Source: Planctomycetota bacterium | GTDB lineage: Bacteria; Planctomycetota; Planctomycetia; JALXBF01 | Direction: 5' to 3' | Length of the DNA: 64,000 bases | NCBI GenBank assembly: GCA_026991575.1 | Contig: JALXBF010000179.1 | Coordinates: forward strand, 1-64,000 | Made by a program: the position numbers and the translations under genes | The notes under the pieces: model-generated | Told to the model about the DNA's origin: nothing | The model's input: the letters and a program-made list of their open reading frames with translations, nothing else | Databases searched by the model: none | In this document: positions 1 to 64,000 of the stretch, in pieces | How positions within the stretch are numbered: position 1 is the first letter of the stretch | Layout of the letters: each line of letters opens with the position of its first letter

Positions 1-261
1 CGGCTAGCCTGGTTCGAACAGCCCATGAACCCGCGTCAGCCCTGGCGACGCCATGACATCAGTCGTCGCCGCCGCGGCATGTTTGACATGTTCATCCCAG
101 CGGATCTCAACGGCGACGGTCTCGTCGACTTTCTCACGACGCGAGGAAACAGTGGCACATATGACGGCGTCATCTGGCTGGAACAACGCCGCAGCCGCAT
201 GCCCGGACCGGCGTTCCTGCGAGCGCGTCCGGTGGACAGCGCCGAGGTGCCCCTGCCCTAG
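1..261 (+). CDS. C-terminal part of an FG-GAP/VCBS-repeat protein (5'-partial)
   Basis: The frame is open from base 1 (RLAWFEQP...). It contains ADLNGDGLVDFL and VIWLEQ, typical of FG-GAP repeats. Confidence 0.7.
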   Translation, partial: RLAWFEQPMNPRQPWRRHDISRRRRGMFDMFIPADLNGDGLVDFLTTRGNSGTYDGVIWLEQRRSRMPGPAFLRARPVDSAEVPLP

Positions 262-333
262 AAGCCAGCGCTGTCAGGCAGCTCCAAGGTAGCGATAGCG
301 ACCTCATCAAGAGAAACGCAGGAGGAATGCCCG

Positions 334-1962
334 GTGGCAAAATTGTTGCGTGGACTGCTCGGCCTGGTCGCCTGCGGTTGGCTGCTGCCCAGCGTTGTCC
401 AGGGCTTCGACCTGGATCAACTCCCACGCATGAAAGAGCGATATCAGTTCTGGCGTCGCGGCCAGTACGCGGTACTGGTAAGCAAGGCGGCATTCGGTAA
501 GGGCGCGGGCACCGTGCCGACTTACGTGCGCGTTTCCATGTACCTGGCCACATCTCGCTCGTACGACCGAGTCTTTTACCTGCACGCGCGCACACCGCTG
601 GAAGTCCAAGACAGCGGCCGCGCCGTGCGGCTCAGCTGGTGCGATTCCCGTACGAACACGCGCGAACGGCTGCGACTAACAGCGGCTGGGGTCACCTACG
701 AGCTAGAACGCCGCTGGCCCGAAGGAGGTTCCGGAACCCTCTGCCAGGTGATGCTCGACCCAATCCGCTTCGACGGCGCAACCGCGTACGAAGTACGTGA
801 TCAGCGGGTCAGACGGTACAGGCTATGGCCGGACCAGGTGGCCCTCCGCCCGGTGACGGTGACTCGTTCCGAGCTATCCGGCATTGTCGGCGGTCCCCCG
901 CGAGGGGGAGCACCAACGCTAGTTGTGACGTCCGAGGATGGGCTCACGGTGATATGGGAAACAGTGCTGCGCCACCAGGGCATTAAGCGGCTGCTCTCGC
1001 CCGCAGTTGCGCTCCTGGGTATCGGGCCCGGCTCGGCAGCCTACCGGCTGTATAACGCGGCACCGGAAGTTGAGCCGGGAGGCTGGGTTGAATTGGCCAT
1101 GCGGATCCGGTTCCGGGTGACCGAGGAGTACCCCCGGCAGCCGGTCCGAGCGACGAAACTTCAGCTCTTTGATTCGCACGTCCACGTCGCCGTTGACACT
1201 GATGTGCGCGATTCGGTGCTCATGGCACGGAAGCACGGGTTCCGCTATGGCCTCTTGGCGATCCTCTTCGATGAGGGGCCGTACCGGCGACGCTTCGAGG
1301 GAAACGATCCGGTGCTCGCCCTGGCGAGGCGCTACCCGGACGTGTTTGTGCCGTTCGGGCTGATCCAGCTGAATGAACACGGCTATCCGGGTTTTCGCCG
1401 TCGTGGACCCGACGGACCGTCTGACATTCGACAATTGTGGCGCGCCGGTTTTCGTGGACTGAAGACGTTGGAGAAGTGGAGTGAGGTGTGCGTCGATTCT
1501 CCTCGCTTTGACGCGCTCTACCGCGAGGCTGAGCGATTGGGTATGCCGATCGTTTTCCACACGAACCCCGAGGGCACCGGATCGAGCTGCACCCGCGTGG
1601 CCAACGTAGCACGCAAGTTTCCTCGGCTTAACGTTATCATGGCGCACCTCCACGACGAGGAGCAGTTTTGGAAGATCGTTCCACAGCTTGAGCTACTGCC
1701 AAACTTGTACATCCAGCACATGCATCTAGATCACTGTCGCCTGGCAACGGGCGAGACGGCTCTTGAGGTGCTGGTCGAAAGGGGATTAGCCAACAAGATT
1801 GTGTTCGGCAGCGACATGCAGGTGGACCATTCGGTGGCGTTGGCCCAGATGTATCAGTTCCGCCGTCGGTTGCGCGAGCTCGGGGTCGATGAACCGACCG
1901 TCCAGAACATCCTATGGCGGACAATGGCCAGGATCGTTCCCGGAAACCCCGCCGGACCGTGA
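334..1962 (+). CDS. Secreted amidohydrolase-family protein (unknown N-terminal domain plus Amidohydro_2-like TIM barrel)
   Basis: Signal-peptide-like N-terminus; motifs FDSHVH, PIVFHT, VIMAHL and IVFGSD. Confidence 0.75.
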   Translation: MAKLLRGLLGLVACGWLLPSVVQGFDLDQLPRMKERYQFWRRGQYAVLVSKAAFGKGAGTVPTYVRVSMYLATSRSYDRVFYLHARTPLEVQDSGRAVRLSWCDSRTNTRERLRLTAAGVTYELERRWPEGGSGTLCQVMLDPIRFDGATAYEVRDQRVRRYRLWPDQVALRPVTVTRSELSGIVGGPPRGGAPTLVVTSEDGLTVIWETVLRHQGIKRLLSPAVALLGIGPGSAAYRLYNAAPEVEPGGWVELAMRIRFRVTEEYPRQPVRATKLQLFDSHVHVAVDTDVRDSVLMARKHGFRYGLLAILFDEGPYRRRFEGNDPVLALARRYPDVFVPFGLIQLNEHGYPGFRRRGPDGPSDIRQLWRAGFRGLKTLEKWSEVCVDSPRFDALYREAERLGMPIVFHTNPEGTGSSCTRVANVARKFPRLNVIMAHLHDEEQFWKIVPQLELLPNLYIQHMHLDHCRLATGETALEVLVERGLANKIVFGSDMQVDHSVALAQMYQFRRRLRELGVDEPTVQNILWRTMARIVPGNPAGP

Positions 1963-2719
1963 GCGCGGTAGTGCGGATGCTGCCGCGCTGCCGAAACTTC
2001 GGCGTAACGGTGCCATGCGGCGCGGCGTACTGTTCCGGCCCCGGCTGACGCGGGGGACACCCTGCGCGACAACTGGCAAGCAGCTTGGTGGAGCTGGGGC
2101 TTTGTCTGACCTGGGCTCCCGGCGGGAGCCACAGACACTTGAGTCCTTGCTGCCAGTGACGCGAGGGCCAGCGCCTATGCGGCCATCGATGGCGAAGTGA
2201 AGACCGGGCAAGAGTCGCTGCTACCCTGCCTTTCCGAGCATACTGGACGGCCCACTCCGCTGCGGCCAACCGGCACTGCGACGGTCGCCGGGCTGCCGGA
2301 AATGCGTGCCCGTCGCCGGAGGGTGTCCGTTCGTAGGCCGGGGGTGGGCCAGTATGCGTCGGGTTGGACTGCAGCGATTGCTGCCGGCCGGGGCCGGGCA
2401 CGGCGCACCACAGACGGCGCTGTCGCCGAAACACGCCCGAATCCCGGTTCGCACCGGCAACAGGACCGTGACAACGACGTGTGTGCAATACATCCACGTC
2501 TGGCGCCTAAGGCGGACCAGAACCCCCGGGTTCAGCGCCGTCCAGAGCAAGAGGGGAACCGTGCACACCAACTGCAAAGACCGTTATGACCCCTCGTCCA
2601 ACGTACCCTGTCCTCGCAAGGCTGACGCACCTGGACCGGGGTACCGAGGCTGTGGTGAGGGGTTCCATTAGGGATGAGGTGATGGCAGACTGTCTGGGAC
2701 TGAGGAGTGCAGGACCGAG

Positions 2720-3190
2720 GACGGCGGAGAAATGCCATGGCCTGGATGGTGAGAATTCACCTGAACGGGTATTTGTCAAGGGCGTCGAACCCACGGCGGC
2801 ACCGGCTCCGGCAGAGATCCGCGTGCGCTACCTGGCTGGCGAAGCACCAGGACGATCGCGATGGTGACAACGGAGACGGTTTACAAGTGGTCCAGGCGGC
2901 GGACAGGGCAGGTACGGTGGTACATATGCAGCGGCAAGCCGGATGCTGAGCTCCATGCGAAAGCGATTCGGAAGCACTGCTCGACGAGAACCAGTTACAC
3001 CTGGATGCTTTGCTTCGGGAGGACCAGGTGCACATTCGGGATCTGGTGTCAGCACAGGACATGGCACTACCAAACGGCCTCACCCTGTCCTTACTCCGAA
3101 GTGCCCTTGGTTTCGAGGAAAGCATTGACTTGATCCGCTTACGACTCTTGTCCGACCGAGCCATCTGCTTGAACTGCTCCGGACGGCCTT
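2720..3190 (+). pseudogene. Degenerate ISAs1-family (H-repeat) transposase C-terminal fragment
   Basis: Across frameshifts it reads TAEKCHG ... RTIAMV ... RWYICS ... AKAIRKHCS/ENQLHLDALLREDQVHIR ... AQDMAL ... TLSLLR. This follows the ISAs1 pattern EKGHGR ... YYISS ... IRxHWxIENxLHWxLDVxFxEDxxRIR. Confidence 0.65.
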
Positions 3191-3285
3191 GATCCCACGA
3201 CTTGGTGTGCGTCAGCTATGGGGCTTCCTGCACGTTCAGAAACGGACTACGGCATTGCCAGTCGTACGAGACGGCAAGTCACAAC

Positions 3286-5250
3286 CTATGGACCTTCCAG
3301 GAGAATGAGCTCTCCGGACGTCAGGCCCACGACGATCAGCTTTCCGTCTGCTGCGATCTGTGCTGCTGTTACGTAGGGCTTGCCCGCGGACCAAAAGGCG
3401 GTTACTGGCCGGTTATCATAGCCGACGGCAAACTCGGTGCCAGCGCCTGCGGCAGCCGCGACGGTACCGTCACGCAGGGTACGCGCAGCAAGCAGCCGAG
3501 CTCGGTACCCCATTGCTATGTCACTGCGATGGAACTGGATCTCGATGTCCGTTGCGTTGTTTCCGTTGTCGTCGTCTGTCAGGCGGCTGCAGAGCAAGGT
3601 GCGAGCATCGTACATTGCTGTGGCGTCGAACGCAGTCAGGTACCAAGGGGGAGCAGCCACCAGATCGCGGCCGCCCTGTTCGGTCCCGTAGCACGTCACA
3701 CGGCCGCTCTTGTAGCGGTACCAGTGGATGCGGCCTCGGGCGTCAAGTGCGGCAAAGCTTTCTGGGCTTGCCGCGGCGAGCTGCACCACAGGAACCGTTC
3801 CCAGCGCGTGGCTAGCGATGCGGCGAAGGACGGGTGATCGGGTCGCATCGTAGTGGAAAAGCCTAACTACCGCTTTCTTCGCATCCTGCTTGTGATATGC
3901 GACTGCAAGCATTGCCGGGCTGCGGCGAAGCCATGCAACCGCCGTGATCTGGGCCCCATGGCAGGGCGGTATGGTGCCAAGCGTGTGAAGGCCGTCCGGC
4001 TGGACGCGCGCGACTTCGATCCCGCAGTCTCCGCGCACATAGGCCACCAGCTCATGTTGGGGATCGTACGACACCAGCGGCAACCGTGGGCAGCGCTCCA
4101 GAAACCGATGGGCCACCACCTTTCCACGCACCCGGTCCCAGACGAGCAACTGGTGCGCGTCGGCGGACAGAATCCGGGAACCGTCCCGCGTCAGCGAAAC
4201 CCAGTGCACGGGCGCACTGTGACCGACCGCTTCCGTTGCAGGTTCGCATGCACGTCGAGCCGTCGCACCCACAGCAAACCAGAGCTCGGCCGGCTGAAGC
4301 GTTGGCACAACATCCACGGTGACCGGACGGATCAGGCAGCGATGCACAACGGGGAGAGCCCTCAGGACCGGAGGGGCGCCCAGCTTCAGGTACGCCAGGC
4401 CATCCCGGCCCGAGCGGCCACGTAGCGCCAGCACGACACCTTCGGCCTTGACGCGCAGCACCCTGGCTGGAGCCGGAAGTGGCGTCCGGTGGACCACCCC
4501 TTCGGCCAGGTCGAGTACGTACGCGTGCGACCCCGCTAGGGACACTGCATGACCGGACAACAGCGCATAGTCGTCGCCGGTTGGCAACTTGTCCACGCGT
4601 ATCCACTGGTCCCCTGTCCACGCCTCGATCTGGCCGCCACTCGTGACGATTGCCGGCTGCCCGCGTACAAAGCCCACCGCTGAGACCGTGTGCGGCGTCC
4701 GTAGCACGCGGGCACCGGCTCTGCCGAGCTCGATTGATAGGAGGATCCCAGCTGGCGTCCACGCAACCACGTGCCGACCGTCCGCCTGGACGTCGCGAAC
4801 CGGCAACGCCGAAAGCTTCTGGGCCTTCCCTTTGTCCAGACGCAACTCCCAAAGTCCCGTGTCGGCTCCCACGATCAGGTGGCACTGGTTGTCGCAGAAT
4901 AAGAAGCTACTCACGTCGCCTGGGCCGATAGTCGCCTGTGTGACCAGTCTTCGACTGGCACGACGCCAGACGAGAACGTGCCCCCCAGTGTCGACGACTG
5001 CCACTAGATCACGCGTGACACAAAGGGCCTGAATGGGTGCGTAACCGCGAAACGCAGAACCTCCCAGCAGGGCGCGCTTCTCCAAGTGCACGGATCGCGG
5101 TGAGGCGGGCTGGTCTGCGTGCGGGGTGAACAAAGCCATCACGAGCAGCACACAACCGGCAAAGCAGCCGGACAGGCCTATCCGTTCCAGACCAGGGCGT
5201 AGAACCTGACGCCGGCACAGAAGTAGCGGACTACCTGTTGTTCGCTTCAT
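3286..5250 (-). CDS. WD40/beta-propeller repeat protein, probably exported; candidate Rhs immunity or accessory protein
   Basis: GHSAPVHWVSLTRDGSRILSADAHQLLVWD and HGAQITAVAWL blades; hydrophobic N-terminal segment; overlaps the upstream gene by 20 bp. Confidence 0.65.
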   Translation of the reverse strand: MKRTTGSPLLLCRRQVLRPGLERIGLSGCFAGCVLLVMALFTPHADQPASPRSVHLEKRALLGGSAFRGYAPIQALCVTRDLVAVVDTGGHVLVWRRASRRLVTQATIGPGDVSSFLFCDNQCHLIVGADTGLWELRLDKGKAQKLSALPVRDVQADGRHVVAWTPAGILLSIELGRAGARVLRTPHTVSAVGFVRGQPAIVTSGGQIEAWTGDQWIRVDKLPTGDDYALLSGHAVSLAGSHAYVLDLAEGVVHRTPLPAPARVLRVKAEGVVLALRGRSGRDGLAYLKLGAPPVLRALPVVHRCLIRPVTVDVVPTLQPAELWFAVGATARRACEPATEAVGHSAPVHWVSLTRDGSRILSADAHQLLVWDRVRGKVVAHRFLERCPRLPLVSYDPQHELVAYVRGDCGIEVARVQPDGLHTLGTIPPCHGAQITAVAWLRRSPAMLAVAYHKQDAKKAVVRLFHYDATRSPVLRRIASHALGTVPVVQLAAASPESFAALDARGRIHWYRYKSGRVTCYGTEQGGRDLVAAPPWYLTAFDATAMYDARTLLCSRLTDDDNGNNATDIEIQFHRSDIAMGYRARLLAARTLRDGTVAAAAGAGTEFAVGYDNRPVTAFWSAGKPYVTAAQIAADGKLIVVGLTSGELILLEGP

Positions 5251-7939
5251 AAGGTTTCACCGCCACCCATTTCGGCTCGTAGGTGTCCGGTCGCACCGGC
5301 AGGTCGCCTTCCAGTGCATAAACTGACCAGTTCACGGCGTCCGCTAGCCCGCGGTAATACGCGCCCTTTCGGGGGTCGATGCGCTCTGCGGCCCAGGGAG
5401 ACCACAGAAACACAGTGCCCTCATGCGCACCAAACGCAGCCACCAGCCTACCGAGCATTCCCGCGCCGCAGTCCGGAAGGGCCGCGCGGCTGAGTACGAC
5501 CTTGGGGTCTTCATCGGGATCACTCTGCAACATAGGGCCTACGATGTGAATCTCAACCGGCCGTCCGAACCGCCTCATGGCGTTGGCCATTGCCTGGAGC
5601 GGCAGGATCGTGTCAACCGGGAAGGTCAGTGTCGTATGAGCGGTCGAACTTCGTAAGTAGTTCAAAGTATTTCTTACCGCTACAGGTAGCGATACTGACG
5701 AGGCAAGACGGTCATAGCTCGACGCTGCGTACAGTACCCAGCGAACCTTGCGCTTCGGCTCTACCGGAGGGCGACGTGGCCTATCAACCGGGCCGTGCCG
5801 ATCGCAATTGAATGTTCGCGTCTCAATCGTCCCGTCTGCCAACCCCCTGGCAATGCAGCGGTTTGACACGAACTGGGCCGGGCCGGCTTGAGAATTGCGA
5901 TCTGCCCACGCGTGGCAGCGTTCCGCGTCAGCAATTCCATATACATCGTATACCCAACCGCCTCGTTCCATGCGGGTCGACCAGACCAAGTGGCGACGGT
6001 CAGGAGAGATGTCAACTGCGGAGAGCGAAACGGGGCTCGTCCGGAAGCCGCCGTAAGCGATGGGCATGCGGCTCGCAGTGTCCCACACCTCGAAGTGAGC
6101 CGAATCCATAGCCAGCCCCGATCCCTTGGTACCGAGTGCCACCATCTTGCCGCACGCGTCCAGCCAAGTAGCCCATCCCATCGAAGGGATCTCCCAGATG
6201 GGGCTGTCCTTCCCGATGCGGGCAACGCTGACAACGGCGTCGTCGATGTGACCACCCAAGAACGCTACCGTATCCTTGTCGACCAGAGCGGTCATGTACA
6301 AGGCAAGGATTTGGTGCTCGCGGAAACCTGTCACTGAGAACGTCCCACGGGTTGGCCCTGCTTGTGGGTCGAGAGGCTTCCAAGTGCCCCATAGGCGGAA
6401 GCGCGACCCAGGATCACGCTGGAAAACCAGGGCCTGCCTATCGTGAACCGGGACCTCACGGTACAGGCGGTCCTGTAAACCTTGCGCCGTAGCCGGCCGC
6501 TGAGTCACCTGCCCTGTACGCAGGTCTATCCGGTATAGGACACGGCGAGTTCCACACCAGACCGCACCAGCGGGATGGTCGACGCCCCACCAACGTACGC
6601 CAAGGAGGCTCCGGATCAGACACCCGTCCGATCGACTCCAAACGCGGACGAGGCCTCGCTCTGCTGTTACCAGGCATGCCTGCGAGGCTGCCACGGCCAG
6701 GGGAATGCCAAAGTGTGCGCTGGGTCCGACCAATTCTCCCGTGCGCGGGGACAACAGCGCAACCCCTCGCTCGGTCCGGGCGACCACGCAGTCAGGCCCA
6801 ACCCCTACTAACCCATCAACCTCAGGCACATCGACTTGCCACAGCATGGCGCCCGAATCCCGATCGATTGCGGCGACGGTGCTCAAGTCGCGCACCTCGT
6901 ACAACAACAGAGGACTAGTGGTGACGCGGTCCAGCCACACAGCAAGCCTTCCGCCTAGACGGAGTTCCGACTCGCGGGATTCCGGTCCAGGAAGCGTTCT
7001 AGCCCAGTCGAGGTGCCAGTTGCCGGCATGAACGCTCCACTGTTGCCAGCTCTGGCCATCGTAGAAGACGAGACTCGTCCCTTCGGCTTCGATCGCCCCG
7101 CATAGAGCCTCGGTCGGGTATTCCCAAACGGTTTCCCGTTTTCCCGTGTCTAGGTTGCACGACAGTAGCTGCGTCCGGCGACCGGCTACAAGCACGATAG
7201 CCGTAGCTGGGCCGCGCCAGCGTGCATCCAGCACGCGGCCGCGCACCTGGAACGCGCGCAAGTCGATCTGACCAGAGGGGGCAACGGTGACGTGAACCAC
7301 TGAATGGGAGGCTTCTTTCGCACCCGGTTGCGCGCACCAGTAAAACAGCACCGCCCCATCCCGTGCCGGCCGCGTCTCCAGCCGGTGCCGCAGGTCACCG
7401 ACACATCTGGGCTGAGGAATAGAAGCGAGTGCCCGTACCGGCACCTGGCGCTCGGCACCGGTGCCGAGTTCAACGCTGACGACCCTGGCAGTCGGTGCTC
7501 CTCGGCGGCGCAACAGCAGCCACAGGCGGCCCGCCCCCGTGATCGATCGGCATAAGGCAACGTCGATGTCATCAGCACTCCACTCTTGTTCCTCTTCGGT
7601 AAGCTGAAGCGATACCGAGAAAGCGGATCTGGCGCCCCTGCGCGGGTGCAGCAAGCTTGCCACCCGCTGTGCCCGCACGACCACTCGGTCCGTTGCTTCA
7701 GGGAGCGCTTGCACAAGCACCAGGCGGTCACCTTCCAGCCACGCACCCAAGACGTGGCCAGCGGGCGTTGCCGCTTCGCCGTAGCGCCGAACAGACGGCA
7801 ACTCGTCTGCCCCGAGGGCGGAAAACGGCCCGCTGAGCAGCAAGGCTCCGGTCAGGGACACCAGTGCCCAGCAGACAAGCGCCAAGCCTGCGCTTGGCCT
7901 ACCGCTTGTGCTCTGATTTCTTGGGCGACTCCGGCACAT
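5231..7939 (-). CDS. Exported PQQ-like/WD40 beta-propeller protein with a C-terminal degenerate DUF4347-like domain
   Basis: ATG 7939 precedes a signal peptide (LALVCWALVSLTGALLL...ALGA-D). AIDRDSGAMLWQV is a PQQ-like blade. The last ~170 aa resemble the Rhs C-terminal domain. The ORF is open up to 8089. Confidence 0.65.
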   Translation of the reverse strand: MCRSRPRNQSTSGRPSAGLALVCWALVSLTGALLLSGPFSALGADELPSVRRYGEAATPAGHVLGAWLEGDRLVLVQALPEATDRVVVRAQRVASLLHPRRGARSAFSVSLQLTEEEQEWSADDIDVALCRSITGAGRLWLLLRRRGAPTARVVSVELGTGAERQVPVRALASIPQPRCVGDLRHRLETRPARDGAVLFYWCAQPGAKEASHSVVHVTVAPSGQIDLRAFQVRGRVLDARWRGPATAIVLVAGRRTQLLSCNLDTGKRETVWEYPTEALCGAIEAEGTSLVFYDGQSWQQWSVHAGNWHLDWARTLPGPESRESELRLGGRLAVWLDRVTTSPLLLYEVRDLSTVAAIDRDSGAMLWQVDVPEVDGLVGVGPDCVVARTERGVALLSPRTGELVGPSAHFGIPLAVAASQACLVTAERGLVRVWSRSDGCLIRSLLGVRWWGVDHPAGAVWCGTRRVLYRIDLRTGQVTQRPATAQGLQDRLYREVPVHDRQALVFQRDPGSRFRLWGTWKPLDPQAGPTRGTFSVTGFREHQILALYMTALVDKDTVAFLGGHIDDAVVSVARIGKDSPIWEIPSMGWATWLDACGKMVALGTKGSGLAMDSAHFEVWDTASRMPIAYGGFRTSPVSLSAVDISPDRRHLVWSTRMERGGWVYDVYGIADAERCHAWADRNSQAGPAQFVSNRCIARGLADGTIETRTFNCDRHGPVDRPRRPPVEPKRKVRWVLYAASSYDRLASSVSLPVAVRNTLNYLRSSTAHTTLTFPVDTILPLQAMANAMRRFGRPVEIHIVGPMLQSDPDEDPKVVLSRAALPDCGAGMLGRLVAAFGAHEGTVFLWSPWAAERIDPRKGAYYRGLADAVNWSVYALEGDLPVRPDTYEPKWVAVKPYEANNR

Positions 7940-10900
7940 AGATGACCCATGACGACGGAGGTGGTGTAACGTTGCCATTGGTATCGTAACGGATGGGAAC
8001 TGGGGGGAGCATAAACAACCCATCCGGTACGGTTGGCGATTCCTTGACAATAGTCGTCGTTTCTTCCGACAGCGCAACCGTGCAGACACAGTCTGCCCTC
8101 CTTCTTGCCATGGCGATCAATAAGCTTTTCGAAGGCTAGCGGACTAGCCCTTCTGCGTCCAACCTCTTGCTTGGGTGGCGGGTTTGATGCTCGCGTCCGG
8201 TCACTGTGAGCGATAACGTGAGTCTCGTCAGCTTTGCCACCGAGTGTGTCCAGTTGACCCTGCAGTTTCGGGCTGGGCGCGTGTGTGCCGGTCAACTTGC
8301 CGATGTGTGTCACTCTTACCTTCACGATCTTCGATGGCGGATCGTCCTCTTTCTTGGCATTTTCCGCGATTTCTGCGGCCAGTCGTTCGGCCGCGGCTGA
8401 AAACTCCACGCCCGTTGCCAGGCCCGGGCCACCCCGACCAGAGGGGTCGTAGACAATCAGCACACGGCGCAGCTCGTTCTCGCCTTCTGGTGCCCCAGCA
8501 GACAGGCCCAACCGGTCGACGAGCGTAACAGGGCGGTGGCCCGCATAACGGTACGAGCTGCTGTCGGTCGCTAGGCCGATGGGATCGGCACTGGCGAAAC
8601 TTCCTGTCGCTGGGGCCTGGTACCGAGCGACCATCGCCCACAGTTTGCCTGAACCGCTTCTGTCTCTGCCAGTGAATCCGAACCGCCAGGCGCTGCTCCA
8701 CCCGCCGACCGGTAGGCCGAAGCTTTCGTAGGCGACGCTGGCGAGGATGGTCCCCGACGAATCCACCCAACCCCGGATGCTGCCGACGTAGTCGGTGAGG
8801 TCGAAGGTGATTTCGCCGAGGGCGTCTTCTCGGGCAAGGAGGGAGTCAACGGCGGCGGCGTAGAGGCGGCGCTCGGTGAGCTGCGCGGTGATGCCGTCCG
8901 AAGTGTCCGGGTCCGTGAAGTCGGCAATCGGGTTGGCCGCGAAGATCGCGCTTGAGTAGATGCCATCCACATACGGGGCTAGGCCGCCCTGGGCGATCTG
9001 CTCGGCCGTCGGCGGCTGGGCCAGGTCATGCAGCACAAACGTGAACCGCTCCGGCTCAGGGCCGGTCGGGCCGTCCGGGTCCTCGTAGAACGCGATCCGG
9101 CGGTTGAACGCGTCGTAGACGTACGTCTCACTCCACAGCACATTCCCCTGGCCGTCCTTGTGCACCACGGCCGTCAGCCGGTTGCGGTAGTCCCACGTGT
9201 ACTCCGTCACCTCGCCGGTCAGCGTGTTCGTCTTGCGAATCAGGTTGCCTTCGTTGTCGTACTCGTAGTCGTTGGTTCCATCCGACAGCAGCCGATTGTC
9301 CGCACCGGTCACATAGCCGGTGCCGTGCAGGTGAGACTCCGTTCGATTGCCATTGGGCGTGTAGCGGTAGTACTCGACCAGGTTCCCCTGGCCATCCCAC
9401 ACGTCCGTCAACTGACCCTGCGGGTCGTACGCATACGTGCGCGTCCCTTCCGGACCGCTGTACGCCACGATCTGACCGGCCGCATCCCAGGTGTACGCGA
9501 AGTCCGCCAGCGGCGTCGCATTGCCCTGCGAATCCACGTAGTCATGGTCAATCAGCGTCACCCGCGAGGCGGCGTCATAGCTGTAGTTGGTGACGATCTG
9601 GGGATCCTGACCCCACCCACCACCGGAGCCGGGCTCAAAGCGGATCATCCGCACCAGCCGGCTGGCCGCATCGTAGGCGAACTGCACGGTTGCCTTCGGC
9701 GTGCCGCTGACGACCAACTCCGCCTGCGTCATCCGCGACAGCTTGTCATACTGGTACCGCCACTCGGTGCCGTAGTTGTCGGTGAGGCGGATGCGGTTGC
9801 CCGCATCGTCGTAGGTGTTGGCAAGCTGGATGACCGGGTAGGTCGAGGGGCTACCGGTGTTGTCCAGACTGATGATGCGGCCCGCGTCGCCGTAGGCAAG
9901 CGTGTAGGTCTGGTTCGGGTCGGAGACGCCAATCAACTGGTTGGCGGCATCCCAGGTGTAGCTGATCTGAAAGATGATCTGGCCCTGGCCGTCGAGCCAC
10001 TTCTCTGCGGTGCGGCGGCCGTCGAGGTCGTAGTCGAACTCACGCCGCCGTCCGTTGCGGTCGACGACGGCCGTCAGTTGACCAGCGGCATCGTGCTCGA
10101 GGAAGCGGCTCAGCCCCAGCGCGTTGATCTCTTCGATGACCCGATCCACGGCATCCAACCGCCACTGGGTCGTGTTCCCATCGGCATCGGTCAGCGAGAT
10201 GAGATTGCCTTCCTCATCATAGCCGAAAGTGATCTCCGGGTTGTTGCTCGGGTCACTGTCGCCATCGGGCAGGATTATGGCCGTCCGCCAGTCGCGGGCG
10301 TTGTAGCGGTACCGCGTCGTGCGGCCCAAGGGATCAGTGACCGCGGCGACCATGCCGGTGAGGGTGTAGCTGATGGTGGTCTGATTGCCGAGCGGATCTC
10401 GGGTGGCGATCACTCGGTTGCGTGCATCGTAGTCCCATTCGGAGCGGTTCCCCAGCGGATCGATCGCCGCGATCCGGTTGCCCACCAAGTCATACTCCCA
10501 CTTCCAGCGATTGCCTTCTGCGTCGACCAGCTCGATGAGCCGATCGAGGTTGTCGTACTGATAGTCGGTCTGGCTGGTTTCCAGGCCTGCCAGGGGGTCG
10601 GTGCGCCGGACGAGCCGATCGACGGCATCCCAGCTGAAGGTGGTCTTGGCGCCGGTTGGATCGGTGATGGCGATGACCCGGCCGCGAGCGTCGCGTTCGT
10701 AGCTGGTGGTGCGGCCCAGCGGGTCGGTGACCGACAGGAGCCGCTGCTCGGCGTCGTAGGCGTAGCTGGTGACAAAGCCCATTGGGGTGGTGACGGTGAC
10801 CAGCGTTCCGAGGGCATCGTAGCCGTAGCTGGTCTGGCGGCCCAGCGGATTGATGCTTGCGATGACTTCGTCGGCTGCGTTGTAGAGCGTCTGCCAGATG

Positions 10901-10980
10901 GAGTTGTTCGTGGGGTCGGTGTCCTCATCGGGATCGATCACCTTCACCGGCCGGTGCAGCACGTCGTACTCATAGCGCAC
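7852..10980 (-). CDS. Rhs/YD-repeat protein, 5'-truncated, with a C-terminal putative toxin domain (DUF4347-like His/Cys)
   Basis: Many TDPLGRTTSYxYD repeats. The Rhs core reads FGFTGR...DPIG...PVTLVDRLGL, followed by HVIAHS...LHGCAVG. The ORF begins inside a YD repeat. Confidence 0.9.
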   Translation of the reverse strand: MRYEYDVLHRPVKVIDPDEDTDPTNNSIWQTLYNAADEVIASINPLGRQTSYGYDALGTLVTVTTPMGFVTSYAYDAEQRLLSVTDPLGRTTSYERDARGRVIAITDPTGAKTTFSWDAVDRLVRRTDPLAGLETSQTDYQYDNLDRLIELVDAEGNRWKWEYDLVGNRIAAIDPLGNRSEWDYDARNRVIATRDPLGNQTTISYTLTGMVAAVTDPLGRTTRYRYNARDWRTAIILPDGDSDPSNNPEITFGYDEEGNLISLTDADGNTTQWRLDAVDRVIEEINALGLSRFLEHDAAGQLTAVVDRNGRRREFDYDLDGRRTAEKWLDGQGQIIFQISYTWDAANQLIGVSDPNQTYTLAYGDAGRIISLDNTGSPSTYPVIQLANTYDDAGNRIRLTDNYGTEWRYQYDKLSRMTQAELVVSGTPKATVQFAYDAASRLVRMIRFEPGSGGGWGQDPQIVTNYSYDAASRVTLIDHDYVDSQGNATPLADFAYTWDAAGQIVAYSGPEGTRTYAYDPQGQLTDVWDGQGNLVEYYRYTPNGNRTESHLHGTGYVTGADNRLLSDGTNDYEYDNEGNLIRKTNTLTGEVTEYTWDYRNRLTAVVHKDGQGNVLWSETYVYDAFNRRIAFYEDPDGPTGPEPERFTFVLHDLAQPPTAEQIAQGGLAPYVDGIYSSAIFAANPIADFTDPDTSDGITAQLTERRLYAAAVDSLLAREDALGEITFDLTDYVGSIRGWVDSSGTILASVAYESFGLPVGGWSSAWRFGFTGRDRSGSGKLWAMVARYQAPATGSFASADPIGLATDSSSYRYAGHRPVTLVDRLGLSAGAPEGENELRRVLIVYDPSGRGGPGLATGVEFSAAAERLAAEIAENAKKEDDPPSKIVKVRVTHIGKLTGTHAPSPKLQGQLDTLGGKADETHVIAHSDRTRASNPPPKQEVGRRRASPLAFEKLIDRHGKKEGRLCLHGCAVGRNDDYCQGIANRTGWVVYAPPSSHPLRYQWQRYTTSVVMGHLCAGVAQEIRAQAVGQAQAWRLSAGHWCP

Positions 10981-11029
10981 CGTGTCGCCGAAGGTAACTG
11001 GGCGCTTGCGAGGGGGCGGAAGAGCAGTA

Positions 11030-11135
11030 ATGCTGGCCGGGAGATGGGCGAATCGAGCCAGGAGGGTGCTTCAATGGGCGGCAGGGGGCCTTTGTGCCCC
11101 CCTGCCGCTGTGTTGATGGGTAGCGGGGGCGGTAC
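11030..11135 (+). repeat. Structured repeat copy A (left arm of inverted pair A/B)
   Basis: gcttcaatgg-gcggcaggggg[loop]ccccctgccgc-tgtgttgatgggtagcg; aligns with the reverse complement of 11336-11444. Confidence 0.8.
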
Positions 11136-11321
11136 GGGTCTTGTTTGCTTTTCCCGTAGTGGAAATGCCCCGGACGCCGCGGACGCTGTCCGCGGCGTCG
11201 GCGAGGTGGCATCGCGCTCCCTCCGGGACGACAGCGCAATCTCTCTGCGCACAGCGCCCGCCCAAGGGAATCGGACCACCCGGGCCGCGGGCGGGATCGA
11301 CCCGCCCGCGGCCCGAAAGGG

Positions 11322-11444
11322 AAAAAAGTTCTTTGGAGATCTGCCCGCGCTATCCATCAACGTTGCGGGCGGGGGGGCATGAAGGCCCCCGCCCGCCCAT
11401 TGAAGCAGGCTGCTGGGTTGATTCGGCAGTTCCGGACGCAGCAT
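11322..11444 (-). repeat. Structured repeat copy B (right arm of inverted pair A/B)
   Basis: gctatccatcaac-gtt-gcgggcggggg[loop]cccccgcccgc-ccattgaagc; an inverted copy of A with an 11-bp stem. Confidence 0.8.
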
Positions 11445-11672
11445 CCGGGCCACTCGTTGTCGTCGAGCACCATGGTGTGCACGGCCTACCGTCCGCCGGT
11501 CGCCACACGCGCAGATCGTGCCCCGCGCCGCAACCACACGGCCCGCGACCCCGTCTGCACCGGTCGCTGCCGTACCCATCTCCTCGCCTCACCGCTGGCG
11601 GTGCCCGCCAACCCGCCCCGCGAGGGAAACTTTTCTAGTTGAAACGGCAGTAGGATCCCTCGGCCGTCGCGC

Positions 11673-11834
11673 TCACGGCTGGGCAAGGTCGATCGGATCG
11701 ACCGCTACCAACACCTCCGCCGCCTGCTGTTCCACTACCCGGCGCCTGTACCGCCCAATCACGGGGGCAACGCCCACACGCCCGTTGCGCCGACCGCGCC
11801 ATGGCCACAATAGCCTCGATGCCCTCCTCTGCAT
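11673..11834 (-). pseudogene. Possible decayed N-terminus of a planctomycete exoprotein (RRRxxxExLExRxLLA-type leader)
   Basis: MQRRASRLLWPWRGRR...RYRRRVVEQQAAEVLVAVDP followed by an early stop; purine-rich RBS-like tract upstream. Confidence 0.3.
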
Positions 11835-12224
11835 GTTCACCAGCTCCCGTCCCCTCCCCGCCCTTGCAGCACGCTGCGCTCGGGTCAGATGAGCACTCCT
11901 GGTCGGGGCAAACCGGACGATCAGGTTGGTTGCTCGCGCGGCGTGGCCACTGCCCCAAACTACCGATGCCACCCCCGCTGCGAGGTGCAGAGTGGTTCGC
12001 GAGGAGCCACCGAAGAGCGCCGATGCGCACGGTTCTGCTCCCTGCTACGGCGCGCTTTAGCTCATGGTGGTGTCCGTCGTGCAAGCCGCGTGTGGCGATG
12101 GACTTCACGCGGGTGCGCTTCAGTTCTTGCGCCCACTCTGCCGGTAGGTTGCTCGCTCTATGTGCTGGCGAGACGGCCCTGGGCGTGTCGCCGTGTCAGC
12201 GTTGCAGTTCGCAGACCGGGGGAC

Positions 12225-12335
12225 TGATTGAGCGGACCGGCTGGTTCAACGGGCGGGCGGAGGGGGGAGCTTTACGCTCCTCATCCGCAACGTTGATTGA
12301 ATAGCGGGGCAGATCCAGAGAACTCCTTTTTCGCG
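12225..12335 (+). repeat. Structured repeat copy C (left arm of inverted pair C/D)
   Basis: ggttcaacgggcgggcgg...ccgcaacgttgattgaatagcggggcagatccagagaact matches reverse-complemented B (ccgcaacgttgatggatagcgcgggcagatctccaaagaact). Confidence 0.7.
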
Positions 12336-12450
12336 CCATGCTGCTGGCCAGTCCGGCCCGCGGCACAGCCCTGGAACGCTGCCCTTCCGCCGCAGTCCAC
12401 GCCCGTGGCGGCAGCGCAAGAGAAGAAAACTCAAGGGATATCGCCGGCGC

Positions 12451-13703
12451 TAAACGGGATTTCACCGACTGTACGCGGTCCTGCCGGGGGCGAAAAGTAG
12501 GTTCCTCCTCGGTCGCTGTCGCGGAAGGATTCGTGCGAGAGGATAGCGAGGAGGAACCGTTATGGGAGGAACCGTTATGGATCGAAGAACGCGGCAGAGA
12601 AGCCTACAACGGCGTTGGTGTTCGCTTTCGCGTGGTGTGCGGGATCGCCTGAAGCGGGCGCGCCACTACAGCACCGACGCTACGCTGCGGTTGCGGATCC
12701 GTGCGGTGCTCCATTGTATGGGCGGGCTAAGTTGCCGGGAAGCGGCGCGGCGGCTGAGGTGTAGCGACCGCTTTGTCCGGCTGGCGACGCAGCGTTTTAT
12801 CGAAAAAGGTCCGGAGGCATTCTGCGACGGTCGTCGTGGCCGGGGTAGGGCGAAGCGCTTGACGGCGCAGTTGGCCGGGCTGCTGCGGGAGGCAGCGAGG
12901 CGTGGTCCGAAGGCGTTTGGTTATGACTGGAACTACTGGACGGTGAAGCGGTTTGTTCGGCTGGTGGCGGATCGTTTGGGGGTTCGGTTGGCGGTAGCGA
13001 CGATGTGGCGTTACCTGCGTCGGCTGGGTATTCGTCGGGTGCGAGCGAAGCCGTATGTGGTGACACCGTGGCCTAAGGAGCGGGCGTTGCGTCGGTTATG
13101 GTACATCTGCCGGCAGCTGCGGCGGGTGGGGCCGGACGAGGTGGTGGTGTTTGCGGATGAGAGCGAGGTGCACTTGAATCCGAAGATAGGCTACGACTGG
13201 TGTATGCGTGGTCATCGTCGTCGGATTCGGACGCCAGGCACCGATGTGCGTGTCTATGGGGCGTTGGCGCTAGAGCACGGTACTCGGCGGTTGGTCGCGG
13301 TGTGGGGGCGGCGGAAGGATAGCGCTCTGTTTCGGTCGTTGCTGGCGCGACTGGATCGGGTCTACGCGAACAAGCGTAGGATCCACGTTGTGCTGGACAA
13401 CGCTGCGATCCACAAGTCGAAGGCTGTGGGTGAGTACCTCCAGCAAAAAGGCGATCGGTTCAAGCTATGGTTCCTTCCTCCCTTCTGTCCTGATGCGAAT
13501 CCGGTCGAACTCGAGTGGCAGGCTTTTCATGCGGCAGTGACGGTCTTGCACAGCCGTGTCGACATCGACACTCTGATCGCCGACGCCAGCCGTTACCTTG
13601 CCAATCGCTCCCGATCCAACACACTACGTCACCGCGATCATCCGTGGGACTGGAAACCTACCGCCTCGCGTCTGCCCGCGTAACCTATATGAAAAACCGT
13701 TTA
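12451..13703 (+). mobile_element. IS630-family insertion sequence, about 1.25 kb, with duplicated TA
   Basis: The left end TAAACGGGATTTCA (12451-12464) and right end TGAAAAACCGTTTA (13690-13703) form an imperfect inverted repeat. Both ends carry TA in a C-TA-G context, and the element encloses a DDE transposase. Confidence 0.85.
12577..13683 (+). CDS. IS630-family transposase
   Basis: N-terminal HTH (GLSCREAARRL); DDE motifs FADESEV, VLDNAAIHKS and LPPFCPDANPVELEW. Alternative in-frame ATG at 12562. Confidence 0.95.
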   Translation: MDRRTRQRSLQRRWCSLSRGVRDRLKRARHYSTDATLRLRIRAVLHCMGGLSCREAARRLRCSDRFVRLATQRFIEKGPEAFCDGRRGRGRAKRLTAQLAGLLREAARRGPKAFGYDWNYWTVKRFVRLVADRLGVRLAVATMWRYLRRLGIRRVRAKPYVVTPWPKERALRRLWYICRQLRRVGPDEVVVFADESEVHLNPKIGYDWCMRGHRRRIRTPGTDVRVYGALALEHGTRRLVAVWGRRKDSALFRSLLARLDRVYANKRRIHVVLDNAAIHKSKAVGEYLQQKGDRFKLWFLPPFCPDANPVELEWQAFHAAVTVLHSRVDIDTLIADASRYLANRSRSNTLRHRDHPWDWKPTASRLPA

Positions 13704-13770
13704 GTCAATAGTCAATCAACCCCCGGCCTGGGGGGCACAAACCCCCCGGGCCCGTTCGAAGCAGGCGGCA
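13702..13770 (-). repeat. Structured repeat copy D, interrupted by IS630
   Basis: tagtcaatcaac-ccccggcctggggggcacaaaccccccgggccc-gttcgaagcaggc. It shares ggggggcacaaa with A and gaagcaggc with B. Confidence 0.6.
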
Positions 13771-13913
13771 CAATCCCTCCGCCTCCAGCTTCGCACGCCA
13801 CCAACACCGCGCGGGGTATCAAGTTATCCGGTCGCACGGTACGACGCCGTACCACTGCCTCGCATACCTGGTGTGCTGCAAGGGCTGAAACGCACCCACT
13901 TCAGGCGGTTCAC

Positions 13914-13941
13914 TTGACAGCCTCAAGCCATGGGCTAGAGT
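13914..13941 (+). promoter_or_regulatory. Sigma70-like promoter upstream of the tandem-repeat ORF
   Basis: TTGACA-N16-TAGAGT, about 110 bp upstream of ATG 14050. Confidence 0.4.
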
Positions 13942-14049
13942 TACGTGGATTTGGGGTTGTTCCGTAACACGGTCCGGCCGAATGCGGGGCAAATCCAACA
14001 CGTCCTTGGTCTAGTGCGTCTCGTAGTGTCTCAAGAACGGGGGGTTGTG

Positions 14050-14823
14050 ATGTACGTATCCAGCATCTCTCGGCCGGCATGGCTGCCTGCACAGCGAATG
14101 CGGCAGCAGGCCGCTGCGCCGAGCGGTAATCTCGCAGATCCCGCAAGTGTACCGTTTCCCGGGCGACAGGGGGTCATTCCTACACCGACGGCGCGGGCGC
14201 GAGCTAGCTCAACCGAGCTGGTCGGTTACATTCCGACGCCCAGCGCGCATGGGACTCCGGACGGTCCGGTGGATCCAAGCAAGGTCGCGTCTCCTGAGCG
14301 ACAGGGGGTCATTCCTACGCCGGCGGCACGGGCGCGAGCTAACTCAACCGAGCTGGTCGGTTACATTCCGACGCCCAGCGCGCATGGGACTCCGGATGGT
14401 CCGGTGGATCCAAGCAAGGTCGCGTCTCCCGAGCGTCAGGGGGTGATTCCTACGCCGGCGGCACGGGCGCGAGCTAACTCAACCGAGCTGGTCGGTTTTA
14501 TCCCGACGCCCACCGCGCATGGAACTCCGGATGGTCCGGTGGATCCAAGCAAGGTCGCGTCTCCCGAGCGACAGGGGGTCATTCCTACGCCGACGGCACG
14601 GGCACGAGCCGACTCAACTGAACTGGCAAGCGCTGCTACTACGGCAGCAGAGCGCCGTGGCGGTCCTGTGGATCCACCAAGCCCGGCTACCGGTTCGGGA
14701 GCATCCATGGCGTTTACCAGCATGCCTGACCCCGATCGGACCGGTGGCTTGCAGCCTGGTCCTCAGCCTAAGCCGTACGGCTTCCACGCGGCCGCCAGCA
14801 GCCGCGTTAACTTCCTTGCCTGA
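14050..14823 (+). CDS. Hypothetical Pro/Thr-rich protein with about 3.5-4 copies of a 45-aa repeat
   Basis: In-frame 135-bp repeats whose differences fall mostly at third codon positions. G-rich RBS-like tract upstream and a hairpin downstream. Confidence 0.65.
   Translation: MYVSSISRPAWLPAQRMRQQAAAPSGNLADPASVPFPGRQGVIPTPTARARASSTELVGYIPTPSAHGTPDGPVDPSKVASPERQGVIPTPAARARANSTELVGYIPTPSAHGTPDGPVDPSKVASPERQGVIPTPAARARANSTELVGFIPTPTAHGTPDGPVDPSKVASPERQGVIPTPTARARADSTELASAATTAAERRGGPVDPPSPATGSGASMAFTSMPDPDRTGGLQPGPQPKPYGFHAAASSRVNFLA
14164..14680 (+). repeat. 135-bp tandem repeat
   Basis: Units start at 14164, 14299, 14434 and 14569 (cg[a/t]cagggggt[c/g]attcctac). Confidence 0.95.
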
Positions 14824-14853
14824 ATGTCCTGTTGCAGATCTCGAGGGGGGGAA

Positions 14854-14897
14854 TGTTCGGTCGGCGTCCTCAGCCGGATGCCGACCGAACACTTCTT
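14854..14897 (+). terminator. Probable intrinsic terminator
   Basis: 16-bp stem tgttcggtcggcgtcc/ggatgccgaccgaaca (one G-U pair) followed by cttctt, 30 bp after the stop codon. Confidence 0.55.
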
Positions 14898-15138
14898 GCG
14901 ACGCTCCCACCTGGCCCTGTGCCCAGCTACCGCGACACGCGAGCCGGTGCCGACGTCGGTACGCATGGATGGTCCGGTCTAGCGGCATCGGCTACACGTC
15001 CGCCAACGCGCCAGCGGGGGGATCAGACAGTAGTGTGTTCATTGCTAGAATGCTGCTCAAGCAAGCTCGCGCACTCGTCCGAGCGCAGTTACTCGGTCGT
15101 TCGGCCAGCTTGAGTAGCAGCAGGCCGGTGAGGAGATC

Positions 15139-16257
15139 GTGATGTTCGGAGCAGTATCTCCCTGCGTTGGAAAGGCGATGAGATTGGCGGTGCTGTTCTG
15201 CCACGCCTTTCTGGGTCCGAAGTGGCTCTATGCGGGGGCCCCTGGGGGCGACGGGATCGTTTACGAGAACCGCCTCCGCCCGCTGCGCAACGCCAGGCCC
15301 CTGCTTGCGAACTGGCCGGAGTTCGTGCTGCCGATCCACGAACGCGTCCATTACGAGGCTCCGCCGTTGGTCCGTGACGAGAACGCTACGTTACAGCTGC
15401 GTACCTGGCGCTACTCGTATCATTGCCGTGGCATCGTGGAAATGGATGCTCAGCTCGCAGGCAGACACACTGCAGTGGTCGTTGTGCATCCCTGGGGAAT
15501 CGAAGACGGTCAGGGATGGCGCGAGCCCGAACCTGCCGGTGTGGCTTTCTTCTGCACGCCCGCAAAGAACCGGATCTACCACGAGCATGTCCGGCGAGTT
15601 CTTCGGCCGTTTCTGGATCGGATCCGGCCGCACGTTGCGCTGGTTGTCTACAGCCTGCCGGGCGGGCCGGATCGTATCAGAACGAGCTTGTACCGTACCA
15701 CCTTGGGCCGTCCTACTAGGGAGCAACGGGAACAGGCAACCGAAGCGCTGCGGAACACGCTGGCAGCCTTCCGCTACCGCGCCGGCAACATTCCGCAACG
15801 AATTGTCGTCGATCCGCGGCAGCCGACTGCCGCTTACTTCCGTTTGTTTCCTGGCTTATCAGCGAACGAACACTACAACGGCTCAGGATTCTGGCAACTG
15901 CCGGTACCGCTGAACAGATACGTCGGTGCCCAGTCCGACGATGTTGTTTTCTTCGATGGTCAGGGATATCCGGAACTGAGGCGTTTTCTGAAGGAGCATG
16001 GCGTGCGTCACGTGCTGCTGGCCGGCTACGCGACGGATATGTGCGTTTGCACGACGGCAGCCGGCTACGAGAACCTGATCAACGATTTCAACGTCTTCCT
16101 TGTGGGCGATGCCACGCTGGCGACGTTTCCGGCGCAGCGCAGTCCGGCAGCGGCCACGACGGCCGCGGTAGCACGAGCTTCGCTGAAGCTGTTCGTGACC
16201 GAGGTCGCGGCCGTGCGGATCAGCCACGTTACTACACGTCGACAATGGGGACAGTAG
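15139..16257 (+). CDS. Isochorismatase-like cysteine hydrolase family protein
   Basis: GVRHVLLAGYATDMCV and FNVFLVGDAT motifs. The start is uncertain (ATG 15178 is possible). Confidence 0.75.
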   Translation: MMFGAVSPCVGKAMRLAVLFCHAFLGPKWLYAGAPGGDGIVYENRLRPLRNARPLLANWPEFVLPIHERVHYEAPPLVRDENATLQLRTWRYSYHCRGIVEMDAQLAGRHTAVVVVHPWGIEDGQGWREPEPAGVAFFCTPAKNRIYHEHVRRVLRPFLDRIRPHVALVVYSLPGGPDRIRTSLYRTTLGRPTREQREQATEALRNTLAAFRYRAGNIPQRIVVDPRQPTAAYFRLFPGLSANEHYNGSGFWQLPVPLNRYVGAQSDDVVFFDGQGYPELRRFLKEHGVRHVLLAGYATDMCVCTTAAGYENLINDFNVFLVGDATLATFPAQRSPAAATTAAVARASLKLFVTEVAAVRISHVTTRRQWGQ

Positions 16258-16280
16258 TGGGCAGGACGGATACGGACTTT

Positions 16281-17279
16281 ATGGCGGACGATCACAAGCA
16301 CGGTGCCTTCGACTCGCGTTGTGCCTCAGGTGGTTCAGAAGGCCAGGGGGAGCGAGCTGTGGCGGTCTTCGATCAGGCACTGATAGCCATCACATTGGAC
16401 CTTGAGATGGTCCGGCACTACCCGAAGCGGGGCATGCTGGAGTGGGATTATGAGAAGGGTAACGTGGATGCGGCGACGAAGCGGTACGCCGTACGAGCGG
16501 CTGAGGTCGTGGCCAGTCAAGGCGGCGTGATTCATTACTTCCTTGTCGGCCGGGCACTGGAGCAGGCGGATGTCCGCTGGCTGCAACACATCCACTCGCT
16601 CGGACATCCCATTGGCAACCACACATACGACCATGTTTACTTGCTTGCACAGAGCGGGCCGGAACTGCAGTACCGTTTCCGGCGGTGTCCCTGGCTGGTA
16701 GAGGGCCGAACGGTCCTGGAGCTGATCGAGGAGAACGTGCGATGGACGAGCCGGGCATTCCAACACCGGCTCGGCTTTCCTCCGGCAGGATTCCGCGCAC
16801 CGGGAGGGTACAGCAGCGGTCTGCGCGGCCGCGGCGACCTCCAGCGCCTCCTGCAGTACTCGGGGTTCGACTGGGTAAGCACTGTCTATCCCCGGCACAT
16901 GACGAGTCGGCCGGGGACCCGCCCCGACAAGCAGATCGTGGCGGACATCCTTCGTGCCCAGCAGCCCGCACAGCCGTTCCACTATCCGAGTGGACTCGTC
17001 GAGCTTCCCATGTGCCCGGTTAGCGACGTGGCAGCGTTTCGTGGTCAGCGGTGGCGGCTATCGTGGATGCTGGAGGTGCTGGAGAAGATAGTGGAGCAAG
17101 CGCTGGAGAAGAAAATGGCCTTCGTATTCTTGGGCCATCCCGCTGTTCTGCTAGTGGAAGACCCCGATCTTGAGATTCTGACCCGCCTGTGCCGGTGGAT
17201 CGAGCGAGAGCCGGAGCGGGCCAGACTTGTGACGCTCGACGAATTGGCACGGCGTTACCGGTGCGCTCTGGCGAGCTGA
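16281..17279 (+). CDS. Polysaccharide deacetylase (CE4/NodB-like)
   Basis: ITLDLE, IGNHTYDH, GFRAPG and FLGHP motifs. The start is uncertain. Confidence 0.8.
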   Translation: MADDHKHGAFDSRCASGGSEGQGERAVAVFDQALIAITLDLEMVRHYPKRGMLEWDYEKGNVDAATKRYAVRAAEVVASQGGVIHYFLVGRALEQADVRWLQHIHSLGHPIGNHTYDHVYLLAQSGPELQYRFRRCPWLVEGRTVLELIEENVRWTSRAFQHRLGFPPAGFRAPGGYSSGLRGRGDLQRLLQYSGFDWVSTVYPRHMTSRPGTRPDKQIVADILRAQQPAQPFHYPSGLVELPMCPVSDVAAFRGQRWRLSWMLEVLEKIVEQALEKKMAFVFLGHPAVLLVEDPDLEILTRLCRWIEREPERARLVTLDELARRYRCALAS

Positions 17280-17603
17280 CAGCGCCGGCACGGAACGAGT
17301 CACCCGTCCTGAGACGCCCCGCCCCCGCCGGAATTCGCATCACAGGCCGGTGTGAATTGCAGCCCCCGGAAGACGGTTGCGGCGGAATAGTTGCCGATCG
17401 CGAGGGGCTGCAGCGTCCAGCGGCCCGAAAGAGCTTGCTCTGACACGTGCTACATGCCACCGTCGACCAATGAGAACGCTTCGCTACGGCGTGACACCTG
17501 TGATGAACAGGGCTAGCGACCGGCCTGGCTACGTGCCGCGATTCCCTTCCCGGGCACCGGGGCCCGTCGCCGTCAGCACGAGCGCCACCGTTGGCACTGG
17601 CGA

Positions 17604-19070
17604 CTAGGTAATAATGTCCATCACGGGGGAGACCGGCCGATCAACGCCCGTGAGCCTCATGTCCAGGCCCTGGAACCGGTACGTCAGCCGCTTGTGGTCG
17701 ATGCCCAGGCAGTAGAGGATCGTAGCGTTCAGATCGTGTATGTGAACCGGGTTTTCCACAATGTTGTAGGCGAAGTCGTCTGTTTCGCCGTAGACGATAC
17801 CGGGTTTGATCCCGCCACCGGCCATCCAGATCGTAAAGCAGCGAGGATGATGATCTCGACCGTAATTCTCTCTGGTTAGCTTGCCCTGGCAGTAAATCGT
17901 GCGGCCAAACTCACCTCCCCACACAACCAGCGTTTCGTCCAACAGGCCTCGCTGCTTCAGATCTGTAATCAGCGCCCAGCAGGGCTGGTCGACATCGCGA
18001 CACTGGTTCGGCAGGTCACGCGCGATGTTGCCGTGCTGATCCCACCCGCGGTGGAAGATCTGCACGAAGCGCACACCGCGTTCCATCATGCGCCGGGCCA
18101 ACAGCGCGCACCGGGCGAACGTGCCCGGTTTGTAAACGTCCGGGCCGTACATGTCGAGGATGTACTTCGGCTCATCCGAGATATCCAGCAGCTCTGGTAC
18201 TGAGCTTTGCATGCGGAAGGCCATCTCGTACTGGGCGATGCGCGTGAGGGTCTCTGGATCGCCGATCTCGCGGTAGGTCTGCTGATTGATGCGTTCGATT
18301 GCTTCAAGCGTTCGGCGGCGAACCGCGGGGCTGACGCCATCGGGATTCGAGAGGAACAGGACCGGGTCGCCGGTTCGCCGCAGTGCGACGCCGGCATGGC
18401 GAGTAGGGAGGAAGCCGGATCCCCACAGGCGGTTGAACAGCGCCTGGGCCTCTTTGCGGCCGGTCCACGTGGGGGTCATGACGATGAAGGTTGGCAAGTT
18501 GTCGTTTTCGCTACCCAAGCCGTAGCTGATCCACGCACCAAGACTTGGTCGGCCTGGCAGCTGGTGGCCGGTGCAGATGTAGGTGATTGCCGGGTCGTGG
18601 TTGATCGCTTCCGTGTGTAAGGTTTTGATGATGCAGATGTCGTCAACCATTCGCTGATGGTAGGGCAGCAGCTCGGAAATCCACGCGCCGCTCTGACCGC
18701 ATTGTTTAAACTTGAACTTAGACGGTGCGATTGGCAGTCGCTTTTGACCGGAAGTCATCGTGGTGAGCCGCTGGCCCATCCGCACTGATTCAGGCAGGTC
18801 CTTGTCGAACCAGTCTTTGAGGTTGGGTTTGTAGTCGAACAGATCCATATGCGCTGGTCCGCCGGCCATGAACAGGTAGATCGCCCGTTTGGCCTTCGGG
18901 GCAAAATGTGGCGAGCCGAGAATCCCTCGGCCCACATCGGTGCGAGACGCAGCGTTGGCTTCCGCGCGCTGCAGCAGCGAAGCCAGTGCGGCTGTTCCCA
19001 ACCCCATCGCCATGCGGCCAAAGAAGTGCCGCCGAGTTAGGGCCAGCATGTGCTCGCGAATCGGATCCAT
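17604..19070 (-). CDS. DUF1501 (sulfatase-like fold) Tat-exported protein
   Basis: TRRHFF Tat motif; [30 protein letters not shown] and GRDHHP. Confidence 0.9.
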
Positions 19071-19085
19071 GGCTTCGCCCCCAGG

Positions 19086-22000
19086 CTAGTTCTTCGTCAC
19101 CACTTCGTCCAGGTTCAGGATCGTATTGGCAACCATCGTCCAGGTTGCCAGCTCGATCGGGTCAAACGAGGGATCGGGCGGATACTCGCCAATGGCGATC
19201 AGTTTCCGCGCTTCGTCAGGGTGTGCAGCGTAGATCTCGTGCAGGTCCCTGGCTAGATCGATGAGCTCAGCCAGCCGGGTTGCGTCGGGCCAGCGGGCTG
19301 TGCACAACCGGTACATGAACCGAACTCGCTCTTCGGCGGTCGCGCCAGCCTCTCGAAGAGCGCGTTCGGCCAGGCCCCGGGCACACTCCACATATTGAGG
19401 ATCGTTCCAGAGGGCCAGCGCCTGTAGCGGCGTGTTCGTGCGCTCGCGTCGCACACACGTCGACTCGCGCGATGGCGCGTCAAAGATGCTGAGCTGAGGT
19501 GGCGGCGCCGTCCGCTTGATGAACGTGTATACCGTCCGGCGATGCACCTTGTCGTGTCCGGAATCCTTCTTGAATCGGACCGTGTTTGATCCGCTGTAAC
19601 CTACCGCAAACCAGAGTCCATCCGGCTGCGGCGGCTTGACGCTCGGGCCCCCCATCTTCAGGCAGAGCAGGCCGCTGACCGCCAGTGCCTGATCGCGTAG
19701 CATTTCCGCGTCCAGCCGGAAGCGAGGCCCACGTGCTAGTAGCCGGTTTTCTGGATCACGCCGGTACAGCTCCGGCGTGATTCGCGAACTCTGTCGGTAG
19801 GTCGCACTCGTTACGATCAGCCTCATGAACCGCTTCACATCCCACCCGTGATCTTGGAAATCCACGGCTAGCCAGTCCAAGAGCTCGGGGTGGCTAGGCA
19901 GCTCGCCCTGCACGCCAAAGTCCTCCGCCGTCTTGACCAGCCCGACGCCGAAGACCTGTTGCCAGAAGCGGTTCACCGTCACACGCGCCGTCAGCGGGTG
20001 ATCGCGATCCACCAACCACATGGCGAAGCCGAGCCGGTTCTTGGGCATGTCCGGCTTCATGGGCGGCAGGATCGCGGGCGTTGCCCGGTCGACGCGGTCA
20101 CGCGGTTTGTCGTACTCGCCGCGGTACAAAATGAAGGCTGGCTTGGGCTGCTTCCGCTCACGGAAGATCAGCGTGGTGGCGATCTGTCGATCCAGGTCGG
20201 TGCGGGCTTTGCGCAGAGCGGCCAGCTGCTGGCGCACCTCGACCAACTCGGGCAGCTGACAGACTTTGTTGCGGAAGTGGTCCCGTAGCCGGGCTTTCTG
20301 TTCATCGGTCCGTTTCTCGGCGGGCACCTTCAGAATCTCGGCCAACTCGGGCGGCACCGACGCTGCCTGGTCAAGCACCTTGAAGTAGTAACCGCTCCCT
20401 CCTCCGTAGTTGATGATCTTGATCAGCAAGTGGTTGTCTCCTTTTTCCAGCGACAGCTCCACCGTGTCCTGGTCCGGAGCTACGCCGCGGTGGACGTTCT
20501 TCTGAAAGACCAACTTGCCGTTCAAATACACCTTGATCGCATCGTCGCTTCCCAGCGATACCTTTACCTTCCGCGGTTCCGCTGCAACGATCTTGCGATA
20601 CAGGAAGTTGGCGGCTTCGTTCCCAGGCAGGTCGGTGTGCACTTTCCCGTCAGCCCAGTCCGGTCGGTGCTGCCACTTCAGTTCACCCGCGGCGGTCTTA
20701 AACGTTTGCGACAGGTCGATCGGCTTGCCTTCCGGCCCGTGCTTCCGACTCCACAGGTAGCGTTTCACCGAGCCGAACGGTCCGACCCAGTACCAGTCGC
20801 CCAGAGCCAGTTCCGCCCGCTCCTTCGCCAGCTCTGCCAGCACGGCAGCCTCCCATTCGCGCTGGGCCTGGTCGACCGCCGGCCACGGCTCACGCAACTT
20901 CTGCTCCAACGCCTCGATCTGCCGCTCTAACGCTGCCATCCTCCGGCGCTGCTCACGGGTCGGGACCTTGATCACCGGCGGCGGGTCCTTGCGGTTGCCA
21001 TCCATGGGGCTGCCGTCCAGACTGTTGAAGAACGCAAACATAGAGTAGAAGTCTTTCATCGTGAACGGGTCGTACTTGTGGTCGTGGCAGCGAGCACAGT
21101 CGAAGGTCAGTCCCATGAACACGGTGGCTGTCGTGACGACCCGATCCACCACGTTCCGCACGTACACCTCTTCGACGATCGAGCCACCCTCGTTGGTAGT
21201 GACATGGGCTCGATTGAAGCCGGTGGCAACCAGCTGGTCCAGCGTCGGGTTCGGCAGCAGGTCGCCCGCAAGCTGCCAAATGATGAACTGGTCGTACGGC
21301 AGGTTCTGGTTGAATGCTTTGATCACCCAGTCCCGATACGGCCACATCTCCCGGTAATTGTCCAGGTGCAAGCCGTGTGTGTCGCCGTAGCGCGCGGCAT
21401 CCAACCAGAACCGAGCCATATGCTCGCCGTACCGGGGCGAGGCGAGCAATCGGTCTACGAGCCGCTCATACGCATCGGGCCGATCGTCCCGCAGGAATGC
21501 GTCGACCTCTGCAGGTGTCGGAGGTAAGCCGGTCAGGTCAAACGTGACGCGGCGAATCAGCGTCTCCTTGTCGGCCTCTGGCGATGGACTGAGCCCCTCG
21601 CGTTCGAGCCGGGCCAAGATGAAACGGTCGATCGGGTTTCGGCACCAGCTGCGGTCACCTACCTGGGGGACCGTCGGCTTAACCGGAGTTTGATAGGCCC
21701 AATGTTCCTGCCACGGCGCCCCCTGCTCGATCCAGCGTCTCAGTACCTCGATATCCTGTTCCGTCAGCTGCTGCTCGGCCGACGGTGGTGGCATGCGATA
21801 GTCGGGCTGCTTGCTGGTGATGCGCACGAACAGCTCGCTCTCTTGCGGCTTCCCGGGCACGACGACAAGCCGGCCGGAGTTCGTCTTGCGTTTCAAACCG
21901 TCAGCGACATCCAGTCGGAGATTTGCCTTGCGTGACGCGGCGTCCGGGCCGTGGCACTGGAAGCAGTGCGTGGCCAGGATCGGGCGGACATCGCGGATGA

Positions 22001-22103
22001 AGTCGACTGGGGCCGGCTGTGCCCACGCCGGCACCGATAGTACAAGGCTGAAAAGCAAAAAGCTGATCAGGAAAACCCCAAGGTTCCGGACCACGGTGGG
22101 CAT
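19086..22103 (-). CDS. Planctomycete cytochrome c + DUF1549 + DUF1553 (PSD1) protein with a PA14-like insert
   Basis: [43 protein letters not shown] and NTPLQAL. The start is probably MPTVVRN. Confidence 0.9.
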
Positions 22104-22330
22104 CGGTTTTTCCTCCGGCTCGCCGTGCAGCTGAGGCCCGGCCGCCGCGGCAGGCACCGCCACAGGGCTTCGGGGATCTTCGGCGAGTCGCTCGGTTGCA
22201 TGGTGGGCCGAGTCATCGTTATATTAACGCCGGTTGATCCATGCAGCAACTTGCCCGCCGGTGGCGCGGGCGACCGTGGTACCTGCTCGCGACGCCGGTG
22301 CACGAAGCGTCGACCGGAAAGGAGCCACTG

Positions 22331-24715
22331 ATGACTGCCCGTTCCAAGGTTGCCAGAATGGGCGTTGTTCTGATCGCAGCGGCTACGGCTGTTGTCGCCT
22401 GCCTGCAACAGCGCGGGCGGGCCGACAAGACGGCCGACAACCGCTGGGCGGTCCGGGCCGATGCGCTGTGGGCGTTTCGCCCTGTTCGTTCCCCCGTGCC
22501 CCCGCCAGTGGTCGGAGCGGCCAGCCCAATCGACGCATTCATCGATGCCAGACTCGCCGAGAAGAAGCTCCGGCCAGCTCCCCAAGCCGATCGCCGCACG
22601 CTGATCCGTCGGATTTACTTTGACCTACTTGGTATCCCGCCGACTGCTGCGGAGGTCGAGCGGTTTCTCCAGGACGATCGCCCGGACGCATGGAGCCGGC
22701 TGGTCGACCGGCTGCTGGCCAGCCCGCGCTACGGCGAACAGTGGGGCAGGCACTGGCTGGATGTGGTCCGCTACGCCGACACAGCCGGCTTTTCGAATGA
22801 CTTTGAGCGTCCGAACGCCTGGCGGTACCGCGACTACGTCATTCGATCGTTGAACCGGGACAAACCGTTTAATCGGTTCTTGATCGAGCAGGTTGCCGGT
22901 GATGAGCTTGACGGCAGGGATCCAGAGCTGCTCGTCGCCACCGGGTTCCTACGCATGGGGCCGTGGGAGCACACGGGGATGAGCGTTAAGGCGGTCACGC
23001 GGCAGCTGTTCCTGGACGACGTGACCCATTCGTTCGGCGTTACGTTCCTAGGACTGACACTTCGCTGCGCGCGCTGCCACGATCACAAGTTCGATCCGAT
23101 TCCCATGGCCGATTACTACGCGATTCAGGCTTGCTTCGCCACGACGCAGTTAGCCGAGCGGCCGGCCCCGTTCGTGCGCGGTGAAACCACGACGCGGTTC
23201 GCGGCGGAGCGCGAGCGTATCCGCAGGAAACTTCGCTGGATCGAGCAGGAGCTTCAGAAACTGCGCGAGGTAAACCGCCGTGCGGTGGCCGAGTTCCTAA
23301 AGCAGCACGGCTACCAGCGGCTGCAGGACGTGCCGCTGGAGCAACGGCCCACAACGCTCTACGGGCTCAGTGCGAAACAACGTGGCCTGCAGCGGATGTT
23401 CAGCAAGTGGCGCGTCTACTATCGTCGTGCCCTCCGCCGCTACGAACCTCTTGCCCTGTCGGTCTTCAACGGCCCCGACAACGATTATCGCTCCGACCGC
23501 CTGGACAACCGGATGACCAAGCCGTCGCCGGGACAGCAGCCGCCCGTGACTCACATTTTGCCCGGCGGCGACCTGGCCCATCCGGCTGCTCCAGTGCAAC
23601 CGGGGGTGCTCTCGGCGGTGACTGAGCACGCCCCGGATTCGGCTCCTGCTTACCCGTTCCCCACCGGATGGACCGGTCGACGGCTGGCGCTGGCTCGCTG
23701 GGCAGCCGACGACAACAACCCCTTGACCCCGCGGGTCATCGCGAACCGCGTGTGGCAGTACCACTTCGGGAATCTCGGTCTGGTGCGTACGCCGAACAAC
23801 TTCGGCGCGATGGGGGATCGGCCGTCGCATCCGTTGCTGCTGGACTTTCTGGCCCGCTACCTGATTGAGCACGGCTGGTCGCTGAAGCGGCTGCATCGGT
23901 TGATCCTTTGTTCGGACGTATACCGCCGGGCATCCGAGCATCCGAACATGGCTGCCGTCCGCTCGGCGGATCCGCAGAACCGACTCTTCGCGTACTTCCC
24001 GCCCCGAAGGCTGGAGGCAGAAGAGCTGCGTGACGCCATGCTTTTCGCCTCCGGTGAGCTGAACCTTACCATGGGCGGGCCGGGGGCGTTGGAGGAGATC
24101 GATTGGGATGTTGCCCTGCAGCCGCGCCACATCATGGGCACGGTTGCCCCTGCGTATCAGCCTGACCCGAGGCGGGCAGACCGACACCGTCGGTCGATCT
24201 ATCTGTTCCGCATCCGCACGCTGCGCGACCCATTCATGGAAGTTTTCAACCAACCGGACCCGGCCAAATCGTGCCCGCGGCGGGACGAGTCGACAGTCGC
24301 CACGCAGGTGTTTGCTCTGTTCAATAGCCGCTGGAGCCTGGCACGGAGCGTAGCCATGGCGCGGCGCATCGCTCGTGCTGCCGACACAGATCGGCAACGA
24401 ATCCAGCTTGCGTTTCGCCTGGCCTTCCAGCGTGACCCGATACCGGAAGAGTTGCTGCTGTGCGGTGAGTTCCTCGATCGAGCACGCCGTTACCTGTCGG
24501 AGTCGGCACCGGTACGCTGGTGGCTGCCGAAGGTCGTCGAACGACACATGATTGAGGAGGTAGCGGGCGTCGAGTACAGTTGGACCGAAACGCTCGACCG
24601 GATGGCGAACTACGAGCCCGATCCGGCCCCGGCCGATGTGCCGTTGGACGTACGGGCATTGGCTGAGCTGTGCCATGCCTTGCTTAACAGTAACGAGTTC
24701 GTGTACGTGTACTGA
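22331..24715 (+). CDS. DUF1549/DUF1553 (PSD1) domain protein
   Basis: [37 protein letters not shown] and a C-terminal LLNSNEFVYV. The start is uncertain. Confidence 0.9.
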   Translation: MTARSKVARMGVVLIAAATAVVACLQQRGRADKTADNRWAVRADALWAFRPVRSPVPPPVVGAASPIDAFIDARLAEKKLRPAPQADRRTLIRRIYFDLLGIPPTAAEVERFLQDDRPDAWSRLVDRLLASPRYGEQWGRHWLDVVRYADTAGFSNDFERPNAWRYRDYVIRSLNRDKPFNRFLIEQVAGDELDGRDPELLVATGFLRMGPWEHTGMSVKAVTRQLFLDDVTHSFGVTFLGLTLRCARCHDHKFDPIPMADYYAIQACFATTQLAERPAPFVRGETTTRFAAERERIRRKLRWIEQELQKLREVNRRAVAEFLKQHGYQRLQDVPLEQRPTTLYGLSAKQRGLQRMFSKWRVYYRRALRRYEPLALSVFNGPDNDYRSDRLDNRMTKPSPGQQPPVTHILPGGDLAHPAAPVQPGVLSAVTEHAPDSAPAYPFPTGWTGRRLALARWAADDNNPLTPRVIANRVWQYHFGNLGLVRTPNNFGAMGDRPSHPLLLDFLARYLIEHGWSLKRLHRLILCSDVYRRASEHPNMAAVRSADPQNRLFAYFPPRRLEAEELRDAMLFASGELNLTMGGPGALEEIDWDVALQPRHIMGTVAPAYQPDPRRADRHRRSIYLFRIRTLRDPFMEVFNQPDPAKSCPRRDESTVATQVFALFNSRWSLARSVAMARRIARAADTDRQRIQLAFRLAFQRDPIPEELLLCGEFLDRARRYLSESAPVRWWLPKVVERHMIEEVAGVEYSWTETLDRMANYEPDPAPADVPLDVRALAELCHALLNSNEFVYVY

Positions 24716-24828
24716 GCGAGCTGGCACGGTGGTCCGGGTCAAAAAGCCGCGCGACCAGGATGGCGGACGTTGTGTCGGCGGCCGATGGGACACCAGAGTT
24801 GGTGGTTGACGGTATACGAGGCGGGAAC

Positions 24829-26263
24829 CATGACTGATCGGCTTTCGCGCGAGACCGTGGCCGCGTTCTGGACAATGAAACGCCGGGAGTTCCTTTACGG
24901 CCTGGGCATGACACTGGGTACGGCCGTCTTCAACGCGCTAGTCCAGGCGGAGGAACGATCGGCACGAAGTCCACTTGCACCCAGGCCAGGTCATCACCGC
25001 AGCCGTGCCCGCGCGTGCATCTTCCTGTTCATGGAAGGGGGGCCAAGCCACATCGACACCTTCGATCCAAAACCCGCCCTGGAGCGGCTGCACTTGAAGC
25101 GATTTGTCCGCCGCGACAAGTTCGCTTCGGCCATGGCCAGCGGAACCCGCTACTTCGTCCGCAGCCCGTTCCGGTTCCGCCGTGTGGGCGAGGCCGGTAT
25201 CCCGATGTGCGAGCACTGGGTGCATCTGGCGGAGGTCGCCGACGAGCTGTGCATCTACCACGGTTTGCAAGCAGAATCGATCAACCATCCAACCGCCTGC
25301 TATCACATGAACACCGGGAACCGCTTCGGTGGCGATCCGGCCATCGGCGCGTGGGTCGCCTACGGTCTTGGGACGTTGAATCAGAACCTGCCCGCGTTCG
25401 TGGTGTTGCCGGAGGTCAACTACCCGCAGGGCGGTGCGGCGAACTGGTCCAACGGATTCCTGCCTGCCTATTACCAGGGCACCCCGTTCCGTGCCGAAGG
25501 AGCGCCGGTGTTGAACGTGACCCCGCCACCAGGGGTCATGCGCCACCATCAGCGTGAGAAGCTCGACCTACTTCGACAGCTCAATGAGTTCCACCGGCGT
25601 CGCCACCCGAGTCACGACGAACTGGTTGCCCGATTAGAAACGTACGAGTTGGCATTCCGCATGCAGATGGAAGTGCCGGCGATTGTGGACCTGTCCGGTG
25701 AGGACGAGAAGACGCTGGAGATGTATGGCATTGGCCAGCGGGAAACGGACAGCTTCGGTCGCCGCTGCCTGCTGGCGCGCAGGCTAGTTGAGCGCGGTGT
25801 CCGGTTCGTACAGATCTACTCGTCCGGCTGGGACTCGCACGATCGGATCGCGGCGGGCCACGCATCGCGGATCCGGGCGGTCGATCGGCCGATCGCCGCA
25901 CTCATTAAGGATCTCAAGCGGCGCGGCTTGCTCGAGGAGACGCTGGTGGTCTGGGCCGGTGAGTTCGGGCGGTCGCCGGACAATGGCATTCGCGGCGGCG
26001 GTCTTGCCTATGGTCGCGACCACAACGCGGACGCCATGGTAGTGTGGCTGGCCGGAGGCGGAGTGGCTGCCGGAAAGATCGTCGGGGCCACGGATGAACT
26101 GGGTGCGAAAGCCGTCGAGGTCGTACACCCTATCAAAGACTTCCACGTAACGCTTCTGCACCTGCTCGGTCTGGATGATTCCAAGCTGCGCTACTTCCAC
26201 GAAGGTCGCTTCAAGCAGCTCAGCCAGACGGGTGGCCAGGTGATTAGCGAGTTGCTGGCCTGA
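24829..26263 (+). CDS. DUF1501 Tat-exported protein
   Basis: KRREFL, IFLFMEGGPSHIDTFDPKP, GWDSH, GEFGRSP and GRDHN. Confidence 0.9.
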
Positions 26264-26516
26264 TCGCCGGCACGACGGCCCGAGGCGCGGCACCTTGCTC
26301 GCGGTGCCGTGGGCCGTCTGGTGCGCCTCCTGTGTGGCGGTGCAATGTTTCCCCTCCCCCGCGTGGGCTCCGGCGCCTGCGAGGAACTAAGCCGCTCGCC
26401 ACGACGCCGTGCTGTCGCGACCGGGGGCCCCCTGTGCGCCTGAGCACGCCGTGACCTATCATGAACGCCGGGGGTGCGCGCTCCTTGAGTAACCAGCAGG
26501 AAGGAGAACGAGCACG

Positions 26517-27374
26517 ATGGCAATCATCGACGCGCACGTACACCTTTGGCACCAGGACGCTTCCCGGTACCCGAACAAGCCGTGGGTGATGGGTGAGCTG
26601 CCCGACATCGACGGCACGGCCGAGCGGCTGATTGCGGCCATGGATGATGCCGGTGTGGCCTGGGCGCTGAACGTGCAGGTGCCATGGTACGGTGAAGACA
26701 ACCGGTACCACCGCGACGTGCTAAAGCAGTATCCAAGACGGTTCGCACTGCTGTCGGTTCTTGACGATCTGGAGTCGGCGGACGCGGTTGAACGGCTCGA
26801 GCGCCAGGTCAGGGAAGAGCATTCCGTCGGTTTCCGGATCCATTTCTGCGAGCCCGGCAGACGTGAGCAGGCGCTGCAGGGGGTGTTTGACCCGCTGCTG
26901 GCCAAGTCCGCTGAGCTAGGGACCGTGGTGCAGTTGCTGTCATGGATGGAAGACCTGCCCGCGATCCGCCGGATGGTGGAGGCATTTCCCGAGACTGTGT
27001 TCGTGATCGATCACCTCTGCCACGCCGACGTCACCGAATCGCCGCCCTTCCCGTCGGCAGCCCCGCTGTTTGAACTGGGCCGCTTCGAGAACGTCTACAT
27101 GAAGGTCTCGCTTCTGTGCGACCTTTCCGCGCTCGACTATCCGTACCCGGATGTGCAAGCGTTCGTGCAGGAGTTGCTCAAGCATTGGCCGGCGCGGCGA
27201 TTGATGTGGGGGTCGAACTTTCCGCTGATCCCCGAGGTGCGTACCGAGCAGCCGGTGGACTACAGGCGCTCGTTGGAGTTGGTTCGCTCCGACTGGCCCT
27301 GGCTCTCCGATGAAGACAAGGAGTGGATCCTGGGCCGAACGGCCCACGAACTCTTCGGCCATGCTGTCCGCTGA
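26517..27374 (+). CDS. Amidohydrolase family protein (Amidohydro_2; sugar-lactonase-like)
   Basis: IIDAHVHLW, VIDHL, NVYMKVS and LMWGSNFP; AGGAG RBS. Confidence 0.85.
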   Translation: MAIIDAHVHLWHQDASRYPNKPWVMGELPDIDGTAERLIAAMDDAGVAWALNVQVPWYGEDNRYHRDVLKQYPRRFALLSVLDDLESADAVERLERQVREEHSVGFRIHFCEPGRREQALQGVFDPLLAKSAELGTVVQLLSWMEDLPAIRRMVEAFPETVFVIDHLCHADVTESPPFPSAAPLFELGRFENVYMKVSLLCDLSALDYPYPDVQAFVQELLKHWPARRLMWGSNFPLIPEVRTEQPVDYRRSLELVRSDWPWLSDEDKEWILGRTAHELFGHAVR

Positions 27375-27545
27375 GAAGGCCGCGAGAAGTCAGGTCGCAT
27401 AACCCCCGCGTGCCGCCATGTGACGGCCGACAGGCCGGTACCCGGGGAGCGGTGGCGCAGTCGGCAGCCAGGCCCGGCCGATCAAGCCGGTGAACGAAAC
27501 TCCGGTCTGCCCGCCGGCCGCTGGAGGCGGGGACGAAAGAGGGGC

Positions 27546-29174
27546 TCAGCCTTGCTGAGCAAGCGTTTCGGCAATCCAGCGCTGGGGAATCGACCCGAAG
27601 CTGAGAAGCCACCGGTGGAACTTGCGAAGAGCGCCCTCAGGGTGGCGGCGGCGGTATTGCTCGCGGAGGGCCAGCGTCTGGTGTTTGCCCAGCATGTAGC
27701 TCATCGGCGTGCCAGGACTCTGGGTGTACCACGTCAGTTCGGTGCGCGCCCTCAAGTGCGAGAAGCCAAGGCGATCCACCAGCAGCTGAATCGCATCGGT
27801 TACCGTCATCCGACCGGTCTGAACGCTGGTGTCGATCAGCACACGATAGGCACGCCACAGCTGCGCGTGCAGGTATTCGAGCTCCATGAGCGGGTCCTCG
27901 AACAGACCTAGCTCCTGGACAAGCTGTTCGCAGTACAGCGTCCAGCCTTCGATGAAAACAATGTGATGCGCTAGCCGTCGAATCATGCTCTGAACCTGGT
28001 TTGCCCAGCACAACTGCACGTGGTGACCCGGATAAGCCTCGTGTACGCAGGTGGCTTCCAGGCCAAAGTGCTGCCCGACGTTCACGCGGTATTCGTCGGG
28101 ATCGAGAGCCGGATCGGGCACGCTGACGTAGAAGATACCGAGTTGAGGTTGCTCAAATGGCCCGGGAGCTGAGTACGCGGCCGTTGGGATGAACGGCTTC
28201 AGGAACGCCGGTGTCTCAATCACGTCGCAGCGCTCGTTCGGCGGCAGATCAACGACCCCCTTCTCCTCCAATACGCCGCGCAGCCAGGCTGTCACGCGGC
28301 GATACTCGGCAACCAAATCGTGCTGCTGGCGTGCGAAGCGCTCGCGCGCATCGGCGAGCTGCTGCTGCCATGAGCGGGACGGATCGATACGTGCCGCGGC
28401 TGTTTCAAGCAGCTCCTCCCAGTAGGCAATCTGCTGTTCAGCAAAGCGTTCCAGGTCGGCCGTCGTCCACGACAGACCATGGCCCAGCCTGACAATCTGC
28501 AGCAGGTTGCTTTCCCCAATGGCCGGGTTTTCCACTAACGGTCCGTCTGCCAACCGGCCGAGCCAGTCCATGTAGCCGCGCACGGCGTCCCGCGCGCGCT
28601 CCACCGCCCTAGCCGCCGCGCTCTGTAACCGAGGATGCGCCTCGGTGACGGTGTCTGCGGCGCTCTGCAGAAGTTCGTGCGCGCCGTTAGCCGCCGTCAT
28701 GGCCGCCTCGACCCACAGCCTGGCAGGCTCGCCGATGCGGCTGCGGCCCGCTTCCAGGTATAACGGAACGCGTTCCAAGCGGGCCACAATGGCCTCGGCG
28801 ACGTCGGAATCCTTCAGATCACGCCGCATCAGCAGGTGAAAGATGGCGGCTACCGCCTCTTCAAGCGGCTCAGCCGGATTCCGACGCCACAGCTCGAGCG
28901 ATCCCAACCATAGTTCCTCCAGTTTCAAGTGGGCCTCGAACGTCTGATAGTCAAGCCATGCGTCGGAGCCGGGACCTGGACGGGGAACTTGTTCCAGCCG
29001 GCGAAGCGTCGCACGCGCGAAATCCAGTTGCTCGCCGTAGAGGTCCTCGTCCGGGACTTCCAGCATGGCGTCATACTCGCACAGCCCCACGCGCGACCCT
29101 CGGCTGGGCCAGCGCTGCCACGTCGTGCGGTAATACGCATCCGCCAGATGAAGTAGTGTGTCGTTATCGCTCAT
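27546..29174 (-). CDS. DUF885 family protein
   Basis: HEAYPGHHVQ, FIEGWTLYCE and PGTPMSYMLGK. The start is probably MSDNDT. Confidence 0.85.
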   Translation of the reverse strand: MSDNDTLLHLADAYYRTTWQRWPSRGSRVGLCEYDAMLEVPDEDLYGEQLDFARATLRRLEQVPRPGPGSDAWLDYQTFEAHLKLEELWLGSLELWRRNPAEPLEEAVAAIFHLLMRRDLKDSDVAEAIVARLERVPLYLEAGRSRIGEPARLWVEAAMTAANGAHELLQSAADTVTEAHPRLQSAAARAVERARDAVRGYMDWLGRLADGPLVENPAIGESNLLQIVRLGHGLSWTTADLERFAEQQIAYWEELLETAAARIDPSRSWQQQLADARERFARQQHDLVAEYRRVTAWLRGVLEEKGVVDLPPNERCDVIETPAFLKPFIPTAAYSAPGPFEQPQLGIFYVSVPDPALDPDEYRVNVGQHFGLEATCVHEAYPGHHVQLCWANQVQSMIRRLAHHIVFIEGWTLYCEQLVQELGLFEDPLMELEYLHAQLWRAYRVLIDTSVQTGRMTVTDAIQLLVDRLGFSHLRARTELTWYTQSPGTPMSYMLGKHQTLALREQYRRRHPEGALRKFHRWLLSFGSIPQRWIAETLAQQG

Positions 29175-29376
29175 GCGATCGTCACCATATCGAGTGCGTT
29201 GGGCTGCGGTCACCGCTGCGTGTTGCCTAATGCTAGCATGGTTGGCAACATCCGCAAAACCGGCAGCCTCGGCGCACCCGTGCCGCATCCCTGGGACAAA
29301 CCTCCGATGCGCGGCCCGCTGCTCGTCGATAGCTGCCGTAGAACCAGCCGAATCCTCGGGAACGGAACCGACACGG

Positions 29377-31542
29377 ATGCAGGTCACTTCACGCGCAGAC
29401 ATCGCAGCGGTACACGGTACACGATCGAACCACGGCACCGGTCTACAGGCAAGCAGCGGGGTGAGCGGGTTCGCCGCCTTGCTCGCTGCAGTGCTATCTG
29501 CCTCCGGTAGCCCAGGGGCTTCAGGACATTCGGGCATCCGGTTCACTGCACCAGAAGCAGCCCAGGCGCTACTCGGTCTGACGACCGAGCGGCAGACCGC
29601 GTTGCCGGCTGGTGCTGCTGCTGCTGATGCCGCTGCGGATGGCAGCCCTGAGGCTCATGCCACAGAGCACGCAGGCGGAGCAGCTGGTGCTTCGGCCGCG
29701 ATGGCCCCGGATCGCCTCGTGTCCGTTCGCTCAAGTTCCCCTCCCGAACAAGAGGGTGACCAGATTCAGCGAAGCGTCGCCGCGGTTGTCCCGGGGCCCA
29801 CGCTGCCCGTGCTGGAGACGTTGCCCGGCGGTTTCGTAGAGTCGGTTGCCGTCGACGCTGCCCTCAGTCAAGAGGCGACGGTGGCCGTAGCGGTGCCCGG
29901 TGCGCGGAACGCGCAGCCCTCTGCTGGGCCGCGGGTAGCCATGTCCGCAACGTCTGTCGGGGATCTTCCCGAGCCGGCGCCTGCGGCCACTGGCCGGAAT
30001 GGTCCCATGGGGGGGAGTCAATTGCCATTTGCTCCTCCTGGGACGAGGACGACGGGCAGCCCGGCACCACCCACTGTGCCAGTAGGACCGCCAGACTTTT
30101 CCCGCCCGGATTATGAGCAGCCCAGCCTTGGCCGCTCGGCTCTGGAGTCACCGCGATCAGCTCGTCTGATCGGTCTTCGCCCGAAGCCAGTCCTCGCGTC
30201 CGCGAACGCGTCCGACTCTTCGGTCGGTTCGGCGGACCCGGTGTTGACAGGCGGGGCTGCCAACGGCGTCGTCAGGGCGGAGCCTGAGCCAGGTGCCGGT
30301 GCGGTTCGAGCCGCAGGAGTGCACGCGCAACCCGATGCGGATCAGCACCGGCTGATGAGCCCCGGACCAGCGAGGTGGTCCACCGACGACGTGGTCCGCA
30401 AGTGGGCCGAGCCTGGATCACCCTCGATTGCCCGGGTGGGCGAAGCAACCGGCGAAGAACGTCTGGGCATGTCTGAGGCAAGCCGGAACAGTGGCCCACC
30501 GTCTCGCACAGCAACGGCCACGATCACCATTCCCCTGCCGGAACGCATCGCGGTTCAGGCTGGCAGCCTCCCACCAGATGGCCAGCATCCGGTCCACAGC
30601 GCTGCCTGGTCGAACCGAACGGCTCAAGACAGCACTGGGGGAAGCGTTGGAGCCGTGGATGCTGATTTGGTTGCCGCCACGCAGAAGCCCGGTCAAGACC
30701 AGTCCTTGCGGCCGGGTACGGATCGTGCCCGGGGGCACATCGTCGCGCTTGCAGGAGGACCTGAGCAGCGAAGCCTGGAGGCGGGAGCGGACCGCCTGCA
30801 TCGCCGTGGCGTGGGCGAAGCGATCCCCGGCAGGGCTTGTCCAGGCCCCGGGGGCCTGGGGAACCACGCAGACGTTGCCGTGGCAGTTGATGTGCGGCCG
30901 CCCATGGTGCGGGCACCACAGGGCCGAACGCACGGCAGGCCGCAAGCTCAGTTGGGTGCCGTGGATCGGGCGTCCACCGTAGTCGTGCGCCCGGCGATTG
31001 ACTTCTCGGTGCGTTCGTCAGAATCGGTTGAAGCGGCTGTGGTTGAGGTCCCGATACAACCCATGGCGGAGGGTGCTGTCGTTGGCGAGCGTGTGGGGGC
31101 GACGGCCAGCACGCTCTCCGGGGCTGTGATCACGGTGCAGGTGCTGGAGGGACTGAGTTACGCGATCCGATCGGGCGGGCAGCGCGTTCGGATCCGGCTA
31201 CACCCCCCTGAACTGGGCACGGTTGATCTGGAGGTGCGGCAGCGCCAGGAGGCCGTCTCGGCGCGTCTTGTCGTCGAGCGGGGCGAGGTGGCAGAGGTGC
31301 TTCGGGCCGCCGCGCCGCAGCTCCAAGAGATGCTCGAGTCGCGCGGTCTGTCGTTGGCCCGCTTTGAGGTAGCGGTCCGAAGCGACGCTCAGGATGGCCG
31401 CAGCCACGATGGTGGCCACCGCGACCCGCAGCAAGGGACTCACACGGCGCGGGCCGTCAGACAGGGAAGCCAGGCGGGCGCGACGAACTACGGCGACTCA
31501 GGCGGCGTGGGACCGCACAGCAGGCTGGATGTGCGGGTTTGA
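29377..31542 (+). CDS. fliK: Flagellar hook-length control protein
   Basis: Low-complexity N-terminus with a C-terminal IRLHPPELGTVDLEV...L..RGL...FEV domain; lies upstream of flgD. The start is uncertain. Confidence 0.85.
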   Translation: MQVTSRADIAAVHGTRSNHGTGLQASSGVSGFAALLAAVLSASGSPGASGHSGIRFTAPEAAQALLGLTTERQTALPAGAAAADAAADGSPEAHATEHAGGAAGASAAMAPDRLVSVRSSSPPEQEGDQIQRSVAAVVPGPTLPVLETLPGGFVESVAVDAALSQEATVAVAVPGARNAQPSAGPRVAMSATSVGDLPEPAPAATGRNGPMGGSQLPFAPPGTRTTGSPAPPTVPVGPPDFSRPDYEQPSLGRSALESPRSARLIGLRPKPVLASANASDSSVGSADPVLTGGAANGVVRAEPEPGAGAVRAAGVHAQPDADQHRLMSPGPARWSTDDVVRKWAEPGSPSIARVGEATGEERLGMSEASRNSGPPSRTATATITIPLPERIAVQAGSLPPDGQHPVHSAAWSNRTAQDSTGGSVGAVDADLVAATQKPGQDQSLRPGTDRARGHIVALAGGPEQRSLEAGADRLHRRGVGEAIPGRACPGPGGLGNHADVAVAVDVRPPMVRAPQGRTHGRPQAQLGAVDRASTVVVRPAIDFSVRSSESVEAAVVEVPIQPMAEGAVVGERVGATASTLSGAVITVQVLEGLSYAIRSGGQRVRIRLHPPELGTVDLEVRQRQEAVSARLVVERGEVAEVLRAAAPQLQEMLESRGLSLARFEVAVRSDAQDGRSHDGGHRDPQQGTHTARAVRQGSQAGATNYGDSGGVGPHSRLDVRV

Positions 31543-31597
31543 GCACTCCCGCCACCGCGCCACCTGTGTGGCCCGCCGTCCGGAAGGAGGTCGCAGG

Positions 31598-31963
31598 ATG
31601 AGTGACACGGCGGGAATCAGCAGCAGTGTTGCCCGTGATCAGTTTCTGCAGCTGCTGGTCACGCAGATGCGCCACCAGAACCCGCTGGATCCGATGGACA
31701 ACACCGAGTTCGTGGCGCAGCTGGCCCAGCTGTCGAGCCTCGAGCAATTGGAGAACCTAAACGGCAAGTTCGAGCAAGTGTTACTGCTGCAGGAGCTTGG
31801 TAGCGGTGCAAACCTAATTGGTCGGTATGTTACCTACTTTGAGCCCAACCAAGGCCTACGCGGCGAGGGCTGGGTGGAAAGCATTCGCAACACGCCTCAA
31901 GGACTGCAGCTGGTCGTGAACGGCAATCCCGTTCCGATCCAGTCTGTACAGCAGGTGATGTGA
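31598..31963 (+). CDS. flgD: Flagellar hook capping protein
   Basis: DQFLQLLVTQMRHQNPLDPMDNTEFVAQLAQ; AGGAGG RBS. Confidence 0.95.
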   Translation: MSDTAGISSSVARDQFLQLLVTQMRHQNPLDPMDNTEFVAQLAQLSSLEQLENLNGKFEQVLLLQELGSGANLIGRYVTYFEPNQGLRGEGWVESIRNTPQGLQLVVNGNPVPIQSVQQVM

Positions 31964-32042
31964 TCCCTCCTGAAAAGCCACGGACCAGGACGCACTCTTC
32001 GACACGGCACGCCCTTGACGTGTCTGCGCACGGAGGTAAACG

Positions 32043-33695
32043 ATGTCGGTTGCTCTGAATACCGGCGTATCGGGCCTACGAGCCCACCAGCGCATGTTGG
32101 ACGTGATCGCCAACAACCTGGCCAACGTCAACACGGTTGCGTTCAAGAGCCAGCGAACGCTGTTCGGTGACCTGCTTTACGACACGCTGCGCGAGGCGAC
32201 CGGGGCCGGTGACAACGTCTCCTCGACAAACCCACTCCAGCTCGGCCTGGGCGTGAAGGTCACGGCAATCGACCCGGACTTTGGCCAAGGGAACCTGGAA
32301 GCCACCGGACGTCCCTTCGACCTGGCGATCCGAGGCGATGGCTTCTTCGTGGTGTTCACCAATACCGATACGCTGTTTACACGGGCCGGTGCCTTCGGGC
32401 TCGATACGAACAACTACCTGATCGATCCATCGACTGGTTACTATGTCCGGCGGACCGGTACGGTCGGCGAGGCTGAAGGATTCCAGGTGCCTGGGGACAA
32501 CAGGATCAAGATTCCCTTTGGGGAGCTGATCCCCGGAAAGGCAACGAAAGAAATCACCTTTCAGGGCAACCTGTCGGCGGACGCCACCGGGCCGATGGCG
32601 GAGGTGATCGCGACCTCCGCGCCGCTGACCGTTGGTGGCGTGCCGGCTACCGGTACGACGTTGCTCAACGATCTGGATACCAACCTGGTCGACTACGCCT
32701 CGGGTGATTCGCTAATCATCACCGGCACCGACTTCGACGGTAGCGCGGTGAACACTACCCTTGCCGTTGATGCAACCACAACTGTTCAGGATCTGCTCGA
32801 TGCGATCAACGCCGCCTTCTCGGGCGCGACTGCTACGCTCGATGCACAGGGCAATATCGTCTTGACGGCGAACAGCACGGGCGAGACCTCGTTGGATTTG
32901 CAAATCCAGGACGATCCCGGTAACACCGGCAGCACGAGCTGGTATGAGCATGCGTTCGAGGTGGTCACCGACGGTAAGGATGGCGATACGGTGACCACAT
33001 CGATCAAGGTGTACGACAGCCTGGGCAAGGCACACACTTTGACGTTCACGTTCGAAAAGGTCTCCGACAACGTCTGGGACCTGACGGTTACGGGCGACCC
33101 GAGTGAGGTGACGATCCTGGACGGCAGCGTCAAAGGCATCACCTTCAACGACGACGGGTCGTTCGAGACCGTGACCGGCACAGGTGTGGACGATGCGAAC
33201 ATCGCCGTGCAGTTCGCGGGCCTATCAACGCCGCAGACGATCGACCTGGATTTCGGGCAGACCGGCACCTATGTGGGGCTAACCCACCTGGGGGGTGGCT
33301 CTACGGCGGCGGCCACTCGGCAGGATGGTTACGGTCCCGGCAGTCTGGTCAACGTCTCGGTGAATGCCGACGGAACGATCAAGGGAATCTTCAGTAACGG
33401 CCAGATCATCTCGCTGGCTCAGCTTGAGCTGGCCACGTTCGGCAATCCGGCTGGTCTCAAGCGTGTTGGCGACAACTACTATCAGATCACGGCCAACTCC
33501 GGCGAGCCGTACCTGGGGACGCCGACCACGGGCGGTCGCGGATCGATCGAACGTGGTGTGCTGGAAAGCTCCAACGTTGACATTGCCGAGCAGTTCACAC
33601 AGATGATCCTGGCCCAACGAGGGTTCCAGGTAAACGCTCGTACGATCACCGTGACCAACGAGGTGCTGCAGGAAGTCACGAACCTGATCCGGTAA
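32043..33695 (+). CDS. flgE: Flagellar hook protein
   Basis: IANNLANVNT, DLAIRGDGFF, VYDSLG and LESSNVD...QRGFQVNAR. Confidence 0.95.
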   Translation: MSVALNTGVSGLRAHQRMLDVIANNLANVNTVAFKSQRTLFGDLLYDTLREATGAGDNVSSTNPLQLGLGVKVTAIDPDFGQGNLEATGRPFDLAIRGDGFFVVFTNTDTLFTRAGAFGLDTNNYLIDPSTGYYVRRTGTVGEAEGFQVPGDNRIKIPFGELIPGKATKEITFQGNLSADATGPMAEVIATSAPLTVGGVPATGTTLLNDLDTNLVDYASGDSLIITGTDFDGSAVNTTLAVDATTTVQDLLDAINAAFSGATATLDAQGNIVLTANSTGETSLDLQIQDDPGNTGSTSWYEHAFEVVTDGKDGDTVTTSIKVYDSLGKAHTLTFTFEKVSDNVWDLTVTGDPSEVTILDGSVKGITFNDDGSFETVTGTGVDDANIAVQFAGLSTPQTIDLDFGQTGTYVGLTHLGGGSTAAATRQDGYGPGSLVNVSVNADGTIKGIFSNGQIISLAQLELATFGNPAGLKRVGDNYYQITANSGEPYLGTPTTGGRGSIERGVLESSNVDIAEQFTQMILAQRGFQVNARTITVTNEVLQEVTNLIR

Positions 33696-33726
33696 GCCTA
33701 CCGGATGATGCCTTCTTCTCCGGTCG

Positions 33727-34464
33727 CTACGGCGCAGGGGCCATCCCCGCGCCGTTTTCGTGCGCGGCGGGCCCCGGTAAGATCGTAGCCGACTTGGGAC
33801 TCTGGTCGGCAACCGTGGCTGCCGGCTCACTGGCGAGAGCCGCGGCGAGTTCGTGGGCGACGTAGCGCAGGAACTCGCGGGGAGCTTCGATGACCGCTCG
33901 GTGCCGGAGTCTGACGAAGCCGTGACTAAGCTCGCGACGGCGAAAAGCTTCGTACCGGTCGGCCACGCGCGCTTCGTTCAGGTCCCACGTCCCGCGTAGC
34001 TCCCAGAGCACGTCCGCTAGACCGCCCGTGTACGCCCGGACGACGAGCACGATCCTTGGAGGGGGGTATGGGCGGTAGTCCAGCACGCGCACGGCCAGAA
34101 CGATATCGGCACGAGCTTTCTCTGCCAGTGCAGCCAGGACAGCAGGGTCCTCGGTTAGCCCCCCACCGGATGCTGCCGAGTCGTCCGGTGCGGGAGCCAG
34201 GACGAGGTAGCCGTGCTTTGCCAGCGCCAGCCTTAGCGACTCCTGCAGCAGCGCGAGGTGATTCGGTTCGACATCACGACCAACCGGGGGGAGCAGCAGA
34301 ACGCGCCGGTAGGCGACTGGATCGAGCGGCTGCGCCGCTTCCACGACATAGGTCGGCGGCGGTAACGCCCTGGAGAACAGCACGCAGCCGACCAGCATGG
34401 TGACGCTGGCAAAAGCCACGGCGACCAGCCGGCTAACCGAACAGCACGTCTGTTTGCGTTCCAT
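33727..34464 (-). CDS. Hypothetical lipoprotein, possibly CsgG/PelC/FlgO-like fold
   Basis: Lipobox-like MLVG-C; RRVLLLPP...ADIVLAVRVLDYRPYPPPRI. Confidence 0.55.
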   Translation of the reverse strand: MERKQTCCSVSRLVAVAFASVTMLVGCVLFSRALPPPTYVVEAAQPLDPVAYRRVLLLPPVGRDVEPNHLALLQESLRLALAKHGYLVLAPAPDDSAASGGGLTEDPAVLAALAEKARADIVLAVRVLDYRPYPPPRIVLVVRAYTGGLADVLWELRGTWDLNEARVADRYEAFRRRELSHGFVRLRHRAVIEAPREFLRYVAHELAAALASEPAATVADQSPKSATILPGPAAHENGAGMAPAP

Positions 34465-34483
34465 GACAACCCCCCTGCCCCCT

Positions 34484-35062
34484 CTAGCGCAGGATGATTA
34501 GCTGGCCGGAGCTGTCCGAGGGCCGGGCCGTTGTTGGCGCCTGTTCGTCCCCGCGTGCGGAACGGTACGCGGGTTGTTCCTGCCGGGGTTGGGTAGGCGT
34601 TGAACCTGGTGAGGAGGGTTGCTGCGGTTCGGGTTGAGCCTGTTGCATGCTCTGGATCCACATCGACAGGGCCGTGTCCAGCTGCTGGAGCACTTTGCGG
34701 TCTTCCTCAAGGTACCGCTCGTACCGTGCGATGGTCATTTTCTCGAGCCGATCCAGTTGGGCAGTCAATCCCATGAGCTGCTGCTGCAGGTGGGCAACTT
34801 GCTGTTGCAACTCCCCGATCTGCCGGGCCTGCTCGGCGTCCCGATCCGCAAGCGCATCGAGCCGCGCCTCCAACGAGACAAGACGGTCTGCCCGCTCGGG
34901 AGTCGGCTCTGCCGGTGAGGTTTCCCCGGGTTCTTCATCCACGACGTGGACTTCCTTGGTTTCCTCTACTACGCGGACCACACGGTACGGCACGACCGCG
35001 CAGCCGGTGGCAAGTGGTACCAGGGCAAGCACAGCCATCAGTATCGCAGACTTGGAGACCAT
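34484..35062 (-). CDS. Hypothetical coiled-coil lipoprotein
   Basis: Lipobox LATG-C; Gln/Leu heptad region; GGAGG RBS. Confidence 0.65.
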   Translation of the reverse strand: MVSKSAILMAVLALVPLATGCAVVPYRVVRVVEETKEVHVVDEEPGETSPAEPTPERADRLVSLEARLDALADRDAEQARQIGELQQQVAHLQQQLMGLTAQLDRLEKMTIARYERYLEEDRKVLQQLDTALSMWIQSMQQAQPEPQQPSSPGSTPTQPRQEQPAYRSARGDEQAPTTARPSDSSGQLIILR

Positions 35063-35090
35063 CCCTCCTCTCCCCTGGAGCAGTCTCTCG

Positions 35091-35453
35091 TTACCCCTGT
35101 TCTCCGTCGTTCTCGGTTGGTCGGGCCGATGCTTGCTGGCCCTGCTGCGTTGTTTCCTGGGGGCCGGTTGTTAACCAGACCAGAGTTGCCTTCCCGCACG
35201 AGCAGCGGAGCTCAAGCAACGCCCGCTCGGATCCTACCGTCACCAGCCGTACGGAGACGCCGGCATCTGCGACGGGCCGGTGATCAATCTCAGGGGCGGT
35301 CTCAGACGGCTGCGGTGGCCGGTTCGGTTCGCTGCGCCGCTCTTGCGTGCTTTCGTCAGCGTTGGTTGCCGTGTCACGCTGACTGCGCGGGCCAACAATG
35401 GCCTTCTGCTTGCTCGTGCGGACCTTTGTCCCCGGCAGTATCGCTCGGCTCAT
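35091..35453 (-). CDS. Hypothetical protein with a CxCG motif
   Basis: LELRCSCG; co-oriented and closely spaced within the operon. Confidence 0.5.
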   Translation of the reverse strand: MSRAILPGTKVRTSKQKAIVGPRSQRDTATNADESTQERRSEPNRPPQPSETAPEIDHRPVADAGVSVRLVTVGSERALLELRCSCGKATLVWLTTGPQETTQQGQQASARPTENDGEQG

Positions 35454-35467
35454 GGGACACTCACGTG

Positions 35468-35683
35468 CTACGCCTCCAGGTCGATGACCCGCCCGATCGG
35501 GCGATCATCGTGACCCTGATCGGTTGCTGGATCATCGGCCCTCTCTTGCTCGTCCTGCTCCCGATCGGTGTCGCTAGCCGGCTCCTGGTCCTGCGAGCGT
35601 TTCTTCCGCTTGGTTCGTGGATTCTGCATTAGCCACCAGGACCGGTCCGACGCCGGTCCGACACCACGCGGGTCGCTGACCAT
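35468..35683 (-). CDS. Small hypothetical protein ending in GRVIDLEA
   Basis: GGAGG RBS; 71 aa; C-terminal GxxID motif. Confidence 0.5.
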   Translation of the reverse strand: MVSDPRGVGPASDRSWWLMQNPRTKRKKRSQDQEPASDTDREQDEQERADDPATDQGHDDRPIGRVIDLEA

Positions 35684-35688
35684 GATGT

Positions 35689-36006
35689 TTACCTCCCGGC
35701 ATTACCGCTTCCGGGATCGGCCCGCGTTGGTTGCGATTGCTCTGAGGTGAGTAGCTCTTCGGGCCCGTTCTGCTCAGCGTCACCGCAGGCACGCCCCTGT
35801 TCGGCGGCGCGTGCCAGCCACTGCAGCCACCGGTTCGCTGCCAGCGCGACGCCGCAGAAGACCACGGCGCTGACCAGGCTCCGACCGAGGATTCGTTCCG
35901 GTGGCAGCCACCGCACCGTACCGATTAGCACGGAAATAGCAAAGCCCAATATGGCGGCCAGCATCGGAATCGGGATGCCTGCCGAACGCCTCGTGCGCGT
36001 TTGCAC
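35689..36006 (-). CDS. Hypothetical small membrane protein
   Basis: Two hydrophobic segments; directly downstream of flhA. The start is uncertain. Confidence 0.5.
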   Translation of the reverse strand: MQTRTRRSAGIPIPMLAAILGFAISVLIGTVRWLPPERILGRSLVSAVVFCGVALAANRWLQWLARAAEQGRACGDAEQNGPEELLTSEQSQPTRADPGSGNAGR

Positions 36007-36036
36007 TGCCGACCATCTCCCCTGGTCTGCTCACGA

Positions 36037-38193
36037 CTACGCCGCTTCTGCCTGGTTTCCACCCTGTTGCTGCAGCAGCCGTTCGATCTCGACCGGTAGG
36101 TCACCAGCGACAGCCTGGATGCCCAGCTGTTCTGGCGTGATGACCGCAACCGTGTCCAGGCGCAGCTCGCGCGGGATCTCCGAGTAGGCGATCACAGCGA
36201 GGTCCGGCAAGGCCCGCACCAGGAGACTCCGTAGCGGTCGCCTCAGTTGCTTCTCAACCGCCACGGCCACCTCCTGGTCGGCAGCCACTGCCTTTCGGAG
36301 CTCGTCGGCAAGCCGCTCAATGAGCCGTTGCATGAGCGATGGCTCAAGCACGAGTTGGCGGCCGCGGAGTGATTGCTTGAAATGCAGCTCTACGCGCGGG
36401 TCGAACACGATGGCACGCACCCGACCATCCGCAGTACGAAACCGTTCGCAGATCGTACGGCCCAGATCCACGCGTACTCGTTCCACGAGCTCCACGGGAT
36501 CCTTGATATTCGGAGCATGCACGGCAAGGCTTTCCAGGATGCGAGTCAGGTTGGTGATCGGCACCTGTTCCTCGAGCAAGCCTGCCAAGACTTGCTGGAC
36601 GGTGGACAGCGTGACCAGGTTGGGAATCAGCTCTTCGACTAGCGTCGGTGAGGCTTCTTTGACCTTATCCACGAGCCGCTTGACATCCTCGCGGCTGAGC
36701 AGCTCATGCGCGTGCCGCCGGACGACTTCACCCAGGTGGGTGACGAGGACGGTGGCCGGGTCGACCACCGTGTATCCGAGCATCTCGGCACGCTGCGCTT
36801 CGGAGGGGGCAATCCAGTAAGCGGGCAGTCCGAAGGCGGGTTCGCGCGTCGCCCGTCCATCAAGCTTGCCTTGAACCGAGCCGGTCTCGATTGCCAGCAT
36901 CTCGTCCGGGTACAGCTCGTACCGGGCCTCTTCGTACCCGTTGATCAGAATGCGGTACTGGTTCGGCGCCAGCTCAAGGTTGTCGCGGATGCGGACCGGT
37001 GGCACGAGGATGCCGTGCTTGCGTGCCATGTCACGACGCAGGCCCGCGATGCGTTCAAGCAAGCCCGTGCCTCGCCGCGGGTCGACCAGCGGGATGAGCC
37101 GGGCGCCGATTTCGACTGCTGCGCGATCGTGCTGCAGGAGCTCTTCCAGCTTGACCTCCTGGGGTCTTGCAGCCACTGGTTCTCGCTTCTGCTGAGCCTC
37201 GGCCTGCTTGGCTGCTTCGGCCCGTCGCTGAGTCAAGCGCCAGCCGGCCCAGCCTAGCCCACCGGCCAAGAGGAAAAACGGAACCTTGGGCAGGCCTGGC
37301 GTAAGGGCGATCGCACCCAGTAGCCCTGCCCCGGTAAGAAGCGCGCGGGGCTTGAGAAAGACCTGCTCGGCCAGCTCCTCTGCCACGCTCACCGAAGTGC
37401 TGGCCTTCGTGATCAGCATGCCTGCCGCCGTTGCCGTGATCAACGCAGGAATCTGCGACACGAGGCCATCGCCGACGGTCAGCACCGAATAGGTGCGGAT
37501 CGCTTCCAGGAAGCTCAGACCGTCACCCAGCCCGATGACCATGCCACCGATCAGGTTGACGGCGGTGATGATGAGCCCGGCAATCGCGTCGCCACGGACG
37601 AACTTGCTGGCACCGTCCATGGCACCGTAGAACTCTGCTTCCCGCATCACCAGATGGCGACGACGGCGTGCTTCGTTTTCATCAATCAACCCGGCGTTCA
37701 ATTCGGCATCGATTGCCATCTGCTTACCGGGCAGAGCGTCCAGCGTGAATCGGGCGGCGACTTCGGAAATACGCCCCGCTCCACGGGTGATCACGACGAA
37801 TTGAATGACCACCAGGATGAGAAACACCACCAGACCGACGATCAGATTCCCGCCAACGACGAAGTTGCCGAACGTGTACACGATCCGTCCTGCGTCCCCT
37901 TGGAGCAGGATCTGCCTGGTGGTGGCGACGTTGAGCGACAGGCGGATCAACGTCAGCAGTAGAAGGACGGAGGGAAACACCGAGAATTCCAACGGCTGGC
38001 GGGCCGACAGCGTTACCAGAAGCACCATCAGGGTCAAGGAGATGTTCGTGGCCAGGAGGGCGTCGATGAGCATGGGGGGCAGTGGGATGAGCAGGACGAT
38101 GAGCACGGCAAGCATCGCGGCCGACAGCAGCAGCTCGCTGCGCTGCGCGAACGGCAAGTTGCTATCGGTCAACGAAGGCTGCTTGCTCACCAT
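36037..38193 (-). CDS. flhA: Flagellar export gate protein FlhA
   Basis: RFTLDALPGKQMAIDAELNAG and FYGAMDGASKFVRGDAIAG. Confidence 0.97.
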   Translation of the reverse strand: MVSKQPSLTDSNLPFAQRSELLLSAAMLAVLIVLLIPLPPMLIDALLATNISLTLMVLLVTLSARQPLEFSVFPSVLLLLTLIRLSLNVATTRQILLQGDAGRIVYTFGNFVVGGNLIVGLVVFLILVVIQFVVITRGAGRISEVAARFTLDALPGKQMAIDAELNAGLIDENEARRRRHLVMREAEFYGAMDGASKFVRGDAIAGLIITAVNLIGGMVIGLGDGLSFLEAIRTYSVLTVGDGLVSQIPALITATAAGMLITKASTSVSVAEELAEQVFLKPRALLTGAGLLGAIALTPGLPKVPFFLLAGGLGWAGWRLTQRRAEAAKQAEAQQKREPVAARPQEVKLEELLQHDRAAVEIGARLIPLVDPRRGTGLLERIAGLRRDMARKHGILVPPVRIRDNLELAPNQYRILINGYEEARYELYPDEMLAIETGSVQGKLDGRATREPAFGLPAYWIAPSEAQRAEMLGYTVVDPATVLVTHLGEVVRRHAHELLSREDVKRLVDKVKEASPTLVEELIPNLVTLSTVQQVLAGLLEEQVPITNLTRILESLAVHAPNIKDPVELVERVRVDLGRTICERFRTADGRVRAIVFDPRVELHFKQSLRGRQLVLEPSLMQRLIERLADELRKAVAADQEVAVAVEKQLRRPLRSLLVRALPDLAVIAYSEIPRELRLDTVAVITPEQLGIQAVAGDLPVEIERLLQQQGGNQAEAA

Positions 38194-38314
38194 CCTTTCT
38201 CGGTCCCCTGAACCCCCTGCCCGCCGATACCATGCCTGGCGGAGCTAGCGTTCAGCCGAGGCGATCGGTCCGATTGGCATTGCGGACAGTGCTTCCGTGG
38301 CACGCCCGGCCACG

Positions 38315-39382
38315 TCAGGCCGATCTCCGGAAATGCCTGCGCATCTTGTACACGAACGCCAGCACCTCGGCAACCGCAAAATAAAACGCCACCGGGATCT
38401 CTTGTCCCACGGGAACGCTTCGGTAAAGCGCCCGTGCCAGCGACGGCCGCTGCACCACCGGTACGCCGGCTTCCCGCGCCTTCTGGATGATACGCTCGGC
38501 CAGCCGCTCGGCCCCCTTGGCCACCACAACCGGGGCGGGCATCAGGCCGCGCTCGTACTTCAGCGCCACGGCCACATGCGTCGGGTTCGTGATCACGACA
38601 CTCGCCGTTGGTACATCCTCTAGCATGCGCCGCCGGGCGTACTCACGCTGCAAGCTTCGGATGCGAGCACGCACCATCGGATCGCCTTCCTCGCGCTTCA
38701 ACTCCTCCTTCAACTCCTGGCGTGTCATGCGCAGCTCTTGCTCGTACCGCCACCGCTGATAGCCGTAGTCCGCAAGGGCAAGCACCAGTAGGGCGGCCGC
38801 AGCAGCCGCCAGGCATCGAATAGCCAGGCCCCAGGCTTCCTGAACCACCGACGCTGCAGGGGCACCAGCCAACCCGTACAGCGAAGGCGCTCGTTGCCAG
38901 ACGATCCAGCACACCACCGCCAGCACAACGGCCGCCTTGAGCACGGCGAGCACGGTCCGGAGCCACCAGCCGTCGACCATGCGACGCCAGCCCCGGGCTA
39001 GGCTAAGCCGATCGATCCGTGGCGTCAGCAGCGGGTAGGCCACATAGAAGCCGACCTGGAGCGCATCGCCCAAGAGGGCCAGAACCAAGAACACAAGCCA
39101 CAGGGTTACGGTGGCGCCAGCCGCGGCCGTAACGATGTGGCGCAGCGCATCTAGCCAACCGACCACATGCGGATGAGCTGCGGCGTCAGCGGCCCGTTGC
39201 AACGACCAGACCAACCCCTGTCCCAGTGCCGGGCCAAGCCATGCTAGGGCGGCAGTGCCCACCAGAAGAACGAGCGACGAGGTCAGATCACGACTCCGCG
39301 CGACCTGACCTTGTCGCCGCGCCTCACGCCGCCGTCGCGGGGTTGGCGCTTCGGTCTTGGCCTGAGCGTCGCCGGGCGGCAC
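38315..39382 (-). CDS. flhB: Flagellar export switch protein FlhB
   Basis: KTEAPTPRR, the NPTH cleavage motif and APVVVAKG. Confidence 0.97.
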   Translation of the reverse strand: MPPGDAQAKTEAPTPRRRREARRQGQVARSRDLTSSLVLLVGTAALAWLGPALGQGLVWSLQRAADAAAHPHVVGWLDALRHIVTAAAGATVTLWLVFLVLALLGDALQVGFYVAYPLLTPRIDRLSLARGWRRMVDGWWLRTVLAVLKAAVVLAVVCWIVWQRAPSLYGLAGAPAASVVQEAWGLAIRCLAAAAAALLVLALADYGYQRWRYEQELRMTRQELKEELKREEGDPMVRARIRSLQREYARRRMLEDVPTASVVITNPTHVAVALKYERGLMPAPVVVAKGAERLAERIIQKAREAGVPVVQRPSLARALYRSVPVGQEIPVAFYFAVAEVLAFVYKMRRHFRRSA

Positions 39383-39412
39383 GCTTCAGCTCACCTCCTG
39401 GCACCGACCAAA

Positions 39413-40165
39413 CTACCGAAACAGCGCGTATGCCCAGCGCATCCAGTCCGCTGCCACGAGCGTAAGCGCGTGGCACACGATGGGCAGGAAAAGCAGCAAA
39501 GCAACCAACCCCCCGACAATCTGAGTATTCAGCCCAATCGAAAAGTACTGGAATCCTGGTGCCGCCTTGCTCAGGAGCGACACTCCAAGCACAATCAGGA
39601 ACCCGACCACCACCAGTGGACCGACGACACCGACGCCGGCCGCGTAGCTCTTCTGCAAGGCAGCAACGTAGGCAGACGCGTCCGACGGAGCAGGCACGCC
39701 ATAGGGCCAGAGGCGGACCACGTCGTCCAGCAACAGCAGCCATGCGTGGTGTACGTCCAGGCCAAAGTAGATCGCCAACGCGATGAGCTGGAAGAGCTGG
39801 GCAAGGAGCGTGGTCGGAGAACTGGTTGCCGGGTCGGCAAGCTGACCGAGCGACAGTCCCATTTGACGGCCGAGGAAGTCACCGGCGAACTGAGCCGGAA
39901 GCAGGAACAGGAATGCCACATAACCCGCTGCGACCCCGATGATCACTTCACGCACTGTGAGAATGACGATCATTCCGAGAGAGGGGTACTCCGGGATAAC
40001 CGCTCCAGCCAGCTCTTCTGCGTCTGGCCACCAGCACAGACTCAGCGCGACGACCATGCCAAGCCGCACGAGCCGCGACGGTGCTGCATAACGCCATGGA
40101 CCGGCCGTGACGAACGCAGCAACCCGCGCCAGAACCAGCGCGTACGCGAGGGCAACGGAGGTCAT
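39413..40165 (-). CDS. fliR: Flagellar export protein FliR
   Basis: Hydrophobic protein with AGDFLGRQMGL..DP; lies between fliQ and flhB. Confidence 0.9.
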   Translation of the reverse strand: MTSVALAYALVLARVAAFVTAGPWRYAAPSRLVRLGMVVALSLCWWPDAEELAGAVIPEYPSLGMIVILTVREVIIGVAAGYVAFLFLLPAQFAGDFLGRQMGLSLGQLADPATSSPTTLLAQLFQLIALAIYFGLDVHHAWLLLLDDVVRLWPYGVPAPSDASAYVAALQKSYAAGVGVVGPLVVVGFLIVLGVSLLSKAAPGFQYFSIGLNTQIVGGLVALLLFLPIVCHALTLVAADWMRWAYALFR

Positions 40166-40431
40166 CGAACAACCTCTGGCAATGCGCTAAGTATCCTGGC
40201 CGCGTAGTGCACCGCAACACGCAGTAGCCAGGGCATCGTAATCGCCAGCACCAGGCCCACGCAGACCAGCCGGGGTACGAAGTTGAGCGTCTGCTCCTGA
40301 ATGCTGGTTAGCGTCTGTAGCACGCTGATAACCAGTCCGACCACAAGACTGGCAAGCAGTGCCGGTCCGGCCAGCACCAGGGCAATCCACAGCATCTGGC
40401 GGCCCAGCATGACAACCTCGCTCGGACTCAT
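40162..40431 (-). CDS. fliQ: Flagellar export protein FliQ
   Basis: GLVISVLQTLTSIQEQTLNFVPRL. Confidence 0.95.
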   Translation of the reverse strand: MSPSEVVMLGRQMLWIALVLAGPALLASLVVGLVISVLQTLTSIQEQTLNFVPRLVCVGLVLAITMPWLLRVAVHYAARILSALPEVVR

Positions 40432-40493
40432 CGGTTCCTCCTCCCGCCCCGCCTGTGCGCACCGACTTGGGCTGCCGTTTGACCTGGGACCAA

Positions 40494-41174
40494 TCAACCG
40501 AAGCTGAGCGCCAGCGAACGTGCTACGAGGTACCATCCGTCAGCCAGCACGAAGAGCAAGATCTTGAACGGCGTTGAGACGATGACCGGCGGCAGCATCA
40601 GCATGCCCAGGGACATGAGCACGCTGGAGACGACCAGGTCCACTACCAGGAAGGGCAGGTAGATCAGGAAGCCCATCAGGAACGCGGTCTTCAACTCACT
40701 GATCACGAAGGCGGGAATCAAGACGCGCATGGGCGTGTCCATCGGCTCGTGTGGTGGTTCGATGTCGGCGATTTGCACGAACAGGGCAATGTCGCGTTTC
40801 CGGGTCTGGCGGAGCATGAACTGCTTTAGCGGAACGCTGCCGCGTTCGATTGCCGTGCGGGCATCAATCTCGCCCTGCAGGTAGGGTCCGAGAGCGTCGG
40901 TGGCAATTCGATCAAAGACGGGAGCCATCACGAACCAGGTCAGGAACAGGGCAAAGCCGATGACGACCGGGGTAGGCGGGATCTCCTGGGTGGTGAGGGC
41001 GCGGCGCACGAAGGAAAGCACGATCACCGTTCGGGTGAAGGAGGTGACCATGACCAGGGCAAGTGACAGGAACGCAAGCGCGCCCAGAAAGAGCCCCAGC
41101 TCTAACGGCGAGCGGAGGTTTTCAAAGGGGCCGCCGTCACTGACCCGGTTCAGGATGTCAATCAAGTCCGTCAT
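40494..41174 (-). CDS. fliP: Flagellar export protein FliP
   Basis: TSFTR, PAFVISELKTAF, MLPPVIVSTPFK and DGW. Confidence 0.97.
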   Translation of the reverse strand: MTDLIDILNRVSDGGPFENLRSPLELGLFLGALAFLSLALVMVTSFTRTVIVLSFVRRALTTQEIPPTPVVIGFALFLTWFVMAPVFDRIATDALGPYLQGEIDARTAIERGSVPLKQFMLRQTRKRDIALFVQIADIEPPHEPMDTPMRVLIPAFVISELKTAFLMGFLIYLPFLVVDLVVSSVLMSLGMLMLPPVIVSTPFKILLFVLADGWYLVARSLALSFG

Positions 41175-41638
41175 GACCTGTAGCCCGACTCCGCCCCCTG
41201 CGCGGTCGTAGTCCCGTGCTCATGCCCCTGCCCGTCGGCTTGTTGCCAACCTTCGTCACCGAACGGAACCGGCAGCACGGCAACGTGCTGGATGCCGTTC
41301 TGGTCCAGTGCTACGAGGACGTCGTTTCCGCCGGCCCGGATCATGAGCAGCCATGCGCGTGGCCCCAGTCTCATGCGCGCCTGCAGGCTGAGCAGCTCAG
41401 AGTCACTGGTAGCCTGTGCCGGAACAGGCTTCAGGAACAGGCGGAGTGCGAAAATGGAAGCCACGGCCAGGGCAAGCACGACGCCGGTTGCGACGAGCGT
41501 GCGGGCGACCATTTCACCCAGGTCCGGCGGCTGGCCCCACTGGTCGATTGTCGCCGGCTGAGGTGCTGACTTGGTCGGGGCCGGCTGAGCATCCGGCTGA
41601 AGTTGTGCGATCATGCAGACCAGCACCAAGGTGGGCAT
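41171..41638 (-). CDS. fliO: Flagellar biosynthesis protein FliO
   Basis: One TM segment followed by RMRLGPRAWLLMIRAGGNDVLV; lies between fliN and fliP. Confidence 0.75.
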   Translation of the reverse strand: MPTLVLVCMIAQLQPDAQPAPTKSAPQPATIDQWGQPPDLGEMVARTLVATGVVLALAVASIFALRLFLKPVPAQATSDSELLSLQARMRLGPRAWLLMIRAGGNDVLVALDQNGIQHVAVLPVPFGDEGWQQADGQGHEHGTTTAQGAESGYRS

Positions 41639-41652
41639 CGGTGTGCTCCCCG

Positions 41653-42006
41653 CTACGCCCCGCTTGTTGTTGAGCGTCGCTTCGGGTCAATGATCTCGGT
41701 TACCCGAATCGCGAACCGGTCGTCGATCACGACGACTTCGCCCCGTGCGATCGGCACGCCCTGAGCGACCAGGTCAACCGGCTCAGAGATATTGCGGTGC
41801 AGCTCCACCACGGCGCCCGGTCCTAGCTTGGCCACCTCGGCCAGCGGCAGCCGGCGCCGTCCCAGCTCCACCGCCACAGTGACGGTCACGTCTAGCAATG
41901 GATCGATGCCGATGCCCTGCCCTTCCGTGGCCGGCCCTTCGCCGGAAGCCTGTTCGAACTCGGGTGCCTGTGCTTCGACCTGCGGTGTGTCCTGTTCGTT
42001 GCTCAT
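41653..42006 (-). CDS. fliN: C-ring protein FliN
   Basis: SpoA domain LLDVTVTVAVELGR...ARGEVVVIDDRFAIRVTEI. Confidence 0.95.
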   Translation of the reverse strand: MSNEQDTPQVEAQAPEFEQASGEGPATEGQGIGIDPLLDVTVTVAVELGRRRLPLAEVAKLGPGAVVELHRNISEPVDLVAQGVPIARGEVVVIDDRFAIRVTEIIDPKRRSTTSGA

Positions 42007-42031
42007 CGGCTTGTCCCCACGTGCGCACGAC

Positions 42032-42708
42032 TGACCGGCACTTCCTCCAGGCCGGTTCGGGTTAGCTGATTGGCCGATAGATGTCTAGGCCACCGCGAGC
42101 CGGACGGGCCAATTCCCGCTTGCCGAAGCGATGCCGTGACGGGTCGCTGCGCGGCAGTGCGGAGCTGGTCGGTGGACTGCCCACCTGCGGGTCGGATCGA
42201 ACAAATGCTGTCGTCAGAGCTCCGACGCATGGGTGGCGTCGGGGGGCATACCGCAGCACACAAGGCCGAAAGACCCCCACATGGCCGCATTCGTGGCATT
42301 CTGCTCCCTTTGCCCAGCGGCACGGTTGTTGGCGTCGCGTCCAACGCGCGTCTGTGACCACCGGCCGCGAGCCATCGGAGCGTGTCGCACGCCTCCCAGG
42401 TCACGGTGCTCGTCCGGATGGACGTCGGACAACGCGTTAGGTCGCGTGGTTCGGTACGGGTTGGCCCCGGTGGTTTTGCCGCCGACGGGCCAGGCCCGAC
42501 CGCGGGTTGGGCGATGGGGACAAGCCTGTGGTGGGCCGCCGCCGTTATCCAGTCAGGCTTGCTGGCGGAGGACGTAAAGTGCGACCGCTGACAACAGCTG
42601 CGCAAGCCATCGCGTGACCCTGCCCTGATGTGCCGGCGTCAGCCCGCCGGGACCGGCACCAAGTTGGTGGTGTTCGCCAGCTCTCGCCACCTTTCTGTGA
42701 CCGGCACT
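42032..42708. repeat. 11-bp direct repeat TGACCGGCACT bracketing the fliM-fliN spacer
   Basis: Exact copies at 42032-42042 and 42698-42708. Confidence 0.6.
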
Positions 42709-42724
42709 AGAGCTGAACTGCGCC

Positions 42725-43564
42725 CTACTCTTCGATGCGGCTGGTGATCTGTACGGCCTGACGCAGGCCAATCCGGACCGGACGTCCCTCGAACATGCGG
42801 CGGTCGTTAATAGCGACAGGAAGGTGTCCTTCGACCGAGGTGCTCAGCAGCAGCACGTCGCCTCGCCGTAAGGACCGGAGTTCTGCCACAGAAAGCTCCG
42901 TCTCGCCGAGCCACACGGTCATTTCTAGCGGGATGGCCGTGATGTCGGGATGCTGCAGCCGTGAGGGGGTTGCCGCGCCGTGCCGCACCATCCGGTCCAC
43001 GATCCAGCGCAGCGGCAGGAGCCAGCGCCAGTGCCCCTCGCCCGCATCGGTGGTCATCTTCCAGGAGAACTGGACGAGCGGATCGAATGGCGCATACGCG
43101 CGGCGGAGTTCTGTGCCGGGCTGAGCGTGACCGAGACGCAGCTCCGGCACTTCCTTGGACGGCCATGTCTCGGCGATCGCTTCCACAAACTCGTGGCAAA
43201 GAACCTCGAACAGTGCGGTCTCGATCGGTGTCAGTTCAGCGGCTTCCGGGAGCTGGTCCATCACATCGCCGAGCATGCCCGCTACCAGGAGCGTGACGAT
43301 TGGGACGTGGGCGTAGGCTATGCCGACGCCCTTGCCTTCCAGACCGAGCCGCACGCCCACGACTTCGGGACCGGCTGCGCGCGTCAGCTCCGCGGCCGGG
43401 CCCGTCGCGTACGGTTCGGCCTCGAAGGTGACTTGAAACGGCAACTGCGCTCCCCACCGACGGGCCACCGCCGCGCCTAGGTCGGCTAGCCAGCGGTTCA
43501 GTTTTTCCTTGGCTTCGCTCGGGAACAGGTCCGGGTGAACGAAGTCGAAGCGTGGTGCCGTCAT
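42725..43564 (-). CDS. fliM: C-ring protein FliM (N-terminally short)
   Basis: N-terminal RFDFVHP, ELTPIE and a C-terminal SpoA domain; lies between fliL and fliN. Confidence 0.85.
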   Translation of the reverse strand: MTAPRFDFVHPDLFPSEAKEKLNRWLADLGAAVARRWGAQLPFQVTFEAEPYATGPAAELTRAAGPEVVGVRLGLEGKGVGIAYAHVPIVTLLVAGMLGDVMDQLPEAAELTPIETALFEVLCHEFVEAIAETWPSKEVPELRLGHAQPGTELRRAYAPFDPLVQFSWKMTTDAGEGHWRWLLPLRWIVDRMVRHGAATPSRLQHPDITAIPLEMTVWLGETELSVAELRSLRRGDVLLLSTSVEGHLPVAINDRRMFEGRPVRIGLRQAVQITSRIEE

Positions 43565-44094
43565 TGAATGTTGAACTCTTCGAAGAGCACGCCCAGGATC
43601 TTTTCCTCGTCACCGACCAGGATCCGATTGAACGCGTCGCGAATCTCGCGACTGAGTCGGTTTAGCGCTGCAGCACCGCGAACTTCTTCGAGTTGCTTGT
43701 CGGAGAGGTAGGCGATGAGCCAGTTCTTCAGCAGCGGTTTCTTCTGCTCGACCAGCTTCGTGATCTCGTCCGCATCCTCGGCCCGGACCTCAAGGCTGAT
43801 GTTCACCCGCATGTAGCGGTTGAGGCGCGGCTCATTCAGGTTGACGACGACGTCTCCGAACGGAACGTAGACCGTTTCGTCTTGTGCGTCGTCTTGCTTG
43901 TCAGCTTTTTCCTTCTCGGCAGCTTGTTCCGCTTGTGCCTGGGTCGTGCTGCCTGCGCCGAACAGGCGCGGCACCATCATGCCGCCAAGCCCGCACACTA
44001 CCCCGACGACCGCCATGATCAGGAAGTCGATCAGGGTCGCGCCCTTCTGGCCACCGGCTTGTTGTTCTGCTGCCTGGTCCGCGCCGTCGGCCAT
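43561..44094 (-). CDS. fliL: Flagellar protein FliL
   Basis: N-terminal TM segment; VVVNLNEPRLNRYMRV...VLFEEFNIQ. Confidence 0.92.
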   Translation of the reverse strand: MADGADQAAEQQAGGQKGATLIDFLIMAVVGVVCGLGGMMVPRLFGAGSTTQAQAEQAAEKEKADKQDDAQDETVYVPFGDVVVNLNEPRLNRYMRVNISLEVRAEDADEITKLVEQKKPLLKNWLIAYLSDKQLEEVRGAAALNRLSREIRDAFNRILVGDEEKILGVLFEEFNIQ

Positions 44095-44262
44095 TGTCTT
44101 GCCCCTGCGTGCATCGTCAGCTCAGGAAGCGAGCGGCGAGCCGCTCCTGTTATTGCAATCGGACCGCCCGCCGTGTGTTTTTAGCGATTCCGCGAGAGCA
44201 CAGCAATGGAAGGTGGCCGGCCGCCGGCCGGAGCCGGCGCTGTAAGAAGCGGCCAACCAACG

Positions 44263-44976
44263 TCAGCGCACGAAAAGCAGACGGACGGCGAGGTCATAGG
44301 GGGCGTCGGCCCGCACTCGAGCCAACGTGATCACCTGAGGCAGCTCGCCGCGGTCTCGATGCGCCAACCGGGCGATCTCTTCTTTGATGGCCGCGGCTAT
44401 CCTGGCGCCACGTTCCAACTGCTGCGCGCCTGGCTGTTTGACGCCGACCTCCACGTACACCCGCCGTTCTGCACTGGTTAAGACGGGCAGAAGCTCGACG
44501 ATCCGTTGAATCTGTTCGTCGCTGAGGTGCGGTGGCTCGGACCGTGCCGGGCCGGGCAACGGCACCACCGCAACTCCGATCGTCTCGACCGTCTGGTCGG
44601 ACGACTCGAACTGTCGCCGCAGCTGCTGTAGCATGCGCGTGAGTTGTTCTTGCTCGAAGTCATGGACGTCGCCGGAGACCTCTTGTTCCGCCTCTGCTCC
44701 CCCCTTTTCGCCCTCGCCTGCGCCCACCTGGTAGTGCGGACTGACTGCTTCGAAGTCGGTCGCCTGAGGCGTGCCGCTGAAGAGACCGGCCAAGCCGAAC
44801 GTGTCCAGGGCCCGTACGAACGAGCCGGTTCCCTTCCGAAAACCGGCCTCCTGTGATTGGCTCAACGTGCTGAGCACGATGAACAGCGCCAGCAGGATCG
44901 TCATGGTGGACCCGAAGGCGATCAGGTATGCTTCCTCGCTGCTGGCTCCCGGATCCTGCACCTTCTTCCGGGCCAT
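44263..44976 (-). CDS. MotB-like stator subunit paralog lacking the conserved Asp
   Basis: The TM YLIAFGSTMTILLALFIVL and a plug-like F..GSF..AL align with the MotB N-terminus. Confidence 0.7.
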   Translation of the reverse strand: MARKKVQDPGASSEEAYLIAFGSTMTILLALFIVLSTLSQSQEAGFRKGTGSFVRALDTFGLAGLFSGTPQATDFEAVSPHYQVGAGEGEKGGAEAEQEVSGDVHDFEQEQLTRMLQQLRRQFESSDQTVETIGVAVVPLPGPARSEPPHLSDEQIQRIVELLPVLTSAERRVYVEVGVKQPGAQQLERGARIAAAIKEEIARLAHRDRGELPQVITLARVRADAPYDLAVRLLFVR

Positions 44977-44999
44977 TGTCAGCTCCCCACCATGGGTGC

Positions 45000-45665
45000 C
45001 TAACGTTCCAGAGCCGTGTCCGCTACGATCGCCAGGTAAATCGTCCCCGGCCGGCCCTTCCCCTCCGGATACATGCCCGCAGCGATCCAGCCCCGCCCAG
45101 CCCAACGCTCATGCAGTTCAAGGGCAAGGCGAGAAGCGGCCGGCAGGTCCTGTGCGTCACCGGCCAGGAACTGCAGGTCGTACGGGAAACGGTCGAAGAC
45201 CGTGGCGATGCTGTTGATCAGCAGGCGTCCCTGGGGGGTAAGCTTGCCGTCGGCCGTCACGAGCTGTTCCCGGGGCAGTCGGATGACGATCGCCTGCAGC
45301 GTCTCGTCGCGGACGCCGCGCGCCAGCAACTCGCGTAGCCGGCCAACCGACTCGGTGAGCTCCTCCTGGTACCTGGGAGGGATCCGCGACCCCCCGCGCG
45401 GCGTGCTCGATGCTGCCGTCTCGGTCCGGTCGACGAGAGCGTCGCGGTAGTTGTCGCTGGGGGTGACCAGCTCCTGGAGCAGGCCCAGGCCGGCCAGCGG
45501 GCCGCTGAAGAGCGAGCTCTTGAATTCGCGGAACTCACCAGCACTCTTGCTGGAGAACGTCAGCAGGAGGACGAAGAACGTCATCAGGTTCGTGATCATG
45601 TCGCCGTAGGTCCCCAGCCACGGCGGGGGCCCCTTCGGCTCGACCTTCCGCTCCTTACGGGCCAT
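45000..45665 (-). CDS. motB: Flagellar stator protein MotB (degenerate periplasmic domain)
   Basis: PPWLGTYGDMITNLMTFFVLLLTFS. Confidence 0.85.
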   Translation of the reverse strand: MARKERKVEPKGPPPWLGTYGDMITNLMTFFVLLLTFSSKSAGEFREFKSSLFSGPLAGLGLLQELVTPSDNYRDALVDRTETAASSTPRGGSRIPPRYQEELTESVGRLRELLARGVRDETLQAIVIRLPREQLVTADGKLTPQGRLLINSIATVFDRFPYDLQFLAGDAQDLPAASRLALELHERWAGRGWIAAGMYPEGKGRPGTIYLAIVADTALER

Positions 45666-45810
45666 GCTGCTACCCTATGATGCAGCATTTCCGATCCATG
45701 GGCTGCGGTAGCGAATCCCACCCGCTACCAAACGGACGGATCCCGGGCGGGGCCAAGCGGGGAGTGTCGGGCCGGCGCGGTCACGCTCACCGAGCCCTGC
45801 GCGCCGGGCT

Positions 45811-46572
45811 CTAGCCCATCGCTTCACGCAGCTTCGGAGCCAGGAACGCCTTCAGCTTCTCTTCGATTAGCCGGGGACTGTGTCCCTGGGTCATCGACAC
45901 CAGCCCTTCGACCATTAGCTCACGGATGAGCACCTCCTCCTTGCTGCGGTTTTCCAGCTTCCCGGCCAATGGCATGGCGAACAGGTTTGCCAGCAGTGCG
46001 CCGTAGAAGGTGGTCAACAGAGCAACGGCCATCGAGCCGCCCAGCTTGGACGGATCGTCCAATGTCCGCAACATCTGGATCAGACCGATTAGCGTACCGA
46101 CGAGTCCGAAAGCCGGTGCAGAAGCGCCGAGCGACTCGAAGATCTTCTTGCCTGTTGTGTGCCGCTCTTGCAGCCAGCTGATTTCGATGTCCAGGATCTC
46201 TCGGAGCACCTCCTGCGGCGTGCCGTCAACCACAAGCTGGACCCCCTTGGCCAAGAACGGGTCCTTGAGCTCCTCGATTTTGCTTTCCAACGCCAGAGGA
46301 CCGTCACGGCGACAGATGGTTGCCAGCTCGACGATCTGCTTGATGACTTCTGAGGGAGACGGAAGCTGGTGCGAGAAGCAATTCTTCGCCACGGCCGCCG
46401 CCCCGATGACTTTCTCGAGCGGGAACGCGATCAGCAGGGCCGAGAACGAACCCCCCACGGTAATCAGCAAGGAGGGCACGTTGAAGAACGCTCCCAGACC
46501 ACCCCCCATCAGGATGGAGCCGAAGACCAGGGCTAAGCCGGCAATGAGACCTAGTAGCGTTGCGATATCCAC
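45811..46572 (-). CDS. motA: Flagellar stator protein MotA (PomA/MotP-like size)
   Basis: RRDGPLALE, APAFGLVGTLIGLIQML and ALLTTFYG. Confidence 0.95.
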   Translation of the reverse strand: MDIATLLGLIAGLALVFGSILMGGGLGAFFNVPSLLITVGGSFSALLIAFPLEKVIGAAAVAKNCFSHQLPSPSEVIKQIVELATICRRDGPLALESKIEELKDPFLAKGVQLVVDGTPQEVLREILDIEISWLQERHTTGKKIFESLGASAPAFGLVGTLIGLIQMLRTLDDPSKLGGSMAVALLTTFYGALLANLFAMPLAGKLENRSKEEVLIRELMVEGLVSMTQGHSPRLIEEKLKAFLAPKLREAMG

Positions 46573-46618
46573 CGCTCACCCTCCGTGCGTCCGGCATCGC
46601 CTGTGCGTGTCCATCACG

Positions 46619-47389
46619 CTATCGGTTCGACTCCTCCGCCATGCCTGTCTGTAGAGGGACGAGGCCTTTCATGCGTTCCGTCAGTTGAGCAGCGAGTGCC
46701 TTGTCTTGCATTTCGGCCAGAACCTTACCTGCGTTGCGTGGGTTCATCCTGGCGAGCACTTGAACGGCCGTCGTCATATTGCCGCTGTTGGCCATGGCTT
46801 CCAGCATGAGCGCGGCGGCATCAGGCGACATGGTGTTGAACATCTCGGCCATTTTCCGCACGTTAGCCGCCTCACTGCTGCTCAGCATGAGCGTCTGCTC
46901 GCGCAGCTGCCGTTCACGCTCAGCCAGCCGTTGCTCGGCTTGCTGGAGCTGAGCCACCTGCTGCTTAAGCAGTTCCAGCTGTTTGCTCACCTGACGGCGC
47001 AGGGAGACGATCGCTTCCCGTTCGGCACGCAGGTCGTCGTAGAGGATCTGCAGACGGGTTTCACGGATCTCCAGTTCTTGTTCGCGTCGCTTGACGTCAG
47101 CTAGCCGAGCCCGCAGCTTTTCGGCCAGCCGAACGATCTCTTCAGCCATGACTGGAGCCGGCGACGCAGCCAGCGTCTGGTCCGAGAGGACAGAATCGAC
47201 CGCGCTGTCCGCCTCATCCGGGGCCGCCGGCGTCGCCTGCTGTTCCTGGGCGGTGAGTGGACTTTGGTCAGCAGGCGGCGCTGCGGCGTCGATGCCAGGA
47301 GCGGCCCCTCCCTGAAAGTAGAGCGAAGCCCCTGCCGAGATGGCAAAGGCCGTCATGCCTGTTCCAAGGATCATGAGAACCCGTTTCAT
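46619..47389 (-). CDS. MotE/YlxF/FlbB-like coiled-coil flagellar protein
   Basis: N-terminal TM segment and coiled coil; C-terminal MAEMFNTMSPDAAA...MNPRNAGKVLAEM (MgtE-N-like). Confidence 0.75.
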   Translation of the reverse strand: MKRVLMILGTGMTAFAISAGASLYFQGGAAPGIDAAAPPADQSPLTAQEQQATPAAPDEADSAVDSVLSDQTLAASPAPVMAEEIVRLAEKLRARLADVKRREQELEIRETRLQILYDDLRAEREAIVSLRRQVSKQLELLKQQVAQLQQAEQRLAERERQLREQTLMLSSSEAANVRKMAEMFNTMSPDAAALMLEAMANSGNMTTAVQVLARMNPRNAGKVLAEMQDKALAAQLTERMKGLVPLQTGMAEESNR

Positions 47390-47862
47390 CGGTCACTGAA
47401 CTCCGGCTTCGACGGCCGCGTCGGCCTGCGGCTACGATAGGAGCGGATCGCGCGGAGCCGCAGCACGGCGTCGTCCAGTTCGTTCGCTTCACGCCACTGC
47501 AGGGCCCGTTGGTAAGCCCGTTCCGCCTGGAGGCGGAGCCTTTCCGCGAGCTTGGCGTCGCGCCATGCCTCGCCATGGCGAGCCTGGGCCTCTGCCAGCT
47601 CGCGGCGGCATTGTGCTTCTTCCTGAAGCAGCACGTCGAGCTGTGCACGCAGCCCGTCGAGATACGCGCGCACCAGCGCGCCACGGATCCCGTCCGGCCG
47701 CCACTCCCTGCCAGCTCGCTCCAACGCCTGGACAGTCTGGGCAATCTGCCGGTGCACGCCAAGAAGCCGGGTCTGGGCAGCAAGCACCGCACCACGGTGT
47801 TGCTGTTCGATAGCCGCTCGGTAGCGGTGCAGACGACGTGTTAGCCTCAGTCGTCGCTTCAT
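47386..47862 (-). CDS. fliJ: Flagellar export protein FliJ-like
   Basis: Coiled coil of about 150 aa ending E..ELDD; directly after fliI. Confidence 0.7.
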   Translation of the reverse strand: MKRRLRLTRRLHRYRAAIEQQHRGAVLAAQTRLLGVHRQIAQTVQALERAGREWRPDGIRGALVRAYLDGLRAQLDVLLQEEAQCRRELAEAQARHGEAWRDAKLAERLRLQAERAYQRALQWREANELDDAVLRLRAIRSYRSRRPTRPSKPEFSDR

Positions 47863-47957
47863 CGCACACTCGGTTCTTCTCGCAGCGGCCGCCCGGTTCC
47901 GGCTCAGTGCGAGCTGTTCTTAGCTTCGGCAAAGTCGACAGCACCGGTACAGTCGTT

Positions 47958-49298
47958 TCAGCCAGAGGGCTGGAGCCAACGCGCGGCGATGGCCTGCAGG
48001 GCTGCCAGCGTGTTCTCACGACGGGCTGCCTCATCGGGCGGTTGCCTCAGGAACGCGTTCATAGCCGGCAGGAGATCGAGCGCGCGGTCCAGCGTCGGAT
48101 TTGCCCCCCGTCGGTAGCCGCCGATCTGGATGAGTTCTGCCGCGTCGCGGTACACGGCCAGCGCTTCGCGGAACGCCGCCGCCGCCCGTTGCTGCTCTGG
48201 CCCGGCAATCTCGTTGGCCAGGCGGCTCAAGCTCTGGAGCACGTCGATCGCGGGATAGTGGCCGCGTTCGGCAAGGTCACGGCTGAGCACGATGTGACCA
48301 TCCAGAATGGCACGCGTCGCGTCCGCGATCGGGTCGTTGAGGTCGTCGCCTTCAACGAGCACCGTACACAGTGCCGTGATAGCGCCCCGTTCTGCTGAGC
48401 CCAGTCGCTCCAGCAACCCGCTCAGCAGTTGGAATACCGACGGCGTGTAGCCGCGGGCCGTGGGCGGTTCGCCAAGCAGCAGGCCGAGTTCCCGCTGAGC
48501 CATCGCCAGTCGCGTCAGACTGTCCAGGAACAGCACCACGTGTTTTCCTTCGTCGCGGAAGTACTCGGCAATGGCGACTGCCGTGTACGCGGCTCGCACG
48601 CGCAGCAGCGGCGACCGATCCGACGTGGCCACGACAGCGACCACGCGCGCAGCGTTACCTCGGGCCCGCGACGCTTCCAGCGCGGCCTGCACCTCACGGC
48701 CACGCTCGCCGACCAGACACAGCACAACAACATCCGCCGTGCAATGGCGGCTGATCATCGACAGCAACGTTGTCTTGCCGACGCCACTGCCTGCGAAGAT
48801 GCCGACCCGTTGGCCGATGCCCAGCGGAAGAAGGCCATCGATCGCCCGGACCCCGGTGATGAACGGGTCCTTGATGGGTCGGCGGCGCACCGGATCCGGT
48901 GCAGACCGCTGGATCAGCGTCGGACGCACACCTCTGAGCGGGCCCCGGCCGTCGAGCGGTCGTCCAAGACCATCGAGCACGCGTCCGAGTACCCCCGGAC
49001 CAGCAGGCACTTCCAGGGAACAGCCCAGGGACAGAACGATGCCGCCCGGTTCAAACCGGGCGGCATCGTCATAGGTGAGAGCTTGGGACAGCGAGCCGTC
49101 GAAGCCAATCACCTCCCCTCCGTGCCAGCAGCCCTGCTCGTCCCGTACCAGACAGCGCGTGCCGACAGGAGCTCGCAGACGGGTTTCCAACAGGGCGGAA
49201 CGCACCGCATGCAGACGGCCCACAGGCCGTGCCAGTGGCCAGCGCTCGATGATCCGAAGCCACTGCTCTGTCGGGTTCGTGCGATCCCGGTCGCTCAC
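47958..49298 (-). CDS. fliI: Flagellar export ATPase FliI
   Basis: Walker A AGSGVGKT; GERGRE, DSLTRLAMAQRE and ILDGHIVLSR. Confidence 0.96.
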   Translation of the reverse strand: MSDRDRTNPTEQWLRIIERWPLARPVGRLHAVRSALLETRLRAPVGTRCLVRDEQGCWHGGEVIGFDGSLSQALTYDDAARFEPGGIVLSLGCSLEVPAGPGVLGRVLDGLGRPLDGRGPLRGVRPTLIQRSAPDPVRRRPIKDPFITGVRAIDGLLPLGIGQRVGIFAGSGVGKTTLLSMISRHCTADVVVLCLVGERGREVQAALEASRARGNAARVVAVVATSDRSPLLRVRAAYTAVAIAEYFRDEGKHVVLFLDSLTRLAMAQRELGLLLGEPPTARGYTPSVFQLLSGLLERLGSAERGAITALCTVLVEGDDLNDPIADATRAILDGHIVLSRDLAERGHYPAIDVLQSLSRLANEIAGPEQQRAAAAFREALAVYRDAAELIQIGGYRRGANPTLDRALDLLPAMNAFLRQPPDEAARRENTLAALQAIAARWLQPSG

Positions 49299-49930
49299 TA
49301 CCCCTCCGCTGATTCGTCCGTAAGTGCGGCCCACAGGGCCTCAACCAGCCAGTCCAGCTCGCGGGACGGCTCCAGCCAGAGGCTGCCCGATTCGGTCTCG
49401 ATCAGGACCGCGCCACGTTCGACGCGATCGTCGGCAACCAGACTGATGTCAGCAGTCACAAGCTCAGTAAGCTCGCGCACGGCCGAGTGACCGTGCAGCG
49501 CCTGATAGACGCTGGGATGCACATGCAGCGTGATGGGGCCAGTGCCGTGGGCGTGGTGGCTTTCGGCCAACACTCGTGCAGCCAGCCTGATGAGGCACTG
49601 AGGATCGTCGCGGAGCGTGCGGTCCAGAAGTCTTCGGGCCAGCTTGTCGGTGAGCACCAGTGCGGCGTGGGCAGCTTGTTGCAGGGACCGCTCCCGTGCC
49701 GCGACCAATTGGTCACGAGCAGCGGTCAGGGCGCGCACGGCCTGCCTAAGGGCGGCGATTTCCGCAAGCAGCGCTTCACGCTCCTGCTGTGCTCGAGCCT
49801 GCAGTTCTTCGCGCAGGGGGGCTAGCCGCTCGGCAACCCTCTGTTCGACCAGCTTCTCCTCGAAATGCGCTGCCAGCTCCACTGCGCCGGGCAGAAAAGG
49901 CAACGCCAATGCACCGGTGGCTTCCGCCAT
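49298..49930 (-). CDS. fliH: Flagellar assembly protein FliH
   Basis: ITLHVHP...DDRVERGAVLIETESG; lies between fliG and fliI. Confidence 0.85.
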   Translation of the reverse strand: MAEATGALALPFLPGAVELAAHFEEKLVEQRVAERLAPLREELQARAQQEREALLAEIAALRQAVRALTAARDQLVAARERSLQQAAHAALVLTDKLARRLLDRTLRDDPQCLIRLAARVLAESHHAHGTGPITLHVHPSVYQALHGHSAVRELTELVTADISLVADDRVERGAVLIETESGSLWLEPSRELDWLVEALWAALTDESAEG

Positions 49931-49947
49931 CTAGCTAGCCCCCCTGA

Positions 49948-50961
49948 TCAGCTATGCGTCAGAACCTCTTCGCCGCGTTCTTCCAGGGAACAGATGGTCT
50001 CCACCAACCGCTCGACGCCAGCAGCAACGGTCTGCTCATCGAACGTTTCTGTCGTAAGGGCTTGCTCGACGACGTTGCGTACCCGCTCGGGCAGGACGCG
50101 GAAAACCCGTGACTTTACCAGGGGGTCAGCGCTGCTAAGCACGGCGGCCAGGGTGCGTGCGTCGAGCTTCTGGATGACGCGCCGCAGCACCCGATCCGGC
50201 ACGTTGACCAGGTCCTCGATGCGATAAACGAGTTTGCGGAGATTTTCAGCCAGTTCGGGGCTGCGTTGTGCGAGCGTTCGCAGCAGACTGACCCGCGCCG
50301 GCGCTGCCATCCGCCGTACGGCCTGTGCCAACCACAGGAACCGTTCGTTCGCCGGACCGTCTGCGGGTGTGCGCTGGGCATGGAGGCGAGCAACCACGGT
50401 GCGGAGGATCTGGGTGACGAGCGTCTGGGGGGCCGGCCTGCGGAGCAGCAGACGCTGGGAGACGGCTGCGGCCAGCTCGGGACTTAGCTCGGCGATGATC
50501 CGCGCCGCGTAACTCGGGTCAAGCAGCTGGAGCACGATGGCAATGGCACCAGGACTTTCGTCCATCAGTACCTTAACGACGTCCCGGGGATCAACTGCCT
50601 GGATTGAGCGGATCAGGCTAGGTAGATCACCGGTTCCCGTGCCGCCGGCCGCGCTGCTTGGTTGGTCGATGCCGACAGCTTGCGCGGGCTCCGGTCGGCC
50701 GTAGGCCGCGCGCGCCTTCAGGGCTGCACCGACGAGGTTCACATGCGGGCCAGCAGGTGGCTCGGCTGCGTGCAGCGCCAACTGGAGCTCGCCCGTCACC
50801 GCTCGCACCAACTCCTGATTCGGCGGCCTCTGTTCCAACGCAGCCAGGCGCTCCCGCAGCTGCTGACCCAGCTCGCCCAGGCGCGCGAGGACCTGTTGCC
50901 GCAGCTCGGGCGAAAGCGCGGCCAGCAGGACGGCGGCCTTTTCCCGTCCAGAGATCGTCAC
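49948..50961 (-). CDS. fliG: Rotor protein FliG (divergent)
   Basis: SGREKAAVLL N-terminus, DESPGAIAIVL and C-terminal LEERGE; follows fliF. Confidence 0.85.
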   Translation of the reverse strand: MTISGREKAAVLLAALSPELRQQVLARLGELGQQLRERLAALEQRPPNQELVRAVTGELQLALHAAEPPAGPHVNLVGAALKARAAYGRPEPAQAVGIDQPSSAAGGTGTGDLPSLIRSIQAVDPRDVVKVLMDESPGAIAIVLQLLDPSYAARIIAELSPELAAAVSQRLLLRRPAPQTLVTQILRTVVARLHAQRTPADGPANERFLWLAQAVRRMAAPARVSLLRTLAQRSPELAENLRKLVYRIEDLVNVPDRVLRRVIQKLDARTLAAVLSSADPLVKSRVFRVLPERVRNVVEQALTTETFDEQTVAAGVERLVETICSLEERGEEVLTHS

Positions 50962-52508
50962 GCTACCGCCTCCTCTTCCTCACGCAGCCAACGCTCCAGC
51001 ACTTTCGCCACCGCGTCCGGGTCCCGTTCGATGTTCTCCGCGAGCACGGGCATCGGGTGGGCGGACCTGTCGGGGGCAGTGCCCGCTGCGGCCGTCGCGG
51101 CGGCCTTCTGCTCAGGGGGGCCTGCCGGCGCAGGGGGCAGGAATCGACGCACGACGAGCCAGATCGTCCCGAAGGCCATTAGCGACGCGATGACCAGCGA
51201 CGCGGTGCGTGCCAACGTCATGTAGCGTTCCCACCGCTGTGCGGCGGCAAGCTCCTGTTGCAGTGCCTGCCGCATGCGAGCACTAGCAAGGTCCGCCTCA
51301 GAGACGGTCAACTCATCGCCCCGTGCCTCCTGGATGCCTACCGCTGTGCGGACGACCTTTTCAACGTCCTGCACCGTGATCGCCGGTTGACCGTCTTCCG
51401 TTGCAGGCAGGTCAACCAACACGGCCACGGTGAGGCGTTTGATCTGGCCCGCATGGTTCAGCGTGCGCGAGACCGTTTTGGAGACCAGGTACTCGTTTGT
51501 GATCGTCTCCTCCTGGGAGAGTCCCCCTGGTGCGTTCGTGGCGCCGGCCCCTGCTGCTCCAGGCACGTTGGAAGCGACCCCGGGTACGCCACGCGGCACT
51601 GCTCGTGAGCCACGGGTCTCTTTCTTGTTCGTGATCGATTCCGTGCGCACGACCTTGTTGTCCGGGTCGTACTGCTCGCGTGTCAGCTCCTGCTGCGTAA
51701 GATCCACCTCGGCGCTGACCTTGACGACCGCCCTGCCGGGGCCGAGCAGTTCCGTGAGCATCTCTTCGGCTTTCCGTGCCAGGTACTCTTCCAGGTTGCG
51801 GCGATATTCCAGGAGCGATGCCGACAGAAAGCTTTCCTCGTCACGCGGGCCGGCCAGCACCCGGCCCGTCGTGTCGAGAACGGTCACGTTATTCGGGCTC
51901 AGTCCCTCCACACTTCCGGCAACCAGAGCGGTGATGCCGCGCACTACCCCTGGGCCCAGCGTGGCGCCGGGCCGAAGCTTCAGCACAACGCTAGCCGTGG
52001 GAGGCTTCTGCTCGCGTACGAAGGGCGACGGCTCGGGTCGGGTGATGTGCACGCGGGCTGCCGCGACCGGCTCGAGCTGACTGATCGTCCGCGCCAACTC
52101 CGCTTGCAAAGCCCGCAGGTAGTTGACCTGCTCCATGAACGGCGTCATGCCGAAAGGCGATTCGTCGAAGAGTTCGAATCCCTTGACGCCGCCGTCGGCA
52201 ACCCCCTCGGCAGCCAGTTTTAGCCGCAACTCGTGGACCTTGTCCCCCGGGACGTAGATCGACGTGCCGTCCGCCCCGACCTTGTACCGCACGCCCAGAC
52301 GTTCAAGTGCCTCGGTAACCGCCGCTGCGCTTTGCGGCGTGAGATTACCGAAAAGCAGCCGGTAGTCAGGCTGAGCTGCCCAGTAGAGCACGCCGAACAG
52401 CACTGCAAAGGCCGCTGCCAGGCCACCCACCATCAGCAGACGCCCGGTCAGCGAAAGCCCCTGCCAAACGGTGCGAACCTGCGCCAGAAGTTGCTGCCAC
52501 GTTGTCAT
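50958..52508 (-). CDS. fliF: MS-ring protein FliF
   Basis: GFELFD, NYLRALQAELARTI, ARVHI and PTASVVLKL. Confidence 0.95.
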   Translation of the reverse strand: MTTWQQLLAQVRTVWQGLSLTGRLLMVGGLAAAFAVLFGVLYWAAQPDYRLLFGNLTPQSAAAVTEALERLGVRYKVGADGTSIYVPGDKVHELRLKLAAEGVADGGVKGFELFDESPFGMTPFMEQVNYLRALQAELARTISQLEPVAAARVHITRPEPSPFVREQKPPTASVVLKLRPGATLGPGVVRGITALVAGSVEGLSPNNVTVLDTTGRVLAGPRDEESFLSASLLEYRRNLEEYLARKAEEMLTELLGPGRAVVKVSAEVDLTQQELTREQYDPDNKVVRTESITNKKETRGSRAVPRGVPGVASNVPGAAGAGATNAPGGLSQEETITNEYLVSKTVSRTLNHAGQIKRLTVAVLVDLPATEDGQPAITVQDVEKVVRTAVGIQEARGDELTVSEADLASARMRQALQQELAAAQRWERYMTLARTASLVIASLMAFGTIWLVVRRFLPPAPAGPPEQKAAATAAAGTAPDRSAHPMPVLAENIERDPDAVAKVLERWLREEEEAVA

Positions 52509-52587
52509 GCCCGACCAGCCCTCCTTGACCTGCCCCGTGGTCACAACGGCCGGCTATGCACCGGGACGAGTTGCCTGGCGTGCTACA

Positions 52588-52881
52588 CTACACCTGCATG
52601 CGTAGCACTTCGCTGTAGGCCTGGATCAGCCGGTCTCGCACCTCCAGAACCATACGCACTGCCATCTCTGCCTGGGCGACGGCAAGCATGACCGAATGGG
52701 CGCTGTCGACCTCACCCAGCACGAACCGCTCCACCATGGCATCGGCCTGCTCTTCAGCTCGCCTGGCCTGTTGCACGAACTGCTGGAGCACTTGCTCAAA
52801 AGAGTCGCCTGCCGCCTGCCTGACCTTCGAATCGGTCAGCGAGGAGAACGGACCGGATCCCTGAATTGGCTGTAGCGTCAT
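52588..52881 (-). CDS. fliE: Basal-body protein FliE
   Basis: HSVMLAVAQAE...EVRDRLIQAYSEVLRMQV. Confidence 0.95.
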   Translation of the reverse strand: MTLQPIQGSGPFSSLTDSKVRQAAGDSFEQVLQQFVQQARRAEEQADAMVERFVLGEVDSAHSVMLAVAQAEMAVRMVLEVRDRLIQAYSEVLRMQV

Positions 52882-52887
52882 CGGTCA

Positions 52888-53331
52888 CTACCCTCTGGCA
52901 ATCTGCAGTGCCTCCTCAACCATCTGGCGAAATGCACGAAGAACCTTTACGTTCGCTTCGTACGACCGACTGGCCGAAATCAGATTCACCATTTCCATGG
53001 GAATGTCGACGTTGGGCATCAGGACATAGCCCTGTGCATCGGCGTCCGGGTGCCCCGGGTTGTACACCCGGCGGAATGGGCGTGGGTCCACCACGATCTC
53101 CTGCACCTCTACGCCAGTCGGTGCAGGCTCGCCGTACCGTGCCAGGGACTCTTCAAGCACCGAGGCAAACACAACGTCGCGCCGCCGATACGGCTCGCCC
53201 GCCTCGGTGCGCGTCGTGTGAGCGTTGGCGATGTTGGCTGCGGCCACCTCCAGCCGCATCCGCTGAGCCGTCATCCCGCTGGCACTGATCTTTGCGGGCA
53301 AGAAGAACGCTGGGTATTGGATCGCAGCCAT
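52888..53331 (-). CDS. flgC: Proximal rod protein FlgC
   Basis: ANIANA..T, PYRRR, PGHPDAD..GYV.MPNV and SRSYEAN. Confidence 0.97.
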   Translation of the reverse strand: MAAIQYPAFFLPAKISASGMTAQRMRLEVAAANIANAHTTRTEAGEPYRRRDVVFASVLEESLARYGEPAPTGVEVQEIVVDPRPFRRVYNPGHPDADAQGYVLMPNVDIPMEMVNLISASRSYEANVKVLRAFRQMVEEALQIARG

Positions 53332-53352
53332 AGCGTTACCGCCCTCCGCCTA

Positions 53353-53715
53353 CTAGGCCGGCCCATTGAGCGCCCGACGCATCAAGCCGATGCGGCTGGA
53401 TAGGATCTGGGTTGCCATCCGGTACAGCAACGCGTTTTGGAGCAGCAGGCTGAGTTCTTCGTCGATCTTCACGTTGTTGCCATCGCGGCGGCCCGGGCTT
53501 TCGTCCTCGCGAACCACAATCCGCGCTGACAACCGGTCCGTGCCCGCGGCGCCGTCGAGCAGCCGCTCCAGTGACTGCACGAAGTCGACATCCCGGCGTC
53601 GATAACCGGGCGTATCTGCGTTGGCCACGTTGGCAGCAAGCAGTGTGTGGCGGGCATGCGTCAGATCGAGTAACGCAGCCAGCTGCTCAGTGCGGGGTGG
53701 CAACAAGGGCCTCAT
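53353..53715 (-). CDS. flgB: Proximal rod protein FlgB
   Basis: ANVANADTPGYRRRDVDF and DGNNVKID. Confidence 0.95.
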   Translation of the reverse strand: MRPLLPPRTEQLAALLDLTHARHTLLAANVANADTPGYRRRDVDFVQSLERLLDGAAGTDRLSARIVVREDESPGRRDGNNVKIDEELSLLLQNALLYRMATQILSSRIGLMRRALNGPA

Positions 53716-53754
53716 GACTCTACTCCCACTATGCAGCGCGTCGCCCTTCCTTCC

Positions 53755-53783
53755 CTATCGTGCCCGCAGCACACGCAACTTCA
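53755..53783 (-). promoter_or_regulatory. Possible sigma28-like promoter for the flgB operon
   Basis: The minus strand reads TGAAG-N16-CACGATAG. A similar TAAAG-N16-GTCGAGAA lies at 54334-54362 (+). The spacing is longer than in the enteric consensus. Confidence 0.25.
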
Positions 53784-54436
53784 GAAAAACCGCTACAACC
53801 GGTCCACTCGCTACCTTGGCAACAAACCGCACCAGTAGGACTGCGGGGCAACGAGCAGCAAGCCACAACAGCGCTGCGGAGTCCTTCCAGGCGGCCATCC
53901 ACCTCCGCGTAACCCACCGTCGTCCTTCACCACAGCGGCTGCAGGGCCTGCGAAGGTGGCTGCCACACGCTGAGCCGGTCCCCGGCAGGCCCGGCTGGCG
54001 CGGGCTGCTAGCGGAACCGCGGCCGGCCTGGATGTGCTATGCCGCCCGGCGCCCCGACAACCCCTTCACCCTCGCAACGACGGGCCACGCGGCCAGCAGA
54101 TCCGGATAGAGTTGCCGCGCTTTGCGGCCCCGCTGGCAGTGCCCGTTCGGGTCGGCCAGCGCGCCGGTCTTGTGGTCATGGTGGTCGCTGTCGTGAGACT
54201 TCCCGCATGCCTGTCGGGCCCGGGTGTCGCGCGGGGGGCGGTCCCCACCCGCCATTGACTCCCTCAGGTGTGCAGAAAAGGCATGGGCTACGGTGAGTTC
54301 GCCGTGTGTACAGACTTTTCGGTTTGGATCGGCTAAAGGTAACGTGCCGGTTGTGTCGAGAATGCTGAAAACTGGCGGTACCGGTCGGTCGGTGTCGCAC
54401 GTCAGCCAGGCCTGCTGAACGGGGGAGGGACTCCCG

Positions 54437-55603
54437 ATGGTTCGCCGAATGCTACTGGTTGCACTTCTGGTCACAACGGGCAACGATCTCCTGTACGGCC
54501 AGCAGTCGCCCACTGCGGTGACCAGTCCTGACGGTGTTGGTCGTGCCCGGGCGATTTCCGCTCTTGTCGGCTTCGACCGCCGGGCCCAGGGGGAAGCTGT
54601 GCAAGCGATGGCACAGCAGCAGCAGCCGGGCGCGGACGCCGGAGTCCAGCAGGCAGCTGCGACACTGGGCCACGAGATCAGTTGCGGAAAGTGCGGGAAC
54701 GCTGTAGAAGAGTGCGTGTGCATTGATTCGGTAAGCATCTACATCGATTGGCTGTACCTGCAGCCGCGAGGTACAGACCTCGGATATGCCTATCCGACCG
54801 ACGGTGCCTTTGAGCCACCACTGGGACCGACCAGCCAGATCGACTACGACTATGAGCCGGAAGGCTTCCGTGTGGGTGGCTTTGCGGGCCTGGGGGACGG
54901 CAAACACACCATCGGCGTCACCTACACCCGCTTCCAGGCTGGCACCAACAGCTCAGCTTTCGCTCCGCCGGGCATGACGTTGCAGACGTTGCTCCTGGCT
55001 TCGCCGAGTCCGCTGACGGCCGATGCTGCGACGTCGGGCTTTGCCATTGCGCACTCGGAAGTAGACGTCAATCTGTTCGACATCGACCTGCGGCACTACT
55101 TCTGCATGGGCTTTGACGGCCCAGGGAAAGAGTTGTACGGATTCATCGGCACGCGGATCAGCACATTGGATCAGATGTTTAACGTCACCTACGACCGCGA
55201 CCTGGTGCACACGGCCCAGGACCTGAGGGGGGCTGGTATTCGCGGTGGCGTTGGCGGATCGACGACCATCCATGGGGTGAAGCTGTTTGGTTCGGCCGGC
55301 GTTTCGGTGCTGTCTACGGAAATCGAGACCATGTATCGGCAGACCAACAACTTGGATGGCGTCGTCGTCGACTACCGTCAGGACATCGATCGGATCGTTC
55401 CCGTGCTTGATCTGGAACTCGGCGTCGGTTTTGACCTTGGCAAGCACTGCTCGATCAGCGTCGGGTACTTGTACAGCATCTGGTTCAACGTCGTGACGCC
55501 GGAGCAGACAATCGAAGCGGTGCAAGCAGGGGACTTCACCGGGGACGTCGAAGACAACCTGACCTTCGACGGGTTCTTCACGCGGTTTGAGGCAAGCTGG
55601 TAA
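54437..55603 (+). CDS. Outer-membrane beta-barrel protein (Lpg1974/BBP7-like)
   Basis: Signal peptide, DWLYLQPR, alternating beta strands and a C-terminal LTFDGFFTRFEASW; GGAGG RBS. Confidence 0.75.
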   Translation: MVRRMLLVALLVTTGNDLLYGQQSPTAVTSPDGVGRARAISALVGFDRRAQGEAVQAMAQQQQPGADAGVQQAAATLGHEISCGKCGNAVEECVCIDSVSIYIDWLYLQPRGTDLGYAYPTDGAFEPPLGPTSQIDYDYEPEGFRVGGFAGLGDGKHTIGVTYTRFQAGTNSSAFAPPGMTLQTLLLASPSPLTADAATSGFAIAHSEVDVNLFDIDLRHYFCMGFDGPGKELYGFIGTRISTLDQMFNVTYDRDLVHTAQDLRGAGIRGGVGGSTTIHGVKLFGSAGVSVLSTEIETMYRQTNNLDGVVVDYRQDIDRIVPVLDLELGVGFDLGKHCSISVGYLYSIWFNVVTPEQTIEAVQAGDFTGDVEDNLTFDGFFTRFEASW

Positions 55604-55706
55604 ACGAGGGACGGTCAAGCTACCACGGGTCGCGTACCTCCGCGCTTGCCGCCGCAGCCCGATGGGTTGTGGCGGCAACGCGGCTTTTCGGCGTGCAGCT
55701 GTTCCG

Positions 55707-58619
55707 TTAGCGACGCAGGTACTCGATCAGGTCGCGCACTTCCTGCTCCGACAGATCATCCAGCAGGCCTTCGGGCATAACCGATACGGGCCGGACCTGG
55801 TGTTCTTCGATCTCGTCCTTGGCGATGATGACCCGCCTGCCTTCTTCCATCTCGAGCACTAGTCGGTCCGCGGTTTCCTCAACGAGCTTCCCCGTGACCA
55901 CCTGCCCGGCTTTTGTCAGGACCGCATGCTGGAAGTAGGGCAGGCCGACGACTCTGTTGGGATCGATGATGTTGATTAGCAGGTACTGGACCGACCGGTC
56001 GGCACCGGTGAGGTCCGGGCCAACCTTTTGTCCTTCGCCGCGGAACGTATGGCATCCGGCACATTTCTTCTGGAACACCTTCTTGCCGCGCTCGCGGTCA
56101 CCGCGCCCGTTCCGCAGACGCACGATCCAGTAATCGATCTGGCGGGCAATCTCCTCGGGCGTGCGTTGCCGGACAGTACCCCACAGCTTTGCCAGGCGTC
56201 GCTTGAGCGTGTTGTCGCCCAGTCGGTTGATCCGTTCGGCCACGTTTGCCGTAATCCAATCGCGTTGCACCGTGCCGTCGGCCAGCCCGTCGAGCAGGAC
56301 GTGGGCCCAGGCGGCCCGGCTGGCCAAGGTAAGCAACGCGGCCTGACGGTCTTCGGCCGGCAGTGCGTTGAGCCGCTCAACGAGCCGGCGCGCGGCGGCG
56401 ACGTCCGCGACCCGCCCAAGCCAGAAGAGGGCCTCACGTCGCACGGGACCTGGCGTGCCGGGGTTGGTGGTTAGCTGCAGCAGGGCGTCCACGGCCTCCC
56501 GACCGGCTGCCGTTGCATAGAGGCGAACCGCCTTCCGGCGCCGCTCGACCGGGGTGTTCTCGGAGCTCAGCACACGGCGCAGTTCGGCAAGCGTAGCCTG
56601 GTCCCCGAAGCTGGCGCCCACCTGGAGGGCAAGCCACATCAGCTCACGGTCCCCGCTACGACGTGCCCGATGCAAGAGGTCCTTCCAAGCGTCCGGTGTT
56701 GGGTGCTTCTCCCCTTCCAGTGCGGCTGCCAATCCACGCAGCGCCGCGGCGAAGACAGGCCGATCGGTCTGTGTTGCCGCGAAGTGCACCGCGCGCCGGA
56801 TCGCTTCGGCCGTGCCCAAGTCCGCAACCCGGCGCACGATCCGCTCCAGCAGATGACGGCGCACCAGTTCGCTCTCGCGCGCCGCCTGCTCGGCCCACTG
56901 CAGGTAACTCCTTGGCCTCTCGGCAACACGCGGCTCCATGGCAAACCAGATCATGAGCGGGAGGTTCGGGTCGTCGGCATCGTGGCTGTTCAGGGCAAGT
57001 TCCCTGACGGCGCGGTCCACCCACTCACCTGCTGTGACCTTCTGACAGGCAGACGCCAGAGCGAGCCGCACGTGGCAGCTGGGGTCGTGGGCGAGGCCAC
57101 GCGGATCGATCCTGGTGAGGTCGACGCGGTCCGAACCTGCGGCAGCGTCGACGGCCAGGCGAATCGCCCAGGCCCGTACCCACTCGTGCTTCGATTGCAA
57201 GGCACGGGTCAGATCCTCCTGACCGAATGCTCCGATGTTGAATAACGCCCACAGCGAGCGGAGCGCGTGCAGCTCACCGGTGGCCGGATCGGCGATTCGG
57301 TGCCGCAGTAGTGCAGCAACCGACCGGTCTCGGCGTTCGGCCAGGATACGCAGCGCGGTGCGGTACCACCACGGATTGTCTGACTTCAGCAACTCGACCA
57401 GCTCTGCAGTGGGCCGATCACTAAGAGGCCGGAATGGTCTGGGGCGGTCGGCGGAGGGGGGCACGAGCTTGTACACACGTCCGCGCTTCTTGTCCCACAG
57501 TTCCGGGGGGGTTTGGTGACAGGGCCACTGGTCATGCCAGTCGATGACGTACAGGGCGCCATCGGGGCCCACCTGGATGTTTACCGGTCGCACATTCCGG
57601 TCGCCCGAGGCGAGGAAATCGGGGGCATGCCGGGCCACGAAGCCGGAGCCCCGTGGGCGGAGCACGTCCCGTTTGATGGAGCAGCCGTGGATGGACCCGA
57701 AGATGACGCTACCGCGGAGTGTTTCCGGCCACAGCGGCCCCTCCAGGACGACGCAGCCGGCGTGTGCCCAGCCACTTTCTTCGTGATGAAGATGGTTACT
57801 GATCTCGCGGAGCTGGCCGTAGTCGTATGGGTTCCGGTTCTGGCCCGCCTGCCGGATGTAGCGGCCTCCAGGGATCATGTAGAACAGGTGAGGGATCACG
57901 CAGGCGGTTAGAAACATGCGCCCTCGGCTGTCGAAGTCGATGCCCCACGGGTTTGAGGTTCCCTCTGCGAAGAGTTCGAACTTCTTCAACCTCGGGTGGT
58001 ACCGCCACACGGCCGCGTCCAGGTAGATGCCAGCGACCTCGCTGCGGGTGAACACACCGTGCAGACCGTAGAGCCAGCCATCCGGGCCCCAGGTAAACGT
58101 GTTCAGTAGTTCGTGGGTGTCGTGCCGGCCCCAGCCAGTCAGGAGTACCTCTCGTGTGTCAGCACGGTCATCGCCGTCGGTGTCACGCAGGAAAAGCAGG
58201 TTCGGGGCAACACCCACGAACACACCGCCATACCCCACGGCCAGACCGGTTGCCAGGTCGAATCCCTCGGCAAAGACCGTGACCTTATCCGCCCGGTGAT
58301 CACCATCGGTGTCCTCAAAGATCTTGATGCGGTCACGCGGCTTCTTGCCGGGGGGTGCACCAAGGGGGTATTCGAAGCATTCCAGCACCCAGAGCCGACC
58401 CCGGTCATCAAACGACATGGCGATGGGATTGGCCAAGTCCGGCTCGCCGGCGAAAAGGTATGCCTTGAAGCCATCAGGCAATCGAAACCGCTCCGGCGTC
58501 TCATCGGGCGGCAGGTAGGGCTGTCCCGAAGGGCGGCGCAAGTGGATCTGGCCAGAGGCGCTGTGGCACGTGATCGCCAACACCACAGCCGTCAAACAGG
58601 ACGAAACGAATCGCTGCAT
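55707..58619 (-). CDS. PVC-type membrane-bound dehydrogenase-like protein (beta-propeller + HEAT repeats + C-terminal CxxCH cytochrome c)
   Basis: LPDGFKAYLFAGEPDLANPIAMSFDDRGRLWV, EDTDGD, CAGCH...GPDLTG and SVMPEGL. Confidence 0.9.
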   Translation of the reverse strand: MQRFVSSCLTAVVLAITCHSASGQIHLRRPSGQPYLPPDETPERFRLPDGFKAYLFAGEPDLANPIAMSFDDRGRLWVLECFEYPLGAPPGKKPRDRIKIFEDTDGDHRADKVTVFAEGFDLATGLAVGYGGVFVGVAPNLLFLRDTDGDDRADTREVLLTGWGRHDTHELLNTFTWGPDGWLYGLHGVFTRSEVAGIYLDAAVWRYHPRLKKFELFAEGTSNPWGIDFDSRGRMFLTACVIPHLFYMIPGGRYIRQAGQNRNPYDYGQLREISNHLHHEESGWAHAGCVVLEGPLWPETLRGSVIFGSIHGCSIKRDVLRPRGSGFVARHAPDFLASGDRNVRPVNIQVGPDGALYVIDWHDQWPCHQTPPELWDKKRGRVYKLVPPSADRPRPFRPLSDRPTAELVELLKSDNPWWYRTALRILAERRDRSVAALLRHRIADPATGELHALRSLWALFNIGAFGQEDLTRALQSKHEWVRAWAIRLAVDAAAGSDRVDLTRIDPRGLAHDPSCHVRLALASACQKVTAGEWVDRAVRELALNSHDADDPNLPLMIWFAMEPRVAERPRSYLQWAEQAARESELVRRHLLERIVRRVADLGTAEAIRRAVHFAATQTDRPVFAAALRGLAAALEGEKHPTPDAWKDLLHRARRSGDRELMWLALQVGASFGDQATLAELRRVLSSENTPVERRRKAVRLYATAAGREAVDALLQLTTNPGTPGPVRREALFWLGRVADVAAARRLVERLNALPAEDRQAALLTLASRAAWAHVLLDGLADGTVQRDWITANVAERINRLGDNTLKRRLAKLWGTVRQRTPEEIARQIDYWIVRLRNGRGDRERGKKVFQKKCAGCHTFRGEGQKVGPDLTGADRSVQYLLINIIDPNRVVGLPYFQHAVLTKAGQVVTGKLVEETADRLVLEMEEGRRVIIAKDEIEEHQVRPVSVMPEGLLDDLSEQEVRDLIEYLRR

Positions 58620-58659
58620 CGTGTGCCTAACCTCAAGTAGTGGTTTCACTCGGCGATTC

Positions 58660-59352
58660 TCATGGTTTCGGCGGGGGCAAAAGCTGTTCCAGCTCGGCGA
58701 GCGTTTCAAGCACCGCATGCGGCTTTTCCTTTGCCAGTTCGTTCGCTTGGGCCCACCCGGTGAGTACAGCAACGGGAACCGCCCCGATGGCCCGGGCACA
58801 GCGCAGGTCGTGGACCGTGTCCCCGATCACGAAGCACCGCTGTGGATCGGGCTCGCAGGACAGGAAGCGGCGAACGGCTTCGAGGGCATCGCGCGCGACC
58901 ATACGCCGGTCCACGAAACGGTCGCCGAAGCCGCCGCACGGAAAGTAGCGCGCCAGCCCGAAGTGAGCCAGCTTCGTGTACGCTCCCCTGCGGATGTTCC
59001 CGGTAAGCAGCGCAAGGACGGTGTCGGGCCGGTTGCGGAGCGATTCCAGGACTTCCGGAACGTGGGGCAGGACACGCCCCTCGGGGCGTTCGGCCAATGT
59101 CTCCGGTAGCGCCTCGCAGTAGAACTGGAAAAAGACCTCGACCGTGTCCGGGTCCGGGCTGATCCCCGCGGTGCGTAACAGATCATGAGCGATGGCGCGG
59201 TCCGTGCGGCCGGCAAAATCGACGGCCTCCCCGGGGCTTGCCCCGGGACTGAGTCGGCTTAGCGCACGCAGCATCGCAGCCCGGCCTGCGCCAGCCGTGT
59301 CAATGAGCGTGCCATCGATGTCGAAGAACACAACCGTTGGCGGTTTCACCAC
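58660..59352 (-). CDS. HAD-superfamily hydrolase
   Basis: FFDIDGTL, LLTGN and VIGDTVHD. Confidence 0.9.
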   Translation of the reverse strand: MVKPPTVVFFDIDGTLIDTAGAGRAAMLRALSRLSPGASPGEAVDFAGRTDRAIAHDLLRTAGISPDPDTVEVFFQFYCEALPETLAERPEGRVLPHVPEVLESLRNRPDTVLALLTGNIRRGAYTKLAHFGLARYFPCGGFGDRFVDRRMVARDALEAVRRFLSCEPDPQRCFVIGDTVHDLRCARAIGAVPVAVLTGWAQANELAKEKPHAVLETLAELEQLLPPPKP

Positions 59353-59364
59353 CGTCCGCAGCTC

Positions 59365-61443
59365 CTATGGCCGCGCCGCAGCGGTGTCGGCCGTGGGCAA
59401 GCGGTTCAGCGTGTAGAAGCCCTCTGGGTGCAGCAGCGGGTTACCCTCGGCAGAGCGGACACCGGCGGCAGTCAGTTGGTAGACGCGACCGGTACGCAGC
59501 TGGTCGCGGGGCACATGCAGCCGCACACGCAACCCGCTCGCGTCCACCTCCGCCCGCGTGATCGACACAGGGCGGCGGTCGATTTCCGGTGAGCCGTACG
59601 TACTCCAGTAATGGTATGTGTAGCTTTCCAGCGAGTACGATTCGACGCTTGCAGCTGTGCGGCGGTCAACCGGTAGCGTGAACGTCAGTTCGAACCCGTA
59701 CGGCTTGACCCGGAAGTGCTTGATTTCGAACGGCACCCTACCCGTGAACACCACCCGCTGTAGTCCGTAGGGCTTGCCGCCAACCGATCCCCAACCACGA
59801 TCCGTCTCGCCCACGTACAGCGTTCCGTCCGGAGCAAACGCTAGCCGATTAACGCCGCACTGGAAACCGGACCGGAACGCAAAACACGCCCCCTGGTACC
59901 GGCCCCCGACCCGTTCCAGATCCACCCGCATGATCAGCGACTTTGTCTGCTCGCCCACAAAGCACTGTCCCGCAAAAGGGCCGAACTTACCGCCCGTTAC
60001 GTCCCAGACCGGTTCGCTTGCTGATTGACTCAACTGAGCATACGGGAACCAGACTGCAGGCGGGGTCACATGTAGGGACGGGTCCAGTGCATCGTACCGC
60101 TGGCCCTTCTGCGGGATGCGGTCCTCGCGCCATCGGGGATGCCAGCGCAGGCTGGCCACATGCCCGTAGAACTCCCCCCGGCGCACCTCAACCAACTTGC
60201 AGGCCGCCACCCACTCGCCCTGGTTGTCGCAGTAGAACACCGTGCCGTCCGGTGCCACGGCGATCGTGTTCGGCGACCGCAGCCCGGAGGCCCATGGGAT
60301 GAAGCGTCCGTCGGGGGTGATCCGTACGCACCAGCCACGCCAGGGAGCCTTCGCCTGGTGCCCCCACTGGAAGCCAACATTCAACGCCACAAAGAACGAG
60401 CCGTCCGGCGCACGCGCCGGGCCAAAGGCAAACTCGTGGTAGTCGCCCGACAGTCCCCAGGCATCCGAGATCGTGATGAACTCATCGGCCCGATCGTCCC
60501 CGTCTGTGTCCCGGACGAGCGTCAGCTCCGGCCGCTGGCAAACGTACAGGTCGTTGCCGACAAGAGTCATGCCCAGCGGCTCATGCAGGCCGCTGGCAAA
60601 TAACCGGAAACGGACCCGCGACAGGTCATCCGCGTCGGGGTTCTCCACCAGCCAGATCTCCCCCCGGCGCGTGCATACCAGGAGCTTGCCGTCGGGGCGA
60701 ACCACCAGGCCGCCCACCTCAAGCACGATGTCTTCCGGCACTGGTATCGTGTAGATGCGGTAGTAGAGCGACTCCGGATCCGACGGGAAGTCCTCCTCGA
60801 GCCGCCGCTGCAGTTCCGCCTCCAACCGGGCCGGTAACCGCAGCGCGAAGTAGAACCCCATCGGGCCACCGTGGTTGCAGATTTTGACCAACAGGTGGTT
60901 GACTCCCTTCTTCAGCGGTAACTGAACCTCGTCCTGATCCGGTGCCACCGCACGCTCCACATCCCGGGCAAGCACCTTGTAACCGTTCACCCAGACCGTG
61001 ATCGTGTCGTCACTGCCGAAGGTGGCGGTTACCAGAGCGCGGCGGGGGCTGACGAGCCGGCGGTACAGGTAAACGCAGGAGTTTTCGACGTTGGGATAGA
61101 GCTGAAGGTTGTTGACTTGGTTATCCAGTACGCGCACGGCCTTGCGCCACCGCACCTCCTGGCCTGCCCGTCCCCTGTAAGTTCGTTTCAGATCAGGGGG
61201 CCAGTCACGCTCAGGGGGATACTCCGTGCGGAATCCGGTGCCGGCCACGTTGTCAAACGGCCCCAGAAAGTACCAGGGCCCGACCGCCCGCGGCAGGCCG
61301 GTGGCCGCCAGGGTTGCTTCGATCGTCTCTTGCCGGGTTGCCTTCCGCACGTAGTGCAGCTGCCTCTGCGCCAGGGCCTCAGGCGGATAGCCGGCAGCGC
61401 ACAGCCAGACGAGGAGAAACCCGTAACCCGTCAAACGTTTCAT
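59365..61443 (-). CDS. Secreted PA14-like + glucose/sorbosone-dehydrogenase-like beta-propeller protein
   Basis: Signal peptide; GSDD..VWVNG domain; FASGLHEPLG, DTDGDDRAD, DNQGEW and FGPFAGQ. Confidence 0.8.
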   Translation of the reverse strand: MKRLTGYGFLLVWLCAAGYPPEALAQRQLHYVRKATRQETIEATLAATGLPRAVGPWYFLGPFDNVAGTGFRTEYPPERDWPPDLKRTYRGRAGQEVRWRKAVRVLDNQVNNLQLYPNVENSCVYLYRRLVSPRRALVTATFGSDDTITVWVNGYKVLARDVERAVAPDQDEVQLPLKKGVNHLLVKICNHGGPMGFYFALRLPARLEAELQRRLEEDFPSDPESLYYRIYTIPVPEDIVLEVGGLVVRPDGKLLVCTRRGEIWLVENPDADDLSRVRFRLFASGLHEPLGMTLVGNDLYVCQRPELTLVRDTDGDDRADEFITISDAWGLSGDYHEFAFGPARAPDGSFFVALNVGFQWGHQAKAPWRGWCVRITPDGRFIPWASGLRSPNTIAVAPDGTVFYCDNQGEWVAACKLVEVRRGEFYGHVASLRWHPRWREDRIPQKGQRYDALDPSLHVTPPAVWFPYAQLSQSASEPVWDVTGGKFGPFAGQCFVGEQTKSLIMRVDLERVGGRYQGACFAFRSGFQCGVNRLAFAPDGTLYVGETDRGWGSVGGKPYGLQRVVFTGRVPFEIKHFRVKPYGFELTFTLPVDRRTAASVESYSLESYTYHYWSTYGSPEIDRRPVSITRAEVDASGLRVRLHVPRDQLRTGRVYQLTAAGVRSAEGNPLLHPEGFYTLNRLPTADTAAARP

Positions 61444-64000
61444 TGGCCTTTCTCTCGCGGGGCAGCGTCTGCCGCTGAGGCTGTCGCTGCAATGAGCCGT
61501 TTGATGCTCTGCGGCTCATCCGTGTACGGTGCCCAATAGCCAACCGTTACTTTCGCCGGCCGCTGTGGGCCCAGCTCGAGGGCGCATTCGGCCAACCAGC
61601 GCTCCGTGCCGCGGCGGGTGTGCAGCTTCGCTCCCTGTAGCACCACGAGCACGGTTCCCGTAGGGCTCTGCAAAAGCGCAGCGACGGCGTCATCTGGTCC
61701 GGTTGCCCCGGTTCCATCACTGCGAATCAGACGCGGTTGCTCGGTCGTTTCGCCGAGCAACCACCATAGTGTGCCCACCCTGCGAGCCTGCGCTCGCAGC
61801 GCGACTACCAGTCCGGGGCCCGCGGCGTCCTGCACGCCACGCGGCGTCTGCTCTAGTTGCACCCGAGTGCCGTCATAGGCGTCGAACTCAACGAGGAACG
61901 TCGGCTGTCCGGCCTGATCCAGTCGGTAACCTCGGAACCAGACGCGCCGCGGCTCCGGTGGCAGGCTCGTCGGCGGCAACGGATCAGCAAAGCACGGGTC
62001 AGCGCGCAGGCGTGCCCAGTCCGGGGGACGGGCATCGGTTACGAAGTACCAGGGGAACTGCGCAACGTGCTGCCAGAACCGCGAACCGACCGGGATCGCC
62101 GGATTGCCACCCCGATTGGCCCACACCGGTGTCGCGTCCAGGAACCCTCCGGACCAGGCGTATGCCAAGCGGCCACGGGCAGCGTCGAACGCGTAGGAGA
62201 CCTGGCTCGGGAATCCGACGGCGATTGCGCGTGTGCTGGTTTCCGGCATGAACGTGCGCAGCAAGTACGGCCGATCCTTCACCTCGATCACCAACCCCTG
62301 CGGCGGCAGCAGACCTTCGGGCAACGGTGCTCGGTTGCCGAGCGATAGGTAGGCCCAGATCGCATCCAGCTGCTTTCTGCCGTCGCCGCCCAGCACAGTG
62401 CGAATCTGGGTAGTGTCGTTGGGGAAGATGGTTGGCATACGGGTTCCAGGTATGATGCGTTGCGCGTCCCGCAGCCAGCGTACGAACCACGGGTAGCGTA
62501 TCCGCTGCGTCACCGTGCTCAGCTCTGGTCCTCTGGTCCCCTCGCCGTACCGCCCGAGCATGTCATGGCAGCTGATGCATCCGTAGCCTCCCTTCCCGAC
62601 CAGAAATCGGCCTGCCTCAATGCGCTCGGGGCTTGGCGTCAGCTTCGGATCGCCGGTTTCGCCCGGTGCGACACCGTCGAAGGCCGCCAGCCAGCGGGCC
62701 AGCCGACCGACGGCCTGCCGGCCAAAGTCCGGCATGCGCAGTGGCATCCATGGCCGCACCCTACGGTGCTGCAGGAGTACAGCGGTCAGCCACTCCGTGC
62801 GCAGTTTCTCGCCGGTAGCCGTCAGTGGCGGTGGCGTAACCGCCTCGGCATGATCTGCCCCGAATCGCTGCCGCAGCCGATCGACGAACTCCGGCGCCAG
62901 GCCACCGTTGCCATGCCATTCGTGGCAGCGAACGCAGCCGTAGAAACGAAGCAGCTGGGGCACTCGGTGCGTGGGGGCCTCCGCGGGGGGAGTCTCTGGC
63001 AGAGTGCGCGTCAGGAACGCCACCAGAGCATCGCGCTCCGTCGGGTCCAACCGGTAGCGCGCGATGCGACGACCGCGTCCGGCGATGCACCCCCGGGCCG
63101 TCAGTTGCTGTGCGGAGACTGCGCCGAGCCGCGGGGCGGCCATTCGGTTCCGTAGCGGCCTGCCCTGTTCGCTCAACCGATGGCAGGCCAGGCAGCCGAC
63201 GACCTGGATCAGTTCTCGGCCGGCGGCGATAAGAGCGGCACGTGGATCGCGCTCGGCTGCTACTTGCTGTGTGATGTCGGGAGAACCACCTAGCGCGCGT
63301 ACGGCCTCGGCAAGCTCCTGGGGGGAGGCGCTCGGCAGGTCGGGATGCAGATCGCCCTCGTCGAACTCGTCGCTGCAGACGTAATGCGCCAACGCGAGGG
63401 CCTCGTCCTCGGACAGTTTCACCCGCGGCATTCGGCCGGATGGATGGTATCGGAGCGGATCGAGCAAGAATCGCGCGATCGACCGCGGGCTGGCCTTCGC
63501 CGCCATGTAGGTCAAGCGGTACAGAGGCGGACGCCGGCCGGCTGCGCGGTGGCAGACGGCGCAGCCGACGAGCTCAAAGAGCTGGCGGCCCGCATCGACC
63601 AATTGCTTGCGGCGCTCTTCGGAGACAGCCTTCGGCTTAGGCAGCTTTTCCTTGAGCGAGCTCAAGTATGCCACGAGAGCAGCTCGCGCCAGCTCGCCGG
63701 TGCGGTCCTGCGGTAGCAGAGCAGGCATCCATGTGTCGGGCCGCAGCTTCTGTGGTTCCTTCAACCATGCGCTCAGCCAATCGGCCTTGAGCCGGCTACC
63801 GATGCCCGACAGGTCGGGGGCCCCGATCGGTTCGGCTGCGGCAAACAGGCGGTCAGCGTCCTGCTGGCCGTGGCATGCGGCACACTGCAGGGCCCGGGCG
63901 ATACCCCGACCGCGTTCGATGAGCTGCCAACGGGCCAGCACCTTGCCTTCCTGCTCCGGCCGGTGACGCAGCACGCGTGACGGAAGCGGCTCCGGCAGGA
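61440..64000 (-). CDS. Multi-heme cytochrome c protein (5'-partial)
   Basis: Five CxxCH motifs are visible (CAACH, CAVCH, CLACH, CVRCH, CISCH). The frame is open to the window edge and overlaps the next gene by ATGA. Confidence 0.88.
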   Translation of the reverse strand, partial: LPEPLPSRVLRHRPEQEGKVLARWQLIERGRGIARALQCAACHGQQDADRLFAAAEPIGAPDLSGIGSRLKADWLSAWLKEPQKLRPDTWMPALLPQDRTGELARAALVAYLSSLKEKLPKPKAVSEERRKQLVDAGRQLFELVGCAVCHRAAGRRPPLYRLTYMAAKASPRSIARFLLDPLRYHPSGRMPRVKLSEDEALALAHYVCSDEFDEGDLHPDLPSASPQELAEAVRALGGSPDITQQVAAERDPRAALIAAGRELIQVVGCLACHRLSEQGRPLRNRMAAPRLGAVSAQQLTARGCIAGRGRRIARYRLDPTERDALVAFLTRTLPETPPAEAPTHRVPQLLRFYGCVRCHEWHGNGGLAPEFVDRLRQRFGADHAEAVTPPPLTATGEKLRTEWLTAVLLQHRRVRPWMPLRMPDFGRQAVGRLARWLAAFDGVAPGETGDPKLTPSPERIEAGRFLVGKGGYGCISCHDMLGRYGEGTRGPELSTVTQRIRYPWFVRWLRDAQRIIPGTRMPTIFPNDTTQIRTVLGGDGRKQLDAIWAYLSLGNRAPLPEGLLPPQGLVIEVKDRPYLLRTFMPETSTRAIAVGFPSQVSYAFDAARGRLAYAWSGGFLDATPVWANRGGNPAIPVGSRFWQHVAQFPWYFVTDARPPDWARLRADPCFADPLPPTSLPPEPRRVWFRGYRLDQAGQPTFLVEFDAYDGTRVQLEQTPRGVQDAAGPGLVVALRAQARRVGTLWWLLGETTEQPRLIRSDGTGATGPDDAVAALLQSPTGTVLVVLQGAKLHTRRGTERWLAECALELGPQRPAKVTVGYWAPYTDEPQSIKRLIAATASAADAAPREKGQ

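Follow-up and report, generated by a model that had tools for sequence, protein, structure and literature searches.

In the Planctomycetota the genes motA-motB1-motB2 are a conserved stator module of the flagellum, in which one A subunit is encoded together with two different B subunits, and in the lineage of the window (the whole stretch of 64,000 nucleotides analysed, from a contig of a Planctomycetota bacterium) these proteins are, on balance, taken to make up one unit, MotA5:MotB1:MotB2, with a mixed axle and one ion site. This is the reading best supported by the old contiguous trio, the one-sided loss of the ion-binding aspartate, the constraint on the chain that lost it and the predicted pairing of the C-terminal domains, and from these we infer the asymmetric stator that the earlier note, made from the letters of the DNA, had put forward. 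The wider proposition, that MotA5:MotB1:MotB2 is obligate in the Planctomycetota and that Asp has been removed from one axle chain in at least six lineages, which would then possess natural one-site motors, is held more tentatively.

The trio lies within an intact flagellar operon (Table 1) with the order flgC, fliE, fliF, fliG, fliH, fliI, fliJ, the FlbB-like gene, motA, motB1, motB2, fliL, followed by fliM, fliN, a putative fliO, fliP, fliQ, fliR, flhB and flhA. The Pfam matches of the operon comprise FHIPEP, Bac_export_1/2/3, FliP, FliMN_C, the T3SS ATPase, FliH, FliG, YscJ_FliF, FliE and the rod proteins, fliJ and fliO having no Pfam match and being named from position alone. The genome, which is 97.84% complete, contains exactly two MotB_plug (PF13677) matches, both above the family cut-off of 24 bits and both at this locus, next to motA in a flagellar setting. 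MotA is the sole flagellar stator A subunit at the locus and belongs to the PomA/MotP-like type, with PomA (277 bits) and MotP (251 bits) as its best NCBIfam matches, both under their equivalog cut-offs; it ranks first among the nine MotA/ExbB-family matches of the genome and is the only one adjoining MotB_plug genes. Its RRDGPLALE segment was found where the earlier note had placed it, and R88 and E96 of this segment are equated with E. coli R90 and E98 from the spacing and from the available part of the Aquifex paper, in which EcR90/E98 correspond to AaR88/E96 (PMC4525482), rather than from a direct alignment with E. coli MotA.

Table 1. Features of the stator locus and of the surrounding flagellar operon, in window coordinates.
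Feature	Coordinates	Strand	Description
Intact flagellar operon	36037..53331	-	Open reading frames and Pfam matches
FlbB-like coiled-coil gene	46619..47389	-	Between fliJ and motA; NCBIfam collar_FlbB E 6.5e-7, 29 bits (cut-off 110)
motA	45811-46572	-	253 aa; Pfam MotA_ExbB 107 bits, 7e-31
MotA RRDGPLALE, residues 88-96	46285-46311		
motB1	45000-45665	-	221 aa; Pfam MotB_plug 51.5 bits, no Pfam OmpA match
MotB1 transmembrane helix, about residues 15-37	45555-45623		...WLGTYGDMITNLMTFFVLL
MotB1 Asp22	45600-45602		Codon GAC
MotB1 OmpA-like C-terminal domain, about residues 98-214	45024-45374		
motB2	44263-44976	-	237 aa; Pfam MotB_plug 35.4 bits, no Pfam OmpA match
MotB2 transmembrane helix, about residues 16-38	44863-44931		...YLIAFGSTMTILLALFIVL
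MotB2 Ser23, at the ion-binding Asp site	44908-44910		Codon TCC
MotB2 OmpA-like C-terminal domain, about residues 107-236	44269-44658		
fliL	43561..44094	-	Directly downstream of motB2; Pfam FliL 8e-19, NCBIfam FliL models

The lengths of the two B subunits and the exchange of the helix Asp for Ser in MotB2, as read in the earlier note, were confirmed, the length of MotB2 being counted from the ATG at 44976, which stands 23 nt past the motB1 stop with a GGGGAG Shine-Dalgarno-like site ahead of it; an upstream extension of the open frame reaches a TTG at 45105. The ion-binding Asp of the MotB helix, D32 in E. coli, is regarded as essential. It is present in MotB1 as Asp22, conserved in 51/51 family members, and absent from MotB2, where two base changes would be needed to turn the Ser23 codon into one of the two codons for Asp. 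Apart from this site, the N-terminal half of MotB2 is built of a helix, a plug/GTGSF region and a disordered linker, MotB1 likewise having a plug region after the helix and then a disordered linker, and the N-termini of both match those of solved MotB/PomB structures (E 9e-11 to 4e-13). The MotB_plug match exceeds the cut-off in all 51 MotB1 and all 47 MotB2 family members. The two proteins of the window are ancient paralogues that share 25.1% identity overall and carry unlike helix motifs, and their families are homologous across the full length (hhalign probability 96.5%). P14, W16, Y20, D22, T25, M28, T29, F30, F31, L33, L34, T36 and F37 are found in every one of the 51 MotB1 sequences, T26, L29 and F32 in every one of the 47 MotB2 sequences, and F21, G22, T24, M25, T26, L28, L29, A30, F32, I33 and V34 in at least 90% of the latter.

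In a tblastn search of 80 Planctomycetia loci, MotA was found in 74, MotB1 in 77 and MotB2 in 80, in the same order and on one strand, with the entire trio in 74/80 and both transmembrane motifs visible in 67/80; at a single locus (L122) motB2 was present with neither motA nor motB1 in the 4 kb upstream. The intergenic distances within the trio, which depend on the start codons chosen in the analysis, are often short or overlapping. In the other Planctomycetota families two tandem MotB genes follow motA at 37 of the 39 loci, the remaining two having a single MotB-like ORF, and the arrangement is therefore not a local oddity. The trio with both Asp residues occurs in cultured planctomycetes, among them Thalassoglobus, Stieleria, Rhodopirellula and Maioricimonas species, so the natural Asp-to-Ser/Ala change is directly testable there. 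A metagenome scan with the Ser-clade patterns returned three loci only, one of which was the G001 contig again. Of the Asp-bearing and Asp-less tandem to be sought across genomes, the two-MotB arrangement proved widespread, whereas the Asp-less MotB2 belongs to a minority.

Among the 143 MotB2 orthologues in which the site is covered, 116 bear Asp and 27 do not (S 14, A 10, G 2, N 1); Asp is kept at 74/75 Planctomycetia genome loci, and the second MotB is non-Asp at 3/37 loci of the phylum sample. The first MotB has Asp in all family members and at 37/37 phylum-sample loci, the loss being one-sided and never seen in MotB1 among the sequences examined. On a FastTree of 115 sequences the losses in MotB2 amount to eight changes, at least six of which are forced by well-supported branches, and the other Asp-less clades are also multi-member, with eight and seven representatives of 50%-identity clusters. 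Since most orthologues keep Asp, the Asp-less state is derived in the clade of the window and several others, and a description of MotB2 as Asp-less in general had to be given up, retention of Asp in orthologues being what the earlier note itself had named as speaking against its asymmetric stator. An acidic residue relocated to Glu15, which is invariant in the Ser clade, was considered and rejected because the Asp-bearing P0007 has Glu there and the Ser-bearing L137 does not. A compensating change in MotA was likewise rejected: six positions (F30, L36, K109, Q112, D116, L194) separate three Ser-type MotAs, those of the window, of L055 and of L137 (the last from a separate Asp-less clade), from 65 others, and no recognised pore residue is among them.

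The Ser clade of the window consists of six members and is monophyletic in a quick tree of MotB2 (SH-aLRT 100), which was built without L137, a relative of the latter (P0066) being placed in the later FastTree. The stem branch of the clade is long, 1.09 changes per column, and fits a changed function as well as continued axle duty. The membrane helix hardly varies within the clade, and at only 41-72% overall identity the clade keeps 46 invariant columns, including E15, Y17, L18, A20, F21, S23, T24, M25, T26, I27, L28, L29, F32, L35 and L38, and in all six members Ser23 is kept and the motB2 frame is open. Between G000 and G001 the identity is 48.8% for MotB2 and 48.3% for MotB1, with 75% versus 69% in the N-terminal part and 39% versus 41% in the C-domain, so MotB2 diverges no faster than MotB1; DNA is available for two Ser-clade genomes, whose proteins are about 49% identical, and synonymous sites have reached saturation between them. 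The pseudogene-like evolution that had been named as grounds for abandoning the asymmetric stator is contradicted by the invariant columns and the MotB1-like divergence.

The OmpA-like signature was described in the earlier note as missing from both B subunits, which holds for the sequence motif and not for the fold. The Pfam OmpA family gave no match in MotB1 and MotB2 of the window even at E<=1, nor in 47 MotB2 and 51 MotB1 relatives at E<=0.01, and in profile alignments the GHTx loop of the tandem pair is shortened or deleted. In the AF2 model of MotB1, however, the C-domain has a pLDDT above 90, with the periplasmic domains of MotB from Salmonella and H. pylori as the best Foldseek matches (E 1.8e-4, probability 1.00), while the best matches of the MotB2 model are the OmpA-like 3td3 and 5u1h (E 7e-5 to 1e-4, probability 1.00), Salmonella MotB-C standing further down the list. 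On these models, both C-terminal halves keep the OmpA-like/MotB-C fold, the sequence signature alone being gone. Arg is found at R189 of MotB2 in 32 of the 47 sequences and might be the peptidoglycan-binding Arg, its position relative to the canonical one being uncertain in the profile alignments from which it was read. With an OmpA-like fold in both chains and this candidate Arg, anchoring to a partner other than peptidoglycan, as had been suggested, is not established. The recognisable peptidoglycan-binding signature being absent from the C-domains of both MotB1 and MotB2 in the class Planctomycetia, anchoring may be weakened or dependent on a protein scaffold, the latter being a speculation. 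FlbB is a flagellar collar protein of spirochaetes, and FliL is associated with the stator in other bacteria. The FlbB-like gene, with a collar_FlbB score far under the NCBIfam cut-off and no Pfam family above its cut-off in the Pfam search, also stands upstream of motA in G001 and L137 and is a possible lead to such a scaffold.

Complex prediction paired the C-domains of MotB1 and MotB2 with a score of 0.83, the best of three controls reaching 0.00, with a contact agreement between runs of at least 81% and a partner pLDDT of at least 80. Among solved complexes 116 of 157 attained that mark, as against 2 of 215 mismatched pairs; these counts are rough here, custom alignments having been used. 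The score may reflect the resemblance to solved MotB-C homodimers, heterodimer and homodimer not being separable by it. Conservation of the interface was dropped as support for the modelled dimer, the predicted interface residues being no more conserved than the remaining domain (0.35 versus 0.40 in MotB1, 0.44 versus 0.46 in MotB2).

In the proposed unit, one MotB1 and one MotB2 would form the two-chain axle within the MotA pentamer, their C-terminal domains pairing as in MotB homodimers. The replacement of the ion-binding Asp by Ser in MotB2 would leave one protonatable site per unit, provided in the lineage of the window by MotB1. In the published 5:2 alternating-site model, one ion is used per 36 degree step, by the B chains in turn. 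Under this model, the powered steps of a one-site unit would lie 72 degrees apart, with a passive step between them, and the unit would use half the ions and give at most half the torque per MotA turn.

The two B chains might instead form separate homodimeric stators on the one MotA, MotA5:B1(2) and MotA5:B2(2), the Asp-less B2 unit then being a non-conducting brake, placeholder or regulator that would compete for rotor sites. According to the available part of PMC4525482, Aquifex MotA rotated with chimeras of MotB1 or MotB2 each alone; most planctomycete MotB2 keep Asp and plug and look channel-competent by themselves, so that in most species both Asp-bearing copies could, by analogy with these chimeras, equally form homodimeric conducting units, and the long stem of the Ser clade would suit a change of role. 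However, the transmembrane and N-terminal regions of the Aquifex pair are given as 97% identical in the same source, as against the unlike helices here, and because the MotB1 and MotB2 helices differ strongly, each being near-invariant, they would not be expected to fit the same MotA ring alike. A dead competitor invariably made from the same transcript as the sole functional stator, from close or overlapping genes, would also cost motility, and the Asp-less MotB2 has nonetheless been fixed at least six times and then conserved, which makes separate homodimers an unlikely arrangement.

Another role for MotB2 would be that of an accessory periplasmic or scaffold protein outside the MotA ring, its helix a mere membrane anchor, which would bind the MotB1 C-domain or basal-body parts and so place the stator, like MotY, FliL and the collar proteins. 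This agrees with the dispensability of Asp in many lineages, with a predicted contact confined to the C-terminal domains and with the FlbB-like gene and fliL flanking the mot genes, but a simple anchor would not hold 11 MotB-specific residues at 90% or more across 47 sequences, nor would the MotB_plug match be retained above its cut-off in all of them, and the role appears quite improbable. That motB2 in the lineage of the window is a decaying, functionless duplicate could be argued from the loss of a residue held essential and from the long branch to the Ser clade; it is hardly credible in view of the frame open in all members, the 46 invariant columns, the divergence equal to that of MotB1, the Ser kept in 6/6 at 41-72% identity and the other multi-member Asp-less clades.

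Ion-driven 5:2 motors (MotAB, ExbBD, TolQR, Zorya) are at present modelled with two identical axle chains whose aspartates take up ions alternately. Two unlike axle chains appear to be kept throughout the phylum, several lineages having dropped one of the two aspartates. If the mixed axle of MotB1 and MotB2 is true, such lineages would possess 5:2 rotary motors that work in nature with one site, the two-site alternating mechanism would not be obligatory, and the gearing of the motor, understood as its step size per ion, would be open to evolutionary change. Such stators would be a natural experiment on whether one site is enough and on its effects on torque, speed and ions per turn, and they would bear on why a homodimer would turn into a heterodimer. 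The degenerate OmpA-like domains raise the further question of how the stator is fixed in the cell envelope.

Canonical flagellar stators are MotA5MotB2 or PomA5PomB2 complexes, e.g., PDB 6YKM, 6YSL, 6YSF and 8BRD. The planctomycete module resembles them in the PomA/MotP-type MotA, the MotB helix and plug, the OmpA-like fold of the C-domain and the flagellar operon setting, and differs in having two different B genes per A gene, one B without Asp, and neither B matching Pfam OmpA. No description of a heteromeric axle for a flagellar stator was found in the literature searched. Within the Planctomycetia, the single OmpA-positive MotB (alignment A5) is homologous to the tandem MotBs over the transmembrane segment and C-domain (hhalign 97.4% and 98.5%); Pfam OmpA was found in 12/12 of the single MotB genes tested, and these genes have an RGHT[S]...DLAYxRxxAV motif, whereas in the tandem pair the loop with this motif is shortened or deleted. 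In Aquifex aeolicus, too, a single operon has motA ahead of two motB genes, and the MotA R88/E96 numbering is identical; in the available part of that report its MotB1 and MotB2 are 97% identical in the N-terminal/transmembrane regions and both have an OmpA-like domain (PMC4525482). The planctomycete pair has dissimilar helices, only one of them with Asp, and occurs across the phylum rather than in a single lineage. One A-type gene, its product forming a pentamer, with two different B-type genes is also found in the Myxococcus gliding motor AglR/AglQ/AglS, for which the accessible sections state as unknown whether AglQ/S form a hetero- or homodimer, and in PVC bacteria paired heterologous TolR-like genes adjoin one TolQ-like gene (PMC9389320, PMC12204202). 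These systems, as far as the same sections describe them, are of the Tol/Exb type, non-flagellar and with Asp in both B chains (PMC9389320, PMC12204202), whereas the planctomycete pair belongs to a MotB_plug-type flagellar stator in which one chain repeatedly loses Asp.

By its ORFs and Pfam matches, the window has an intact flagellar operon on its minus strand, with the gene order flgC, fliE, fliF, fliG, fliH, fliI, fliJ, a FlbB-like coiled-coil gene, motA, motB1, motB2, fliL, fliM, fliN, fliO(?), fliP, fliQ, fliR, flhB, flhA. The earlier note had described one MotA with two MotBs, one of them lacking the ion-binding Asp, and the ORFs, the Pfam matches and the residues Asp22 of MotB1 and Ser23 of MotB2 confirm this description; the Ser23 codon is TCC, which would need two changes to encode Asp. 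The motB2 start is the ATG 3' of a GGGGAG site, 23 nt past the motB1 stop, the intergenic distances in other loci being approximate, as their start codons were picked by rule. MotA residues 88-96 read RRDGPLALE. Both MotBs pass the cut-off of Pfam MotB_plug, and neither matches Pfam OmpA, even at E<=1. Further MotB_plug genes were not found in the window's genome (97.84% complete), and among its nine MotA/ExbB-family genes only this motA adjoins MotB genes. The organism is uncultured, and its best DNA match is a hydrothermal-vent metagenome, possibly its source.

Features of the window's flagellar operon and of two comparison loci
Feature	Positions	Strand	Description
FlbB-like coiled-coil gene	46619-47389	-	between fliJ and motA; weakly resembles FlbB, a flagellar collar protein of spirochaetes
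motA	45811-46572	-	Pfam MotA_ExbB match; nearest NCBIfam models PomA and MotP
motB1	45000-45665	-	221 aa; Asp22 within ...TYGDMITNLMTFF...
motB2	44263-44976	-	237 aa; Ser23 within ...AFGSTMTILLALF...
Gene at fliM position	42725-43564	-	279 aa, short; sole match at E<=1e-5 the FliMN_C domain
ORFs beside the operon	33727-35453 and 54037-55678	-	several: 245, 192, 120, 233, 241 aa
L051 (G009:C1), another Planctomycetia family	4443-5165 and 5433-6173	-	two similar OmpA-positive MotB genes in tandem
L122, Fuerstiella MAG	3268-4711	+	motB2 after a rod-protein-like gene

Some neighbours of these genes are noted here in their own right. The FlbB-like gene, which lies at the same position in G001 (the only other genome of the window's family available for comparison) and in the metagenome locus L137, matches NCBIfam FlbB at E 6.5e-7 (29 bits; the cut-off is 110), and may hint that planctomycetes have a collar-like scaffold for the stator. 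For the gene at the fliM position no FliM-specific Pfam family was listed. None of the listed ORFs beside the operon matches Pfam at E<=1e-5, and lineage-specific flagellar parts might be among them.

The motA-motB1-motB2 trio is a phylum-level trait of Planctomycetota, within which the window belongs to the class Planctomycetia. A MotB2 profile, run on contigs of one genome per species, yielded 80 loci, in which tblastn with the window's proteins matched MotB2 in 80, MotB1 in 77 and MotA in 74, the order being always motA-motB1-motB2; four of the six loci without a MotA match break off at the contig boundary shortly upstream of these genes, and L088 has MotB1 and no MotA match. The sole case among the 80 in which both motA and motB1 are absent from the 4 kb upstream of motB2 is L122. 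The trio is also present in such cultured, named strains as Thalassoglobus neptunius, Stieleria marina, Stieleria mannarensis, Rhodopirellula baltica and a Maioricimonas strain. Of 301 genomes sampled evenly over the phylum, 43 gave a MotB2-like match at E<=1e-10, and among 39 loci outside Planctomycetia, 37 have two tandem MotB genes after motA and two a single MotB-like ORF. The linkage of a single A gene with two strongly divergent B genes predates the separation of the phylum into classes. Since both MotB copies in the other classes mostly still match Pfam OmpA, the loss of the OmpA signature is a later change at the level of Planctomycetia, separate from the question of the Asp.

The Asp of the first MotB is invariant, both in its family (51/51) and in the phylum-sample loci (37/37). 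The second MotB keeps it in 74 of the 75 Planctomycetia genome loci whose helix was found by pattern. In a set of 154 proteins (7 from an earlier set, the other 147 each representing a cluster at 50% identity), 143 extend over the site, which holds 116 Asp, 14 Ser, 10 Ala, 2 Gly and 1 Asn, the helix residues being read by pattern or by a small purpose-built HMM; the non-Asp share, 27/143, is possibly inflated, as the query profile was made from the Ser clade, the Ser-bearing clade to which the window's MotB2 belongs. On a FastTree tree of 115 full-length sequences the non-Asp state requires 8 changes, and well-supported branches force at least 6 of these (the MotB2 trees, by IQ-TREE and FastTree, are quick ones). 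Three of the Asp-less groups are larger: the Ser clade with 6 sequences, a clade of 8 with Ser or Ala that includes the relative of L137, and an Ala clade of 7. On these counts and tree changes, set beside the invariant Asp of the first MotB, the window's Ser is one of several independent losses, all in the same paralogue. The tandem described in the earlier note is conserved as a gene pair, with Asp-less MotB2 in several lineages, but most MotB2 proteins keep the Asp. Three of the 37 second MotBs of the phylum sample are Asp-less (L143 with Ser, L147 and L175 with Ala) and still match Pfam OmpA at 30.8, 51.5 and 52.5 bits, respectively, so that the losses of the Asp and of the OmpA signature are independent events.

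The Ser clade is monophyletic (SH-aLRT 100, quick IQ-TREE), and its stem is long (1.09 changes per column); its six members share 41-72% overall identity and 46 invariant columns, 15 of which fall within residues 15-38, Ser23 included. Between the window's genome and G001 the identity is 87% for MotA, 58% for FliL, 48.3% for MotB1 and 48.8% for MotB2, with the same gradient along the protein in both MotBs. By these comparisons MotB2 decays no faster than the Asp-bearing MotB1, and the pseudogene-like evolution envisaged by the earlier note is contradicted by this identity and by the invariant columns.

The class Planctomycetia also has single MotB genes of two further kinds (loci L014-L043), one with the helix WVVTFGDMMSLLLT, a Pfam OmpA match and RGHTS where GHTD is usual, the other with the E. 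coli-like helix WKVAYADFVTAMMA; neither is present in the window's genome. The pair of L051, with Asp and a Pfam OmpA match in both copies, looks like an independent, more recent motB duplication.

AlphaFold2 models from family alignments of 47 (MotB2) and 51 (MotB1) sequences place in each C-half, behind a disordered linker, a beta-alpha-beta-alpha-beta-beta domain with pLDDT mostly >90. In Foldseek searches of the PDB the MotB2 domain matches the OmpA-like domains 3td3 and 5u1h (E 7e-5 to 1e-4) and, lower down, Salmonella MotB-C, MotS and Pal, while the matches of the MotB1 domain, from E 1.8e-4, are to periplasmic domains of MotB (Salmonella and H. pylori), MotS and PomB. Profile-profile comparison finds MotB1 and MotB2 homologous across their full length (probability 96.5%), and each homologous also to the single OmpA-positive MotBs of Planctomycetia, over the C-domain as well (97.4% and 98.5%). 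In the alignments with these single MotBs, MotB2 has a shorter GHTx...R loop and MotB1 lacks most of it. Pfam OmpA at E<=0.01 matches 0/47 MotB2 and 0/51 MotB1 relatives. Given this homology on the one hand and the absent match and reduced loop on the other, the C-halves are not foreign domains but OmpA-like folds that have lost the recognisable signature; the missing signature stated earlier thus stands for the sequence motif and not for the domain. An Arg, the candidate peptidoglycan-binding residue, is present in 32 of 47 MotB2 sequences (R189 in the window), and no conserved counterpart was found in the MotB1 family of 51.

A mixed B1:B2 axle would account for all four facts at hand, namely the old linkage of one A and two B genes, the helices near-invariant in each B in its own way, the repeated Asp loss only in the second B, and the conservation of the Asp-less copy without another stator in the genome. 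Two alternative homodimeric stators, one per MotB, would account for the first of these facts, but the Asp-less form would then be a dead competitor, permanently co-expressed. A purely accessory MotB2 would make the Asp dispensable, while leaving the MotB-specific conservation of helix and plug without explanation. The predicted C-domain complex supports the pairing of MotB1 with MotB2, with a score of 0.83 against 0.00 for the best of 3 controls (116 of 157 solved complexes attain this value, as do 2 of 215 mismatched pairs), agreement between runs in 81% or more of contacts and partner pLDDT of at least 80, although this score may reflect mere likeness to solved MotB-C homodimers and does not distinguish hetero- from homodimer; conservation of the predicted interface is no higher than in the rest of the domain. 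In the published 5:2 model the two B chains alternate, with one ion per 36 degree step (PMC9389320, in the passages found), so that a mixed axle with one site only would, as we infer, make a powered step every 72 degrees.

A planctomycete stator with two MotBs and an Asp-less MotB2 appears to be undescribed in print, as neither such a pair nor an Asp-less flagellar MotB paralogue was found in the full texts searched. Planctomycetota stators fall into two clades in a survey of MotAB diversity from 2025, in whose passages found neither 'two MotB' nor 'heterodimer' occurs (PMC12505986). As far as the passages found go, heterologous TolR-like gene pairs adjoin one TolQ-like gene in PVC bacteria (PMC12204202), and for the gliding motor AglRQS the pairing of AglQ and AglS, as heterodimer or as homodimers, is stated to be unknown (PMC9389320). 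The same gene set as in the window, motA/motB1/motB2, is reported in passages on Aquifex aeolicus, each MotB of which is functional alone with MotA, as a chimera (PMC4525482); the TM regions there are 97% identical, whereas the B genes of the planctomycete trio are very different.
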